From positions 18,340,754-18,404,753 of the forward strand of contig OZ316896.1 in NCBI GenBank assembly GCA_973895155.1: a DNA stretch of 64,000 bases. Reading direction: 5' to 3'. Below are positions 1 through 64,000 of the stretch, piece by piece. The notes beneath the pieces were generated by a model that made no database searches, was not told where the DNA came from, and saw only the letters and a program-made list of their open reading frames with translations. The translations under genes and the position numbers were made by a program. The stretch comes from Marsupella aquatica (lineage: Eukaryota; Plantae; Marchantiophyta). How positions within the stretch are numbered: the first letter of the stretch is position 1; each line of letters begins with the position of its first letter.

Positions 1-2467
1 TCTTGATGGCTTATCCCCTACCAAACAAGTCACTCCTTCCAGGGAGTGTAATGTATTTTAGTCTGTATCCTTAGAGGGATGCATGTGGTGCAAACTTCCT
101 GCTCCTACGTTCAAGATTCATGTTTCCATTGGCCAGGCATTACTAGAGAAGGCACCATTGGAGCAATGTAAAGTAATGGCCTAGTGTCACCAGTGAATAA
201 AATATTATGTGCACATTCCTGGCTTTCTCAATTTTGAAGCTGCTGTACTCTGTGTTTGTCCATAATGGGTATGAAGGGTTACCCCAGATGGGAGCTCTTT
301 TTCCTTTGCCAGTTGAGGTCAATTCATCTTGGGAGGAGAGAATTCTTACACTCGGGTTCTGCACCGGTTTCATGTGCTTGATTCTACTTTGTTGGGGAGA
401 TCTGCAACCTTCGAAGCTACCAAAGTCTAGGTGTTGCCAAACTCTAAATTCGGCCAAGGGAATGCGATATTTGGACCCGAAATCAAAATAATAACGTCTG
501 GGGAAAGTTGCTTAACCTTGGCTGTGGGAAGTTAGCAAATAGATTCCTGAGTAGGACTTTGTAAGTCAAATTAGAAGCGGAACTCCCCGCAAAGAGCCAT
601 CGTGAGTTGTGGTTGTCCGTTAATCTCGGTTCCTGAAAGCTTTCCGCTCGATGAACCACGAACGGGAGCAGGTTTGAGCTCGCAGGTAAATCCTCTAGAG
701 AATGAAGTCCGCGAAATTACCCAGGGATATGGAGGGTGCTGATGGGGCTCGACACCTACTGTGAAATGAACGTCACGGCCACAGCAGAGTGCGAGTCACC
801 ATCGGCAGAGAGATAGCCTACTGCTCCACGGTCTGATGAGAGGAGGCAATTGCAGGGTGATTCACCCGGCGCCATTTGAAACCATGATTGTGAGAGGGAA
901 AAAGATTCGAGTACAACAACATCCTGACGTTTGGAGACTTTCGTTGATTTGACAGTAAGGAAGCAAAAGCTTTCGAACCTTGGTAGTAGGACTTCAGATG
1001 TTGAATAGGAACTTAGGAAGCAAGATTTGAGATCTGAAAGACATGGTGTTGAGTCAGCGTTGTCGTCCTAGTGTCCTACAGTACAAAATCGGCGACGCAC
1101 AAACGGTCACCTACTTTTCAGCTCCAGCCGAGCGCAATTTGCTCAAATCAGTGTCATGTTGAGTGAACACGCAGCCCTAGTGCACAATCTGGTGCAGCCA
1201 CGAGGTTGAGGTACCGACAAGCGATAACCGGGATTCCAGACTCCGAAGTCGTGTCGGATCTACTTTTCCGACGTTCGGGGGTCGATGCTTTTGCATGGGG
1301 GATTGAACAGCCGGACACGTTCTTCGGACACTGCAATAACATTAACGGCATCCTGAATTGGATCGTCGATCTGCGGCACGGGCGGCTTTTATACATGGTG
1401 GCTGCGAGCACTCATCATCTTCACTACTAGTCTAGTCAAATCCATACCTGTACCCCTTGACATAGTCAATCATTACTACGGCACCTCACTGGCACAGCCT
1501 CAAATTCATTCCTCTGCTGGGCAGGATTCACAGGAGCTTATCGTACACTGTAGAGAATGTTGGCCATAACTGAGACTTCGGTCAACTGTAGTTCGGTGGA
1601 CAAGGAGCATACTTTAGGATCCATTCTCCCTCTAGAGTTGTGAGATCGGCTAAGGTGCCTCACGTTTAAGTGGACCCGTTCTGGTTGTTTTTCTTGAGTT
1701 TAATTCGTGACTGCTCGATCGGTCTACAGTACTGTAGTTATCAATAAAGCTGCAGCCCAGAGGTCGTTGAGAATTGTCCTCAGTACTCGATATTTGTGTA
1801 CTCCCCGTTTTCACCTGAGGCAGATTCTTGGATGACGTACTGTACTCGGCCGATCTCCCGAAATAGAAAAGTTGCTCGACTCTTCTCACGCTTCGAACGA
1901 TTTTTTGTAGAGCAGAGAATTAGAAATTGTACCGTTTGAAGGACTATGGTGATTTGGCACGACGGTGTTCTTGTCGTAGCAGGTTTGCCAGAAGTTTCGA
2001 TGATCTTGCACGTCTTTTGAGCCTCATTACAAAGTGCACCGAGTTTCTCTTCATTAGAAACTTGTCAGGGAAGAAACGTCTTCCATTGTTAAAAGGTTGA
2101 CGCTCACTTTCACGAACGTGGAGGGGCCCTGTTGATCAATATCGTGACCTGGTCGGTGCATTAGAACTTAGAGCTACGGTAGAATGCGGGGGGATTGCGA
2201 GGTCCGGATCAGTGGAGGTGTGTCTGTCACATTTCGGCTTCGGATTGACGCGTCATCTGAATCTCGTCCGTGATCAGTGTCATTAACATTCGGAATGCTG
2301 TACACGGGGCTGTACATTTGCTTCGAGTTAGAATCAAAGCTGCTCGCTCTCTCTAATAGCTGATTGTTCGCCAATCGCCCACATTTGGTTGCTCTTCAAT
2401 AGAGTTGCAGATCTGAATCCGCCTCTCATTTGCGTCTCACCTGTTTCATTGCTCTCATCTTTTCGTC

Positions 2468-3394
2468 ATGAAGGTCCTAGTGATTGCAACCTCGATTGCA
2501 ACTCTTCTTCTTTCCATCGCCAGCGCTCGTGCTGATTACTCTTGGAAGCGTGGCTTTGTAACAACGTTCTTCGATACCTTTGTGGGCAATCCCGGATCCG
2601 GTCCCTCATCCTCGAACTGGCTCATAGACCGCGGCACATCCTATCCAGGTGGCTCCCCACAATGGGGGAATGCCGAGGTCGAACGGTACACCTCCCATTC
2701 ATCCAACCTCGCCATTACCGAAAGAAAAACCTTGGCCATCACACCACAGCTGAACTCTCATGGCAACTGGACTTCCGGTCGAATCGAGACGGCTCGCTCC
2801 GATTTTGCGTGCACTCAAGGTGGAAAACTCTTCATCGAAGCTAGAATTAAGCTCGGACTTGCGCCGGAGTCCAAAATGCAAGGTATCTGGCCCGCCTTCT
2901 GGGCTCTTGGCTCAAAATTCCGTGGCAATTACTCGAACTGGCCGATGATCAGTGAATGGGACATCATGGAAAGCACCAACGGTCTTCCTCGGATGTACAC
3001 CACCATCCATTGCGGCTACGCTCCTGGGGGCCCCTGCAACGAGTACAGCGGAATTGCGAATCATAACAATTTTACTAGGGGAAAATGGCACAAAGTCGGC
3101 TTCGAAGTCGATCGCAGTATGAGCAAGAATGGGAGTAGTGGAACATGGCGGAACGAGACTTTGAGCTGGTACTTGAATGGTCAAACAGTGTTCAGTGTTA
3201 CCGGTGCCAGGGTAAATGATGAGCAAGCCTGGACGGAGTTGGCGCACGAGCCACACTTTTTGCTGTTGAATGTTGCTGTTGGCGGCTCGTTTCCGAATGC
3301 TATAGCAGGGGGATTGACTCCAACTAATGCAACCATTGGTGGAAAGAAAGCTAGGATGGAAGTCGATTACGTCGGTGTTTGGAATTCGGTCTGA
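2468..3394 (+). CDS. Secreted glycoside hydrolase family 16 (laminarinase-like endo-beta-1,3-glucanase), intronless, fungal/actinobacterial type
   Basis: 308-aa ATG-initiated ORF with a hydrophobic signal peptide (MKVLVIATSIATLLLSIASARA). GH16 motifs: WGNAEVERY, WTSGRIET, GIWPAFWALG, catalytic ExDxxE (EWDIME), LLLNVAVGG and MEVDYVGVW. Confidence 0.93.
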   Translation: MKVLVIATSIATLLLSIASARADYSWKRGFVTTFFDTFVGNPGSGPSSSNWLIDRGTSYPGGSPQWGNAEVERYTSHSSNLAITERKTLAITPQLNSHGNWTSGRIETARSDFACTQGGKLFIEARIKLGLAPESKMQGIWPAFWALGSKFRGNYSNWPMISEWDIMESTNGLPRMYTTIHCGYAPGGPCNEYSGIANHNNFTRGKWHKVGFEVDRSMSKNGSSGTWRNETLSWYLNGQTVFSVTGARVNDEQAWTELAHEPHFLLLNVAVGGSFPNAIAGGLTPTNATIGGKKARMEVDYVGVWNSV

Positions 3395-4492
3395 TGGGTT
3401 TTCCATGCAGAAGGAAAAGCCTTAGCGAGTTTATTTGTTGCACTGTAGCATTGAGCGATCAAAAGTAGGCGATGAGTTGCAGTGTATGTTCTGTTCACCT
3501 GTGGGAGGGAAAGCTCTGTAACAAGAGGACTCTATCATGAAGTCTTCACTGGCCTCCGGTCCGCATACCGTCTTTCCAGCGAAAATTTTACTGCTCTCAT
3601 GTGAGAGAGACAGAGAGCGCGCAAGGACCGCATCGGATCGAGGTGACAGACTTGGACCATTAGACTTGTTATTGTACCCGTCACCGACCCACGAAGTGTA
3701 GGGTCAGTGACTAAAGAGTTCATGCATCTATTCACATGAGTTCAATAAAAGATGTATTTTTCAACTGTTGCGACTGCACGAAAACCTTTGGCTGTGAAGG
3801 TTTGGGAGCCTTGTCTCGAAGCTGTTATCTACGAGCCGTTCTATAGGTCAAAAAGAGCAGGTTACTGTCACATTGAGTCCTCCGACTGCAGCAAATAATT
3901 CACGTAGCGCAGCAGAGTAAGACTCTGTCTCTGTCGGACACTCAGCATGGAGTTTCGAGTGGAGAAGGAAGGAAGAGGTCGGGAAAGATGGAGGGTTTAG
4001 GACGCCCCACTCGTATGATGGTCGACTTGGTAGGTTGAGTCCACGGAGGAGAATGAGGAATGAGTTCGTTTTTGAGAAGTGGTTGATTTGATGAAATGAA
4101 TGTCTGCCGATCGTTGCAAGCCGTACTTGGAGCTGTGGATCAGCAATTCCACAAATCTACATCCAATGGCCAAAGCTTTTGCGAGGGAGGGTAGAGAAGG
4201 CTTCCAATTAGGAGGTCGCAGTGTCAATCAATCTATGGCGGAAGCTTGGGATTGAGAAGCATTTAGAGCAGTAATTGAAAGTCCTTCCATTATGTCAAAT
4301 TCTCTTTGCTAAAAGCATAATACAACGGTCACAGTCCCCTAACGTTTCACGATCACGCAGAACCCGACCGGTGAGGGATCCATCACATCACAGCAAGGGG
4401 CAGGGGCCAAGGCTAACTAGCTCAAAGATTGAGAGCGTGTAATTACATTCACACTAGAGGTCCTTTCCAAAATTCTTGGCACTACATTTCGT

Positions 4493-4720
4493 CAAGTCAA
4501 CAACAATGCCAAATCAACAACAAACAAGACTCAAGTCAATAACAATGCCAAATCAACAACAAACAAGACTCAAGTCAATAACAATGCCAAGTCAACAACA
4601 ATGCCAAATCAACAACAAACAAGACTCAAGTCAATAACAATGCCAAGTCAACAACAACTCCAGCAAACAAGATTCAAGTCAACAACAATGCCAAGTCAAT
4701 AATAACCCTAACAAACAAAA
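4493..4720. repeat. CAA-rich minisatellite (caagtcaacaacaatgccaaatcaacaacaaacaagact-type units)
   Basis: Directly visible tandem units of ~39 bp plus ~17-bp sub-units, followed by a very AT-rich tract. Confidence 0.9.
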
Positions 4721-7700
4721 CTCATTAATTTTGTGATTCAAATTTAGCGTTTTTATTCATGTTTGTGTCGTATAAATTTTGGGACACCATACAGTAAAAA
4801 AAATAAAAAATTGAAAATACAAAAAGCAAGACAATTAAAACTATAATTTTAATTATATTTTTAATTTTAAAATTTAAATTCAAAAATTTATAAAAAATAT
4901 ATTTCATATAACAAACAATGACTAATAATTAACTTGATAAATTCTTTGTTAAAAGATAATTGACATTGGAGTAAAATTTCCAGTCCTTTGTTTTTAAGGT
5001 AAATTGCTAGCCATGGTCTAAACTAAATTGCTAATCATGGTCCGAACTTGAACATCAAATTAATTTATAAATTAATTTATACAATTCATTTGATGAGACA
5101 TTCATCTAATTACAAATAAACTTATCACATATTGAATTCTCTATAACTTGAAAATTTGATAGCATATAACAAAAAAGACTGATTTTGACAATTGCTTATG
5201 ATAATCATGTTATCAATTAGACAAGGGGTCCACTAATTAATTCTGTAAAGAACTCATTCTTCTGGGCGAGGCAAACGTGCCCCTGAGTATTATGTCAGTA
5301 AGCACGAGTACGGTGGGCATCCTCGTCCTCCAATGGTTGAAATATTGCGAATACTTCTCTCGGTTACGATATTGACTCGCCATGAGGTGTTTGAGTGGGT
5401 CTCTTGCTACTGGCTTCCGAGGCGAAACGTCGAGCTGGAGTGTCGGAAGGAGTTCCTTCGACTAAGTCGCGAAAGGATTTCCCCGTAGGAGTGTCGACTA
5501 AACTAATTCCCCCCAGTACCAATATTCCCTCATTGGGCCTTGCTGTGGTCTTTTCACTATCACTCGACCTCTTGTCGGTGAGAAACGTGCGCAAACTGAA
5601 TGTTGACAAAGGCTTGAACAGCATGGCAAAGCTTGCGTCCACCTCGCTGATCAATGAGCCTCCAGAGGTGGGCCTTCGGTTAAATCGTACAATCCTTTTT
5701 CTAACGCTGCAGACACTAGATATATACTGCAATTCCTGTTCTGCAGTTTTCTGCGTCTCGTTCTCTCATCTTCGGCATCAAGGGCGTCTTTGAAACGTGC
5801 CATTCGATTCTGAGAAATACCCTCCAATCAAGGTTCATTGGTTTGGTTGATAATTGACAATTGCCTCTGGTGGTGTTATGGAATCGTCTTCTGCTTACAT
5901 CTCTGATGGAGGCGACAGTTTTTAATTCCAGCTTTCCTCTTATCCACTTCTGGCTTCAGAGGGGTATCTTTTGCAGTTGTCTTAGTTGCGGTTCCTTCCA
6001 GCTTTTCATATACAAGCAAACTGGTCATTCTTGCTGCACCAAAAGTACGAGTAACCTCGAAGACATTGCTGCACAGATTTCAGCATAGCAAGTACTCAGT
6101 GTGCTCAATGCTGAAGCATTGCCCAAGTAGTTTCAGCAACGATCTCCAACTGTTAAAAATTGGACTCTGTTTCTTGCCAATGAGTGAAGGGCAAGCAATA
6201 CTCGTCGTATGATTAACATGACATGACGTAGCTTGTTCGATTTTTCGGATCGGTTGCAACACAGTTTGTAGAAGCCCGTTCCTTGGGGTGAAACGTCATT
6301 TGGTATTCATAGTCTACTCGTGATGTTCAGGCTGCGTCCGTCTTCTTCATAGTACACTGCCAAACAGTGAAGAAACAATTATAAATGCATACAGTGGAAT
6401 TTGATGTCGAGTCGTAAAAACATTTCTGGCTGATTAAGACTGACCAGATACTATTAAGTTGTGTCCGCCTTTGCAGTGTGATACATGATTTTGTCACAGC
6501 AGGTGCCAAGTTGCTGATCTTCCTCTCCCACTTGAACCAGTTGAATCTCGAAATTTCAAAGCAAGATCGGAAACATAACTTTTCTGTTGACTCTCTGTCA
6601 ACATATAGTTTATGTTTTCGATTGTTTGTCAAGAGCAAGCAAGTTCCTGGAATGTTTCGACTCGCCAGTTTAAAAGCTGAAGCGGGTTGTAATTTGTTAT
6701 CACAGTGCCCAAGGGCAAAGAAACACCGAACCGGGAGACATGATCCCAAGGGCAAAGCAACCCAATGAAGGGAAGGAAAAAGGGGGGAAGGGCCCCAAGA
6801 AAAACATGCCAAGGGGACCCCAACCAACAGACAATGAAGAAGCAGGGGCCAAAAACGGGAACCAACAAAAGAGCCAAGTAGGCCAACACCCTACTGAACG
6901 GAGAACTGAAAAGCCTGGTAGAGTTCCGGAGTAAACCGCATAGGAGGGTCACGTAGCGGAACCTGTCGGGAAGCCCTAAAACCAACTGTCTCAGCCGTAC
7001 TAAGCATGTGGTCTTTGTTACTCTTTAATCGCTGCCCACATTTTCTTTTGTAAATTGGATGTTCTTTATCTATAGCAACAAAGCATTCTCATCACAGGCA
7101 GAGGACATTCTGTCTTTTTATTTTTATTTTATATTTAGTCAAAGGCATCAAGCACAGAATTTATTGGGAACAGTACATTGTCTAGACACTAACGTAGGAA
7201 ATTTTTGACAGGGACAAAGTAAGTTAATGCTCTCCCTATCCAAATGAAAGCTCCCGGCATAAATTTTTCGTAACACAAGCAATTGGTTTGGGCAAGTTCA
7301 GGTGAATAATCCTTCGTTACCTCGGATTTTAATGAGCTTTCTGTACAGCTTGTGGGGTTGATGTCATGCATGGAGATGGAAGGTAAAACGTTTGTCCCAC
7401 TAGGAACAGCAATCATGAGCTCCACTGGTGATGCAGGAGCGGGTTGACAAGGAGTTTTGATTATATCCCAACTTCTCATAGTAATCCCAGTTTGCCACAC
7501 GCCACTCCGTCCAACCTCCATCTCCTAACGTGACAGCACCAAATCTACCAGAAGTGGAAAAAGCTCAAGTAGCAAACTAGAGATTTCAACCCGCATTTGA
7601 GACCAGTGAACATTTAGATTCAAGGCTCTTGTCCGGGCCATCGGCAGATGTAGGCCGATTTGTTTGTCATCAGATGTCAGTTAGAATTTGAGATCAATGA

Positions 7701-8865
7701 AGAAAATTTAGATTGAAGGAGCTGTCGGGTCATCAGTAGATGTAGCCCAATCTATTCTCATTCGCCCTCAAACAAACGGAGAAGTTTGTCCATTTGGAGT
7801 TGCGCAATTAGAAAACTCGTGAGTTAATTTGTCGTGAATTCCTTCCACCAAAATCGCCGCCCTCGATTACTTTGCTGACGACCTGTACTTCTTACTGTAA
7901 GCACTCGTTCACTCGGTAGATTTGACAACTTACGGTGGAGTGAAACCAGCCAATGGGTCCAGATCTAGCCCGTGGGATCACGTTCTTTGCCATTGTAACT
8001 GTAGCACGTTTGTGGGGTGATAAGACCATATAGATTTTCCAGTTGCTGACTGTCTGAACAATGCTTATCTGGAAAGGGATGACATGAAGTCGGTGTAGTA
8101 GCAGGAATGATGATGAACCAAATCATCACTGCTATGAATGAATTCTGATCGTTGGTCAGCTTACTCATCGACATACTCGATTGACTTGGCACTGTCTTGA
8201 AAAGAGTTAAGTGTCAAAATGGTTTGTTGCTCGTTTCAAGCAATGACGCTTTTTCTGTGCTGTCCAGGAAGCCTGTCGCAAATCTAATCTAGGGGCACGA
8301 CGAGTACCTCATCCACATCGATGTTCCGGGAGAAGGTAAAAATCAGCGAGGACACAGATGAAGACATGATCTAACTTCTTATTGGACTCTCATTTCACAA
8401 AGGTCACGCTTTAATAGACATCGGCTGGTTGAACACCAATGTGGAGACTTTAAGAGATGCCGATAATGAGAGAGGAGGATCACTTTTTCATCACAGAAAA
8501 TGCAATACAGAGGTTTGGTCGATGAGAACCTAAAAGTAACCAGAATGAAATGAAGAATCGTTATCGATTAACCTCGCAACTCAATCTGTAATACTGGCTA
8601 CAAGTCATTACTCTCCCCGTAGTGCCAACTTTGATGATTGCTATTGTGATTTTTTGCGATCTAAAATGGACAATCACATTTCTGAGTTTCCCTGACAGTC
8701 AAATGCACTATCCACCATATTCCACCTCGTCTATATCGTGTAAAAGTAAGTTCGTGTTCACCATATCCTTCAGTGCTGATTGCAACCACGATTGACATGA
8801 TTTCCAACCAAAGACTATCTGTAAATGACATCATATCAGAGTGCAGCGAGAACACAAATTTTCAT

Positions 8866-9543
8866 TCAAGAATCAAGGAAGGTGATGTTGTGCTCCAGAG
8901 GAGCACGGCGAACACGTAGGTGATTCGCTTTAAAATCCTCATCTTCGTAACCAATGGCAACACCACAAATAATCACCAACTCGGGAGGAATGTTGAGCTC
9001 CTTGCGAATGATATCAGGGTAAGCCGCGAGCGAGACCTCACAGCAGCTCCCAACACCGCGAGCAGTGAGTTCCAAGAGTAGCGTCTGCACAAACATTCCC
9101 ACACTCATCGCATCTGCCGGCCCCAAAGCCTGATGTATGCAAACGATAGCCACCACGGGAGCACCGAAGAATTCCCAATTCCGCATCACCGCCTCGGACC
9201 GCGCCTCTTTGTCCTCGCGCTTGATTCCCATAGCGCCATACACCACTGCTCCCAGCTCCTGCCGGAAATGCTTGAACTCCTCAGGAAGAGCTGGCACCGT
9301 GGGCGGTACTCGCTTGCACTCCGCTAACAATGCCTCCCTGAGGCGGTCACGAGGAGCGCCCTCAGCTATGTAGATGTTCCAGGGTTGGATGTTGGAGTTG
9401 GAGGGCGCGTGCTGAGCGAGGTTGAGCGCATCCATGAGGATGGAGCGTGGGACGGGCGTGGAGACGAACTTTCGCGTAGAGTGACGGGTAAGAATTGCTT
9501 CCTCCAAATCATGGTGCTTTTCTGTTCCGTTAGCCGACGCCAT
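8866..9543 (-). CDS. Nitroreductase family flavoprotein (FMN-dependent), intronless
   Basis: The ATG at 9543 gives 225 aa (the ORF-track extension to 9618 uses GTG and lies in a repeat). Motifs: RHSTRKF, AQHAPSNSNIQPW, FFGAPV, SVGMFVQTLLLELTARGVGSC, ICGVAIGY. Confidence 0.92.
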   Translation of the reverse strand: MASANGTEKHHDLEEAILTRHSTRKFVSTPVPRSILMDALNLAQHAPSNSNIQPWNIYIAEGAPRDRLREALLAECKRVPPTVPALPEEFKHFRQELGAVVYGAMGIKREDKEARSEAVMRNWEFFGAPVVAIVCIHQALGPADAMSVGMFVQTLLLELTARGVGSCCEVSLAAYPDIIRKELNIPPELVIICGVAIGYEDEDFKANHLRVRRAPLEHNITFLDS

Positions 9544-9550
9544 AGCTGCA

Positions 9551-9903
9551 ACAAACTTCAGAAGCGAGTTCAGAGCCCTGATAGGATATGAACTTTTGGC
9601 TCTCACGCTTGGGGACACGGTCTTAAATCGAATTGAAGTTAGCTTCTCGATGGACTGTCCACCTTAGCAAACTTCAGAAGTCTTAAATCGATTGAAGCTT
9701 AGCTTCTCGATTGACTGTCCACCTTAGCAAACTTCAGAAGTCTTAAATCGAATTGAAGCTTAGCTTCTCGATGGACTGTCCACCTTTTGTAAACTTCAGA
9801 AGCAAGTTCAGAGCACTGATAGGAAATGAACTTTTGGCTCTCTGATTTTGGGACACGGTCTTAAATCGAATTGACCATTAGCTTCTCGATTGACTGTCCA
9901 CCT
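9551..9903. repeat. Compound tandem repeat immediately upstream of the nitroreductase start
   Basis: gtcttaaatcgaattga..ttagcttctcgatggactgtccacct occurs 4 times (~60-bp period in the middle). A ~115-bp block at ~9551 recurs at ~9790. Confidence 0.9.
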
Positions 9904-10553
9904 AGCATCCGCTGATGGTCGTCAAGTTTGTCCTCTCACTTGAGTACCCCAGATGATTTTTCACTCATTATATCTTCACAGCTTTGGAAAGTTAGCCTCT
10001 ATCTCTTGGGCAGGATTCTTATGGCAGCTTTTGCTACCAGTGATGTACCTAGAGTGGAATTGTCTGTTGCTGATGTTTCTTCTAGTGTCGTTTTTTGGGG
10101 AAGACTTCTACTCTTTTGCTGACAGGTTTTCTGCAGACTGATCACTGATGAGGTTTCGATCGGGATTATCGACGGGTAATGCGAATCAAACGTAGCAAGA
10201 TATGCTGTCGCCCAATAACAGTCCTGTCGTTAATCATTAAAATAATGCTTTCGTTGGTTGAAGGAAATTGAATTCTACAACTTGAACTTGCTAGAACTTG
10301 AGTGCCGCCGCCAGATGCACCTCTCGGGACCAAAACTGGCCGAGAGTTACGACGAAGAAGACTTGCTCACCCTGGTTCTAGAAACCGGCGATCTAGAATC
10401 AGAGAATCCTGTCCTAGAATCGAACTCAGCCAAGTAATTTCCTTTTCGATAAGTTCAGGTGACATCGGAGCGACGTCAATGCACGCTGACGTAGGAAGAG
10501 CGACGCATTGTACGCTGACGTCGGAGGAGCGACGACTACGGTTTCGTATAGGG

Positions 10554-10691
10554 TAATGCAGGTCTGGGCACAGGGTTACTAGGCTGTAACCCCGCTTCCG
10601 GAATATGAAAAGAAACTGACCGGCGGCAGCCAGGAAGCTTCTTTGAATATTCCGGGAGCAGGTTACAGCCTATAACCCCAGCCCTGCATTA
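10554..10691. repeat. Imperfect fold-back / MITE-like inverted repeat
   Basis: taatgcaggtctggg...ggttactaggctgtaacccc.cttccggaatatgaaaag pairs with ctttgaatattccgggagcaggttacagcctataaccccagccctgcatta (~55-60-bp arms). Confidence 0.75.
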
Positions 10692-11047
10692 GCGTACATA
10701 ACTCCTGCTCGGAAAGAGGTTACCGACTAAACTTTTCAGGACACCAGATTATGACTATAGCAGGCCCCTGTAAAAATGGCTACACACCGGTAACCTCTTC
10801 TCCTGACAGGATTTATGTTCGCTGACGCATACAACAGGTCGTTAACCACAGGTCGTTCGATGATTTTTATTGCTCTTCCCTTATCAGAGCTTGCCACGTA
10901 GTCAGCTTTACATCTCATTATTTTAAACCGTATTTTGAGATATAATTGTACAACAGGTAAAATGTGAATACAGTTGGGAAATTCAGGTGTATTTGTACAC
11001 CAGGTAATTTGTGGATACAGCTGGAAGATTCTAACAGCTGTTTGTTT

Positions 11048-12354
11048 TCAGTTAAAGTTTGTCTCCATACTTACTTTTATTGTCTCCGAATCAGTGGCAC
11101 ATCTCAATGCGGCTCGCACTTGATCCTCAGAACTATGATCATATTGTTCATATGCACCCTCGCTCTTGTGACCAGAAATCTTCATCCCGACTTTCGGAGG
11201 GACACCCTCAGCACCCATCCGCGAGATGCAAGTTGAGCGCCCTGTTTTGTTGGATACACCAGCTGTGCCTAGTCCTGCCTCTTGGTGTAAAACCTTAAGA
11301 CAGGAGCCCAACGTTTTCTCACCAAGTCTAGAAGTTGAATACCAAGCATGAGTTCTTGGATGATTGATGCATTGGTAAAAGAGAAATATGACACTTACTG
11401 GAAGGTGATGAATCAACATCCTGAGCGTTTCAAGCACATCGAAGTCATAGTTGATCACAGCAGGCCTGAAGTGCTCTTCTTGGTAACAATCCATGCTTAT
11501 TCGATAGTTCTTGCTAAGCCTCTCATCATATTTAACAAAACTACCATGCACATCATCTCCAAACATGAAATCACACTTCTTGAGATTGTAGAGTTCTTTC
11601 CCGCCACGGATACAAAATTGGTTTAGTAAAAAGAAGACTGCCCTCCGCTGTAGGCCTCTAGAATGTGTGACAGAAGTGCTCGAATGAGCCAGAATAGTAG
11701 CTTCATTAGCAAAGGTGATTACCGAGGCCTTCTTTCTTGGCAGGTTTGCACCTGCCTTCTTCGACCGCTCCATAGCCAAAACACATGCAATAGCCACCGG
11801 TTTGAAGAGAGGGGAAGATCTCATGTCAAACACTGGCTCTTCCTTACCTGTTTCGATGACGCGTCTCTCTTGTTCTTCCTGAGAATGCGATGGAAGGCGC
11901 GGTACAGTCCAATCAGGGTCTGAGAGGGATAGAGGTCACCATCTTTCTTGCAAACTTGCTCAAAAAACTTGGTGAGCAGCATTACACAGTCTCGACCAGG
12001 TATTTCCTCGAACGGAATGGCAATGCCGAACCCCTTGAACTCACGAGACTTGTTAAGGCGATTCACTGCCCATTGATCAACCGCAGCACTTGGATTACTG
12101 CCACCCTCGGCAAGGGTGCGCTGAAACTGCTGATCTTCAGGAAGAAACTCACATGAAGAACCGTTCGGAAGATTGACTATTAGCAGTTGTGAGGACATCG
12201 ATTCAAGGGCAATAATATTTGGGTCTCCATTCAGGTTCTGTATATCTGACTCTAAACTAGTATACGATTCAGCGCTAGATAAACACTCAGTCAATGGCTC
12301 AAGCACTATTCCAGATGAGGTTGTGTCTGTCGAAGTCATCGCAGACATTCCCAA
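11048..12354 (-). pseudogene. DUF3504/Crypton-type tyrosine recombinase, frameshifted near 11876
   Basis: Two overlapping ORFs join by a 1-nt shift (RILRK / EQERRVIETGKEEPVFDMRSS). Motifs: FFEQVCKKDGDLYPSQTL, FCIRGGKE, SKN, WYSTSRLG, SNKTGRSTCISRM, ISGHKS and YEQY, matching the R..K..HxxR..H..Y layout of tyrosine recombinases with H replaced by K. Confidence 0.8.
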
Positions 12355-13394
12355 GCTAAAAGATGGCGCGATCTGTTGAGCAACGTCTGCTTCATCATTC
12401 AGGTCATAAGCAGGCGATCAGTTGGCTACGACAATGCCTCGATCTGGCTCTATAGTCAATAAAATCCAGTTGCTCAAGGGAAGCATTGAATGAAGTCGAG
12501 TGACCCTGAACAATGTAGATCGAGCTGAAGGACCACGAACGCCTTCCAACTTCATTGAGAAAGTATACAGTGAAAACGAATGCAAGAAACCAGTCAAAAA
12601 AACCTTGGGATATTTTTGGAGGCATGATGAAGCGTCCTCGTCGTCTAGATTTGACTGAAAAACGAGGACTGAGCGACAACCACAGTGGCAAAATGTACAT
12701 CAGAGCAATGCAGAAGTCAGTTTGAGCACAGTGCATAGCAGCAGAAGTTAGTACACTGTAGCCCGAGTGCATTATTACACAAACATTATACAGCAATTTG
12801 AAAATAAAATGCGAGGCAATGGTTTGCGAAAGTTAGTAGACATAAAATTATCAGATAATGTAGCAGGGAGAGCCTCTTCCTCCAGCATTACATTCTTAGT
12901 ACAAGCTATGCACGAGTCGCAGCTTCTTCACTGTCATATGCCCCTGATTCATAGCAACAATCAGGGCCCTTCAGTTGGCAGTGAACATAACCCAAGGGTA
13001 GACGACAAATGCATGCTCAGATTCAACTTCAAACAATTCACATCAAGACACGGCAAAAAATCTCGATAGGCCAAGGTCCATTTAATTACTCACCGAGATA
13101 CACTGGCGGAAAATGGATGAAACATGAGCGCCCAGACAAATCGCAACCGTTTATCTAGGGTACGACCGCTTAACGAATATTTAGGGTCCTTCATTGCTCC
13201 ATTAAGGAGCCTGTCAGGACCATAAACATATACAGAACCATAGGGCCTCAGCCAGAGTAGAGTAATCGTTGAGCGTCAATGTACATGTTATGGCCATGTT
13301 TGAAGTGACGGGCAACTTGCCGAGTTGTCGGGCATGTAAACTCGGCATTTGCTGGGCGGAAATCGGCCCCAATCGAATATTCCTTGTTATTCCC

Positions 13395-13660
13395 AGGGTC
13401 GGGCTGGGTGTGGGGCCGGGCCGGGCCGGGCAGGGATAGGCCGGGAGACAGGCCAGGAGACGCCGGGAGATAGGCCGGGGACAGGCCGGGCGAGGTCGGG
13501 ACAGGCCGGGCAAGGTACAGGCCTGGCGAGGTCGGGGTCAGGGCCGGGAGAGGCCTGGACAGGCCGGGGGTTAGGCTGGGCTAGGCCAGGACAGGGTCAG
13601 GGCGGGGTGTGAGCCAGCCGGGGCCGGGAGGTCATGGCCGGGCCGGGCCGGGAAGTCAAG
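13395..13660. repeat. GC-rich GGCCGGG low-complexity repeat
   Basis: Many GGCCG/GGCCGGG/CAGGCCGGG units, strongly G-skewed on the + strand. Confidence 0.85.
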
Positions 13661-16600
13661 ATCGGGTGACTAGTTGCTCGTTGACGGACTCTAAAGCCTC
13701 TATTTGCCGGGTCTCGGCCCCATGTCGAGTTGCCTACTGGCTCTAAACACTCTATTTGCCGGGTCCAGAGCAGTGAGGTCTCAAATACTACCTTTGGATC
13801 ATAGCAACCGACAGCTTTTGCAATAATTTCTTCCAGGAAGGAAAACGCCACTGAAGGGAACTGATCTGATTAGTGACAGCAAAACTCTCGGGAGGGATGG
13901 GCAGGGTCCCCCGAAAGGTAGAAAGGGCTACGATCGAATTTTTCCTGGAAAAAATCGAACGAATGTTCACAATTGAATTGAATCAAATCGAATCTCTGCA
14001 CCATGACCTGACCTTCCGACAGAGAACGGAGGCTAAGAAGAGAGTGAATTGATCGATGGCTCACAAGTGAACGATTGCCAACGAGAGGCAGAATCATCTC
14101 ACTTTGAGAACCCGTGAGTTTGCGAATTGGGCACACGAGATATTTTCGTTGCAAATTTCTGAGTGCATTGGTTCCAGGGTTTAGAAGGATTCTGCGAAAA
14201 TTCTTCAATCACGGAATCCCGAGGATTTGAAGAGGGCCAGGGCAGCTCAAATGCTCATTCTGGGGTAAGTCTTGTTCACATGGTTCCCAAAAGCTATAGA
14301 TGAGAGAGTGAACATTTCTGATGACCTTCTGATCCGGAAAGCTAAAGCAACTCCATCGTATCTTCCAGGGCACCTGATCTGATGAAGGGCGTTGCGATTT
14401 CTCAAATGGATGGCTTCAAAATTTCAGGAAGCGACGTGAGTCAGGCGTATGCGGACGATTAAGCATGGGGAAGCAGGGGGTTTGAGCGTTACAATGATCG
14501 CAAATACGAGGGCCGGCTGCTGGAGGGAGAGGTTCAGAGTGCGTATTCTTCATCATTAGGATTGCCTTTGCATGTAAGACACTGTGATCTCGCCTTTTCA
14601 TGAGTGATACGTTCGCTGTCTAGTCGGCGTCTCTCGTCACAACATAACTGAGACATTGAAGTGCATTAGCGCGCAACCTTCACACATCCAATTCTAGCAA
14701 ACAGTGATGGAAACTGTCCAACACGCTGCAGACGCATAATTGACACGGCAAGTTCACACCCCTAGATGGTACTGGAAGCTTCTGTTTAGAGTCACCTTGA
14801 TGCATCTTCATCCGGATCTGTCCTGTGTTGCAGTTGGCTCATGAGATCGGCGGGATGAACCTGTTGGCTACTGTAGTCATCTTGCTTTGCTTGCACTTCT
14901 AAGCTTTGATCTATTCTCGTAACACCTAAACTTTGAACTTATGGCTTCATCACATCTATATACACATTTCCTAAACAGGTGATCTTCATTTGCACCACAT
15001 TCGCGGAAAGTAAACGAGTCGTCCAAAGGTACTTTCAAGAGGTGAATGCAGGAATACAGTCGAGATCATTGAAGGGTGCTTGTTAAGAGGTCAGTATATC
15101 AAGAGCCAAATCTACCCGAGAACGGGTGGATAAGTGTGCTGTGGCCTGACGAAGTCGAAAATTCAGATTTATTTTCTCCTTTCGAAACAAAGCTGGAATT
15201 GCCTGTAAGCGAAAGCTGAGCCACCGCATTCATTGGCCATTTGGGAGTTTTAGCTAGTGAAGTAGTAATCCCGGAAGGCGACCTAAAGGAGAATGACAGT
15301 GACGTTTTCCCTCCATACTGAAACCATTGTTCTTCAAACCTGAATTCCATCCCTCAATCGAACAGAGGACAAGTAGATTGAAACCATGGAGAGTTCCCTG
15401 GCGGCCTGGCCTGCATTATCAGCGTAGTCCAAGAGCCGGTTTCATAGGAAATTACTATCCACTCCCTGAGAGAATCTCTACATTGATGCTCGTATGTATT
15501 TGCAATTTACTTATATTCCAGTTACATTATGAGCTGATTCTTTGTCATCAACGGTGGGATAAACTCCCCATTCACTTGTAAATCCTACCATCTCCAACCA
15601 AGTGTCCTCGTCAAACACTCAAATTTAGCTAAGCAAAATAACATAATATACTGCGAGATTAGCTTTAAGAGACTGACAGCTGGACAACCCACACATCATA
15701 TATCTTTCCTCCTGTGACAGTCTACTCAGTTTAGTGTGCCGGTAGACTATACAAGTCACTGGATTAATCACTATCCAACACCTGCACCAGAATTTCAGTA
15801 CCGATAATAACCAAAAAAGGACGGAACCAACCCATCAAGGCAGCTCGGGAAAGTCATTGCAATACGACAATCAGTGAACGATTCGGAAACTCCTCGATCA
15901 AAATAAGCCAATTCTACTGCACCGCTAAGGTGTCTGAACCGGACGAATGTTTACATGCTAAATTTGAGAGGTCCGAAGTGTGGACTAATACTTGGAATGC
16001 GAACTTCATGTACCATAGTGAGAATTGCGAAGGGTCCCAAAGTACGAGAGTACATGAACACAAAAATCTAGACTGCCTTTTGTTTAGACGGTTTTCCTCT
16101 AGTTAGAAGAACTGAAGAGGATTTCAGATTTTAATTCAAGGAAGTCATACGGATTTCTTCGATTCAGCAGGGCAGTTCCGCAGCGCGTCACTAATTGAGC
16201 GTGTTGCCAGATCCAGAAAAGAGACCATGAAATCAGGTAGGGTCCTTCATCAGACATGCACAAAACTCATCCGATCTCCCAATTTCATTCCATGCTGCAA
16301 CCAAGGAGCAATTCCCAACCATTATAACAATCCAATCCCCAACAGTGCCTCTCAGGAAATGTCACATCCAACCTAACTCCAATCAGCTCGCATTCAAACC
16401 TCTGTCAACTAAAGTTGGAAACCGCATAGAGACAAGTTACCGTGATCTCAAACAACGACATATTCGTCTAAAAATCAGAAACAATGTCACAAGCTCGATT
16501 GATGTTAGCATCCCCGTTCAGTAACAAAAGAACTAAACATTGAGTCATCGCCAAGTACTCACTCAGAGGAAGAATGTTCCGGCACGGTCAGGGCAGTACA

Positions 16601-17063
16601 GAGTACCAACAGCAGTCGGAAACTGGGCTCGAATAAGGAACGAATAGCCATGGCCACAATCGGCAGGAAAATATATTACTTAATTCACTTACAGATTCAC
16701 AAAACCCAGACAAATTAGCCAGCCTCGTGTACAACCTAACGCAGAAAATAAGGGCAGGGATCATCGTCCCCACCCAGTAGATACCCTAAAAACTCATTGT
16801 TAATGCTGGTCTCTTCCCTACTAGAACAATATTTCTGTTTAAGCTGAATAAAAGTCTCGTAAATTGATTCAACACATGCCAGTCAAGCATGAGCCAAAGG
16901 GGGCACCGTTACCTAAATTACAAGCAGAGGATGGACGAATACTTACGCCCTTCATCTACAGACACCCCATCAGAAGTAGAGATATATTTGCAACGACAGC
17001 CGGCCAACCCTTATTTTTCACACGGACGGAACCCAGAAACCTCTGAGTCGTTCATCCAAATTG

Positions 17064-17492
17064 TCACCAGCCTCCGCCCGCCTTGGACCCGCCGAGGAGC
17101 AGAACGATGAGGGCGGCGATAGTACAGGCCATCAGGCCGGTGCGCTCTCTAGTGTCGTGAGAGAAGCAGAAGTAGATGATGGTTCCGACATACCACGGGA
17201 TGACCGAGATGAAGCCGAGCATGAAGAGGAGCCACCCAAAACCTAAATTGCAGAAGGGCAGCCTCTCCTCCCGCTGGTAGTGCTCTCCGCCGAGAAGAGG
17301 CCTGCCTTCCGAGAACCTGCTGTGAATTCCCTGCACGGATTGGTAATGGTAGTTGCGGTCCGCAGGTGCGTAGTGCGGGGCCTCACTGGGCGGAACGGGC
17401 TGTGGAAAGTTGGGTTGCCCCTGAAATGTTCCGTAGTACGCTGGTTGCCCTTCCACCACCTCTCCTTGCTCCGGATCCTTCGAGCTCCCCAT
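17064..17492 (-). CDS. Plant '60S ribosomal protein L18a-like' small membrane protein (not a true ribosomal protein)
   Basis: 142 aa with an N-terminal YYGTFQG/Pro-rich region, then EERLPFCNLGFGWLLFMLGF...PWYVG...DTRERTGLMACTIAA, typical of this family. CT/GA-rich sequence lies upstream. Confidence 0.85.
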   Translation of the reverse strand: MGSSKDPEQGEVVEGQPAYYGTFQGQPNFPQPVPPSEAPHYAPADRNYHYQSVQGIHSRFSEGRPLLGGEHYQREERLPFCNLGFGWLLFMLGFISVIPWYVGTIIYFCFSHDTRERTGLMACTIAALIVLLLGGSKAGGGW

Positions 17493-17769
17493 CGCACTCC
17501 TCGTCTATGTCCCTCTCCTCTACTCCTCTCCCACTCCTCTGCTCTCTATTCCGATCTGCTCTGACCAAAACTCCTGCGATTTGCTCTATCGCTTCTCCTG
17601 CTTTTCCTTTCCCAGTCGAAGATCTGGCACTACCACCTCCGGCTTCTTGTGTGTGGAGCAGCGGTGGTGCATGTTTTCGTGGAGCTCCAACAGGATCTCC
17701 AACAGGATGAGTTGTCCGGCTGCTCCCCGTTGCTTGGAGAGCAATCTATCGTTTGCTGCTCGTGCTCCT

Positions 17770-19470
17770 AAAATATGGCACTTTATTGCTGTCGGCGAAG
17801 TTTCGGGCACCAACGCTGTGTACCATATCAGTGCCGGCTGAAAGTAAATGTCGTCCTGTTGGTCCTGTTGGAGGAAAAACAATTCTTGCAGTAGACCTTT
17901 CTTGATGAGGTTTTCAGTATGCCAGTTTTTAGTATGCCCCAAAATATGCGGCACTCCTTCATCCAATGGCTTACTCCCATATATTTTGGTGACTCTATTG
18001 TCAGTTTGATGGGATTCATTGATAAACTATTGATTTATTTGGGTGACTCGATTATCAGTCTGATGGGATTCTTTGACTCTATTGTCAGTTTGATGGGATT
18101 CATTGATAAACTATTGATTTATTTGGGTGACTATATTATCAGTTTGATGGGATTCTTGGATAAGTTGCTTGCAATCTTCATAGACGAGTAGATCCATTGG
18201 GCCCCCTCTATCTATTTTGATCATGTACTTTGTCAGCAAATTTCAGTGACATTACTTTGTGCTCAACCTAAAATGATCTACTGTAGCTCGCTCACTATGA
18301 GGGCTAGTGTGCGCAATCTAGTGTTTGGTGCTAGTGTGTTCCTAAAATATAGCAGTTTATTGTTATCAACAGTTTCTGGAGCAACTACTGTGTATATCAT
18401 TTCTAAGCAAGCTGAAAGGAAATGTTTACCTGTTGGAGTAAAAAACTTTCTTGCAGTACACCTTCTGTTATGAAGTTTTTAGTATGCTCAAAATTTGCCA
18501 CATCTATAGCTTCCTCCCCCGTGTTATTGCAATATTTGATGGACTCCTTTGACAAACAGGTGGAGATCATCATAGATGGATAGGTCCCATCTGACTCACA
18601 CTATCAATTTTGATCACGCACTTTTGTCAGCAAAGTCAGTGATGTTATATTGTGCTCAAGCTAGAGTGATCTACTGTTGATATCACCGTGGGTGTTAGTG
18701 TGCACGATCTATCATCTGCTGCTCATGTGTTTCTAGAATATGGCAGTTTATTGCTGTTGGTGAATTTTCAAGCACCTACGGTGTATATCATTTCCATGTC
18801 AACTAAAAGTAAATATTTTCCTGTTGGTAAAAGAATATTTTTGCAGTAGACCTTTGGATATGAATATTTTAATATGTCTCAAAATATACCCCTTTGCCTC
18901 ATCATGTAACTTACCCACCTAGTTATTGAGTTATATATGGGCTATTCCATCATCAATTTGATGTAATTCTTGGACAAATAGCTCGCAATGTTCATATATG
19001 GATAGGTCCAATTGGAACCCCACTATCTATTTTGGCCATGCGCTTTTGTCAGCACATTTCCAGCTACATTACATCATGCTCAAGCTAGAGCAATCTACCA
19101 TTGATCATGAAGTTTTTGGTACCACTTTAGCAAAAACAATTTTGCAGTAGACCTCCAGTCATGAAGTTTTTAGTACAATGCTTTAGCAAAAAATTTAAGA
19201 TAGTACCTATCCCAAAACTGCTTTAACCAATGCCACTTTTCTTATGAAAGCTGCTCAACTTTGTTGTGCATTAGACCTTTAGTCATAAAGTTATTAGTAC
19301 AATTTTAGGAGAAAACTGCAAATAAAAACCATCCTCTTTTCTTATTACACTTGCACAACTTTCTTGCAGTAAGCCCTCAGTCATGAAGTTTTTAGTACAA
19401 CTTTGTTGCAATAGACCTTTATGCAGGTCATGAAGTTTTTCGTACAACTTTAGCCAAAAAAAGAAGTTTT
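17770..19470. repeat. Degenerate tandem repeats (~400-570-bp units) with internal short duplications
   Basis: aatatggcagtttattgctgt...ttgcagtagacct...tgaagtttttagta blocks recur near 17770, 18345 and 18737. ~81-bp duplication at ~17990-18170. Confidence 0.65.
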
Positions 19471-21197
19471 CTCCAAATTGCTTCAACCAGGCATGACTGA
19501 TCCTTCTTTTCTTATTTAAGGTGCACTAAAAAAACACAACCTATCCATGACTTGGCTAGTAAACTTAATCCCTTGCTAGCTAAAAGTTGGTTTCACATAG
19601 TGTCTTAAATTTTGTTTCATCAAACACTATAATATCCGATCCAGCCTGTTTGGGCATTTGTCTTCTTGTGAAATGTCATCTGGGTGAGAAGAAATCACCA
19701 CTGTTTGCTGGAATTGTGTTTGTTGCCATTTGATCAGCCACAAACACCTCTCCTTCACTCCCTCATGCCTTGCCTCACCTTCCATGCCTCATCGTCACTA
19801 TCTTTACATCACCATCGTGCAATGCACAGGCATTGGGCTTGTTTCCATCAAACCCAAATTTTGGATCTTCTGGTCAAATGGAATTCTAGAAATGCACTAA
19901 AATCCAAAAGTCACTAATGATCAAAAGGCATATTAGAGAACCATGGGAGTTGACTCATAAGCAATACTCTTCCTTTTCAGCAAAAATTCTTGTTTGCTCT
20001 GATCTTATAAACCTAAAGTAAGTTGTGCAACCCACAGGCATGGACTTAATGGGGATCCATAAACTTGTTTGAATTCCCAAAGCTTTATGGTAAAGTTGTG
20101 TCTGGCCAAGCATTGCCCTTGACTAGTGAGAATTGTCTAAGAGAGTAACTTCCTGCTTCAGCCAATTTATTTTGGACAATGTTTTGAGCGTCAACCAAAG
20201 TGGAAGCTCAAATGGGAAAGTTATCCCGTGTTGTTTCTTTGGGATGCTGGGCTATGGTGGAGCGTTACAATCTGCTGGCTTTTGGGTCCCTGTTAGCGGC
20301 ATGGACAGGTTGACAAGTTTAGGGTAAGATAGTGGTAATAGCTGGATGGACCACCAGGATGCTAGCAAGAGTTTTTGGATCTTCTGGAGATTTTTATGCT
20401 ATTGTGGGACTTGTCCCATTTACCAGGTGGTAAGATAAATAAATAAATAAATACCATAACTTGCTAGTAAGGAAGAAATCATATGCACCCCAATCTATGA
20501 GCCTGTCCTGTGATTGCTTGTGTAGTCTAATCTTAAGGCACTTTGTCCCCATACTCTTCAAGTTGTGTCCTCATGTGTTCTAAATTCTTATCAAAGATAG
20601 AGAGATGACAACAAGTAGAAAATGTAGAACGAGGGCCAAACTCAAATACTCAGTAGTTCAACTGAAAGACAATGTTCAACTCGCTTGCATTTGTGCCTAA
20701 ATAACATTCCATCTCAAATCCGGGTTTTACTGGGTTTTGCCTTTCACATAAGTAAAGTACTCCTTCCAATTATTATTTAAGAAAAAGAGTATTTGAGCGT
20801 ATAATATGGGACAACTCTAATTTGGTAGGGTAACTTTGGCCTCGCACCTTGCCACACCCAGCTTCAGCCACCACCGCCGCTAATTCGCCAGCCGTCGTCG
20901 ACGCGTGTTCGATCCTCGCTCCTCCCCGAGAGCCCGAGAGTCAGAGCCGCAATAGCGAATAGAAAACGTAGCGCGAGGGCCAAACCCGAAAGCACAATCC
21001 GAAACGAACTCCACTCCAACAGCAGTACTGCTCTGCTTCTGCTGCTTTACGCTGCATGATTGTATCGATCCCTTCTCCGGCCCCATCTCCAGAAATCTCT
21101 CTCCCCTGTCGTTCGCCCTTCCCATTGCGGGTGCTGCCCTGCCCTCATCACCATCTTTCCCAGCTTGCAAGCAAAGGAAACCTCCGAGTATCGAGTA

Positions 21198-21241
21198 TCG
21201 AGAGAGAGAGAGAGAAAGAGAGAGTGCGAGAGAGAGAGAGA
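21198..21241. repeat. (GA)n microsatellite in the probable 5' UTR of VIPP1
   Basis: GA run directly upstream of GCC ATG G at 21251. Confidence 0.9.
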
Positions 21242-21250
21242 ATTGCAGCC

Positions 21251-22393
21251 ATGGCGACAGCAGTGGGAGCAGCGAGCTGTGGCTGTGCAGCGAGCCCAAC
21301 GGCAAGCCTTTCCTCTCGATTCTCGGGTGCGTCGTCGTCGACGACCTCGTCATTCTCTGCGTCTCTGCCCAGCCTCTCTGTTTCGGTGTCTGGGAGGTCG
21401 GCCTCGTCTTCGTCTTCGGCGAATTGGGCCCAGAGGGCGACTGTGAGGAGCAGCAGAGCGCTGATTCTGCAAAGTGGGTTCACTTCGAAGACGTTGTCGT
21501 CGTGCAGATTTTTCGATGGAGGGGTGGGGAGGTTGGTGCTCTCGGATGCGGTGGCAGCAGCGGCGTGGGGCGGAGATGGAGGGCATGGCGGTGGCGCTCT
21601 GGCGGCCCAGGCTAACATATTTGAGAGAGTCGTTCGAATTGTCAGGTCGTACGCCAATGCAATTGTTAGTGCGGCTGAGGACCCCGAGAAATTGTTGGAT
21701 CAGACTGTTCTTGAGATGAGTGAGGATCTGACCAAAATGCGACAGGCTTCAGCTCAGGTGCTGGCATCGCAGAAGCAGCTGGAGAACAAGCAAAGGGCTT
21801 CGCAGCAGACTGCGGACGACTGGTATCGGAGAGCCAAGTTGGCTCTAGAAAAGGGGGATGAAACCCTTGCGAAGGAAGCCTTGAAGCGACGGAAGGATTA
21901 CGAGGAGAGTGCCAAGGCCCTGAAGAATCAGCTGGACCAACAAAAGGGGGTAGTCGATAAACTTGTCTCCAACACTAGGCTTCTGGAGGCTAAGATTCAA
22001 GAAGCAAAGTCGAAGAAGGACACTCTCAAAGCGCGTGCACAGTCTGCTAAGACCTCTCAGAAGGTGAACGAAATGCTTGGCAACATTAAGACGAGCAGCG
22101 CCCTCGCAGCTTTTGACAAGATGGAAGAGAAGGTAACCGCTCTTGAGTCGGAAGCTGAAGCTTTGAATCAACTTAGTACAGATGACCTCGCAGGAAAATT
22201 TGCCTTGCTTGAAGGTGAATCGGTGGATGATGATTTGGCCGCCTTGAAAAGAGATATGTTGGGTCCTCCCAAGAGGTCTGCAGAATTACCAGAGGGACGT
22301 TCGGGATCGCCAGTGAGTAGTGCTAGTCCCTTCAAGGACTTCGAAATTGAACGGGAATTGAATGAACTCCGGAAAAAGGCAAACGAATATTAG
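21251..22393 (+). CDS. VIPP1: VIPP1/IM30 (PspA family) plastid membrane protein, intronless
   Basis: Kozak-like gccATGg at 21251 gives 380 aa: a Ser/Ala-rich transit peptide, then [54 protein letters not shown], the C-terminal helix [13 protein letters not shown]. Confidence 0.95.
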
Positions 22394-23943
22394 CTAATTC
22401 CAGGTCCTTGTCCATTGCAGGCAGTTAGTTGCATTGTAACATGCTCAGCGGTATTTTTAGGGTTGCTGACAACCTGAGTAGTTTCGTTTGGTCGATTACT
22501 ATGACGATGCTGCAACAGGGCCTTACCAGAGTTGATTGAGGACTCTGTTATTTCTTGCATGCAAATTCTGTCTGTTCACGCAGAGGCCACGTCCTGTAAA
22601 CTAAGAGTTGTATCTTTTTTCCTGCATCAAAAGAGGCCATTTCCTGTAAAGTTAGAGGCTATCAAGGGATCTCCTGTTCCTGGTTTGGAAGGTCTTCAGG
22701 CCATTAATATTAACTTCAGAACCGACTGAGGAATTTCGTATTGCATGCTTGCAAGATTAGTCTGTCCTCCTGTAGACTTTTATTTTAGGAATATCTTAAT
22801 ATTGGACGGTTTCTTCAGCCTTCGTTCATGTGTTGGGGCGCTATGCGACTAACACGAAACAAGGATTTAGAAATGTTATGGAGGTTTAGAAGCACGTTGC
22901 CTATTTCCTGTACCCTTTTCCTATTTTCACGCTATCCAATATGAGGTTACCTGGTACATGGAGTTCTGTTTAAGTTCACATTGAAGTTTTTCAATGACTG
23001 GGGTACTTATTCCTTGCTTGCAGATTCTTTGGTTTTCCTGGTTTTCTTTGATCTTGATGATTTATGTATTATGTATTATTTGGATTAGATATGCTGAAGG
23101 TTTATTGCTTTGCCCAGAAATATCTTGTGTGGCCATCTTATTTGCATATGCTCGGAACAGATGCCAAACGGTTGGTCGGTTATTTAGAGATTCAGTCTTA
23201 AGTTCTTTGAGCATTTGATGTGAGGTAAGGAAGTCAAGCCTACTATGATCTTTAAGATTGCTGTTTACAAATGAGAATTGGGACAGTGACGGAGAGGACG
23301 AGTATACACTTCACCAGGCATCTGCCCCTGAATTTTATATCAGGTAGGAAGGAAAGCATAGTACTCCTAAAATCGCAGTCCCCAACGTGAATTGGACAGT
23401 GACGCAAAGGAAAGGACAATTGGGACTACGGTTTATTTCTCTTGTCTAAATTGCCGTGGGCTTTTGACATAAATACTCAGATATTCCCGGAAAGATGTGG
23501 TTTGTACATAGTCTTCAAGGATTCAGGGACTCGACTGAAAGGTCAACTGCGAGCACATTATTTTCTCGTTTTTAAAATGCACCTCGGGCTCTTGTTCTAA
23601 ATATAAACTTGCAGTAGACATTGTCAAGACTCCCAGCACTTCAGATATTGTGAGACTGTCCAACCTCAAGGTTGATATGAAACTGTGTCGGTTTTGCGTA
23701 TGTTTGATTACTGTTTTTAACTGTTATGCAAATTAAAGGAACCGCTCTCAGTTTTGCGTATGTTTGATTACTTTTGTCTACTGTTTTGCATATTAAAGGA
23801 ACCGATTGTGGGCAAGATTCCCACTTCATTACCAGCTGTCGACATGAGTTTACTAATTTGTTTGCAAAATTTGAAACACGGAGCACATTGCCAATGACTC
23901 GCACAACTAAGCAGTCTGTCGTCGCCTTGTTCGGGGATTAAAG

Positions 23944-24055
23944 ACGGAGGGGTAACATAAGTCGAATGTGAAGTTTGACCCAGAGTATGCATTCCACCAA
24001 ACGGAGGGGTAACATAAGTCGAATGTGAAGTTTGACCCAGAGTATGCATTCCACC
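23944..24055. repeat. 57-bp tandem duplication
   Basis: acggaggggtaacataagtcgaatgtgaagtttgacccagagtatgcattccacc at 23944 and 24001. Confidence 0.95.
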
Positions 24056-24292
24056 GTTAGAACACCACTACCACCACAGGTGGATACACGTGCTAATGCA
24101 AACCTTCGTTATTCAATGTCCTGAAAGCGAGACAGCAGACTTATGTTGGTATCCGTTCTCCAGTCGATGCACCAACGGCTCAAACAATGGATCGTCTTTA
24201 GGGGAGTCTGCCATGTTTGTAAGGCACACAGAAAAAGAATAGCAGCATATACATAGACGGGAAAGAGGAATACGTTCTCCGTTGTGCCCAGG

Positions 24293-24478
24293 TAATATAC
24301 TGCACGGTTCTTTGCCAGGGCAAATGTATTCGTTACCTCAGTATTACCACAACTAATAATATACTGCACGGTTCTTTGCCAGGGCAAATGTATTCGTTAC
24401 CTCAGTATTACCACAGTTAATAATATACTGCACGGTTCTTTGCCAGGGCAAATGTATTCGTCACCTCAGTAGTACCAC
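24293..24478. repeat. 64-bp tandem repeat x3
   Basis: taatatactgcacggttctttgccagggcaaatgtattcgttacctcagtattaccac at 24293, 24357 and 24421. Confidence 0.95.
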
Positions 24479-25134
24479 CAAATGTTATATTTACCCAAAT
24501 TTGAGATGATGAGAATTGTTCACTAAGTTTTCCTGGTCAATCACAAATTTCAGGATACGTGTTCCGACAGTGTCGACTGTTCTGGAGAGTGACAGAAAAG
24601 AACCAAAAAAGAAATGAATTCAAGCGAATGCAACACATCTTAGATGGTTTACTTTCCATGAACCGAGGGAAAGACCTAAACTCCGAAACAGTTGCCTTAA
24701 TGGTGTCGTCCTTGATGATACCATGATATATATATCGACCCAAAGTATCAGAAATCGGGTCATGGATCTTGAAAAGAACCGATTCAGGTCAAGTTTCATT
24801 GTCATCAATGAAAGGAATGATCGTGGCCTAACACGAAGCCGCGCTGAGAAGAGAGCGAATTTGGATGACAGATCTGACCGTGCACGTTCCAAATCAACTT
24901 TTGAATCATAGTATCTGAGAGTACAAAGCCTTATCACATACAGCTGCCGGAAGAAAGCTGCATCCAACAGCAAACGAGAGGATCTTACACCTTTCCACAG
25001 AATCTGAGGCATCAAAACTGAAGGCGATGGGGTATGCGTCGCCAAATCCAACACGAAGCAGACGGCACGGACATAATTGAGACGGAATTCGACCGTCCAC
25101 GAACTGTGGACACTTTTCATTACGGTTTTCACAC

Positions 25135-25983
25135 TTCATGAACCGTTCAGTGGCAAAGAATCCAGTCCTGTGCCGACAAATCGCATTCGGATTTCCACGA
25201 GCCACATCTACAGCTCTTGTTACATTGGCTCAGGACGTTCGATCAGATGTGTATTCTAGAAAGTTTGATGAAGGGTTTTCAAACTTTTTGAACCGTTCAG
25301 TGGCAGCGAATACAGTCCTGTGCCGACCAGTCACATTCGGACCTCCATGAGCTGTACCTGCAGCTCTTGCGCAGTGGCTCACGACGTTCAATCAGCTGGG
25401 AGGTGTGGAAACGTTGGAGCAAGGGATTTTACGCTTCATGAGAACATTTGTGGCAGCGTATACATTTCTGTGCCGACAAATCGCATGAAATTCAATCAAA
25501 ATCGCATGACATTCAATCAGCTTCATGAGAACATTTGAGGCAGCGTATACAGTTTTGTGCCGACAAGTCGCATGACATTCAATAAGCTGCGAGGTGTGTA
25601 GACATTTGAGCAACAATTTGTACGCTTCATGGAACGATCAGTGGCAGCAAATACAGTCTTGCTCCAAAAATTCTCATTCCTCTCACTACAACGGCTATGG
25701 CTCGGGGGTCTCATTAGCAGTTGCCGACGGCTGTAATGGTGTAAAGTGATTCTTCTTGAGGTTTTGATGGTGGCGCTCCGTGAGGAGCAGTCCAAATATT
25801 GGAATATGCCGCGTTTGTGTCCCGCGCACGGTATTCTTTAGTAAAAGGCGAAAGAATAGTTCGCTCTGTGCTGAACACACGGCTGATGAGGTAAGACATC
25901 GGAAGACAGGGTTTATATACGACTCTCACATTTCGATTATCGACACTGAGATTATGGTCCAATTCTGGAACGAATGGCGTTGA
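25135..25983 (+). pseudogene. Decayed ORF with 50-aa (150-bp) repeats and a downstream Cys/His motif; unknown family
   Basis: Units start at 25135, 25285 and 25435 (exact 150-bp period), with further partial copies at ~25522 and ~25626. They translate to FMNRSVAKNPVLCRQIAF / FLNRSVAANTVLCRPVTF / FMRTFVAAYTFLCRQIA, with in-frame stops. ICRVC...LCAEH lies in ORF 25780-25983. Confidence 0.4.
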
Positions 25984-26406
25984 AGATGGAGGAGAACGAT
26001 TCTGCGGACAACCAAAGCTGGTACGAGCAGAAGACGGAATGAAGGAACGTTGTTGCCTCTAGTGGACGGAAGTAACGCAATCTCTGTAAGAGAGTATTTT
26101 TTAGCTGCAAATTTTAGCCCAATTACACCTCCCCAAAAACTTTTTGCCACTTTTGACATTCACTAGATTTTTTGAATGCCATTTGTCACTTTTCCACCTA
26201 ATCATGGACCCCATTTGCCAGAATCCAATGGTCATCCGTATATCTAGGGATATCTGACGGTCAGGAAGTAATCTAGGAAAAACTGACAAAGAATATTCCT
26301 AGCATCTCCTCCCTTAGAGCTGCTGACATTCACCATCATGGATAAAAATGAAAAACTTAAAAGAAATATGCTGCTCTGTAACCTTCCTAGAAACTCAAAT
26401 TCTACC

Positions 26407-27254
26407 CTCTCGTCAACCTTCAGTGTGAATCCGACATTCACTCCGGATGAAGAGGCCGGAGGGGGATGCTGGAGAGGTGGAGGGGGAATGGGGTGGGGAG
26501 AGGAGCCAGGGCGTCGATGGGGTGGGGAGTAGACTGGGGGGACTGACAGAGCATCGGGCATGGGGTCATCACGAAGATGAGAGAGATCCAATGAAGAAGA
26601 GCAAACATGAAGGCGACCACGAGGCGGGGGGGAGGAGGGGGGAGAACTGTGTGGGGGGGCTGGGCGCTTGCCCTGCGCCAACACTCTCAACGTAGACATG
26701 ACAGGTCGCAACCCGATAAAAGCAAAAGCGCATCAAGAAGCTACAAAAGGCCCAACCAAGACATGTGAAAAGAAAGGGAAGGCTATGGAGAGAGCCCACC
26801 GCGTCAAAATCCGAGAAACGGCGCCACTGCTAGCCGAGAAAACCGTTGAGCACGTGCAGGCACAGCCGGGAACAAAGCTGGAGCACTCGTCGATGTGTCC
26901 GTTGAGGAGTCGGTGCGAGTGAATATCTCTCCGCTGATTTGAGCGTGCTGCTACAGCTCCCGAAGATGGTGGAATGCAAACTGGTCCACTAAACTTGGCA
27001 AAAGCCACCTTGTCAAAACTGAAGAAGAAAGGCAACCACCAATCGGAGGAGAAACGTGACAATACAGGAATGCTCCAAAGCTGATCAAGGGAAACCGTCA
27101 CCAAAAATGGAGGAGTAAATCAGAATCGTAATCGGAGCCGAAAGTGGTTGATATGTCACCAAAAGGACCGCGGTAGGGATAGATGTTGCACTCCCGGACA
27201 AGAGCTGGCCAAATCACATGAGAATGCCGGATTCACACTGAAGGTTGACGAGAG
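26407..27254. mobile_element. Non-autonomous element bounded by 33-bp terminal inverted repeats
   Basis: ctctcgtcaaccttcagtgtgaatccgacattc (26407-26439) is the reverse complement, with 1 mismatch, of gaatgccggattcacactgaaggttgacgagag (27222-27254). No clear TSD. Confidence 0.65.
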
Positions 27255-27860
27255 CATGCCGGCAACAACGAAGGAGGCCAAATATGCTGCACGAGCTTCA
27301 TCTGATAGCTTCCTGCCCCTTGCTCTTGAGATATTTGGGCGTCTCCATCATCAGTTCGACGGGCTTCTTCGCCAAGCTGCTCGGGATGTTCACGGCCGGA
27401 TGGGTCCCACCGGGCCCCCGCTATCTGTTTTGACCACGCACTTTCGCCAGCGCATTTCAGTCACCTTACAGCATGCTCAAGCTCGGGCCGTCTATCGTCG
27501 ATCTCTGACAGTGGGTGCTAGTGTGACTCCGCAGCGGCTAGCCCCCCTAGAGGACATTCCTGTCCCACTTGCCGATCTAGTTTCGACACTTGATGTAGAC
27601 CACTAGCTTGTTGCCACATTTGCTAGGTATGATGAGGACCTCGGTCCATTTGCGGTAGTTTTAGTTCCTCTTTCTTGGTTTTTAGGGGTTTCCTTTTGCT
27701 CACTTCTTTTAGTTCCTCTTTCTTGGTTTTTAGGGTTTCCTTTTGCTCACTTCTTTTGCGTTTGGTTTTGTCCACTTGGGACCTTTCTTGTTTATTCTTT
27801 TGTACTCTATTTGGCCTTTTTCTGTAAAAAGTATGTGTATATTCTCTTCAGTGTGATTTA
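27255..27860 (+). mobile_element. 3' fragment of a non-LTR retrotransposon with a restriction-like endonuclease (CRE/NeSL/R2-like) plus T-rich 3' UTR
   Basis: KEAKY...FLPLALEIFGRL...FRQRISVTLQHAQA resembles the RLE C-terminus (KxxKY...FxPxAxExxG). Stop at 27606, then a T-rich tail with a ~49-bp duplication. Confidence 0.7.
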
Positions 27861-30800
27861 ATGTTGGTAACTAGATAGAGTGAGTGGGGGCCATAGCCCT
27901 AGAAAGTCATTTACAACATTCCAACTGTCCGCTGCCTGCAAAAATTTAATAAAATCATCATTCATTTTCGTTGAGTGTCATAAGCTTTGTCAGAACCCCA
28001 TTTTGGGTGGGGTTTCTGTTTAACAGTCTCCGAGCCTGCAAGGGATTTTTGAACCGGGTTTTGAACTCGGCATCCCCGCACTGATGATGTACCACTTTGC
28101 ATATAGCCTGTTGGATAAACATATAGGTGTCATTTCTGGTATTTATGCTATACCATTTACACACAGTTGGGGCAGTATCTGGGGGGCAACGGGCAAGGAC
28201 AGCCATAAATTTAGTGGGTGCAACCAAAATTAATGTTCCTCACACTAAATGAATGAAGTGCCAAAGGGTGTTCTTCCTCATTGGCTGGACATGCTAGAGC
28301 TGGCCAAGATCTTCTTGAGTTACTGTTTGTAGTATATTTTCATCATAATAATATTATCTGGTTCTAACAAAGCATTTGTTTATTTTTTGTAAGTATGGAG
28401 CCCCTAAGAACAAGAGGAGGCGGCTCCAAAATCAGGAGAAAATGTGTTCTCACTTGATTCATTCCACATAGCAAAAGTTTTTTATTGAATGGACCCTCAA
28501 TGTCTTGTTAAGAGAAGGGGTGTCACTTCATCCTAATGTAGGTTGCAGGTCACATCTACAAAAGTCTACCAGAAACATGGAAATGGCCTTGCCTTTGGAG
28601 GTTGTTCTAGAACTGATAAGTTCACACCCCTAAACTGGACCAAATTTGGTGTCCAAATAGTGTGGCCTTAGGAGTTTGTTGCCATTGTCTGTCTTGAACT
28701 CTTCAATGTGAAGTTGGTCTTATGAGTTGCTTAAACTTGCCAATGTCCACTATGGGAAAGGCAACAAAACTGCATCCAACAGAGAGTTACAATCTAAGTT
28801 AGCTAATGACCCAAGGTGGAAGCCCACTCTTTCATGGAATTATTTAGGGATAACCGCAGTCCGGCAACAATTTGGAATCTAAATTTGGACATTTATGTAG
28901 GTTTGGGTTTTTTGAGTGTCCAAAACACTTTTGTATTCAATCGTTGTTTTCTTAAAAAAACAAATCTGTCAAAAAAGCTTTTTCCTCCAGGAATACCAAA
29001 TCTGAATTCGACCATTTTTTGCCTTAGAAAACATTTTTGTCGTTAGAAAAAATTGTTGAACAAAGACGACATTCACAATAGTAAGCCCATGATCATCCAA
29101 CACACAAGTTGATCTCTGTAACAATGAACCTGAGTTCCTCCATCAAAACAAACACCACTTGGGATATAGTGTGCAATTTAGTTAATCTAAGTGACCTAGT
29201 CAGTCTGCAACTAAGGTCAGCCCTAACTATGGTTACAGTCATAACCCTAGACCCTCGCCTAGACCTAAGAGTAAATGTGTAAGCTTGGTCAGTCAGCGTG
29301 TTCATGCCTCTCTGACCAGTAGACTAGTTTAATAAAAGTTCACATGGTCTTCGACGTAAAGTGAATTTAAGACTTACCTTCTAAAAAGAGGAGTTGCGTA
29401 CCCAGGGAATTTAGAGCCCGTGTCAGCAAAATACTGGTTTCCATGTCCATAGAAATCAGAATTCCATAGTAGCTTTAAGTTTGTCTCAAAGTTTTGAAAT
29501 AATAAAAATTCATTTTCAGTTGATGATTTGCAAAGCTCCAATTTCAGGAGGCTCTGACTTGTGTGGAGAGCTTCCAATTCATGAAAACTTCAGTTTGCAA
29601 GGCTTTTTCAACTCTGTCACAAAGCTGTTTTATTGTACATTTGTCGGCAGATATGTAAATTAACGTAAATTAACATAGCGTCTGCTTTTTACAGCCAAAC
29701 AAATGTGTGCCACTAAATGAAGACTATCCTAATAAAATGGAGAATGTTCTAGAAGGACGGCCAACTTTAAAGATATCTGAAGACCAGACCACAAAATTCA
29801 GAAAAGTTACACTCAAGTCAATTCGAACCTGAGGTCTCTCCTCCAAAAGCACAATAATTTTTGGAGGGTCTACCCAAAAAGTCGTTCAGAATCTCAAAAA
29901 GATATTGATTTGTCAAAAAAGGAGAAGAAAAAAAAAGGGAAAAAAAAAATTCGTTCAGATTAATCTCAAAAAGGGTGTTCTCCTTGGTCCAAACTGAGAG
30001 ATGACTAGAAATATCTTGAATGGACTGAAATTGAAAAAGTTAACACAATCAAAGGTCTCACTGAAAATCACAAAGCGGAACATTTTCTTACAATTGAGAT
30101 TTCACCCTGGATTTCACGAAATCTTAGATATAGACTTCTTTAATTATCTTTTTCATCCTGGACCAATGAAAAGTGTCCTAAAGTGGGTCTTCCAATGCAT
30201 CAAATGCAGCTATTCATTCAAGGCCAAAAGAATGAAGTAATAGAGAAAGAACTTCCTTTGGATTTATTTCTAACCAGGCAGGGCAAAATACTGTGGAAAT
30301 TGTCATATTGAAACAAGCTTTGGCACAAGAAAATAGATTACTTAAGGCCTCACTCAAGAGTAGCGTACGTAGATGGATTCTTATAGAAATTAGGTTAACT
30401 TGACCTCAGTTAGATCTTTGTCCTGGTATGATTTCCCTACTTGATTGTGGATGAAAGATTAAAGAAACCAATTAACAATTTCCTATCATGCCTTGGAGGA
30501 ATGTTATGGGAAAATGTAGTTCTTTTTAATTAGTTGAATTTGAAACAAAGGTTGACATACTTGACAAAAGAATTATCTAAAGGTGTTTGTGAAACCTGGA
30601 AATATTTTTGTGATGCAAATTAAAATATTGTGTTTTGAACATTTTGGTGTAAAACAGTCACCTTGCAATGTATGCATTATTTTCAAAATTAAAAAGTAAG
30701 GTCCAGACAACAAGACAACATGTATTAACTTCTCACAAGCATCGACTATGAAGCATACATAAGTAAGGGAATATGTATTTAGCTTCTCACAAGCATTGAA

Positions 30801-31045
30801 GCATACATAAGTAAGGGTAAGACAAAGTGACGGATCATACATTATAAATTCTTCAAGTCTATTAAATTGAATGTTTACTCAATTTACAGATTATAAGGCA
30901 TTTTAAACTTCGAAAATTCTGCAACATATATTTATAGTTATTCTTTTCATGTTTTAATTTGTACACTAAGAATGGGGTGTTTACTTGTGGTGGTTTACTT
31001 TTCAGGGGCCATGAGCATACACAACGACCAGAAGGACATGATGAG

Positions 31046-31840
31046 AGAATTTAAGCACAGCAGCATTAAGGACCAACAAACACGAAACACACCAGACGGC
31101 AATGAGAGAAAAGCACAACTAGAGCACTTGGTCCTTAATGCCGCTGTGCTTTTTGCAGGTGTAACCAAGTGCTTTTTGCAGCGCATAACTTACCCTCGTA
31201 ATTTAGTTTGTAAATTTTGCATACCGCATGTTAAACTAAAGTAAGCCACCAACCCAGACCGCGTAATTCTTCCGTTCTACAGTAGATTGACAGTTCGGCT
31301 CAACAGAATTTAAGCACAACAGCATTAAGGACCAACAAACACGAAACACACCAGACGGCAATGAGAGAAAAGCACAACTAGAGCATAAGTCAACACGGAA
31401 CTACCTTTACAACACGGGACTCCATTGAAAATAAGCTGGTCAGGCCCTCATTTTGGACCCCCTTGAATTGGAGCTTTCGTTCCAGAAGTCACCAGGCAGC
31501 TTCAGCTCACACAAGCTTGTTTTACCTGCTTATCTTAGTTTACATAGCTTGTGATCATCTATCTAACTTCAGCTCACACAAGCTTATCTGTCAGCATGGA
31601 AATTTTACAAGCTCACAAGCATTTGGTGTCTGCCCTTCCAATAGCGTTGGCTAGACTTCGTTGTTACTGTGAGGTCGACGGTTCGCTTTTAATGTTTCCA
31701 GGTGCTTTTTGTAGCGCATAACTTACCCTCATGTAATTTAGTTTGTAAACTTTGCATACCGCATGTTAAACTAAAGTAAGCCAACAACCCAGACCACGAA
31801 ATTGTTCCGTTCTACAGTAGATTGACAGTTGGGCTCAACC
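31046..31840. repeat. Interleaved local duplications upstream of the dioxygenase gene
   Basis: An ~80-bp block at 31046 recurs at 31305. A ~130-bp block at ~31170 recurs at ~31700. Confidence 0.85.
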
Positions 31841-32178
31841 CAGCCAAAGACCCAGACCACTTCGTCCGTCTGGTGTACACAATGTTTGACTAAACTGCGA
31901 CAACAAAAAAGTCACGATCTGAAAGTGCCTAAATCAAAGTCAAACAGCAGAATATAGATGTGAGACAGCGAACGATCTAAATAGACTGCTAGACTGAGCT
32001 AAAGTCCACCAAATTCAAGCTGAAACCCGGATCACTGAATCGGATTTAGATTCTCTGAGACTCTGAGAGTGCAAATTGTCTCAATAGATAGCTAGACTCA
32101 ACTAAAGTCAACTACAGCCACACTCAGACCCAGATCACTCAATCGGCTTTAGATTGAGAGCTGAACTCTTCAATCACC

Positions 32179-32186
32179 TATATAAG
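32179..32186 (+). promoter_or_regulatory. TATA box of the 2OG dioxygenase gene
   Basis: cTATATAAG ~130 bp upstream of the ATG at 32310. Confidence 0.6.
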
Positions 32187-32309
32187 AAAGAGAGGTCCGA
32201 GCTAAAATACATTCTGAATGTCCTTCACCACTATTGAGTTTCTCAAACTCTATTCGCACAAGTGCGTAGTATCGTGAGCCTGCCAGAGAAGATTTCCAGC
32301 GAAGTAACT

Positions 32310-34619
32310 ATGGCGGATGTGATGAAACCGTCTGAGCTCAAGAGGCCAGACAGTACGAGACCTCATGCGGAACCTTTCAGGACCCCGGGCAAGTCATCGT
32401 TCATCTGGCCTGAAGATAACAGACCGGACATCGCGCATGACCACTACGATTTTGAGCTTCCCGTTATTGACTTGTCACCAGTGCTCAAGTTGGAGAGCTT
32501 GCGGAGAGAGATCGAGCAGTTGGACGGAGACGCCACTTCTCGGAGCGGTTTGGAGGCAGAGATCAAGGCCTGTGAGGCAGCGAAATCTGATGTTTTGAAG
32601 GAGATTCGAGAAGCTTTCGAGGAGCACGGATTCTTCCAGATAATCAATTCCGGCTTTTCCCTGGAAGTTGTTGAGCAACTCAAGGAATCTATTGGAGAAA
32701 TATTTGACCTTCCACTTGAGGTAAGAACCACACTCTGCTTGTGAGCTGTAATCTTACCGAAGTAATTCTACTGTCGACGCTGATATGTTATTGAAGTTTG
32801 ACATGAAAGTAATGAAGTTCCGAAATACTCTTACGTACTGAGTGACTATCCAATTGTAACTATTCCTTCAGGGGACGTCAGGGCCCGTCTGGTTTTGTGG
32901 TAGATTTCCTGAATGATAATCCAGCTGCATATGCACATGCTTACAACCTCGCATCATTTGTGCTCCAACAATGAGACAAACCCGGACCTGCACATTATCT
33001 ACAGTAGATCTCGTGATCAGAGTTCAACAGTTCGGACAAGATCATAGTATTCTGATCCGTTTTTGTTGAATTGCAGGAGAAGATGAAAGTGCTAAACGAG
33101 ATAACCCCTGGCGCGCCCACATTCCCTGGCTACCTGCCCATGAAGCGTGACCCCCCGTACAGCCGGAAGATCTTTTCTTACTTATGGAGCGAAGGATTTG
33201 ACATAGAGTCACCGGAGACGAATTATCCTGGCAGACTGGACGAGATCGTAAACATTCTCTGGCCGGGTGGCCCTGAAACTAACTTGAAGGGTCACTTACT
33301 AAGGTGAGCTTGTTTCTCCTAGAAGGTACTTCAGGTTGTCAAAATGCCGTCCTTCGAGGGTCATTTACTAAGGTGAGCTTGTTTCTCCTAGAAGGTACTT
33401 CAGGTTGTCAAAATGCCGTCCTTCGAGTACTTTGCGAAAGTGTCAACGAGAGGATTTGCCGATTCAAGGTTTGCACAAAGTTGCATGTTCTAGAGTTAGC
33501 ACTGTACTTCTACGGACAGACTGATCATAAAAAACTGAGAGATTCATTAAATCAACATGCTCATCTAACTAGCAACCGTCGTTCACATTGTCTGCTTGGA
33601 TCAGATCTAGCGCCGAGGAATACGGAAAGCAATCAAGCAAGGTGGTCTTTCTACTAATGGACTTGATAGTCTCTAGCATTGGAATCCCGGAGCCGGAAGA
33701 AATTGTGAACGAGTGGCTGGGTGATCGGAATAACCGACAGGTCATTGGCAAGTTTCGGGTGAACAACTTCCCCATCTGCGACTTTCCCGAAATGACTTGG
33801 GGACTTCCATGCCACACGGACCCCGATGTTTTCACCATTGTGTACCAGGATGCAGTGGGGGGCCTGCAGCTTCGTTTCAGAGATGGGACCTGGCATGGGG
33901 TCCGCCCTCGGGCTGGTGCTTTTATCGTCAACTGTGGCGACTTTCTACAGGTGCTTGCTGCATTTCTGAATCCTTGAAACGTAAATTTGGATGAATTCAC
34001 GTTAATTATGTCTGAGCTTTTGAATGGAACCAGTACTGCTGGACATGCTGATCGAGTCAATTATCTATTCTAGCAAGAAAGCCATGTTGCCTGATTTCGA
34101 TGTGGTCCGTAACATCTCACCTTCCTCACTGGCATCTTATGGAGCCCAATTAATATCTTACATGCTCCACACAATTTCCTGTGCTAGGGAAAGTGTTAGT
34201 GGACAAGGTTTGCATTTGAAGCATGTACTTTAGTTTGAAGTGGAGGGAAGGGAAGGTCTTGTCCTTGAATTTGAATCAAATTTTGGCACCTCCGTCTCTT
34301 GAGCTTTGCTGGGCACGAGCTTGACGAAGTGTCCGTCCTTTGCTTGTCCTTTGCTTGTGCAGGCTTGACAAATGGGAGATTTCTAAGCGCAGAGCACCGG
34401 GTGGTAGCCAATGAAAAGAGCAGGCGCATGTCAATTGCAGCCTTTGTGCCAGGCGAGATGAACTACGTTGTCCGTCCAAGACCAGAGTGTGTGGATGCCG
34501 AGCATCCTCTTCGATACAAGCCATTTACATCGGTAGATTACAAGAAAGCATTTTTGTCTCTTGGTGTAAATAAGGAAAGAGGGGAGCTCCTGGAAAGAGC
34601 TTTTGGCATACCAGCTTGA
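32310..34619 (+). CDS. 2-oxoglutarate/Fe(II)-dependent dioxygenase (DOXC class). Exons 32310-32720, 33077-33303, 33605-33950, 34363-34619; the last junction appears out of phase by 1 nt
   Basis: FIWPED.RP, LPVIDLS, EEHGFFQIIN (DIOX_N); HTD, QDAVGGLQ, IVNCGDFLQ, TNGRFLSAEHRVV, RMS (HxD...H, RxS). GT-AG junctions 1 and 2 are phase-compatible. Confidence 0.88.
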
Positions 34620-35454
34620 TGTTAAAATGTCGAACATATTTGAGACTAGACTGGACATCAGAAAACAGGCTGGCAAAATTTGACATTAAACAAAGATCCA
34701 AAAGGGATCGCAATAAATGCACAAGTTAGCCTTCAGTTGTACACATTGGTGCATGACATTAGTTTCCCGTCCAGTTTCTCTTTCAAAAAGAAGAAAAAAT
34801 ACTGCCCCGATGCTATCTATTGATGACCTAGTATTCCAAGTTCCTTACAAGATAGTGAAGGTGAGATCTAGAGTACTCTTTGCATTACTGCCCTCGGTGT
34901 CCAGATTTGGATCAGAGAATTATAAAAGTTCTCCCCAACTTAGACCTAGGAAAACAAAACAATGTATTAGTCTTTTAAGTGTATTATTTAGTGCCTCGTT
35001 TAAGAGGGCAATAATATGGAAAATAACAACACCTCAAGACTCAAGCTAAAGCATTGTTTTATTATGGCACACAACGCTTTGTTACCAGGGAGTGCCTACC
35101 TTAGAAAATTTGAACCTTATCGCCCTTCATGATTGTTCCTGTTTAATGTATGAAGAAACTTTAGAGTGCACCTTTTAGTTATCTGGTTAGGGCTAATAAA
35201 TAAACAAGAACCCTTAAAGGATGGGTCCAAGGCCTTAATTGTCTTTTCCAAAATTTCATGATTTTCCAAAATGCCATAAAACAAACAACACAAAAAATGA
35301 TCATCTATTTTAATTTTCCACACCTTGAGTTTCACACCACAATTAACACAATGCTTCAATATAAGTCTCAACATCAGAGTTTGGGCTCAAAGATTACCAA
35401 CAAATTAAATTTTATCATAAGATATCCTCTTTTACACTAGAAGAAAACAGGGCC

Positions 35455-36350
35455 CTTTATGACCAATCACCCAATGACAGAGATGAATAAATGACCAAAA
35501 GTTTTAATGACACAAAAAGAATGACGGGGGAATGACTGTCCACAATGACCAATAGACTGAAATGACAAAATGTTAATTTTTTCGTCATTTTGTATAATGT
35601 CTATAATGACTGATGCGACCAAAATGACCCAATTTCCCTAAATGGTCAATTTAGACACATGTATTAAATGACACAATTAATAACAACAATGATAAATCAG
35701 TGTTTAGCAACATTATAGTCACTCTGGACAATGACTGAAATGACCAAAAATCTATTTGCATCATTTTGGACAACGGTGATAAATGACAAAAAATGTATTA
35801 TCGTCATTTTAACCAACGGTGTTAAATGACAAAATTTAGGGTCAATCTGAAAATGAGAATATATCAGTGTTTACAACAACATATTGTCATTATGGACTTC
35901 TGCCATAAATGACTAACTCTAGGGTCAATCTTGAAATTAGGACATATTAGTGTTTACAAGAACATACCGTCATTATGGACTTCTCTCATAAATGACAAAA
36001 TTTAGGGTCAATCTGAAAATGAGAATATATCAGTGTTTACACAACATATTGTCATTATGGACTTCTGCCATAAATGACTAACTCTAGGGTCAATCTTGAA
36101 ATTAGGACATATCAGTGTTTACAAGAACATACCGTCATTATGGACTTCTCTCATAAATGACTAACTCCACAGTCAATCTTGAAATTAGGATATATCGGTG
36201 TTTTCAACAACATACTGTCATTATGGACTTGTCGCATAAATGACTAAATATAGGGCAATCTAAAAATCAGGATATATCAATGTTTACAATAACATACAGT
36301 CATTATGGACTTATTACATAAATGACTACTTATAGAGTCATTAAAGAACC
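35455..36350. repeat. Left subterminal repeats of the CACTA element (AATGAC motifs; ~80-bp tandem units)
   Basis: Dense AATGAC/GTCATT motifs and repeated gtcattatggacttct..cataaatgac units. Confidence 0.9.
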
Positions 36351-36409
36351 CAAGAGATATGAAGATTAAAATACTCAATAGTCATTCCAGACACCTATCA
36401 TAATTGTAG

Positions 36410-39400
36410 AGTCATACACCTTTGGAGTGATTTTCCAGAAGTGTCATCATATATGGATGCGCGCATACTATCGTATCCATGGGGCAAATGAAACCTTTTT
36501 GTCTCTCCAAGAAGTAGGGCAATACCAATGGAAGGTTGTCATGCTTTGTTGTAATTGTGTCATGTTTGTGCCGGTGTTTGGACGGGGAATATTTTAATTT
36601 GCAAATAAATGCATGCATACCATCACATCCAAAGGCAAATAAAAGTTGTTTTTTGGTTCTCCAAGAGGTAGTGCTGCCCCAATGGAATGGGCAGGGGAGT
36701 AATGCTTCTCAGTATGGTGTGGGTGCAGGTTTAGGGAAGAGGAATATTCCAACCTTGCAAGGAATCTAAAGCTAGCTCTCTTTGGAGGTACTAGGGCCTT
36801 TATTGGGTCATATGTGAGCAATGGCCCGTCATAAATGCCAATGACTAAAAGTAGGGTCATTAAAATTGTCATATGGAGAGTCATATCAGTCTAATGACTG
36901 GATTTGTGGTCATTTGAGGGGTCCCTTATGTAGTCATTAAGGAAAAGCACAAATGACCATTTTGGGGCTAGGGGCTTGAGGTGGGCCCTAGAGTGCCATG
37001 GGCCCCACATAGAGGTGAGAACCCCTCCACTAGGTGCGGGACACTATACTCATCATTGTCCAACCACTAGTTGCGACATAAACACTTTGGGCACATGTTT
37101 TTGTGTTTCCTTAAGGCATGATGCACCTTTGGGGAAATCACTCCCAAGTCGTACGACTTTGGAGTGATTTGCCAAAAGTGCAACCATGGATGTATACCAT
37201 CACATCCAAAGGCAAATAAAACCTGTTTTTTGGTTCTCCAAGAGGTAGTGCTGCACGAATGGAATGGGCAGGGGAGTCGTGCTTCTTAGCATGGTGTGGC
37301 TGCGGGATTAGGGTTTGGGAATATTCCAACCTTGCAAGGAATCTAAAGTTGGCTCTCTTTGGAGGTACTAGGGCCTTTATTGGGTCATATGTGAGCAATG
37401 GCCCGTCATAAATGCCAATTACTACAAGAAAGGTCATTAAAATGGTCACATTGGATGTCATATAAGTGGAATGACCTGAATTATTGTCATTTGAGGGGTC
37501 CCTCATGCAGTCATTAAGGAAAAGCACAAATGACCATTTTGGGGCTAGGGGTTGGAGGTGCGCCCTAGAGTGCCATGGGGCCCCACATAGAGGTGAGAAC
37601 CCCTCCACGAGGTGCGGGACACTATACTCATCATTGTCCAACCACTAGTTGCGACATAAACACTTTGGACACATGTTTTTGTGTTTCCTTAAGGCATGAT
37701 GCACCTTTGGGGAAATCACTCCCAAGTCGTACGACTTTGGAGTGATTTTCCAAAAGTGTTGCCATGCATGCACACCATCACATACAAAGGCAAATAAAAG
37801 TTGTTTTTGGGTTCTCCAAGAGGTGGTGTTGCACCAATGGAATGGGCAGGGGAGTCGTGCTTCCCTGTATGGTGTGGGTGTGGGTTTAGGGAAGAGGAAT
37901 ATTCCAACCTTGCAAGGAATCTAAAGCGGGCTCTCTTTGGAGGTACTAGGGCCTTTATTGGGTCATATGTGAGCAATGGACCGTCATAAATATCAATGAC
38001 TAAAAGCAAGGTCATTAAAACTGTCATATGGAGAGTCATATCAGTCTAATGACTGGATTTGTGGTCATTTGAGGGGTCCCTTATGCAGTCATTAAGGAAA
38101 AGTACAAATGACCAGTTTGGGGCTAGGGGCTGGAGGTGGGCCCTAGAGTGCCATGTGGCCCCACATAGAGGTGAGAACCCCTCCACTACGTGCGGGACAC
38201 TATACTCATCATTGTCCAACCACTAGTTGCGACATAAACACCTTGGACACATGTTTTTGCGTTTACTTAAGGCATGATGCACCTTTGGGGAAATCACTCC
38301 CAAGTCGTATGACTTTGGAGTGATTTGCCAAAAGTGTCACCATGGATGCATACCACTGTTCCAAACGCAAATGAAGCCCTTTTTTGTCTCTCCAAGAGGT
38401 AGCGCAACACCAATGGAATGGGTGTGGCAGTGGTGCTTCCCTCTATGATGTGTCTGATGTTTAAAGGTATTCGATTATTCCATTTTTGCAAGGAATGTAG
38501 AGCGGGCTCTCTCTGGCGGTACTAGGACCTTCTTTGGGTCATTTTTTAACAAAGTCATGTCATAAGTGCCAATGACCACAAGTAGGGTCATTGAATTGGT
38601 CATATGGGATGTCATATAATTCAAATGACTGGACTTGTTGTCATTTGAGGGGTCTCTAGTGCAGTCATTGAAGACAAGCATGAATGACCAATTTGGAGGT
38701 AAGGGCTGGAGGTGGGCCCTAGAGTGCCATGTGGCACCACATAGAGCTCGCAACCCCTTCACTAGGTGTCAAATACTATAATTACTATTCTCCAACCACT
38801 AGTTGCACCATTAGCAGTTGGAGCCATGTTTTTGTGTTTACTTAAGGGATGATATAATCTTGGGGAAATCACTCCCAAGTCGTACGACTTTGGAGTGATT
38901 TGCCAAAAGTGTCACCATTGATGCATACCATCCTATCTAAAGGAAATGAAGCCATTTTTTTTGTCTCTGCAAGAAGTAGTGCAAGGCTGTTGTCCTTCCA
39001 TGTAATTGTGTCATGTTTGTGCCAGTGTTTGGATGGGGAATATTCTATTAAATGAATAGTGATGGGGCACTCAAGAAGGTAGTGTAATCTTCATTGAGTC
39101 ATTTCTGAAAAAATTGGTGTCATAAATACCAATGACTACAAGTAGGGTCATTAAATCTGTCATATGGGCTGTCACATAAGTCAAATGACTGGATTTGTGG
39201 TCATTTGAGGGGTCCCTTGTGCAATCATTAAGCAGAAGCACAAATGACCAACTTGGGGCTGGGGGCTGGAGGTGGGCCCTAGAGTGCCATGGGGCCCCAC
39301 ATAGAGGTGAGAACCCCCTCCACTAGGTGCGGGACACTATACTCATCATCGTCCAACCACTAGTTGTGCCATGAACACTTTGGACACATGTTTTTGCATT

Positions 39401-40400
39401 TACTTAAGGCATGATGCACCTTGGGGAAATCACTCCCAAGTCATACAACTTTGGAGTGATTTGCCAAAAGTGTCACCATGGATGCATACCACCATATCCA
39501 AGCGCAAATGGAGCCATTTTTTGTCTCTCCAAGAAGTAGCGCAACACCAATGGAAGGTTGTCATCTTGTGATGTAATTGTGTCATGTTTGTGCCGGTGTT
39601 TGGATGGGGAATACTCCATTTTGCATATGAATAGTGTCGGGGCATTGTGAGTAGGTGTTGTAATCTTCATTGGGTCATTTTGGAGGAATAGTGTGTCATT
39701 AATGCCAAAGACTGCAGTAAGGGTCATTTTGGCAGTCCTTTTGGAAGTCATTTGTGCCAAATGACTCCATATGGGGTCATTATAGAGGTCCCTCATGGTG
39801 TCATTACGGACCATCAGAAATGACCCTTTTGGGTCTAGGAGCTTAAGGTGGCCCTAGTGTGCCATGGGGCTCTACATGAAGGTGGCAACCTCTCCACAAG
39901 GTGCGGGGTACTATACCCACTATTCTCCAACCACTAGTTGCACCATGAGCACTTTGGAGCCATGTTTTTGCAATTACTTAAGGGATGATGCAACCTTGGG
40001 GAAATCACTCCCAAGTCATACAACTTTGGAGTGATTTGCCAAAAGTGTCACCATGCATGCATACCATCCTAAGGCATGCATACAAAAATTGTTTTTGTCT
40101 CTCCAAGAGGTATATAGTGCAATACTAGTGGAAGACTATGTCCTTCTATATAACTATGTCATGTTTGTGCCGATATTTGGATTTTGGATATATTCTATTA
40201 AATTCCAAAGGAATTGTAAAGGGGCACTCCGAGAGGTAGTATACTCTTCATTGGGTCATTTTCACATAATGTGTGTCATTAATGTCAATGACTACAATAA
40301 GGGTCATTTTGGTAGTCAGTTGGAGGTCATTTGGAGCAATTGACTGCATATGTGGTCATTAGAGAGGTCCCTCATGGTGTGTCATTAATGAAAACACCTC
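36410..40400. repeat. Internal tandem array of ~561-578-bp units (about 7), each with a 36-bp palindrome
   Basis: aaatcactcccaagtcgtacgactttggagtgattt (or close variants) begins at 37135, 37713, 38291, 38866, 39427 and 40002 (spacings 578, 578, 575, 561, 575), with a partial copy near 36410. Confidence 0.95.
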
Positions 40401-43400
40401 AAATTAGGGTAATCTTGGTTGTCATACTAGAGGTCAGAAGTACCAAATGACTGGAAATGTGGTCTTTACAAAGGCTATTGGGGGGTTCTCTTTGGAGGTA
40501 CAAGGGAGTTCATTGGATCATTTGTGAATTAAATGGTGCTTCAATCTGAGGACTAAACGTGGGGTCACTCACGCTGTCATATTGGAAGCCATTAATGTTG
40601 GCATATTGGAGGTCATATAGTCATGGGAAGGCTCACTTGTTAATGCTTTGGTGTAATGCTCTCAAAAACTCTTAGACAACATAGCCTCATATGTAGTCTT
40701 CCCTTGGTCCAAAAGGACCTTTTATATCGCGGGCATGATTTTTTATATATAACATTGGTCCTTAACATTCTTGTTGGCACCTACACAAACAGCCATGACC
40801 TTATGGGGGGGTTGCGACATTATAAGTTATTAACCTTGCCTTCCCTACTTAGGACCTTATGGGGGCGTCCGGACCTTGTTATTACCCTATATAGTCGGTA
40901 TTTCCCTAGGGCCTTATGGGGGCGAGGGGGGGGGGTGGTTTACATTGTTATTAATCTAGTCTCAACTTCCCTAGGGCCTTATGGGGGGTCCAGACATATG
41001 AGAGATTGTCAGAATAGAACCTAATTCATGACCCACGTACAATATCCACCATCCCCATCTGGAGAAATACCTTACTTTTACGGGGTTTAGGCATCCAGCT
41101 TTAGGTTTTTCCTCCTCAAGTGTTCTCGCGTACCAACAGGAGCCCTTTTTCCTGAAAAAACATCGACGGAGAGGGCAATGCTCGATGTGCTCTTTTCTTG
41201 GCATGCCTTGTGTGCACATTGCAAGGGCTTAGGGTTGCGCAGCGTTGTGCATTGCCTCCACCAAGCTTCGACACTCTTCCGAGCACATTTGCTAGACTAG
41301 CACAGGGTGGAGTTGCGGGAGGGGAGGAGCTGCAACACTCTTCCGCGCACAGGTTGGAGTTGCCCCAGGAGCACAGGTTGGAGTTGCGGGAGGGGAGGAG
41401 TTGCGTGAGGTTGGAGGTGCGGAAGGGAAGAGCTGCAGAAGGAAGAGCCGGACACAATCAGAAACAGTCGAGCGACAAGCTGCGGGTCACGAGCTGTGGG
41501 TGAGGAGCTACGATCGACAACAAGCTGCGCAAGGTGGATGCGGAAGGCATTTGCGCACTGGGGCCCCGATCATCATGGAAGGCGATTGCTATGGAAGCTC
41601 GTGGAGGCAGTGAAAGCAGGGAGGAAATGATTCTTGCTGCGGAAGGTCGACGATAGCTTCTTGAAGAGGTTGTGGAGTTTGCGGAAGGGAGCCGGTTGTT
41701 TGTTTGGTCTCAACATTTGTTTCTTTAAGTGGGTGCGAGCTGCTTGCGGAAGGGGAGAGGTGACCTGATTGCGGACGGGGAGAAGGCAAGCTGCTTGCGG
41801 AAGGGGAGAGGTCGAGCAGCTGCTTGCGAAAGGGGAGAGGGCGACTCATTGCGGAAGCTGAGAGTGCAAGCTACTTGCGGAAGGCAGCAGAGCACAAGCT
41901 GCTACCTGCAAGTTGAGGCCTGCTAGCTTCCGCCTCAAAGGTATTGACCTTATTCCCATTGGCGCCCATGCTGTGATTTGCCTGGTTGCTCTGTGCTCTC
42001 CACTTCCGGCTCCACCCCAGCCTGGGACCTGCAATGTGTTGTGTTGGGACCTGTGTTGCTGTGTGTCAAAGCTCTCTGCTTATGTTTTTTCTCTATCTAT
42101 CCCTCTCCATTCGCTACATGTTCTCTGATCTTCTATTCTATTGCCATTTACTACTTGTTCTTTGAGTTTGCTGAGTTTGGTTGTCCACCTTCTCGCCCTC
42201 TGTAGCCTTGAGAGGATTGCTCAATTTGTATGTGACCGCTCCTGTTGCATGCACTTATCTGCACTTACTTTTCAGACAATTTCTACTTTAAAGGACGTCT
42301 CTCTTTATTGTATATATCTCTCCTTTTCCATTTAAGACGGAACTGTCTCCACTACTGCTAGTCTCCCGGTTGAGCTTCTTTATTGCCCATTACAATCTAT
42401 ATCAATTTTTTTCCCACTCAGGTTCTCTGATCTTCAATTCTATTGCCATTTGCTACATGTTCTTTGAGTTTGTTGAGTTTGGTTGTCCACCTTCTCGCCC
42501 TCTATAGCCTTTGCATCACAAGTGCCTGCATTTCCTTCCCTGTCCCATGCTAGCTCCACTGCGGCCTTCCACTGCTATCTATGTTGATTCCTTCCACTGC
42601 TACAAAATTCTGCTTTGCAATGCCATCCCAATGCTCATATGTCCCAGTAAAATTCGGGTAGACATAAGTATTAGGCGCAGAGTCTTCTCTCTCTGCTTGC
42701 CCAAGATCAGGGTTTACTGGTTCTAATTGCTAATTCAGTCCCCATTTAGAATGACCTAAGAAATTTAACTATCTTCGAGCTTTATTGTTTGTTTTGGCAA
42801 AATCTTCCCTTGCGGCCAGCAGCTGAGGCAGCATCCACGATGTCCGATACATTTTTCAAGACATAGGTAAGCTGGCTGGGGAATGCCTTTCTCCTCAATC
42901 TCAAGAGATGATTTTTCTGGAGTCTGCTCACGTATTGCTCTTGCTTGTCCAGAACTTGAACGGCTATTTACCACAACTAAATCAAGTGCCCGAGTTCTGA
43001 CCGAGTTGTCCTCTGTCTCTCTGCTGTTGATTTCTGATTGCTACTTGTTGGATTTGTCTGCTATGTTCAGTTCAGTTTGTTGTCTTGTTGTCGTCTGGCA
43101 ATTATTGCCAATTATTCTGACTGCGTGAAAGGCTGTTCTATTTAGTGCTGCCTAATTGAACATAAAAATATGCTATTAAGTTGATTGAGTTAGGCAAATC
43201 AGGATGCCATACCCTTGTGTTCAAAATTCTATATCTGGCAGTGTTTGTTGTGTTTGTTGTGTTCAAAATTCTATTGGCAGTGTCAACCTAGAAAGATAAC
43301 CTGATGTATCGCCAACCTTTTCAGTGTGCTGCCAAAGTCCCTGTAGATGCCACTCCTTCTCTGTTTTAAATGAGTAAACTCCTTTCCTCCATATTGAAAT

Positions 43401-44624
43401 GTCATCCTGGACCTAAGCTGCGAGGAACTGCGAGGTGAGTCGTGACAATCTTTGTGGTGCAAGGTGAGCTTGATCTCTTATTATTACAATGTAGTCCTTA
43501 GTTTTCCATTGTATGATGTTTTCCTTAGTCTGTCTATGTTCCTCAATGAAAATTTGGTTTCCTTACTCTTCTTTTGACATCCCTCTGTATCATAGCCTTT
43601 TCTTTTCTCTTTTTTTTACTGAAGAGAAGTGCAGGCATGTATGGTGAATCCTCACTTGATTCCAGCAGCGACTCTGTAGAATTTTGTCGCCAAAAAGTTT
43701 CAAAGTTTTGTGTGTGGTTTGCCAACTGCTGTGCCACCTCAGAGAATTCCTTAGTGGCTTTTGTACAAGCCTTGCTCTTCAACTATGGTAATTTACAGCT
43801 AATTGTCTGATGTTCACACAACATCCATACACAGCAATGAATACAACTCCATGAATACAGCCACATGATTTCCTTTGGTCTGCAAACTGGACGAAACTAA
43901 ACTAAACTCAGCTTGGTCAATTTTAAATTCTTCGTAAGGGTCTCTGACAGCAGCCCGGTATAGTCATTTGTGCACGAAGATAGAGTACGGTGCAGCTTTT
44001 GAAAAAGTGGGTGGACCAGCAGCTTGTTGAGAGTAAAGCAACTTATGGTTCTATAACAGATGTGTGCAGTAGCTTAAGATGTAGAAGGCACACAATAAAA
44101 CTTGATTTTTACAGATTTAAAAAAGGGCAGGGTGAGTGAGCACTGCATGTTGAACTCACAGGTCCGAATCTTGATTTGATTTCACTGCTAAAATTCGTAT
44201 CTCTTGCCTGAGTCCCAGTTTGCTGGAGTTTTGTTGCTCTTTGTGCTTTGTTGTGCACATTGTTGTGTTTGCTTTGTCCATTTTAAAACTTGAGAGCCAA
44301 ATGAATGCTTTGCTGAAACTCAATTGCTATTTGTTCTGTGTTGCCCTTACAGATTTTAAAAAGGCAGGGTGAGTGAGCACTGCTGTACAGCAAGCGAAGG
44401 CATACAGGTTGCAATATTTGTGATTGCTTCCAATCATAGGCCAAGGTTATTTGCGCTGCTCAGTCCTAAATGCTTTGCCATCTATAAAGCATTGGTTTAT
44501 GCTGCACCCTTGTGGTTACATGTCATATTTTATGCTGCACCCTCATTCTTTTGTGTCATGCTGCACCCTGTTATATATTCCTTCTTGTTTCACAATCTGA
44601 TGTAGGGTCTGAGTGTGCAGGACC

Positions 44625-45279
44625 ATGGCTCGCAATAAGCAGAAGGCCATGAATCGTTGCAGAGGTGAATCCTCTCAAGCACCTCAATTGTCCTTATATT
44701 CAGACATTGAGATTAACCAGAATAGTCCACATGTATGTGCGATTTGTGATGAGGGATCTCATTGTTTGTGATGGGCCTTGCCACCGACATTTCCATAAGA
44801 ATGTTTCCTGTCCTTTGGGTCAACAATGGCTATGCCCAACTATATCCCTCGCTGATGGCCATGTTGGAGAATGGCTTTGTGTTGATTGCAAGAATGAGGA
44901 ACATTCTTGCTTTAAGTGCCATGTGTCTGGAAAAATTGGTGAAGAGGTAAGAAAATGTCCAGACTCTCTCTGTGCCCGGTTTTACTGTCGGCAGTGTTTG
45001 GTTCCTGGCACAGCATCATGTGGACTCCATATTTGTCTTACTTGTGGACAGGGGCCCAATGATGGGGCTAATGGCTTTTTGGTTCAGTGCATGAGGTGTC
45101 CTAAGGCATGGCACAAGGACTGCCTGCTGTTTATCCAACAGAGGGGATTTGCCCATGATCGAACAATTTGGGATCACTCAGCGCATGGGCAGCCCAAGAA
45201 GGGGATGTTTTACTGTCCTGACCATGACATTGACCCTACACTAGGCACTCCTACTAGGAGCCACATATCTTGGATTTGA
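44625..45279 (+). CDS. Stand-alone EDM2/NSD-like multi-PHD finger protein inside the CACTA element (frameshift in the G-run at ~44753-44755)
   Basis: The ATG at 44625 (accATGg) reads MARNKQK...HVCAICDEG, then shifts into DLIVCDGPCHRHFH...WLCVDCKNEEHSCFKC...CPDSLCARFYC...CGLHICLTC...CMRCPKAWHKDCL...MFYCPDHDIDPTLGTPTRSHISW. Confidence 0.85.
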
Positions 45280-45879
45280 TTGAGGCTGGATGGAACACAA
45301 ACTTGAGATAGAGCTTTTTGATGGTTTCACGTGGACTTAAACAATTTTCAGAGTGCTAAAACATGTGGACTATTTATATGCAGTTTGATGAACTCCTCAT
45401 GTATACACACTCTACGACAGTGCATTGCGGATTGAGGCAATTAATTTTGAGAAATCAACTTTATTATCTTTTCCAGGGTAGGATTCCGATTTTGAAGCAT
45501 GTGCTTTGAGTGTGACTTTCCTCCATATTGATGTCTAAACTTCACTTGTAAATTTGTCACTGGTGTCACAAACGTTACTTATTCCAGACCTGTCTACTCA
45601 CATTCCTAATAGGCAAACAAATACTGGAAATGATGAAGGCACAGAGATTTACGTTCATAGTATCATTCTGATGACACTGTATGTGATGCTCTATTTGTAT
45701 GCAAGAAGGAGAAGGTGCCCTACTATAGTGGATTTGAGAAACTGGGCTCTGTGGGTTTGAGCAATTGGACTGTGGTTGGCATCGGTTGTACAACTGTGAC
45801 GGTAGGCCCAATTTTGTATGCATGTCACTCTGATTCAGTTTGAAAATCATAGTTTGAATACAATTTCAATCAAGCTAGC

Positions 45880-48800
45880 ATGGCACAATTGCCACAGAAT
45901 ATGTTAGGTGTGGGTAGAACTCCAAAGTTGCCGCTCTTCCATCCAGCTAGAGTACAACATCGTGATGATGCTTTGTGGGTTCGAGAACAGAAGGCCTGCC
46001 ACAAGAGTGGGGACCATAAGATGTACTGCCCTTGTGTGAACTGCAAAGGGAATTATAGGACTAATCGGAATACTGCTAGACTGCACCTTATTAAACATGG
46101 TCGGTACCCTGCATGTCGAGTGTGGGTGGGAGAGGGACAGGACTCTTCTGATGAAGAGTGGGGTGCTGACTACATGTCACAACATGGCCCTGAGGCATTG
46201 AGGGTAGCAAACCTTCAGCAGGCAACCTGTGCACAACAGCCAACTGTAGATGTTGAAGAACATTTATTTGTAGATGTTCCAGAGTATCCAACTGTGGATG
46301 TTCAAGAACATCCAACTATAGATGTCGAAGAACATATCAGGGCTCTACTGGAAGAAACGTTGCTGAGAACCAATGAAGAATCCCCTGAGCATGAGCTAGA
46401 TGATCAGGACCGTTTTGACTTGGATTTTGTACTTGGGGATGATGAGAGTGAAGGAGGTGCCCATCCTGTAAACCCCCTTGAAACCTCCAAAACTCTTGTG
46501 GAGACTGATCCTGCACAGTTATCTTTAGATGCAGCAATGCAACCTTTGTTCCCAGGCAGCAAAATAGATGTTGTGTCATTCATGTTGCTTCTGCTGAACA
46601 TCTGTCATGGCCATGGATTCTCAAACAAAGGAGTGAATGCAATGTTGTCTTTGATGGGGGAGCATGGTATGCCTACAGAGCATAATCTGCCCAAGAACTT
46701 ATATGCTGCAAAGCAGTTATTGAGAAAGCTTGGCTTGGATTATGAGAGAATCCCTGTCTGTGAGAAAGGTTGTATGCTCTTTAGGGGTGAGAATGCCAAG
46801 TTAGAAAACTGTTCAGTGTGTCAGCAGCCCAAGATGAAGAGAGTGGGGAATTCATTACAGGCAAGGAAGGTAGTGCGGTATTTCCCTATAATTCCCAGGT
46901 TGAAGAGATTGTATGCCACTGCTGGTACATCTAAACTCATGACTTGGCATCATGAGAATAGAAGCACAGACAACATGGTTCGGCACGCAGCAGATTCAAA
47001 GGCTTGGAAGCATGTGGATACAAATATTGATCGGGAATTTGCAGCTGAACCAAGGAATGTGCGATTTGGGTTGGCACTTGATGGGGTGAATCCCTTTGGG
47101 AATAATTCCACAGCTTGGTCTACCTGGCCAATACTGTTGTTGAATTACAATTTACCTCCTTGGCTTACCACCAAGAAGTTCTTTGTCATGCTAGCTATGC
47201 TGATTCCAGGACCTGATTCAGTAACAGAGGAACAGCTAGACATAATATTGGGCCCATTCTATGAGGAGTTGGAGCTGTTGTGGAAGAAAGGAGTGCCCTG
47301 CTTTGACAAATTGCCACGCCCAGGATTGTCTCAACACTTCAACCTTAGGGCTGTGCTATTGTGGACAATCAATGATTACCCTGCATATGGTTTAATATCT
47401 GGACAACAACACTCTGGATACAAAGGATGTGTCATCTGTGGGCCAGAATGTGTGGCACGTGGTTCTAAGCACTTGCAGAAATTAGAGTACAGTGGCCACC
47501 GTCGATGGTTAGCAGCAAGGCATCTTTTTCGTAGACCAGATAGTGCACAATACTTTGATGGTGCAATTGAGAGTCGACCTGCACCGTGTAGAATGACAAG
47601 CTCTGATAGAAAGAAGTGGGGAGACGAGACAACAGAATATTTGAAGAAGGGAGGAACCAAGGTTGAGGATGAGAAATGCCCCATAAAGGTGCATGGAGTG
47701 AAGAGGGCTACTGGTCTGTACAAGTTGCCCTATTGGAATGTAAGACTCCATACTACTACAATGAATTTCTGCAATCTCTTCATATGACTTTGAAATATAT
47801 TCTCTTCATATACTTCCTGTAGCCCAGATTTTGTAATTGTTGTATTCAATGCACTAATTTCTGAATTGTGTCCACTGCACAAACTACTGCCCAGTGATGC
47901 CAAAAGTTGTATTCAATGCCCTAATTTCTGAATTGTGTGTCCACTGCAGAAACTACTCATTAACCATTGTCTAGATCCCATGCACTGTGAGAAGAATCTT
48001 GCACACAACATTGTGCACACTATCATTGGGACCAAGGACACTCCTTCTGTGAGAGAAGACATGAAGCTCTTACAGGTGCGCCAACACCTATGGCTTGTAC
48101 CCAATCCAGCTCCCAAGCGTAAGGATGACAAATTGTTGATGCCCCCAGCCCCATATTGCCTGAGCAAGAAGGAAAGAACAAGGTTCTTGGAGGTTTTATT
48201 GACCTTGAAAGGGCCCACTGGTTTTTCAAGTTCTTTGGCAAAGTGTGTTACAAAATCCAAGAAACTCTCTGGGTTGAAATCACATGATTTCCACCAACTC
48301 ATGCAACAGATTCTCCCTCTGGCAACAATGGGATTACTTGATGAAGGGGTTCGCTTGGCCATAGCTGGGGTGAGCAATATCTATCGCCAGATCTGTACGA
48401 AGGTGTGGGACCCTTCAATGTATGAGAATTTGATGATGGATGTTGCATTCACTCTCTGCATTTTGGAAATCCATTTTCCACCAAGCTTCTTTGATGTCAT
48501 GACCCATTTAATGATTCACCTAGTGGAGGAATTAGACTTGTGTGGCCCAGTTACAGGCAGATGGATGTACCCAATAGAGAGGAACCTGAAGGTATTGAAG
48601 GGTTATGTACGAAACAAGGCACGTCCAGAGGCTTCTATGGCTGAAGGCTATGTATTAGATGAGTCTTTGGGATTTCTTTCTGAATACATGATTGATGCAA
48701 AGGGAGAGGGAAAACGAACCTGGGAGTTGGAGGAGGATGCTGGCGTTGCAGGCATTGTTTTGGAAGGGGCTGCAAAGGCGATAACTTTGGATTGGTCTGA

Positions 48801-49848
48801 AATGATGGTCATGCATCATTATATATTAGAGAATGAAGAGACAGTGGCTCCATGGTATAGGTACATAAACCTAGAAACTCTCCTATCCTTAGGCATATGG
48901 ATCATAATTATGTTTCCCCATTGTGTTTGTATATTCATGGTGGATCGTGCACTAATGTCTTCAGTGTTGTTGTTGCCATGCAGGATATATGATGCTACCA
49001 ATGAGACTGTTACCAAACGAAGAGTGGATTTCCGGAAGGAGTGGATGAGGAAGCCTGCCAATCGAAGAAAACCAGTGGAATTTCCCGTAGACTGCCAAGA
49101 ATTGCCACCTTTCAGGGAATGGTTTCAAACATTAGTCAATACCCATAATTTTGAGAAAGAGTCTGAGCGGTCATTACTATCTGCATACTCCACACCACCT
49201 AGTTTGAAGGCACGACTGTATAGGGCATGTAGAGCCTATGGGCACCATTGGAGGACTATTCCATCCTTGGGGTGTTTGAGTGATTGTGATTCTGGTGCTT
49301 TCAGCACTTTTGATTCTGGGATGGCTTCTACATTCACTGAGAAGCGAGTGGACAGGTCTGGTGCAACCATAGAAGAATCTGTACAGTATGTAGGGGCCTT
49401 GACAGATATCTTGGTACTGAATTATGGCAGCTTGAGGAAAGAGGTGATTCTTTTCAAAGGGAAATGGGCAGATCCATCATGGACTCCTAAATCCTCTGCC
49501 AGTATGAGGTATACCAAGTCTGGTCTTTGGCAGGTGAATTTCCATAGAGAACTGGGTGTGTCCAAGAAAATGGATTACGTTTTCCCAAAGCAAGTGGAGC
49601 AGGTTTTCTTCCACCCCAATGAGAAGGGGATAGCATGGAGAACAATCCTCCACAAAGAATCCAGGTCCACAAGGGTGTTAGGTGATTACACAGACGTTGA
49701 TTTCCATGCTACAATGGAAAACAATGCCAAATTACACATCGAATTGGCTAAGGCCTGTAGGTCCAGAGAAAATCCAGGACCAAGTACTGGTCCCAAACGA
49801 GGCAGAGATGCAGAGGGATCTGCAAGAAAGGGCAGGCCTAAGCAGTGA
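45880..49848 (+). CDS. CACTA TnpD/Tnp2 transposase. Exons 45880-47739, 47950-48860, 48984-49848
   Basis: YCPCVNC..HLIKHG, C-x2-GC..C-x2-C, YFPIIPRLKRLY, HAADSKAW, LALDGVNPF, TINDYPAY, LDPMHCEKN, GLKSHDFH, HLMIHL, WMYPIER, QVEQVFF. Phase-compatible GT-AG introns and no internal stops. Confidence 0.95.
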
Positions 49849-49946
49849 ATAGGTTTTAGCTAGGTGTGTGAAGTCCATAGATGGACTACATGTATGGACT
49901 ATTTATGAAATCAGACTAATGGTTTACCCATTTGTGCAGTTGGTGA

Positions 49947-52900
49947 ATGCAGCCTGTGAAAGGAAGATTGCAAGGGTTGTCACATTCTGTGAATCCTTAT
50001 GAGGAGGCCCGAAATCGGAACATAGAGCATAATGTCAGAATTATGCGTGATCTAGGACTGGGGCCAAACTGCAAGCTGATGTGTGTGTTGATATGTCTAT
50101 TGCAAATTTGATTCAGTAGATGGAGTTGTCAGGTTCATGTTCTGTTTTCATATTCCAGATTGGTCTCATACTAGTATGGATCCTGTACATAAGTACTAGT
50201 GTTACGGTGTTGTAGATTCATTTTGCATGTATGTTTGATCTGCATTGGTGTATGTTGATGATTGCTTTGTTCCTTAGAGGCCCAACCACACATGTACAAC
50301 GAGAGAGAGGAAAGCCTGCTTTGGTGAAAGGTACTTCAACTGAAACATTGCCAAAGAGGAGGAGCTCTAGACTATCAGAAGTTACCAAGGTGAACATGGC
50401 AGAGTTTGGTGATGATGGCTATGGTTCTCCTTCTGAGTATGACACTGAGGATTCTGACATTGGAGGGTCAGAACCAGAGAGTGCACAACAGGTAATGCTT
50501 GAACTTCATCATCCTAATAGGAAGGGATCCTTGTCCCTTTTTCAAATTATATGTTGATATGCTTACGTTGTCCATGATGTAGGTACAAAAACAAAATCGT
50601 GGTCCTAAGAAGACTGGGCCTGGTGGAGGTGGGCTAGTGAGATGTTGGAAAGACCCAGACACTGGACTCTTATATGAAAGTGAGTGGATTGTACTGTTCT
50701 ACTTTTCAGGTGTGTTTGGAAGTTGATATTCTACTTGGAAATGAAATTAATTGAAGTGCTTTGGTGTTGTGTGTTTGTTTAGTGGTTCCATCAGCATCTG
50801 AAGGCAGATCAGGTCAATCTGATGTACTACATTCCAGAGGATCTTCAGGTAATACACAATCTGCTCGTCATGCATATGCAAGTACATTTGCTCAACTTTT
50901 CAATCATGTACATATTTTTTGATTGAATGCATGTGTGAGCATTGCAGGAGGGGCCTCTGAGATGCGCAGGGAACGAAGGCATGCTAAGAAGCAGTTTGAT
51001 AATACTGCCAAACAACGAAGGGATTGCGGAGAGGTGCCCAAACACATTAAAGTGAGTATTGTACTTGTTTGTAGATTAAGACAAATCTGATCCTCTCTGT
51101 TGTTGTGTGTATAAAACCTGGACTCTGCATAAATTCCAGAGTTATGATCTGACATTGTCTGTGAAATGCAGATTTATGACAATGATATTGATGATTCTGA
51201 TGGCAACAAACAATACTGGCTGGAGGAACTTCGTGGCAACGTACTCAGAGTCTTTGATGTATCAAAGCCAAAATGGACTGATCATCCACAAGTTCATACA
51301 ACCACAGTGTGGAATAACATGGCAGCTGAGTGGGAGTATGTGGGTGGGGAATTTATTAACACCAAATTCCAGAGTCATTGTCGTGGCATATTGAAGAGAG
51401 AGCGCCATAAAATGCATGTTTATTGGAAGAAAGTTTGCAATGAGGATCCAACCAAACTTGGGCCATCTGGTGTTGATCCAAAGAAATGGGCAGCTTTGGT
51501 ATCTCATTTTACCAGTCCAGCATTGATATCTTTGAGTAAACAGATGACTGATAAAAGAGCACGAGTGCAAGATACCTCTCACTTTGGAAGGGGAGGGCAT
51601 GCTGCAGCAGCAAAGAGAATGGTAAATTGTCTATCATTTTCACTATCAATTCTGTCTTGTTTGTGAATCTTGATGAAAACAAACTCTGTGATTTCTCATT
51701 CATTGTGTGTTTGAACAGAAGCAGAAGAGAGGATCAAGCCCAGGTATATCTGACCTGAAAGAAAACCATGGTAGTCAGGGTTCATTGCCAAAGGTGACAA
51801 TGAGCCCATCATTGGCAAGTGCAGAAGGTCAGACTGGTAGTTTTGTGGGAGCAAAGGTGAGCCCATCATTGGCAAGTGGGGAGGGTAAAAGTGCTAGCTT
51901 ACTGGGGCAAGGAAACAGACATGGATCAGCTGTGAGTATTGTCATACCAATTTGATTTGTACATCATTCTCCATTTGACAGAGCCAGTTTTGTGTCGTTT
52001 GTAAGTTTGACAGTGAGACTGTTGTGTTGGTTTGTGGTTCATTTACAGACCCCACATTCAAAAGAAGAGATCACTGCCATTGGGGCTGTGAAATTGGATG
52101 TCGCTGAGTTGAAAGGCACTGTGAGGGAGTTGACAAACATGATGACTATGTGGATGGCACATCACCCCAGTAATGCACAAGTTCCAACAGTTGTGCCTAG
52201 TCACAGTAAGTTGACTACAACTACCAAACAAGGTAGTAGAAAGCGATCTCTTACTTTTTCAGGCGATAATGAAGGTAAAATTCTCTATCATGTATACACT
52301 GTCCATTCAATGTAATTATTGTGATGTGTATATGTCATTGCATGTTTATAATGTTCTTGCATGTTTTTAGTGTGATTATATGTTGCTGGTGTATACATGT
52401 TTGTTTATGCATTTCTTTTGTGTGTGTTTTATGACAGCATCTTTAGGGGAGCCTCCTGTGTCGCAGGGAAGACCAACTGACACAGCTAACAGTACTCTAA
52501 AGCAAACTGAATTGGAAGTGAACCTTTTGCCATCTAAGTTGCCCAAAGAAGCCATTTCAGATGTCTTTCAGTTGCCAGAGGATAAGTCGACTCAGTTGAC
52601 ACCAGATGTAACCCCAGAATCATCTGAGTTGCCAAAAGAAACTCCCATTCCAAGTGAACAGGATGACACTCCATCAACTAGAAAGGGAAAGAAGAAAAGG
52701 AAGAAAGGATCCTCAGCAAATGCATCACCTGCACAGAAGAAACCAATGCAGTCTCCTAACCCCGTTGCAAAGGTAAATGTGTGTTTGATTTGAGTGTTCT
52801 TCTATCTTTCAATTTTTGTTTATTGCATTTTTAACAAAATGTGTTGTTCACAGTTTGCAAGAGGAGATTTGGTGAAGATGAAGAGCGTTGTGGACAATTC

Positions 52901-53114
52901 CATGATAGTGGCAGAAGGTGAGGTGACAGGGCTGCCAGGAGAAGATAAGTTTCATTGTGCAGATTTTGAAAGCCCTTTCTTGCGAGTGCGTGTGATTGAA
53001 GTGTTTGTAGATGTGGCATTGCCATTTGCCAATTCAGGGGAGAACCAGTCTAAATTATCTGATGTGAAAGGGATGAATGCCCTATGGAACTCTAGATTGC
53101 TTAAGAAGCAATAG
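49947..53114 (+). CDS. CACTA TnpA-like multi-exon gene (exact exon structure not resolved)
   Basis: A chain of short open exons with GT/AG boundaries: YEEARNRNIEHN..LGL, PSGVDPKKWAALVSHF...NKRAR-like/HFGRGG, and a C-terminal VAEGEV...KFH...RVRV...LPF...ALW domain typical of EnSpm ORF2 products. Confidence 0.7.
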
Positions 53115-53464
53115 AAATAGCACTCTATCAAGAAACAATAGACATGATAGAATGACAACTCTGTTTTTCTATAAACATGCAGAGTGATTGGTATGTCAGG
53201 TTGTAACAATTGACAATCTAATATTATTGATGTCAATGTAATTTTGTTTCATAAATTTGCATTGAGTTCAATATTTACCATGAGACTTATGAAGGTATCT
53301 TGTATGAATATCAATTGGATTTGTGATATATATCGAATGTTTCTTTAAGTTTTCATTTAGCAACTCTATTGAATGGCTTTGTAATATATGATTTTTGATT
53401 GACATCAAGTTTTATCTATCATGATCACTTAAATTTGAATTTCTCCAAATCATTGAATACTTCG

Positions 53465-54198
53465 TCTGAATGACTGGCTTGAATGACTAAATGACTGGCT
53501 AGAATGACTGATGTAATGGTCATTATTCACAACTATCTTTGTGACCAATATGACTCAACTCTGGTCATTAAAGACATAGACTAAATGATTCAAAGAATGA
53601 CATATACAATGACCTTTCTCATGGTCATTATAAACAAGTCCACTATGACTCACTTTATGTCATTCAAGACATGTCATTAATGACTAATGCGTATCTTTAC
53701 GTGTCTTCTCCCAATTGAACCACGTGTCTCAATATGACTTGTTTATACTATAGTCATTTTGGACACGTCCAAAATGACCCAAATATATTGCCAAATGGTG
53801 AATCCTCTTTGAACCACGTGTCACTATTTGATTTGTTATATAATGTACGTCATTTTGGACAAGTCCAAAATGACCAATGTTATTTGTTTTTTTATTGCCA
53901 CGTGTCATTGTGTGATTGGGTATGGGGACCATCGACGGTCAACGGCAATTGACCGTCGATGGTGATTTGTGTCGTCATTTTGGACCGTTCAACATTTATG
54001 ACCATATCATAAAAATGGTCATTTAGGATAGTATGAAATGACCACATGTTTTTAGCGTCATTTGTCCAAAAGGACCGTGACCAAAATGTCCGTTGTGACG
54101 TGTCTGGAAAGACGAGAACAATTGCGTCATTGTTTTGTTAAAAAGACCTGATTAATAGTCATTGTTTCGGTCATAAAATACATTGTTTTCTACTAGTG
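53465..54198. repeat. Right subterminal repeats and palindromes of the CACTA element
   Basis: AATGAC/GTCATT clusters. Palindromes gtcattttggacacgtccaaaatgac and accatcgacggtcaa..ttgaccgtcgatggt. Confidence 0.88.
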
Positions 54199-57100
54199 TT
54201 AGAACAAAGTCACTAACAACATTAGAGATGAGAAGCCTTTGCCCACCACAAATCAACAATACTAGCCCCGACTACCCATTATTTGAACGTGAATAGCAAA
54301 GAGTACAATAAAGTGTTATCAAAATTAATATATTCTCTATTCATATTCTTTGAAGGTTAATGAAATGATAAAAAAACCCATCATTTTAACAGGCATTTTA
54401 ATAGTCATATATAATATACCATTCTCCTTTGTATGCAGATACCTCTTTCTATTCACATATGTTTGCGGTGGGGCCAATTATAACAAAAAAACTTGCATGT
54501 GTCAGTTTAAATAGACATGATTTTTTCCCATGCACGTGAGTCTTTCCATGCACATGATGGCCATGAGTTGCTGTCTAGAAGCTTCACTCTAGACCTAGGC
54601 TCTTAAAAGTAAACTTTACTTGGCGTTTTTATAGTAAGATATTGCTCCTGGCAACCTATGTTGAATTGCCAATTGCCCACCATATAACTAATAAAATAAC
54701 CCTACCATTTTTTGTTGCACATACGTGATGTGAAAATTTTGTGGAACAGGAACCTTGCACACACACACACCTATCCTCCACACCCCTTAGACGGGTGTGA
54801 CGAGCGGATTGAACCTTGGACTTAGTACACAGAGTTGAAAAAAACATTAAAGAAATCCATCTTAATTTTCCTGCGCATGCCCTTTTTGCAACAGGTCAAA
54901 AATTATTTGTGATCCAATTGCATTACTTACTATTGTAATTTTGGAAGATGAATGGTTAGGTCTAATCACTTTTTTTTTCTAACCCAAGAAGTAATGTAGC
55001 TCTAACCAAAGCCCTGACCAAATCAGATTAACTATCTATGCATTTCTATACACCTAACAATAGAACTTTGAACTAGGTAGGAATGGGAACAAGGCTTATA
55101 CATATAGACAGAGCAAATTAAATCCTACAACTAGGAGCATCGCACCCACCTGTTCTCAAATAGCTTAAATATCCAAGATGATAGCTAGCCAGAACATACC
55201 ATAACCCACAGAATGACCAAATTTTTCCTAAATTCTGAACGTCTTAGTTTGCTTTCCCTCATGGTTATCCCATTGAATTGAAACTGCTATTATCACCAAT
55301 TTGTACACGAAAGTTGGTACATAATGAATAGTAGCATAAGTCTCGAAATGATAAAAATTGATATTAAAATGATCATATCTTTTTTCGCATGTGGTGTCAG
55401 TGACACTTTTGTGAAAGTGACCCCAAAGAAGAAAACCAAACTGTATATAAATGACAAAAACATTTAAAGTTTCTTTCAGCCAGTCTTTCAGTCCATATGA
55501 AAATGTAAACTCCTGCCTATTATACTAGAATTACACTTGGAATTACATACACGAGCAAATATATTGTTGGAACTCTCAAATTATTCTCATTCTGTAGACT
55601 CAATTTGCAAATGAAAATAGAATAGATTGGCTCTTGTATTTCTTTCTATATCCCCGATCATATATCACTTGAACAATTTGTTGTTAGTCTTTGGTTCCTC
55701 TCTTCTCGATCAAGGTATATTGATGTTTGGTCTCAATCTCATACTTGAGTTTTTCTCCTAGACCAATGAACTTAAAATTGAAGCACTATAATTATTAACA
55801 AACCAAGAAGACCCAATTGGTGGTCTAAATAAAACACATTAAAGTTAGAGTATATAACAGCTTGGGAGGTTGTCGCAAGTCAGCATGAAATAGCACAGCA
55901 ATGTCTGAGCATGTGAATCATTCAAGCTAGTTGTGTCTGAATTATAGTAAGAGCTGTTAAAACTAGCAAACTAAAAATAACCCTGCAAGCAACTTGATAT
56001 TGATTCAACGTACGTACACTAACATTTCAAAATGGTTGGATAATGCATGCATATATGGAGCACATATATTCATTTTTGTGATAATAATTTTTGTGATGGT
56101 TTGTAATTACTTTTACAACTCAAATTTCTTATATAGTATTAATTATATAAGACTCTGCAACAATTTGTGTTTCTTAAAAAAACAGAAATATTTTTTGAGT
56201 GCACAAAAAATACAATATTTCCCATCACAGAGAACTGAAAAACTCTGTTTGATTTCAGCACAATTTAAAGTAATTTCTTACTATCCTATACTAAAACTTA
56301 TGCTCACAAAAAAGAATTACCATCATTCATTTTAAAGCCCACAAAGGCATGACTTTGTGGTAGCTCACTTGAGTAGAGACTGATAGGTCTTGGGTTCAAC
56401 TATTGTGGGCTGACTCTTCCCAACTATTGTGGGGTTTCACAAATTTCCCTTAAAAATTTTTAAAAAAAAAAATACACATTACACAATCTTTGTTCTATGT
56501 TACCCACATTGAAGTAACAATCTTTGATAGTTAGTTTGGAAATCAAGTCCTATATTACTATTTATAATCATATTATTTTTTGCATCATGATAAAATTTAA
56601 TATATTCTTACTTTTATTGTAATAGGATATTTTTTAATTACAAATTCATTGAAAACATGATGTGATTGTCGTATTTTAGAACTACAAATGCTACAACAAT
56701 TTTGTAGAATATTGTGTGAGAGATTCATTGCACTTTTTTGGTTAGTAGCCAATTCATGTCTCGGGCCTGAGGCTCTGACCCATTTTACAAAAGAGAATAA
56801 TAATGCTCAACTTTAGCAAACTGTTCAAACCTATATAGTTTAGCTACAGGTCTCTTCATCCATAATAATCTTTTGAAATTATCACTATATTCATTAAAAC
56901 TGTACTTTTAAAAGTCCATAAGATGAACCCTAAAGTTATTTTTGTTCAGGCCAAATTTCTATTAAAGCATTCCCAAAAGCTAATTTTTTTCAGCCCAAAT
57001 ATACACTTTTGAATGCCCAAAATTTTGTTTTTTTTCACCCAAATGTTTAATAATAACTTAAATCATATATTATAATTAATTTAAAAATTAGAGTAATTTA

Positions 57101-57349
57101 ATTTAGTCCAAAAATCAGAGGCCAATACCACTCAGACCATCTATAAATTAAAAAATATAGATGGTCATAAATCAAGGGTCAAAATGAGATTGACCCACTA
57201 TATAATTATTAATTGTCCAGTCCAGTGAGAGAGCCTCACACTAAGCATATATCCTAATTATTTACTTTATCCTACATGTTCAAAACATATCCTTTCAAGA
57301 CATAATATGAATGTACAATTCAGGGTAGGCACTAGAGCAACCCTATCTC

Positions 57350-58406
57350 CTAATGATCAAGACAAAACTCATTTGAACAAGAAAGTCTGCTTCCTGATTT
57401 ATCATAGCGGATATCACGGTTGCAAGTATCTCTCGCATGGTGGTTCTTAAACTTATTGGTGAGATCCCTAGTTCTGAGAACTTTCCAAATAAAATGCCTT
57501 CTATTTTGTGTATGAGGACCAGAATAGTTGTCTCCAAGTATTACGTTTGCAGTTTCTTCGATCTCATCCATGGTCCACGTCTCCAGTGGTGGGTAATGCT
57601 GCACCTCGTTCTTTCCGTCCCAAGGAATCTCTTCAGGAGTCACATCCAAGATGGTTCCAAACTCCCTATGGATACAACGACAATCTCCCCACTTCTGTTC
57701 CAAAAGAGCATAGATGGCAGCATGATCCTCCTTGCTTGTTAATAAATTGAAAACAGACCACTTTGGATTGTTGACAGTGATATAATGTTGAACGCAGTAA
57801 GCCTTTCTCAATTTGCAAAGATACGGCCATAATATCTCGGGCAAAAAGGTGTCATTTGAAGCTGTGTGAGTAAATGGATTGGGAAACAATCCATTCACGT
57901 CATAATTCAAAAATGCCTTCAATGGAGAATCATCAATAAGAACTGTATTAGAAGCATCATATTTTTTCTGGAAAACGGTCCCAAATGGTTTGCAAATTCT
58001 TCAGAAGTAAATTGGCCTTCCCATCTGTTATATCTGGCCTTTGGATGCAACTATCAAAGGTATCTTCTTGAGTAAAGACAAACTTGAACTTCTGTCGCTC
58101 CTCCTTAGTGAAAATCAACTCCATTAAGTCCATTGTTTTTGGCCTCCTTGCACAGGTCCAAATTGTGACGTCAAAAACCATGAAAGCTGCATATAGAAAT
58201 TCGTGGAGGTATGGGCGCTCCACATACATGAAATTAAACCCTCCACGTCTCCCCCAGTGCACACCACGTAAACTTGTCTGATTTCGCCATGGTCCTGAGC
58301 TTCTGGTCTTAATGCAATCCCAACAAATCTTGTTAAGGTCAAGAACCAAGAGCTTTCGCCGGATCGGAGAGTGTAGTATTGGAGTGAATTCTGGAAACAT
58401 TAACAT
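57350..58406 (-). CDS. FCP1/SCP (NIF)-type HAD phosphatase-like protein, 1-nt frameshift in the A6 run at 57962-57967
   Basis: KLLVLDLNKIC, ERPYLHEFL, VTIWT, KNLQTIW. Removing one A continues as KYDASNTVLIDDSPLKAFLN into ORF 57350-57922. Confidence 0.8.
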
Positions 58407-58744
58407 AAGCCCTTAGTCAATGCGACTCAAAGTTTAAACAATTACTACGGAGGAAAACTCTCAAAATTTGAAATCAAACAAACTTTGTTATAGCATTTGA
58501 AGTAGAGAGGAACGACCTTGGGGCGACCCTCCTAGAAAAACATTAATTACATTCAATTGCCATTTTTTAGATCCAAAGTATACCTGGGTCAAACCCTTCC
58601 TCCAGAGCAACGCTTTCCGAGGGAATGCCAACAAAATCCTTTGAGGAAGGAGATTCTACGACGAAACTTTGGTCTGTAAAAAAGTATATTATTACAAAGA
58701 TAAAGCTTAGATTGTCATTAAAATACCAAGAACCAAAGAATGGG

Positions 58745-61700
58745 CTAATAATTTTCAATGCTAAAATGCCCAAATTCATCTATTGTTTGATCACCTAGAA
58801 CACTCTGTATCTCGGAATTGATACCACTGGGAAGTTGCTCTTCAAAGGATGGGGGTGCAAAAACTGGGCTCAGTCTCAAGTTCAGTTTTTTGTAATCTGA
58901 TTTTGCCATTATCTTTGGAGCATCGTCTAGTGATTCTATCATTCCAACCTTTGGTCCATTTCTCCATATAAAATGAGTTGCAGGACGGACTGTTTTCATA
59001 TATCCAGTCCTGCCGATCTCGGATCCAGAATTTTGTGAAAATGATAATACTACGGGGCTTCCTGTAGAAGCACTTGTAAAAACCAATTTAGTCTCTGATG
59101 AGCAATATAGAGGAGACAGGGGAGGATTTGAAGCACCTGCCTTCTCTTCTTCATTTGCAGCGGTCTCAGGTACTTGACGATCATCCTCCTTTGCAAGCGC
59201 AATGTCTGACATTTCTCCCAATTCTACTACGTCAATATTGCCTAGACCATCTGCGGTTGCCTTCCAATGTGCGTCCGATGTGGACGATGTAAGATCTGGG
59301 TCCGATTGGTGCATCCAATTCTCTACACCGGCAAAGGGATTTCTTGGTGGGTCGCCCTCAGGTCGACCCACAACATCAGCCAACCCCACACCAAAGTAGG
59401 GAATACCTACCACTTGTGTTCCACGTTCATCCAAATTTTGGGTGACCCTGTCGTCTATGTCGTGACCCAATTCTCCTTCCTCAATATCATCTTCGCCCTG
59501 GTCTACGCCTTCTTTGGCACCAACATGCGCGGAAACCCCATCGCGGGCTCTACCAAATTTGGAACCGCCCATCCGGTCACTCATTATGGAAGGAACTTTC
59601 TCGCAGAGAACCCTTCCATATGCCTGAGTGAAATCATATTCATCCTCAGTGTCTGAATACGCAAAGCATTCTCTGAAACACAACAATGACACCTTCATAA
59701 CCTGTCCTCCCGAGAAAAAGTCAAGTATAGTCTCCCCTTCAGCCGAAAAAAATTCAATAATACTCTACAGCATACATTTTGGCTTAGCGTGAATATTCAC
59801 AAAGCCACCTCTACTTCCCACCATCTCAAACATGGGAGCCTTTCGTAAGAAATCTCCAATGTGAAATGCCGAAGTTGACTCAGTCTCTGTCTCCTTACTT
59901 GTCTTACTCTTATTCTTATCTCGCTTCTCCGTCTTGTCTTCCACTTGGAAATCAGGGTCGATCGCCGAATTGTAAGAAAATTGGCAATTAAATCCAGGCC
60001 TGAACACTTGCTTCCAATCAAATTTCTCCTCAGTGGTGATTCCTGCAAAGATTATCTCCTCCATACCACAACTGAAAAGTAAGCCCTCTGGAACTGGTGT
60101 ATCACTCCGTCGATAGCTCCCGTAGTCGACGTGGATGTCCATTCCCTTTTCATGTTGCAATTTCCTAAGGGCACTCAAAATGTTTGCAGCAAGTGGCCTC
60201 GGATGCACAGTCATGACAACAACAATTGTTGGATTTCTTGGAAGATCCACAATGTATTGCAGTAATGCAATAATTTCAGCATCGGTCCAAACATGTTGTC
60301 GGAGCCTACTAAAGTCAACAATGGCAAGAGGACACAAAGGCGAAGGCTCTTGTAGCATTTCCGGCACGGTCGTCTTCATCAAATTCTCACTAAAAAATGT
60401 CAAGAAAGGCTCCGTGCGAGAACGACCAATCCCACCAAATTCTTTACAATACAACCCATCTAGTCTGACCATCAGACTTTGTGGGAAACTCTCCTTGACC
60501 ACATTCTTCTTCAATGAATTGTTGAGGTAAACCTCACCCGCTGCTCTCCTCAATTTTGTCATCTCAAGCTCAGATTTCAAGGAAGGCAACAATATCACCA
60601 GAGACTCCCAAGATGTGCCAACAGGAAACTTCTCACGATACTTTTCCACGAAATAGCCAATAATGATTGTTCTCAATTTGGACATTATCTTGATTGTAAG
60701 GGCCAAGTCTCCCATTGCGACAAGCTCTGATTTGTTGGTGATATCCTTCTTCAGCAAGACACGCTCCTCTTCAACGTTCTTCAAGATCTCAATTATCTGT
60801 TTGCTACTAATCTCTCCTTCAAAGCATCGAAAGGTACCGGGAGTGATCAATTTTGGGGGTCTTGGCCCTCCATACCCACCAGCCCCGTCTTGGAGCTTCC
60901 CACTCAACCATTTTGCACACACGTTCCGCCATAATTCAAAGAGCTCATCTTTGGCAAAAAGTAACCAATAAATGCTCTTTAGGCTTGACTTCCCCATTGT
61001 AACCTTTGCCAGGGCAAACCAATCCTGCATATCCAATGGACTTGACATTAGTTTCAGGGTACAATGCATATGTTAGAAAATTTATACCTATGTTTGAAAC
61101 AGGCTAAGCCGCCTCGCCCCAAGGGCGTGGCGAACCTCTACATCTAACCGCAATTGACTGAAACGGAACTAGGGAATTATTCTTAGAGAGACTAGTCTAG
61201 GTTGCCTCGCCCTGAGGGCGAGGCAAACATTTGCTTTAATCTTCTAACCAAGGAAAACAAGAAAAGGCAGCCTCGCCCTTGGGGCGAGGCAAACCTCTAC
61301 CATTGACAATCTTTAAACAAAGCGGATCAAGAATAGTTTGCGTTGCTCCAACATGTACCTGATAGTTTTTCCTGTCTGTATTTTGATTGGTCCCAATCCC
61401 TGGACGCGACGGTTTCCCGCACTCCTCAAATTGCCTTCGTGCATGAACAATAGTCTCTAAAAAACAAGACTTAAATTGCATAGTATCATTGACAGCATTC
61501 GATAAACTTAAATGCTCAACCACAATTGTCTTCGGAGTGAGGTCAGATAGGATCCTTGCTTTCCTATACTTTAGTTTGTTGGCAAGATCTGTCAGCTTGG
61601 CGTCAGTCTCGGCCCACCCTTGGATCCATTGGGCAGCTCTTGCAGAATGCTGGCCACTGATGGCAAGGAATTGGATCTCATGCTTCTTCACACCAATCAA

Positions 61701-63763
61701 AAACTCTTTCCTATCCTGAGGTGTGTTGTCATAATGAAGCAACTGTTTAGTGCTCTCGCGATACGGAATCAAATCAGCAACTTGTGGTTCCTGTCCAGGG
61801 TTTTTCATCATAGACTTTGATATCTCCATTGCATGCGATGCGAAAGATTGAACATTCGATATACAAAAACGGCCGATGGCGGATTAATACTTTTTACAGG
61901 AATATCAAAAACTTCGCGGATGCCAAAAGTATAATACTGCTCAATATTACGCAAAACCTCTTGGCCTTTGAGCACATCATCTTCTTTGGGTCCTTTTGTC
62001 GGACACATATCATCCTCTGGATGCAAGACAAAGTTTGAAGTCGACCCTGACATTGGTTTTGATTTCGCAACCTTTGCCTTCTTTGTCTGCTTTTTTTGGG
62101 GGCCCTCATTATCTTCATTTTTTTTAGCCATCTTCTTATGGCGTGAACTCCCAGATTGTTTCTCTTGTTGAACAACCGGCTCTTGAAGCTTTCGTTTCTT
62201 CTCTGTCTTTGATTGCGCACTTCTTTCCACTGTCTTCTTTCTCTCCTTTGCCTTATGCTTTGCTTCTTTTTTCTTCATCTCTGAAATCCACGTCCGGCAC
62301 GCGGCCTCTTGAAACTCTGGACAAAAAATGAAACTCTTGTCGATTGCTTGCTTGTATGAAAAATGTGCCTTATCAATCATCCTTTGAACTATCCAAGTAG
62401 ACGGAGGGTCCACACTGTCCGCATTGTCATGCATGTGCTTCTTTACGTAGAGAAATCCAAACACTAGGTCAACTCCACTTATTTGAGAACGCGTCTTCTC
62501 AAACATCTGATCAATTGTTACTCCATCTGGGAAGAATCCCATATCAGCTACGCTTATCTCCAATCGAGCCATCCACTCAACATTCAGTAAAGTCGAGTAG
62601 AGTTTTATTGGCACTAGAAGTCTCATCCACTGAGATTTCTCATTGGACTCAACAATAATCGTTGCATTGCGGTTGTTGTCCGTGTTCACAAGGACGACTA
62701 GACCTAGAGTAACAATTGTCTTGCGGTCATTCAATTGACTTGTGAGGCCCTTGAAACAAATCAAGAGACTGTCTTCCGCCGACACCCCAACTTCTAGTGC
62801 CCATCTAAATCCTGGAGTATCTTGGTCAGGGAAAACAAAGTCCTTGATATCCTCGTCCATAATATTTAACTCCGGCTTCTCAAGATTTTTTCCTGGTAAG
62901 AAACATTGAAAACAAAATGGTCAGCATCATATTTTTAACATTGACATGTGGAAAACTTTCAAGGTGCCTTGCCCTTGGGGCGAGGCGACAAATAGAAGAT
63001 TGCAAAATCTTCTTTGCTCCTAGTGCAATTAGCCCTGCCACCTCATCCAAGAAATCAAACATTATTTAGGAATGCAGACGACATCGCCTCGCCCCAAGGG
63101 CGAGGCAACTTCTAGGAAAGCAAACAACATTTAGGAATGCAGAAAACATCGCCTCGCCCCAAGGGCGAGGCAACTTCTGGAAAGCAGACAACATTTAGGA
63201 ATGCAGAGGACATCGCCTCGCCCCAAGGGCGAGGCAACTTCTGGGAAAGCAGACAACATTTAGGAATGTAGAGGACATCGCCTCGCCCCAAGGGCGAGGC
63301 AACTTCTGGGAATGCAGACTACATTTGAGGAATGCAGACGACATCGCCTCGCCCCAAGAGCGAGGCAAAAAATAGAATATAGCTAAAGATCCTTTATTAA
63401 TGTAAGATACAAGGTCCAATACGCCTTCGGAGCAACAAGAAATCTAGAATGAAGTAGACGTCGCCTCGACCTTGGGGCGAGGCGACTGCAAAGGAATATA
63501 GAAATTTTCCTAATAAGAAGTTTGAAATCCAAATTAAAGTAAAGTTGCCTCGCCCTAAGGGCGAGGCAAGAAGTTGAAGCAGGTGGTGCCTTACGTGGAA
63601 AAGTTAACTGGGCTTTCTTTGACGCCTCCAACGCATTGTTAACCAATTTTTGGACATCCGGGTCTTCAGGGTCATATTCATACAGAGAGTTATAATTGAA
63701 GTTCAATGACTCTTGAGAACTGGCGGAGGTGGTGGAAGCTTCAGAACTGGAGGAAGTAGACAT
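58745..63763 (-). pseudogene. Disrupted ~1325-aa gene: ParB/Srx-like domain plus beta-class N4C/N6A DNA methyltransferase-like domain. Exons 63763-63595, 62892-61359, 61024-58745
   Basis: Both introns are GT-AG and phase-compatible. A 5-bp duplication (61833-61842) and one in-frame TAG (59765-59767) are the only lesions seen. FDIPVKSINPP..YR...FLAISGQHS is ParB/Srx-like. HAKPKCML*SIIEFFSAEGETILDFFSGG resembles MTase motifs X/I (KP..L..II..S..G..VLDPFxGxG). Confidence 0.65.
63065..63368. repeat. ~65-bp tandem array x5, each unit carrying the hairpin GCCTCGCCC-caa-GGGCGAGGC (one stem mismatch in the last copy)
   Basis: Stems start at 63086, 63151, 63215, 63280 and 63346. Dispersed copies near 61110, 61204, 61269, 62966, 63463 and 63547. 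Confidence 0.95.
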
Positions 63764-64000
63764 TGTAAGGGGCGAGTGAGATTTAAGATGACACATGGCA
63801 GCAATGGAGAATGCCATAGGCTGCAAGAGGGCACTAACAGGCAAACAATGATCGAGGGAGCGACCCAAAAGGGAAGGGAGCAAGGCGGAAATAAAAGCCT
63901 TAGAGCGAGGCGGAAAACAAATCCCAAGAGCGAGGCAAAAACAGAAGCCCTAGAGCGAGGCAAGAGGGAGGCAAGGAGTGAGGAGACGAGAGAGGAGGCA

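Follow-up and report, generated by a model that had tools for sequence, protein, structure and literature searches.

A CACTA transposon in the 64,000-nucleotide stretch analysed here (the window) carries a stand-alone gene for a cassette of PHD fingers of the type found in the plant protein EDM2, and the product of this gene begins with a conserved peptide resembling the N-terminal tail of histone H3. The reading preferred here, held at a probability of roughly 40%, is that this protein serves as a chromatin adaptor or decoy whose H3-like tail and EDM2-type cassette weaken silencing of the element. Transposable elements (TEs) are described as carrying anti-silencing proteins (PMC10398659, accessible part) or chromatin readers (PMC12477816, accessible part) elsewhere.

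The element spans 18,764 bp (~18.8 kb; window positions 35435-54198) and its parts are listed in Table 1. Its inverted repeats open with CACTAG and match end to end at 12 of 13 and 15 of 20 bases, and a TTA target-site duplication flanks both ends (35435 and 54198); this was the sole pair of ends with a target duplication among those matching at 10 or more of 13 bases. The motif AATGAC occurs 26-28 times per kb at both ends of the element and 0.6-0.7 times outside. TnpD was recognised by Pfam domains Transposase_21 (4e-66) and DUF4218 (2e-35), with Transpos_assoc and DUF4216 matching more weakly, and the multi-exon coding pieces of the putative TnpA-like gene (49940-53114) gave no Pfam match. 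The element thus possesses the hallmarks of CACTA (En/Spm) transposons, namely CACTA/G terminal inverted repeats, a 3-bp target-site duplication, subterminal repeats at both ends and TnpD domains. An earlier sequence-only reading had placed the PHD gene inside a fully bounded CACTA element, with TnpD ~600 bp downstream on the same strand; the terminal repeats, the TTA duplication and the open TnpD frames bear out the first point, and the TnpD start codon at 45880, 600 bp past the PHD gene, the second. Contigs from four public runs of three organisms cover 30 of 30 bins of the element, and diverged contigs begin to match at 44586, within the putative splice-acceptor stretch (44580..44605). Among the contigs listed from public runs, none bridges the PHD gene and TnpD. 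In the 578-bp array (36500-40450), CWG (0.42) and CpG (0.23) are both depleted, with CWG at 1.2-1.65 in the genes of the element, which suggests that the array has had a methylation history differing from that of the genes.

Table 1. Features of the CACTA element, in window coordinates
Feature	Position	Strand	Basis or remark
Left 3-bp target-site duplication, TTA	35432..35434	.	end search
Left terminal inverted repeat, starts CACTAG	35435..35464	+	end search
Left subterminal repeats	35465..36500	.	AATGAC 28 per kb vs 0.6 in flanks
83-bp tandem array in left subterminal region	35823-36328		
Tandem array, ~7 units of 560-578 bp	36500..40450	.	internal palindrome in each unit
GC-rich (55%), less CpG-depleted segment	41000..42050	+	candidate promoter or first exon
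Leader, two copies of a short acceptor-donor unit	44110..44385	+	putative, micro-exon-like
Pyrimidine tract and AG, 19 bases before PHD gene ATG	44580..44605	+	putative splice acceptor
PHD-cassette gene, EDM2/NSD-type, stand-alone, intronless	44625..45279	+	5-base deletion behind 44752 in this copy
H3-like N-terminal peptide	44628..44654	+	matches H3 positions 1, 2, 4, 5, 7 in this copy
TnpD transposase, open frames, intron about 47740-47949	45880..49848	+	Pfam
TnpA-like multi-exon gene	49940..53114	+	putative, from position; coding pieces
Right subterminal repeats	53300..54168	.	AATGAC 26 per kb
Right terminal inverted repeat	54169..54198	-	end search
Right target-site duplication, TTA	54199..54201	.	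end search

Several other genes were identified in the window. An intronless GH16 endo-1,3-beta-glucanase gene with a signal-peptide-like start lies at 2417-3394 (+; best PDB matches E 1.6e-73 and 5.6e-65); it looks microbial in type and may possibly have been acquired horizontally. An intronless ORF of the nitroreductase family (8866-9663, -; Pfam 3e-26), not CpG-depleted, also looks microbial in type. The tyrosine-recombinase-like ORF at 11048-12417 (-; integrase phrog_1 9e-7, weak DUF3504), split over two frames, is probably a Crypton-like element. A PspA/IM30 (VIPP1-like) gene lies in one uninterrupted ORF (20972-22393, +) and has a long N-terminus resembling a transit peptide, and a host 2-oxoglutarate dioxygenase gene of several exons (32238-34619, +) ends ~0.8 kb before the left end of the CACTA element. 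The run of long ORFs at 57350-62920 (-), whose sole family match is a NIF/HAD phosphatase-like pair at 57350-58412, is possibly another large mobile element with cargo; a stretch near 59700, with no database match, we take to resemble methyltransferase motif I.

An in-frame stop lies four codons before the start codon of the PHD gene (44625), with no ATG of that frame in between. Frame 1 runs from the start codon to CAICDEG, and frame 2 then continues with DLIVCDG...YCPDHDIDPTLGTPTRSHISWI to the stop at 45279. The frame-2 part matches Pfam PHD_NSD (5e-8), PHDvar_NSD (2e-7) and PHD, and the NSD-type PHD cassette (PHD-1st_NSD, PHD_NSD, PHDvar_NSD) is present in the protein and its family. All Cys/His motifs quoted in the sequence-only reading were found, in the order claimed. 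That reading had described an intronless gene of ~218 residues, split by one shift in a G-run: intronless it is, the open form in the family has 219 codons, and the break is instead a deletion of 5 bases between short direct repeats. A homopolymer sequencing slip is ruled out as its cause, the difference being 5 bases. The description as a triple PHD like that of EDM2 holds for a cassette of three modules but not for EDM2 itself, to which two and a half atypical PHDs are attributed (PMC7529245, accessible part).

Contigs from the public runs show the break to be peculiar to this copy. At position 44753, where a check of reads had been proposed, X1 and X5 contigs keep the frame open: 5 extra bases are present behind 44752 in both X1 contigs covering the site and in the one X5 contig scored there. 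The whole gene is spanned, with the 5 extra bases and 4 substitutions, by an X1 contig of 1204 nt at depth 701; run X3 has three contigs with 5 extra bases at 44752 (depth 119 of 18,122) and two more clipped there, and run X9 yielded one 62-base partial match to the gene. Since the X1 and X5 contigs carry 5 more bases, the family allele is open, and this copy has been broken by a short deletion or misassembled; the ORF is accordingly retained beyond this copy. The diverged X1 contigs have depths of 21-25, which suggests, although depth does not measure copy number, tens of near-identical copies. Contig depth cannot rank genes, so that the differing depths of the PHD gene and TnpD in X3 and X5 were set aside.

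About 20 stand-alone relatives of ~220 residues were found. Three have 85, 71 and 53% identity to the protein, five at 41-45% were the top five of the 150 matches listed, and eight more came from further search. Over 18 aligned family rows the median identity is 42%, and nearly all zinc ligands are kept in 15-18 rows. Family-specific derived characters, present in 16-18 of the 18 rows, include Gln and His before PHD1 and Cys in place of His in PHD2 (17/18); the PHD2 linker has 7 residues, compared with mostly 25-28 (about 26) in EDM2. The acidic stretch before PHD1 has been lost, net acidic charge being -2 to +1 in 16 family rows versus +3 to +6 in 21 EDM2 rows. A scan with alignment A3 returned 3 of 152 candidates from metagenomes, of which L001 and L002 are intronless, broken family members and L003 was rejected as a 23-residue match at chance level; none of 52 candidate stretches in viral contigs and none of 31 in prokaryote genomes were family members. 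Matches from a feature-based Atlas search were all below 0.9 and all PHD/NSD-like. Pieces of TnpD and TnpA found nothing below E 0.1 by tblastn against the short contigs L001 and L002; the CACTA context was observed for the family of this copy, and the distant members are presumed to be CACTA-borne as well. Broken or degenerate members comprise this copy, L001, L002, P0008 and several database rows, and some are to be expected in every family of TE genes.

The substitutions separating the contigs point to selection on the protein. Of 26 coding substitutions, 15 count as synonymous if each is read alone and 16 if a pair of changes sharing a codon is combined, where a synonymous share of 21-28% would be expected (p from 1e-5 to 0.002). 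The corresponding dN/dS, from these 26 contig variants pooled over three runs and without a transposase control, is about 0.17-0.29; the neutral decay (dN/dS near 1) that the sequence-only reading had set against its own proposal was not seen. Between the major X1 sequence and X5, 8 of 12 substitutions are synonymous. The PHD gene has a CpG observed/expected of 0.25 and both parts of TnpD have 0.23; the value is 0.34-0.35 for the coding parts of L001 and L002, and two host genes of the window reach 0.83-0.90. Because its CpG depletion equals that of TnpD, the PHD gene has resided for long in methylated DNA, and the synonymous excess together with this depletion marks it as an old cargo under purifying selection, in an element with open transposase frames. 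It does not resemble the recent, neutrally decaying host fragment of a Pack-CACTA element in dN/dS, in CpG content or in its ~40% identity to host proteins.

The best named matches are proteins of Marchantia, Riccia and Calypogeia, which makes a non-seed land plant the probable host; identity to the best-scoring host proteins is about 36-42%. In a tree of 61 rows, all 16 family rows formed one clade (100/100) at the end of a long stem; its sister group was the EDM2-type proteins of land plants (95/82), and SET/NSD proteins stood apart (99/93). The tree omits P0158, P0021, P0009, P0145, P0151, P0138 and P0130 (near-duplicates, partial or poorly aligned) as well as P0038, P0044, P0091 and P0126 (start pattern absent). 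As alternative partners of the family, liverwort EDM2-like paralogs (p 0.42) and the NSD/SET side (p 0.20) both withstood approximately unbiased (AU) tests. Discrete characters favour placing the cassette with the EDM2 family. The terminal motif YCxxH...TP..HI of the protein occurs in 56 of 65 methyltransferase-bearing, 0 of 10 SET-bearing and 31 of 75 other hits, in agreement with the specific similarity to EDM2 PHDs claimed from the sequence alone; IW.H is common to the family and 5 of 6 liverwort paralogs and is found in 1 of 21 other EDM2 rows. For each of the 19 rows tested, HMMs of EDM2-type groups gave scores above or near that of the SET-group HMM, which the liverwort-paralog HMM exceeded in 19 of 19.

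With plant EDM2 and EDM2-like proteins (Arabidopsis EDM2; Marchantia MPTK1_2g00350) the TE-borne protein shares the three-module NSD-type cassette and the terminal motif. It differs from them in being intronless and only ~220 residues long, in its H3-like tail, in the loss of the acidic stretch before PHD1 and in its altered PHD2. The rest of EDM2 is absent, as had been noted: DNMT1-RFD, found in seed-plant EDM2 rows, had no match in family rows, where 220 residues leave no room for it, and the methyltransferase-like (ELP) C-terminal domain is missing, family proteins ending 3-12 residues past the cassette. Liverwort paralogs (MPTK1_1g03210, MPTK1_4g03050, R1sor_003797) likewise end just past the cassette and have AWH and IW.H in common with the family. 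One of these, P0019 (MPTK1_4g03050), is a 280-residue EDM2-like cassette protein annotated in the host and belonging to the liverwort paralog clade; a basic stretch of 7 residues in it recurs in family member P0165. The protein is best described, on sequence grounds, as having an EDM2-like cassette without being an EDM2 ortholog. Of the captured EDM2 reader proposed earlier, the stand-alone EDM2-type cassette is supported and the capture from EDM2 proper is not, the AU tests rejecting neither a liverwort paralog nor the NSD/SET side as sister.

According to the accessible part of PMC7472560, EDM2 binds tails containing H3K9me2, joins ASI1-AIPP1 and promotes full-length transcripts across heterochromatin. 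Because the acidic patch and the RFD and methyltransferase-like domains are absent, neither EDM2-like reading of H3K9me2 nor recruitment of the ASI1-AIPP1-EDM2 complex can be assumed for the TE-borne protein, and its PHD2, with Cys for His and a linker ~20 residues shorter, likewise speaks against taking H3K9me2 reading for granted. An AF2 model of family protein P0001 from a 49-row alignment (pLDDT 84.7, pTM 0.79), which supersedes an earlier one from 14 rows (pLDDT 69), has residues 28-225 folded and residues 1-27 at pLDDT below 50; a folded cassette behind a disordered tail is thus predicted. The closest solved folds were PHD-C5HCH tandems of NSD proteins (Z 5.6-5.9, rmsd 2.6-4.7, 83-87 residues aligned) and PZP domains, a likeness between a model and known structures that would fix neither ligand nor mark. 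Prediction of a complex between residues 2-31 and 32-225 of P0001, with the alignment not used, scored 0.02. Searches of the PDB found no plant structure for the EDM2 PHD cassette, for which the family protein, small and predicted to fold well, offers a stand-in.

The sequence-only reading overlooked the H3-tail-like N-terminus, whose conservation shifts the likely mechanism towards mimicry. The pattern [AS]-R-x-K-x-x-A-x-K corresponds to H3 positions 1, 2, 4, 7 and 9. Its first part, [AS]R.K, occurs in 15 of 20 N-terminal segments, with 0.85 expected from composition-keeping shuffles (P0007 and P0164, with fewer than 25 residues before PHD1, were not counted); family rows are related, so that such counts are not independent events. 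At positions beyond the search motif, Ala7 is found in 9 and Lys9 in 8 of the 15 rows, and in nine rows below 60% identity H3 positions 5-10 are matched 15 times, where shuffles give 4.2 (0 of 20,000). Thr6 and Ser10 of H3 match in no row and Arg8 in 2 of 15. Compared with the H3 peptide given in the accessible part of PMC8166343, P0001 matches at 7 of the first 9 residues and this copy at 5, its position 9 being Asn. The same source defines H3 tail mimics (H3TMs) by iM-Z-R-X-K, a pattern (iM-Z1-R2-X3-K4) that the start of this copy fits. The motif follows a Met directly, as MAR.K, in 7 of 22 rows (this copy and six others; the database protein P0083 has this Met at an internal position), and none of 130 long hits begins so. 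Of the 15 motif rows, 8 have [AS]R.K 3-8 residues behind the nearest Met, so that the end would not be free, and the motif is absent from P0002 (the 71% relative), P0003 (53%), P0006, P0166 and P0167.

On the preferred reading, in which the protein is an adaptor or decoy, the PHD gene would be spliced from the element's own leader, and removal of the initiator Met would leave a free A-R-x-K end. The cassette would hold the protein on chromatin or on a partner, and the tail could then engage host readers, writers or erasers of the H3 tail and compete with real H3K4/K9 sites at the element. A more specific form of this reading is doubtful, though worth stating: an old CACTA lineage in non-seed plants may have joined an H3-tail mimic (K4, K9) to a host EDM2-family reader module, diverting host H3-tail readers or methyltransferases, which would amount to anti-silencing by histone mimicry in a DNA transposon. 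Such anti-silencing has so far, to our knowledge, been met in viruses and host proteins.

It is unlikely that the protein is instead an insertion-targeting or tethering factor, whose cassette reads the chromatin state and guides TnpD/TnpA there in the manner of Gypsy integrase chromodomains. The PHD gene does adjoin TnpD on the same strand behind a common leader, separate transposase-binding accessory genes are reported in CACTA, Harbinger and MULE elements (PMC12973397, accessible part), and TE-borne readers have been linked to targeted insertion (PMC12477816, accessible part). However, no transposase-binding domain is evident and the conserved H3-like tail would be left unexplained; the position of this copy, close downstream of the dioxygenase gene, says little.

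That the tail is a self-ligand, docking on its own or a partner's PHD to switch the protein by auto-inhibition or oligomerisation, as a legacy of the host EDM2 family, is rather improbable. Such a regulated reader would aid full-length TnpD/TnpA transcripts, the element requiring long spliced read-through and EDM2 promoting transcripts of this kind in heterochromatin (PMC7472560, accessible part). A MAR start is seen in twelve of the 130 long hits, and 11 of these belong to the EDM2 family, in the groups designated here as liverwort, other non-seed or algal; an N-terminal AR may thus be of long standing in the EDM2 family, and it had previously gone unnoticed in non-seed-plant EDM2 proteins. 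Against the switch, the host starts are MAR[TVA], without Lys4, and the TE-borne family lacks the RFD and methyltransferase-like domains and has lost the acidic stretch before PHD1. MAR[TVA] followed by a short extra segment was observed in P0010, P0011, P0012, P0017, P0025, P0027, P0037, P0038 and P0063, which are EDM2-family proteins of liverwort, other non-seed or algal type; the seed-plant-type EDM2 rows shown have mostly an acidic run at the start.

Quite improbable is an N-terminus that is an ordinary basic arm for nuclear localisation or DNA binding, H3-like by composition, in front of a zinc-finger module with a non-histone partner. The tail is indeed basic (5-8 K/R in 20 residues), basic patches precede the cassette in liverwort paralogs, as in the stretch shared by P0019 and P0165, invariant Gln and His replace acidic residues before PHD1, and the motif is missing in 5 of 20 rows; yet shuffles that keep this very composition fall well short of the observed matches, both for [AS]R.K and for positions 5-10, and Ala at positions 1 and 7 would be unexpected in a localisation signal. 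A neutral passenger of Pack-CACTA type, functionless for the element, is largely refuted in spite of the broken copies, considering the synonymous excess, the zinc ligands kept at 32-45% divergence, the low identity to host proteins, the family-specific derived characters and the TE-like CpG depletion.

If true, the adaptor or decoy reading would add a new anti-silencing route, by a selected TE protein with H3-like tail and EDM2-type cassette, and it is directly testable with short peptides and a protein of 220 residues. Few anti-silencing proteins of plant TEs are documented, VANC and a rice CACTA microRNA being the cases named in the accessible part of PMC12973397. No CACTA element with an H3 mimic or an EDM2-type PHD gene was described in the literature searched, mostly without subscription papers and supplements; the main texts of PMC12973397, PMC13547354, PMC13317346 and PMC12477816 do not contain the word PHD, and the domains of active TIR elements given in Table S6 of PMC12973397 may be relevant to how new the gene is.

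Among known systems, VANC of the VANDAL (MuDR) elements is, like the present protein, an accessory protein encoded by a TE. The targets of VANC are tandem repeats in the non-coding part of its element (PMC10398659, accessible part), and the CACTA element has fast-evolving-looking ones too. VANC, however, belongs to another superfamily and fold and binds the DNA of its own element sequence-specifically, whereas the protein described here has fingers of histone-reader type and an H3-like tail, and the likeness would be one of concept only. The chromodomain and Tudor readers of Gypsy integrases (PMC12477816, accessible part) also place a reader-type domain on a mobile element; these are fused to the integrase of a retroelement, whereas the PHD gene is separate and lies in a cut-and-paste DNA transposon. 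Pack-CACTA capture (PMC13317346, accessible part) similarly leaves host-derived sequence within CACTA ends, but in the present element the TnpD frames are open and the cargo is old, diverged, composition-matched and under selection. Finally, the H3TMs VRK1, PCLAF, HIRIP3 and others (PMC8166343, accessible part) start with iM-A-R-X-K as do this copy and the six further rows; they are host proteins, whereas the putative mimic here is encoded by a TE, forms one protein with a PHD cassette and in many rows extends to Ala7 and Lys9.

What the first reader, a model, noticed from the sequence alone, without database searches (positions are those of the whole stretch)
58745..63763. ParB/Srx-like plus amino-methyltransferase-like gene: possible mobile DNA-modification module
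Seen: five ORF pieces reassemble into one 3-exon gene of 1326 codons with only two lesions, a 5-bp duplication and a TAG that is plausibly a mutated CAG. It has a Lys-rich NLS-like tract, a ParB/Srx-like segment (IPVKSINPP..YR..AISGQHS) and a C-terminal KP..L..II..S..G.TILDFFSGG segment hidden between two ORF-track entries. Known: that segment matches the SAM-binding end of beta-class N4C/N6A DNA methyltransferases, prokaryote-type enzymes that are rare in eukaryotes; 4mC methyltransferases are reported in Marchantia and bdelloid rotifers. The expected DPPY/SPPY site appears as LAIVDFSR, so it may be inactive or diverged. Inference: cargo of a large mobile element extending beyond the window.
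Basis: partly seen in the sequence, partly recalled or inferred. Interest (0 to 1): 0.82.

Follow-up and report, generated by a model that had tools for sequence, protein, structure and literature searches.

The report
Liverwort transposon's ParB pseudo-methyltransferase
This is a broken copy of a multi-copy plant mobile-element gene whose sister copies lack the breaks and encode a predicted bacterial-type DNA methyltransferase fold, without the usual catalytic motif, joined to a likely ParB-type DNA-binding domain; the protein likely docks on palindromes inside its own element and would help the element resist host silencing.

Summary
The gene model is right: three exons, 1,326 codons, one 5-nt duplication and one TAG. 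Contigs of four public runs lack both lesions. Depth over the gene is about 30-fold that of unique flanks in run X1. The repeat's left end lies at 56881/2 (A|TC, Helitron-like; a CACTA-type end is the rival). The C-terminal half is predicted to fold as a beta-class amino-methyltransferase (Z 15.5 to CcrM). The middle domain is likely ParB-type and closest to DUF3723, a cargo gene of fungal Starship transposons. An FCP1-like phosphatase gene follows, as in Riccia. However, 0 of 49 aligned relatives has the (D/N/S)PP(Y/F/W) catalytic motif, and the SAM loop is shortened family-wide. So this is not a Marchantia DN4MT1 and probably writes no mark. Eleven 21-bp CG-containing palindromes lie only in its introns. 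The element keeps CpG (o/e 0.63) far better than a neighbouring CACTA (0.31). Best reading: a transposon-encoded, self-targeting DNA-binding protein, likely anti-silencing, built from prokaryotic parts. Binding, expression and effect are untested. I found no description in ten literature searches.

The parts
56881..56899 (+). Left end of the repeated element: invariant A, then TCACTATATTCATT (Helitron-like 5' A|TC; CACTA begins at 56883)
   Evidence: unlike flanks before 56881 in 11 contigs of 4 runs, before 56880 in 5 and before 56879 in 4; none listed at 56882-56883 (28 rows not shown). Depth jumps in the bin 56870-56896.
56938..57047 (+). Five subterminal units at a 22-nt period (..CCCAAAT core)
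57350..58412 (-). NIF/FCP1-like HAD phosphatase gene, 1-nt frameshift at about 57962; motif I reads DLNKI
   Evidence: Pfam NIF E 2.5e-8 and 1.2e-4. The frameshift is absent from most depth in 4 of 4 runs. Riccia gene models join the same domain downstream of the MTase.
58745..61024 (-). Exon 3: helical region, MTase-fold domain, acidic spacer, conserved C-terminal domain
58748..59110 (-). Conserved C-terminal domain of unknown fold, ending in L.PVF..P..Q..N.EIQS.LG...IDEFG
   Evidence: Alignment A7; the motif pattern matches 27 stored proteins, near-duplicates included. Marginal AFF4 hit, E 0.088.
59582..60412 (-). Predicted beta-class amino-methyltransferase fold (motif IV position before motif I)
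   Evidence: AF2 model, mean pLDDT 71.9. VIA Z 15.5 CcrM (rmsd 3.5, 197 aligned), 14.5 M.RsrI, 13.5 rotifer N4CMT. Foldseek E 1.1e-6 M.MboIIA. Profile E 1.2e-6 to M.RsrI.
60305..60316 (-). Motif IV position: D-F-S-R in place of (D/N/S)PP(Y/F/W)
   Evidence: Strand 233-237 ends at D237. D in 45 of 49 rows; PP(Y/F/W) in 0 of 49. The register is inferred from topology and alignment ranges.
59705..59722 (-). Motif I: DFFSGG, one residue shorter than M.RsrI DFFAGSG
   Evidence: alignment. The D-F-F-S-G-G columns are 84-94% conserved in 64-65 rows.
59765..59767 (-). In-frame TAG private to this copy; a C-to-T change in CHG context
61025..61358 (-). Intron 2 (334 nt) with three palindromes at 61111, 61204 and 61270
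61359..62892 (-). Exon 2: conserved N-terminal domain, Lys-rich tract (about 62272-62057), ParB-like domain
61418..61936 (-). Likely ParB/DUF3723-type domain (ISGQHS box near 61658-61641), split by the 5-nt duplication at 61843-61834
   Evidence: Riccia relative P0127, residues 90-300: Atlas feature score 0.95 to DUF3723; structure TM 0.50-0.56 to ParB_N clusters. Pfam DndB E 0.03-0.05 in 2 of 7 relatives. My own model was inconclusive.
62893..63594 (-). Intron 1 (702 nt) with eight 21-bp palindromes GCCTCGCCC-N3-GGGCGAGGC, five of them in a 65-bp tandem array (63064-63368)
   Evidence: Contigs in X1 and X3 skip 62995-63348, so the array varies between copies.
63595..63763 (-). Exon 1 (sequence-only support)
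63878..63961 (.). Upstream tandem units with three GCGAGGC half-sites; the element continues past the window edge
   Evidence: An X1 contig of depth 421 runs over position 64000.

Best explanation
The locus is a decayed copy of a multi-copy plant DNA element, likely a Helitron, whose lesion-free sister copies encode a predicted nuclear protein joining a likely ParB-type domain to a predicted beta-class methyltransferase fold that lacks the catalytic motif; the protein likely binds the CG-containing palindromes in the element's own introns and would shield the element from host CG methylation rather than write a mark. SHOWN: gene model, lesion-free sister copies, repeat status, left end, family-wide loss of motif IV, palindromes confined to non-coding DNA, CpG retention relative to the neighbouring CACTA, and a linked FCP1-like gene also in Riccia. 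PREDICTED: both folds. INFERRED: a dimer loads at the two-fold sites as ParB/KorB do (recalled), may spread, and uses the dead methyltransferase fold to grip or occlude target cytosines. The FCP1-like partner and the C-terminal motif might tie this to Pol II transcription; that step is the weakest.
For: Repeat: single X1 contigs over 57337-64000 have depth 421-515 against 13.8-14.6 for unique flanks; X4 has 3,732 against 25. Relatives lie on many scaffolds of Calypogeia fissa and Riccia sorocarpa. Function under selection: most copies lack all three lesions, and the domain order ParB box, MTase fold, FCP1 recurs in both liverwort classes. Dead active site; in the rotifer enzyme SPPY-to-APPA abolishes activity (PMC8885841, passages). 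Target sites: 22 half-sites in the element, 0 in exons, although exons are 71% of it; 3 in the other 56.9 kb. The array is gained or lost between copies, as for VANC targets (PMC5735166, abstract and passages). CpG o/e is 0.63 in the element, 0.31 in the CACTA and 0.72 in 1-35000. At codon junctions it is 0.72 in exon 3 against 0.10 and 0.14 in the CACTA transposase. Precedent: fungal transposons, Helitrons included, carry TET/JBP enzymes (PMC12730594, passages).
Against: No binding, expression or methylation data exist. This copy was not protected: 13 of 21 chosen private differences are C-to-T type, and 10 of those 13 are in CG/CHG against 27% expected (P 2e-4). The CpG contrast rests on one comparator element and could reflect a younger family or horizontal arrival; it is uneven (exon 2 0.51, first NIF piece 0.31 on few sites). 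D237, K414 and DFFSGG are strongly conserved, which fits a pocket that still binds SAM. My ParB-region model was poor (pLDDT mostly under 60 there) and found no clear fold match (best VIA Z 4.8). Palindromes could be binding sites for the unseen transposase, or Helitron 3' hairpins: four are followed by CTRR. The palindrome pattern was not seen in the printed sequence of the one related DNA locus (L001, one 109-nt intron, not scanned formally).
Confidence: 0.45

Rival explanations
1. The protein is an active but non-canonical amino-methyltransferase. D-F-S-R would replace DPPY (Asp kept, Arg stacking on the base), and the ParB-like domain would guide 4mC or 6mA onto the element's DNA.
For: The whole fold is retained. 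D is kept in 45 of 49 rows, K in 64 of 65, and DFFSGG is 84-94% conserved. Viral ParB-methylase fusions are among the nearest predicted structures. Liverwort 4mC exists (bioRxiv 10.1101/2021.02.12.428880, passages).
Against: There is no PP and no aromatic fourth residue in 0 of 49 rows. The SAM loop is one residue short and lacks the Ser/Thr that bind the cofactor carboxylate in N4CMT (PMC10406627, passages; register). The column expected to hold the ribose-binding acid (recalled motif II) is mostly S or A.
Confidence: 0.2
2. The protein is a transposition or maintenance accessory. The ParB-like clamp loads on parS-like palindromes to hold, condense or segregate excised or circular element DNA, as has been guessed for DUF3723 in Starships, with no effect on silencing.
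For: The closest feature match is DUF3723, a conserved Starship gene of unknown function (bioRxiv 10.1101/2021.12.13.472469 and 10.1101/2025.02.28.640899, passages). There are weak KorB DNA-binding-domain matches for the helical part (Z 3.5-3.6).
Against: It does not explain CpG retention or the FCP1-like partner. All palindromes seen cluster around one gene's promoter and introns.
Confidence: 0.2
3. The genes are neutral passengers captured once and amplified by the element, with no role for it.
For: Helitrons and CACTAs capture host fragments (PMC10741241, passages). Many database relatives are fragments.
Against: The majority copies are free of the lesions in both genes. The order and motifs are conserved between Calypogeia and Riccia at low identity. 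No single-copy host source is evident among named hits.
Confidence: 0.1
4. The region is part of an endogenous giant virus rather than a transposon.
For: Pandoravirus and phage methylases appear among fold hits.
Against: The gene has spliceosomal introns, and the repeat has a sharp transposon-like end. There is no sequence relative in IMG/VR or in 50,697 phage records.
Confidence: 0.03

Closest known systems
Beta-class amino-methyltransferases (CcrM, M.RsrI, M.MboIIA, M.PvuII; Pfam N6_N4_Mtase)
   Same: Predicted fold and motif order; the KP..DFF segment aligns with M.RsrI
   Different: No (D/N/S)PP(Y/F/W), a shortened SAM loop, 12-18% identity, set in a 1,325-aa intron-containing gene
Marchantia MpDN4MT1a/b and rotifer N4CMT (host 4mC writers)
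   Same: Prokaryote-type beta-class fold in a eukaryote; DN4MT1 is also from a liverwort
   Different: Those are host genes with TSPPY or SPPY and shown activity. This family is element-borne and multi-copy and lacks the motif in all 179 proteins checked.
Phage ParB-methyltransferase fusions (ParB-terminase loci; Iyer et al. 2016, PMC4738411, passages and section 8)
   Same: ParB-like domain N-terminal to an amino-methyltransferase fold
   Different: No detectable sequence relative in phages. The ParB-like part is nearer eukaryotic DUF3723, so descent from a phage fusion is not shown.
VANC anti-silencing proteins of Arabidopsis VANDAL transposons
   Same: Element-encoded protein plus short motifs arrayed in introns and upstream DNA that vary by tandem gain and loss
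   Different: No homology is known. The motif here is a 21-bp palindrome, and no hypomethylating effect has been tested.
TET/JBP genes of fungal DNA transposons; inactive MTase domain of DIRS1 retrotransposons
   Same: Transposons carrying DNA-modification folds; DIRS1 copies are described as likely inactive
   Different: Different enzyme class or MTase group, different hosts, no ParB-like domain
DUF3723 of fungal Starships
   Same: Closest feature match of the ParB-like domain; also a conserved cargo gene of a large mobile element
   Different: Pfam DUF3723 was not hit by sequence; the element here has a different end and host

Membership tests
Beta-class amino-MTase | Permuted Rossmann-type fold, motif IV before motif I | tested here: met
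   (predicted model; Z 15.5, well above unrelated rows at about 6)
Beta-class amino-MTase | Catalytic motif IV (D/N/S)PP(Y/F/W) | tested here: not met
   0 of 49 aligned rows, near-duplicates included; 0 of 179 proteins anywhere
Beta-class amino-MTase | SAM-binding motif I (FxGxG) and motif II acid | tested here: inconclusive
   DFFSGG is conserved but one residue shorter than DFFAGSG; the motif II acid (recalled position) is mostly absent or shifted
Beta-class amino-MTase | Methyl transfer to N4-C or N6-A | not testable with these tools
   Needs an enzyme assay or modification calling
DN4MT1/N4CMT eukaryotic 4mC writers | (T)SPPY motif | tested here: not met
ParB/Srx superfamily | ParB N-terminal fold | tested here: inconclusive
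   For: Atlas TM 0.50-0.56 to ParB_N with a Riccia relative, model pLDDT 0.47; DndB E 0.03-0.05. Not confirmed by my model, by a PDB profile search or by hhalign to P1 ParB.
ParB/Srx superfamily | Nucleotide (CTP) binding and clamp loading at a palindrome | not testable with these tools
   The SGQHS box and downstream Asn pair are conserved; their match to ParB's GxxR and EN boxes is recalled
Helitron | 5' TC after a host A | tested here: met
   Shared sequence starts at A56881; definition in PMC10741241, passages
Helitron | RepHel gene, 3' hairpin and CTRR|T end | not testable with these tools
   These would lie beyond 64000; no genome is held
Helitron | No terminal inverted repeat | tested here: inconclusive
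   Several contigs match only the first 32-47 nt and then diverge, which fits a second end or sister families
CACTA/CMC transposon | CACTA terminus and subterminal repeats | tested here: met
   CACTA at 56883; five 22-nt units
CACTA/CMC transposon | Variable 3-bp target-site duplication next to CACTA | tested here: inconclusive
   AT precedes CACTA in all listed junctions, which is unexpected for a variable TSD; the other end is unseen
VANC-type anti-silencing system | Dense motif arrays in non-coding parts of the element | tested here: met
VANC-type anti-silencing system | The protein binds the motif and removes methylation in trans | not testable with these tools
   Only indirect CpG statistics
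FCP1/SCP CTD phosphatases | NIF domain | tested here: met
FCP1/SCP CTD phosphatases | DxDx(T/V) catalytic motif (recalled) | tested here: not met
   DLNKI here, DVEGL in two Riccia proteins

The most novel reading that the evidence does not exclude
A liverwort-wide transposon family runs a bacterial-style ParB/parS clamp inside plant chromatin. The protein loads at its own intronic palindromes and spreads along the element. It blocks host 5mC either by occlusion or by writing 4mC/6mA through a non-canonical D-F-S-R active site. Its AFF4-like tail and the linked FCP1-like protein would co-opt Pol II elongation control.
Probability: 0.2. Interest if true: 0.92.

Novelty: new variant of a known kind. 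Interest (0 to 1): 0.7.

Why it matters
Sequence-specific anti-silencing by plant transposons is best known from Arabidopsis VANC proteins. This family would be an independent solution in liverworts, made from prokaryote-type parts, and it comes with a defined candidate site (a 21-bp palindrome) that can be tested directly. It is also a second, separate beta-class methyltransferase-fold lineage in the plant group where 4mC was found. It links the unexplained Starship gene DUF3723 to the ParB fold and to mobile-element biology outside fungi.

Tried and rejected
Rejected: cargo of the neighbouring CACTA. That element is complete at 35435-54198 with a TTA duplication and ends 2.7 kb before this element. 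Rejected: loss of the catalytic motif as decay of this copy. No Pfam hit for the raw window pieces of the gene. No relative in IMG/VR, phage records or prokaryote genomes (single-protein patterns only). One relative in JGI metagenomes. The palindrome is absent from IMG/VR, and there is no second copy of the terminus in the window. ParB tests without a clear result: AF2 on 13 rows, Foldseek and VIA, PDB, PHROGs and NCBIfam scans, and hhalign to P1 ParB (its 67 near-identical viral loci were not used). The N-terminal domain has no PDB profile hit; the C-terminal domain has no useful Pfam hit. No RNA holder listed. Earlier notes of this scan on this place or sequence: none. No complex prediction was run: a beta-class homodimer would pass by likeness to solved structures, and no cyclin T sequence was available. 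Literature searches found no description of this family. The library lacks most subscription papers, the journal version of the Marchantia 4mC paper was not held, bioRxiv supplements are closed and Repbase could not be searched. In the Iyer 2016 supplement, 'Marchantia' and 'DUF3723' occur 0 times; I saw only 6 passages of it.
Full report
1. The observation. The five minus-strand ORF pieces join through two GT..AG introns into 3,983 nt, that is 1,326 codons plus 5 nt. There is one duplicated pentamer at 61843-61834 and one TAG at 59767-59765. Contigs of four public runs (at most 4 samples, 3 studies; X1 may be the source sample) lack both lesions. They also lack a 1-nt frameshift in the next gene. 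Intron 2 recurs at the same phase in a related metagenome contig. Calypogeia gene models read across it, and P0178 holds the ParB box and both methyltransferase motifs in one 1,009-aa ORF. Exon 1 has sequence support only. No RNA run was listed.

2. It lies in a repeated element. In X1, single contigs over 57337-64000 have depth 421-515, against 13.8-14.6 for unique flanks. In X4 the figures are 3,732 and 25. Contig depth is only a rough guide, but it points to tens of near-identical copies or more. The shared sequence starts at 56881. Eleven contigs in four runs have unlike flanks before that base, nine more match one or two further letters, and none is listed at 56882-56883 (28 rows not shown). 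The end reads A|TCACTATATTC. A fixed A followed by TC is the Helitron 5' signature (PMC10741241, passages). CACTA also begins at 56883, five 22-nt subterminal units follow, and some contigs share only the first 32-47 nt. A CACTA-like element with an AT target therefore remains possible. My odds are about 55% Helitron, 30% CACTA-like and 15% other. The transposase and the other end are outside the window, and no genome is held. The complete CACTA at 35435-54198 is a separate element.

3. The family. A profile search found 176 clusters at 50% identity with E up to 0.001. I looked up 30 proteins by cluster. Twelve clusters name an organism: 2 Calypogeia fissa and 10 Riccia sorocarpa. Four further hits are Calypogeia. 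These lie on many scaffolds. The host of the window is thus likely a liverwort or other bryophyte (inferred); the range of unnamed hits is unknown. Two Riccia gene models join the methyltransferase-like part to a full NIF/FCP1 domain, and a third ends in its start. The downstream phosphatase-like gene at 58412-57350 is therefore a conserved partner.

4. Methyltransferase fold, without the active-site motif. The AF2 model of 61024-59570 (12 rows, stop read as X, pLDDT 71.9) matches beta-class amino-methyltransferases: CcrM Z 15.5, M.RsrI 14.5, rotifer N4CMT 13.5, with unrelated folds at about 6. Foldseek, a profile search and the Atlas model of a relative agree. The first core strand ends at D237, where motif IV belongs; this register is inferred from topology and alignment ranges. 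D is kept in 45 of 49 rows, but PP(Y/F/W) occurs in 0 of 49, and D-F-[STGA]-R dominates (near-duplicate rows included). No stored protein of 179 has the canonical motif anywhere. Motif I is DFFSGG against DFFAGSG in M.RsrI. Marchantia DN4MT1 has TSPPY (bioRxiv 10.1101/2021.02.12.428880, passages), and the rotifer enzyme needs its SPPY (PMC8885841, passages). The protein works like a beta-class scaffold but fails membership as a canonical enzyme. The strong conservation of D237, K414 and DFFSGG leaves non-canonical activity or SAM binding open.

5. ParB-like domain. Intact relatives read through the frameshift and conserve the SGQHS box, an R-x-R-I-L strand and an Asn pair. For Riccia P0127, residues 90-300, the Atlas gives feature score 0.95 to DUF3723 and TM 0.50-0.56 to ParB_N clusters, on a low-confidence model. 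Pfam DndB scores E 0.03-0.05 in 2 of 7 relatives. Against this, my own model was poor in that region and gave no clear match. Sulfiredoxin, ParB and KorB appear only among weak rows, and the profile tests were blank. I rate a ParB-type fold likely, not proven. DUF3723 is a conserved Starship gene of unknown function (passages).

6. Candidate target sites. Eleven copies of GCCTCGCCC-N3-GGGCGAGGC (8-9 of 9 arm positions matching) lie in the two introns, and three half-sites lie upstream. Of 22 half-sites in the element, none is in an exon although exons cover 71% of it. The other 56.9 kb hold 3. Five copies sit in a 65-bp tandem array and are not independent; some sister copies lack the array. 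VANC target motifs behave the same way (PMC5735166, abstract and passages). Three unchecked AI notes of this scan propose palindromic docking sites for phage ParB-methyltransferases; I treat them as a lead only.

7. Methylation footprint. CpG observed/expected is 0.63 in the element, 0.31 in the CACTA and 0.72 in 1-35000. At codon junctions it is 0.72 for exon 3, 0.51 for exon 2, 0.31 and 0.78 for the two NIF pieces, and 0.10 and 0.14 for the CACTA transposase. This fits long-term escape from CG methylation but rests on one comparator. This copy itself decayed like methylated DNA. From the 40 rows shown (515 not shown) I took the 21 inside the element where nearly all X1 depth differs. I dropped 11 rows outside the element and 8 that X1 lacks or shows in a minority. 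Thirteen of the 21 are C-to-T type, and 10 of these are in CG/CHG against 27% expected (P 2e-4). The stop codon is one of them. Protection, if real, is incomplete.

8. Mechanism. The most likely reading (0.45) is a self-targeting, element-encoded DNA-binding protein that counters silencing without catalysis. Rivals are a non-canonical 4mC/6mA writer (0.2), a clamp for transposition intermediates (0.2), a neutral passenger (0.1) and a viral insert (0.03). Precedents are VANC, TET/JBP genes in fungal transposons including Helitrons (PMC12730594, passages) and inactive DIRS1 methyltransferase domains (PMC4738411, passages and section 8). One lead is marginal. The conserved C-terminal motif resembles an N-terminal AFF4 segment found in solved structures (E 0.088); that this segment binds cyclin T1 is recalled. 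With the FCP1-like neighbour it hints at Pol II elongation control, but a hit of this strength can arise by chance and Pfam did not support it.

9. Novelty. Ten searches of the held library showed no account of this family. Subscription papers, the journal version of the Marchantia study, bioRxiv supplements and Repbase were not visible. I rate it a new variant of a known kind, transposon-borne chromatin accessory genes, with interest 0.7.

Noticed in passing
window 35435-54198: Complete 18.8-kb CACTA element (CACTAG ends, TTA duplication, Tnp2 at 45853-49848) with 83-bp and about 577-bp subterminal arrays; it carries an NSD-like PHD-finger ORF at 44653-45279, possibly a chromatin-reader cargo.
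   Followed up: partly
window 58769-58873 (-): The conserved C-terminal motif resembles an N-terminal AFF4 segment (E 0.088), recalled as the cyclin T1-binding site; possible mimicry, untested.
   Followed up: partly
window 11048-12417 (-): Tyrosine-recombinase-like ORFs (Phage_integrase E 0.002, DUF3504 E 0.1), perhaps a Crypton-like element.
   Followed up: no
window 2417-3394 (+) and 8866-9663 (-): Intronless, CpG-rich glucanase-like (SKN1/KRE6, E 4e-7) and nitroreductase (E 3e-26) ORFs; they look microbial and may be horizontal acquisitions or reflect a mixed assembly.
   Followed up: no
window 20972-22393 (+): Single-ORF PspA/VIPP1 gene with a plastid-transit-like N-terminus, supporting a plant host.
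   Followed up: no
window 54260-54620 and 56337-56430: Short, very high-depth repeats with many unlike flanks in all runs, probably small non-autonomous elements.
   Followed up: no
window 63086-63310: Four of the tandem palindromes are followed within 10 nt by CTRR on the + strand, which resembles repeated Helitron 3' signals.
   Followed up: partly
P0123, P0130, P0150, P0161, P0166: More divergent, unnamed relatives, with other residues after the motif IV Asp where aligned (DTTS, DATT, DLHG); their hosts are unknown and may extend the family beyond liverworts.
   Followed up: no
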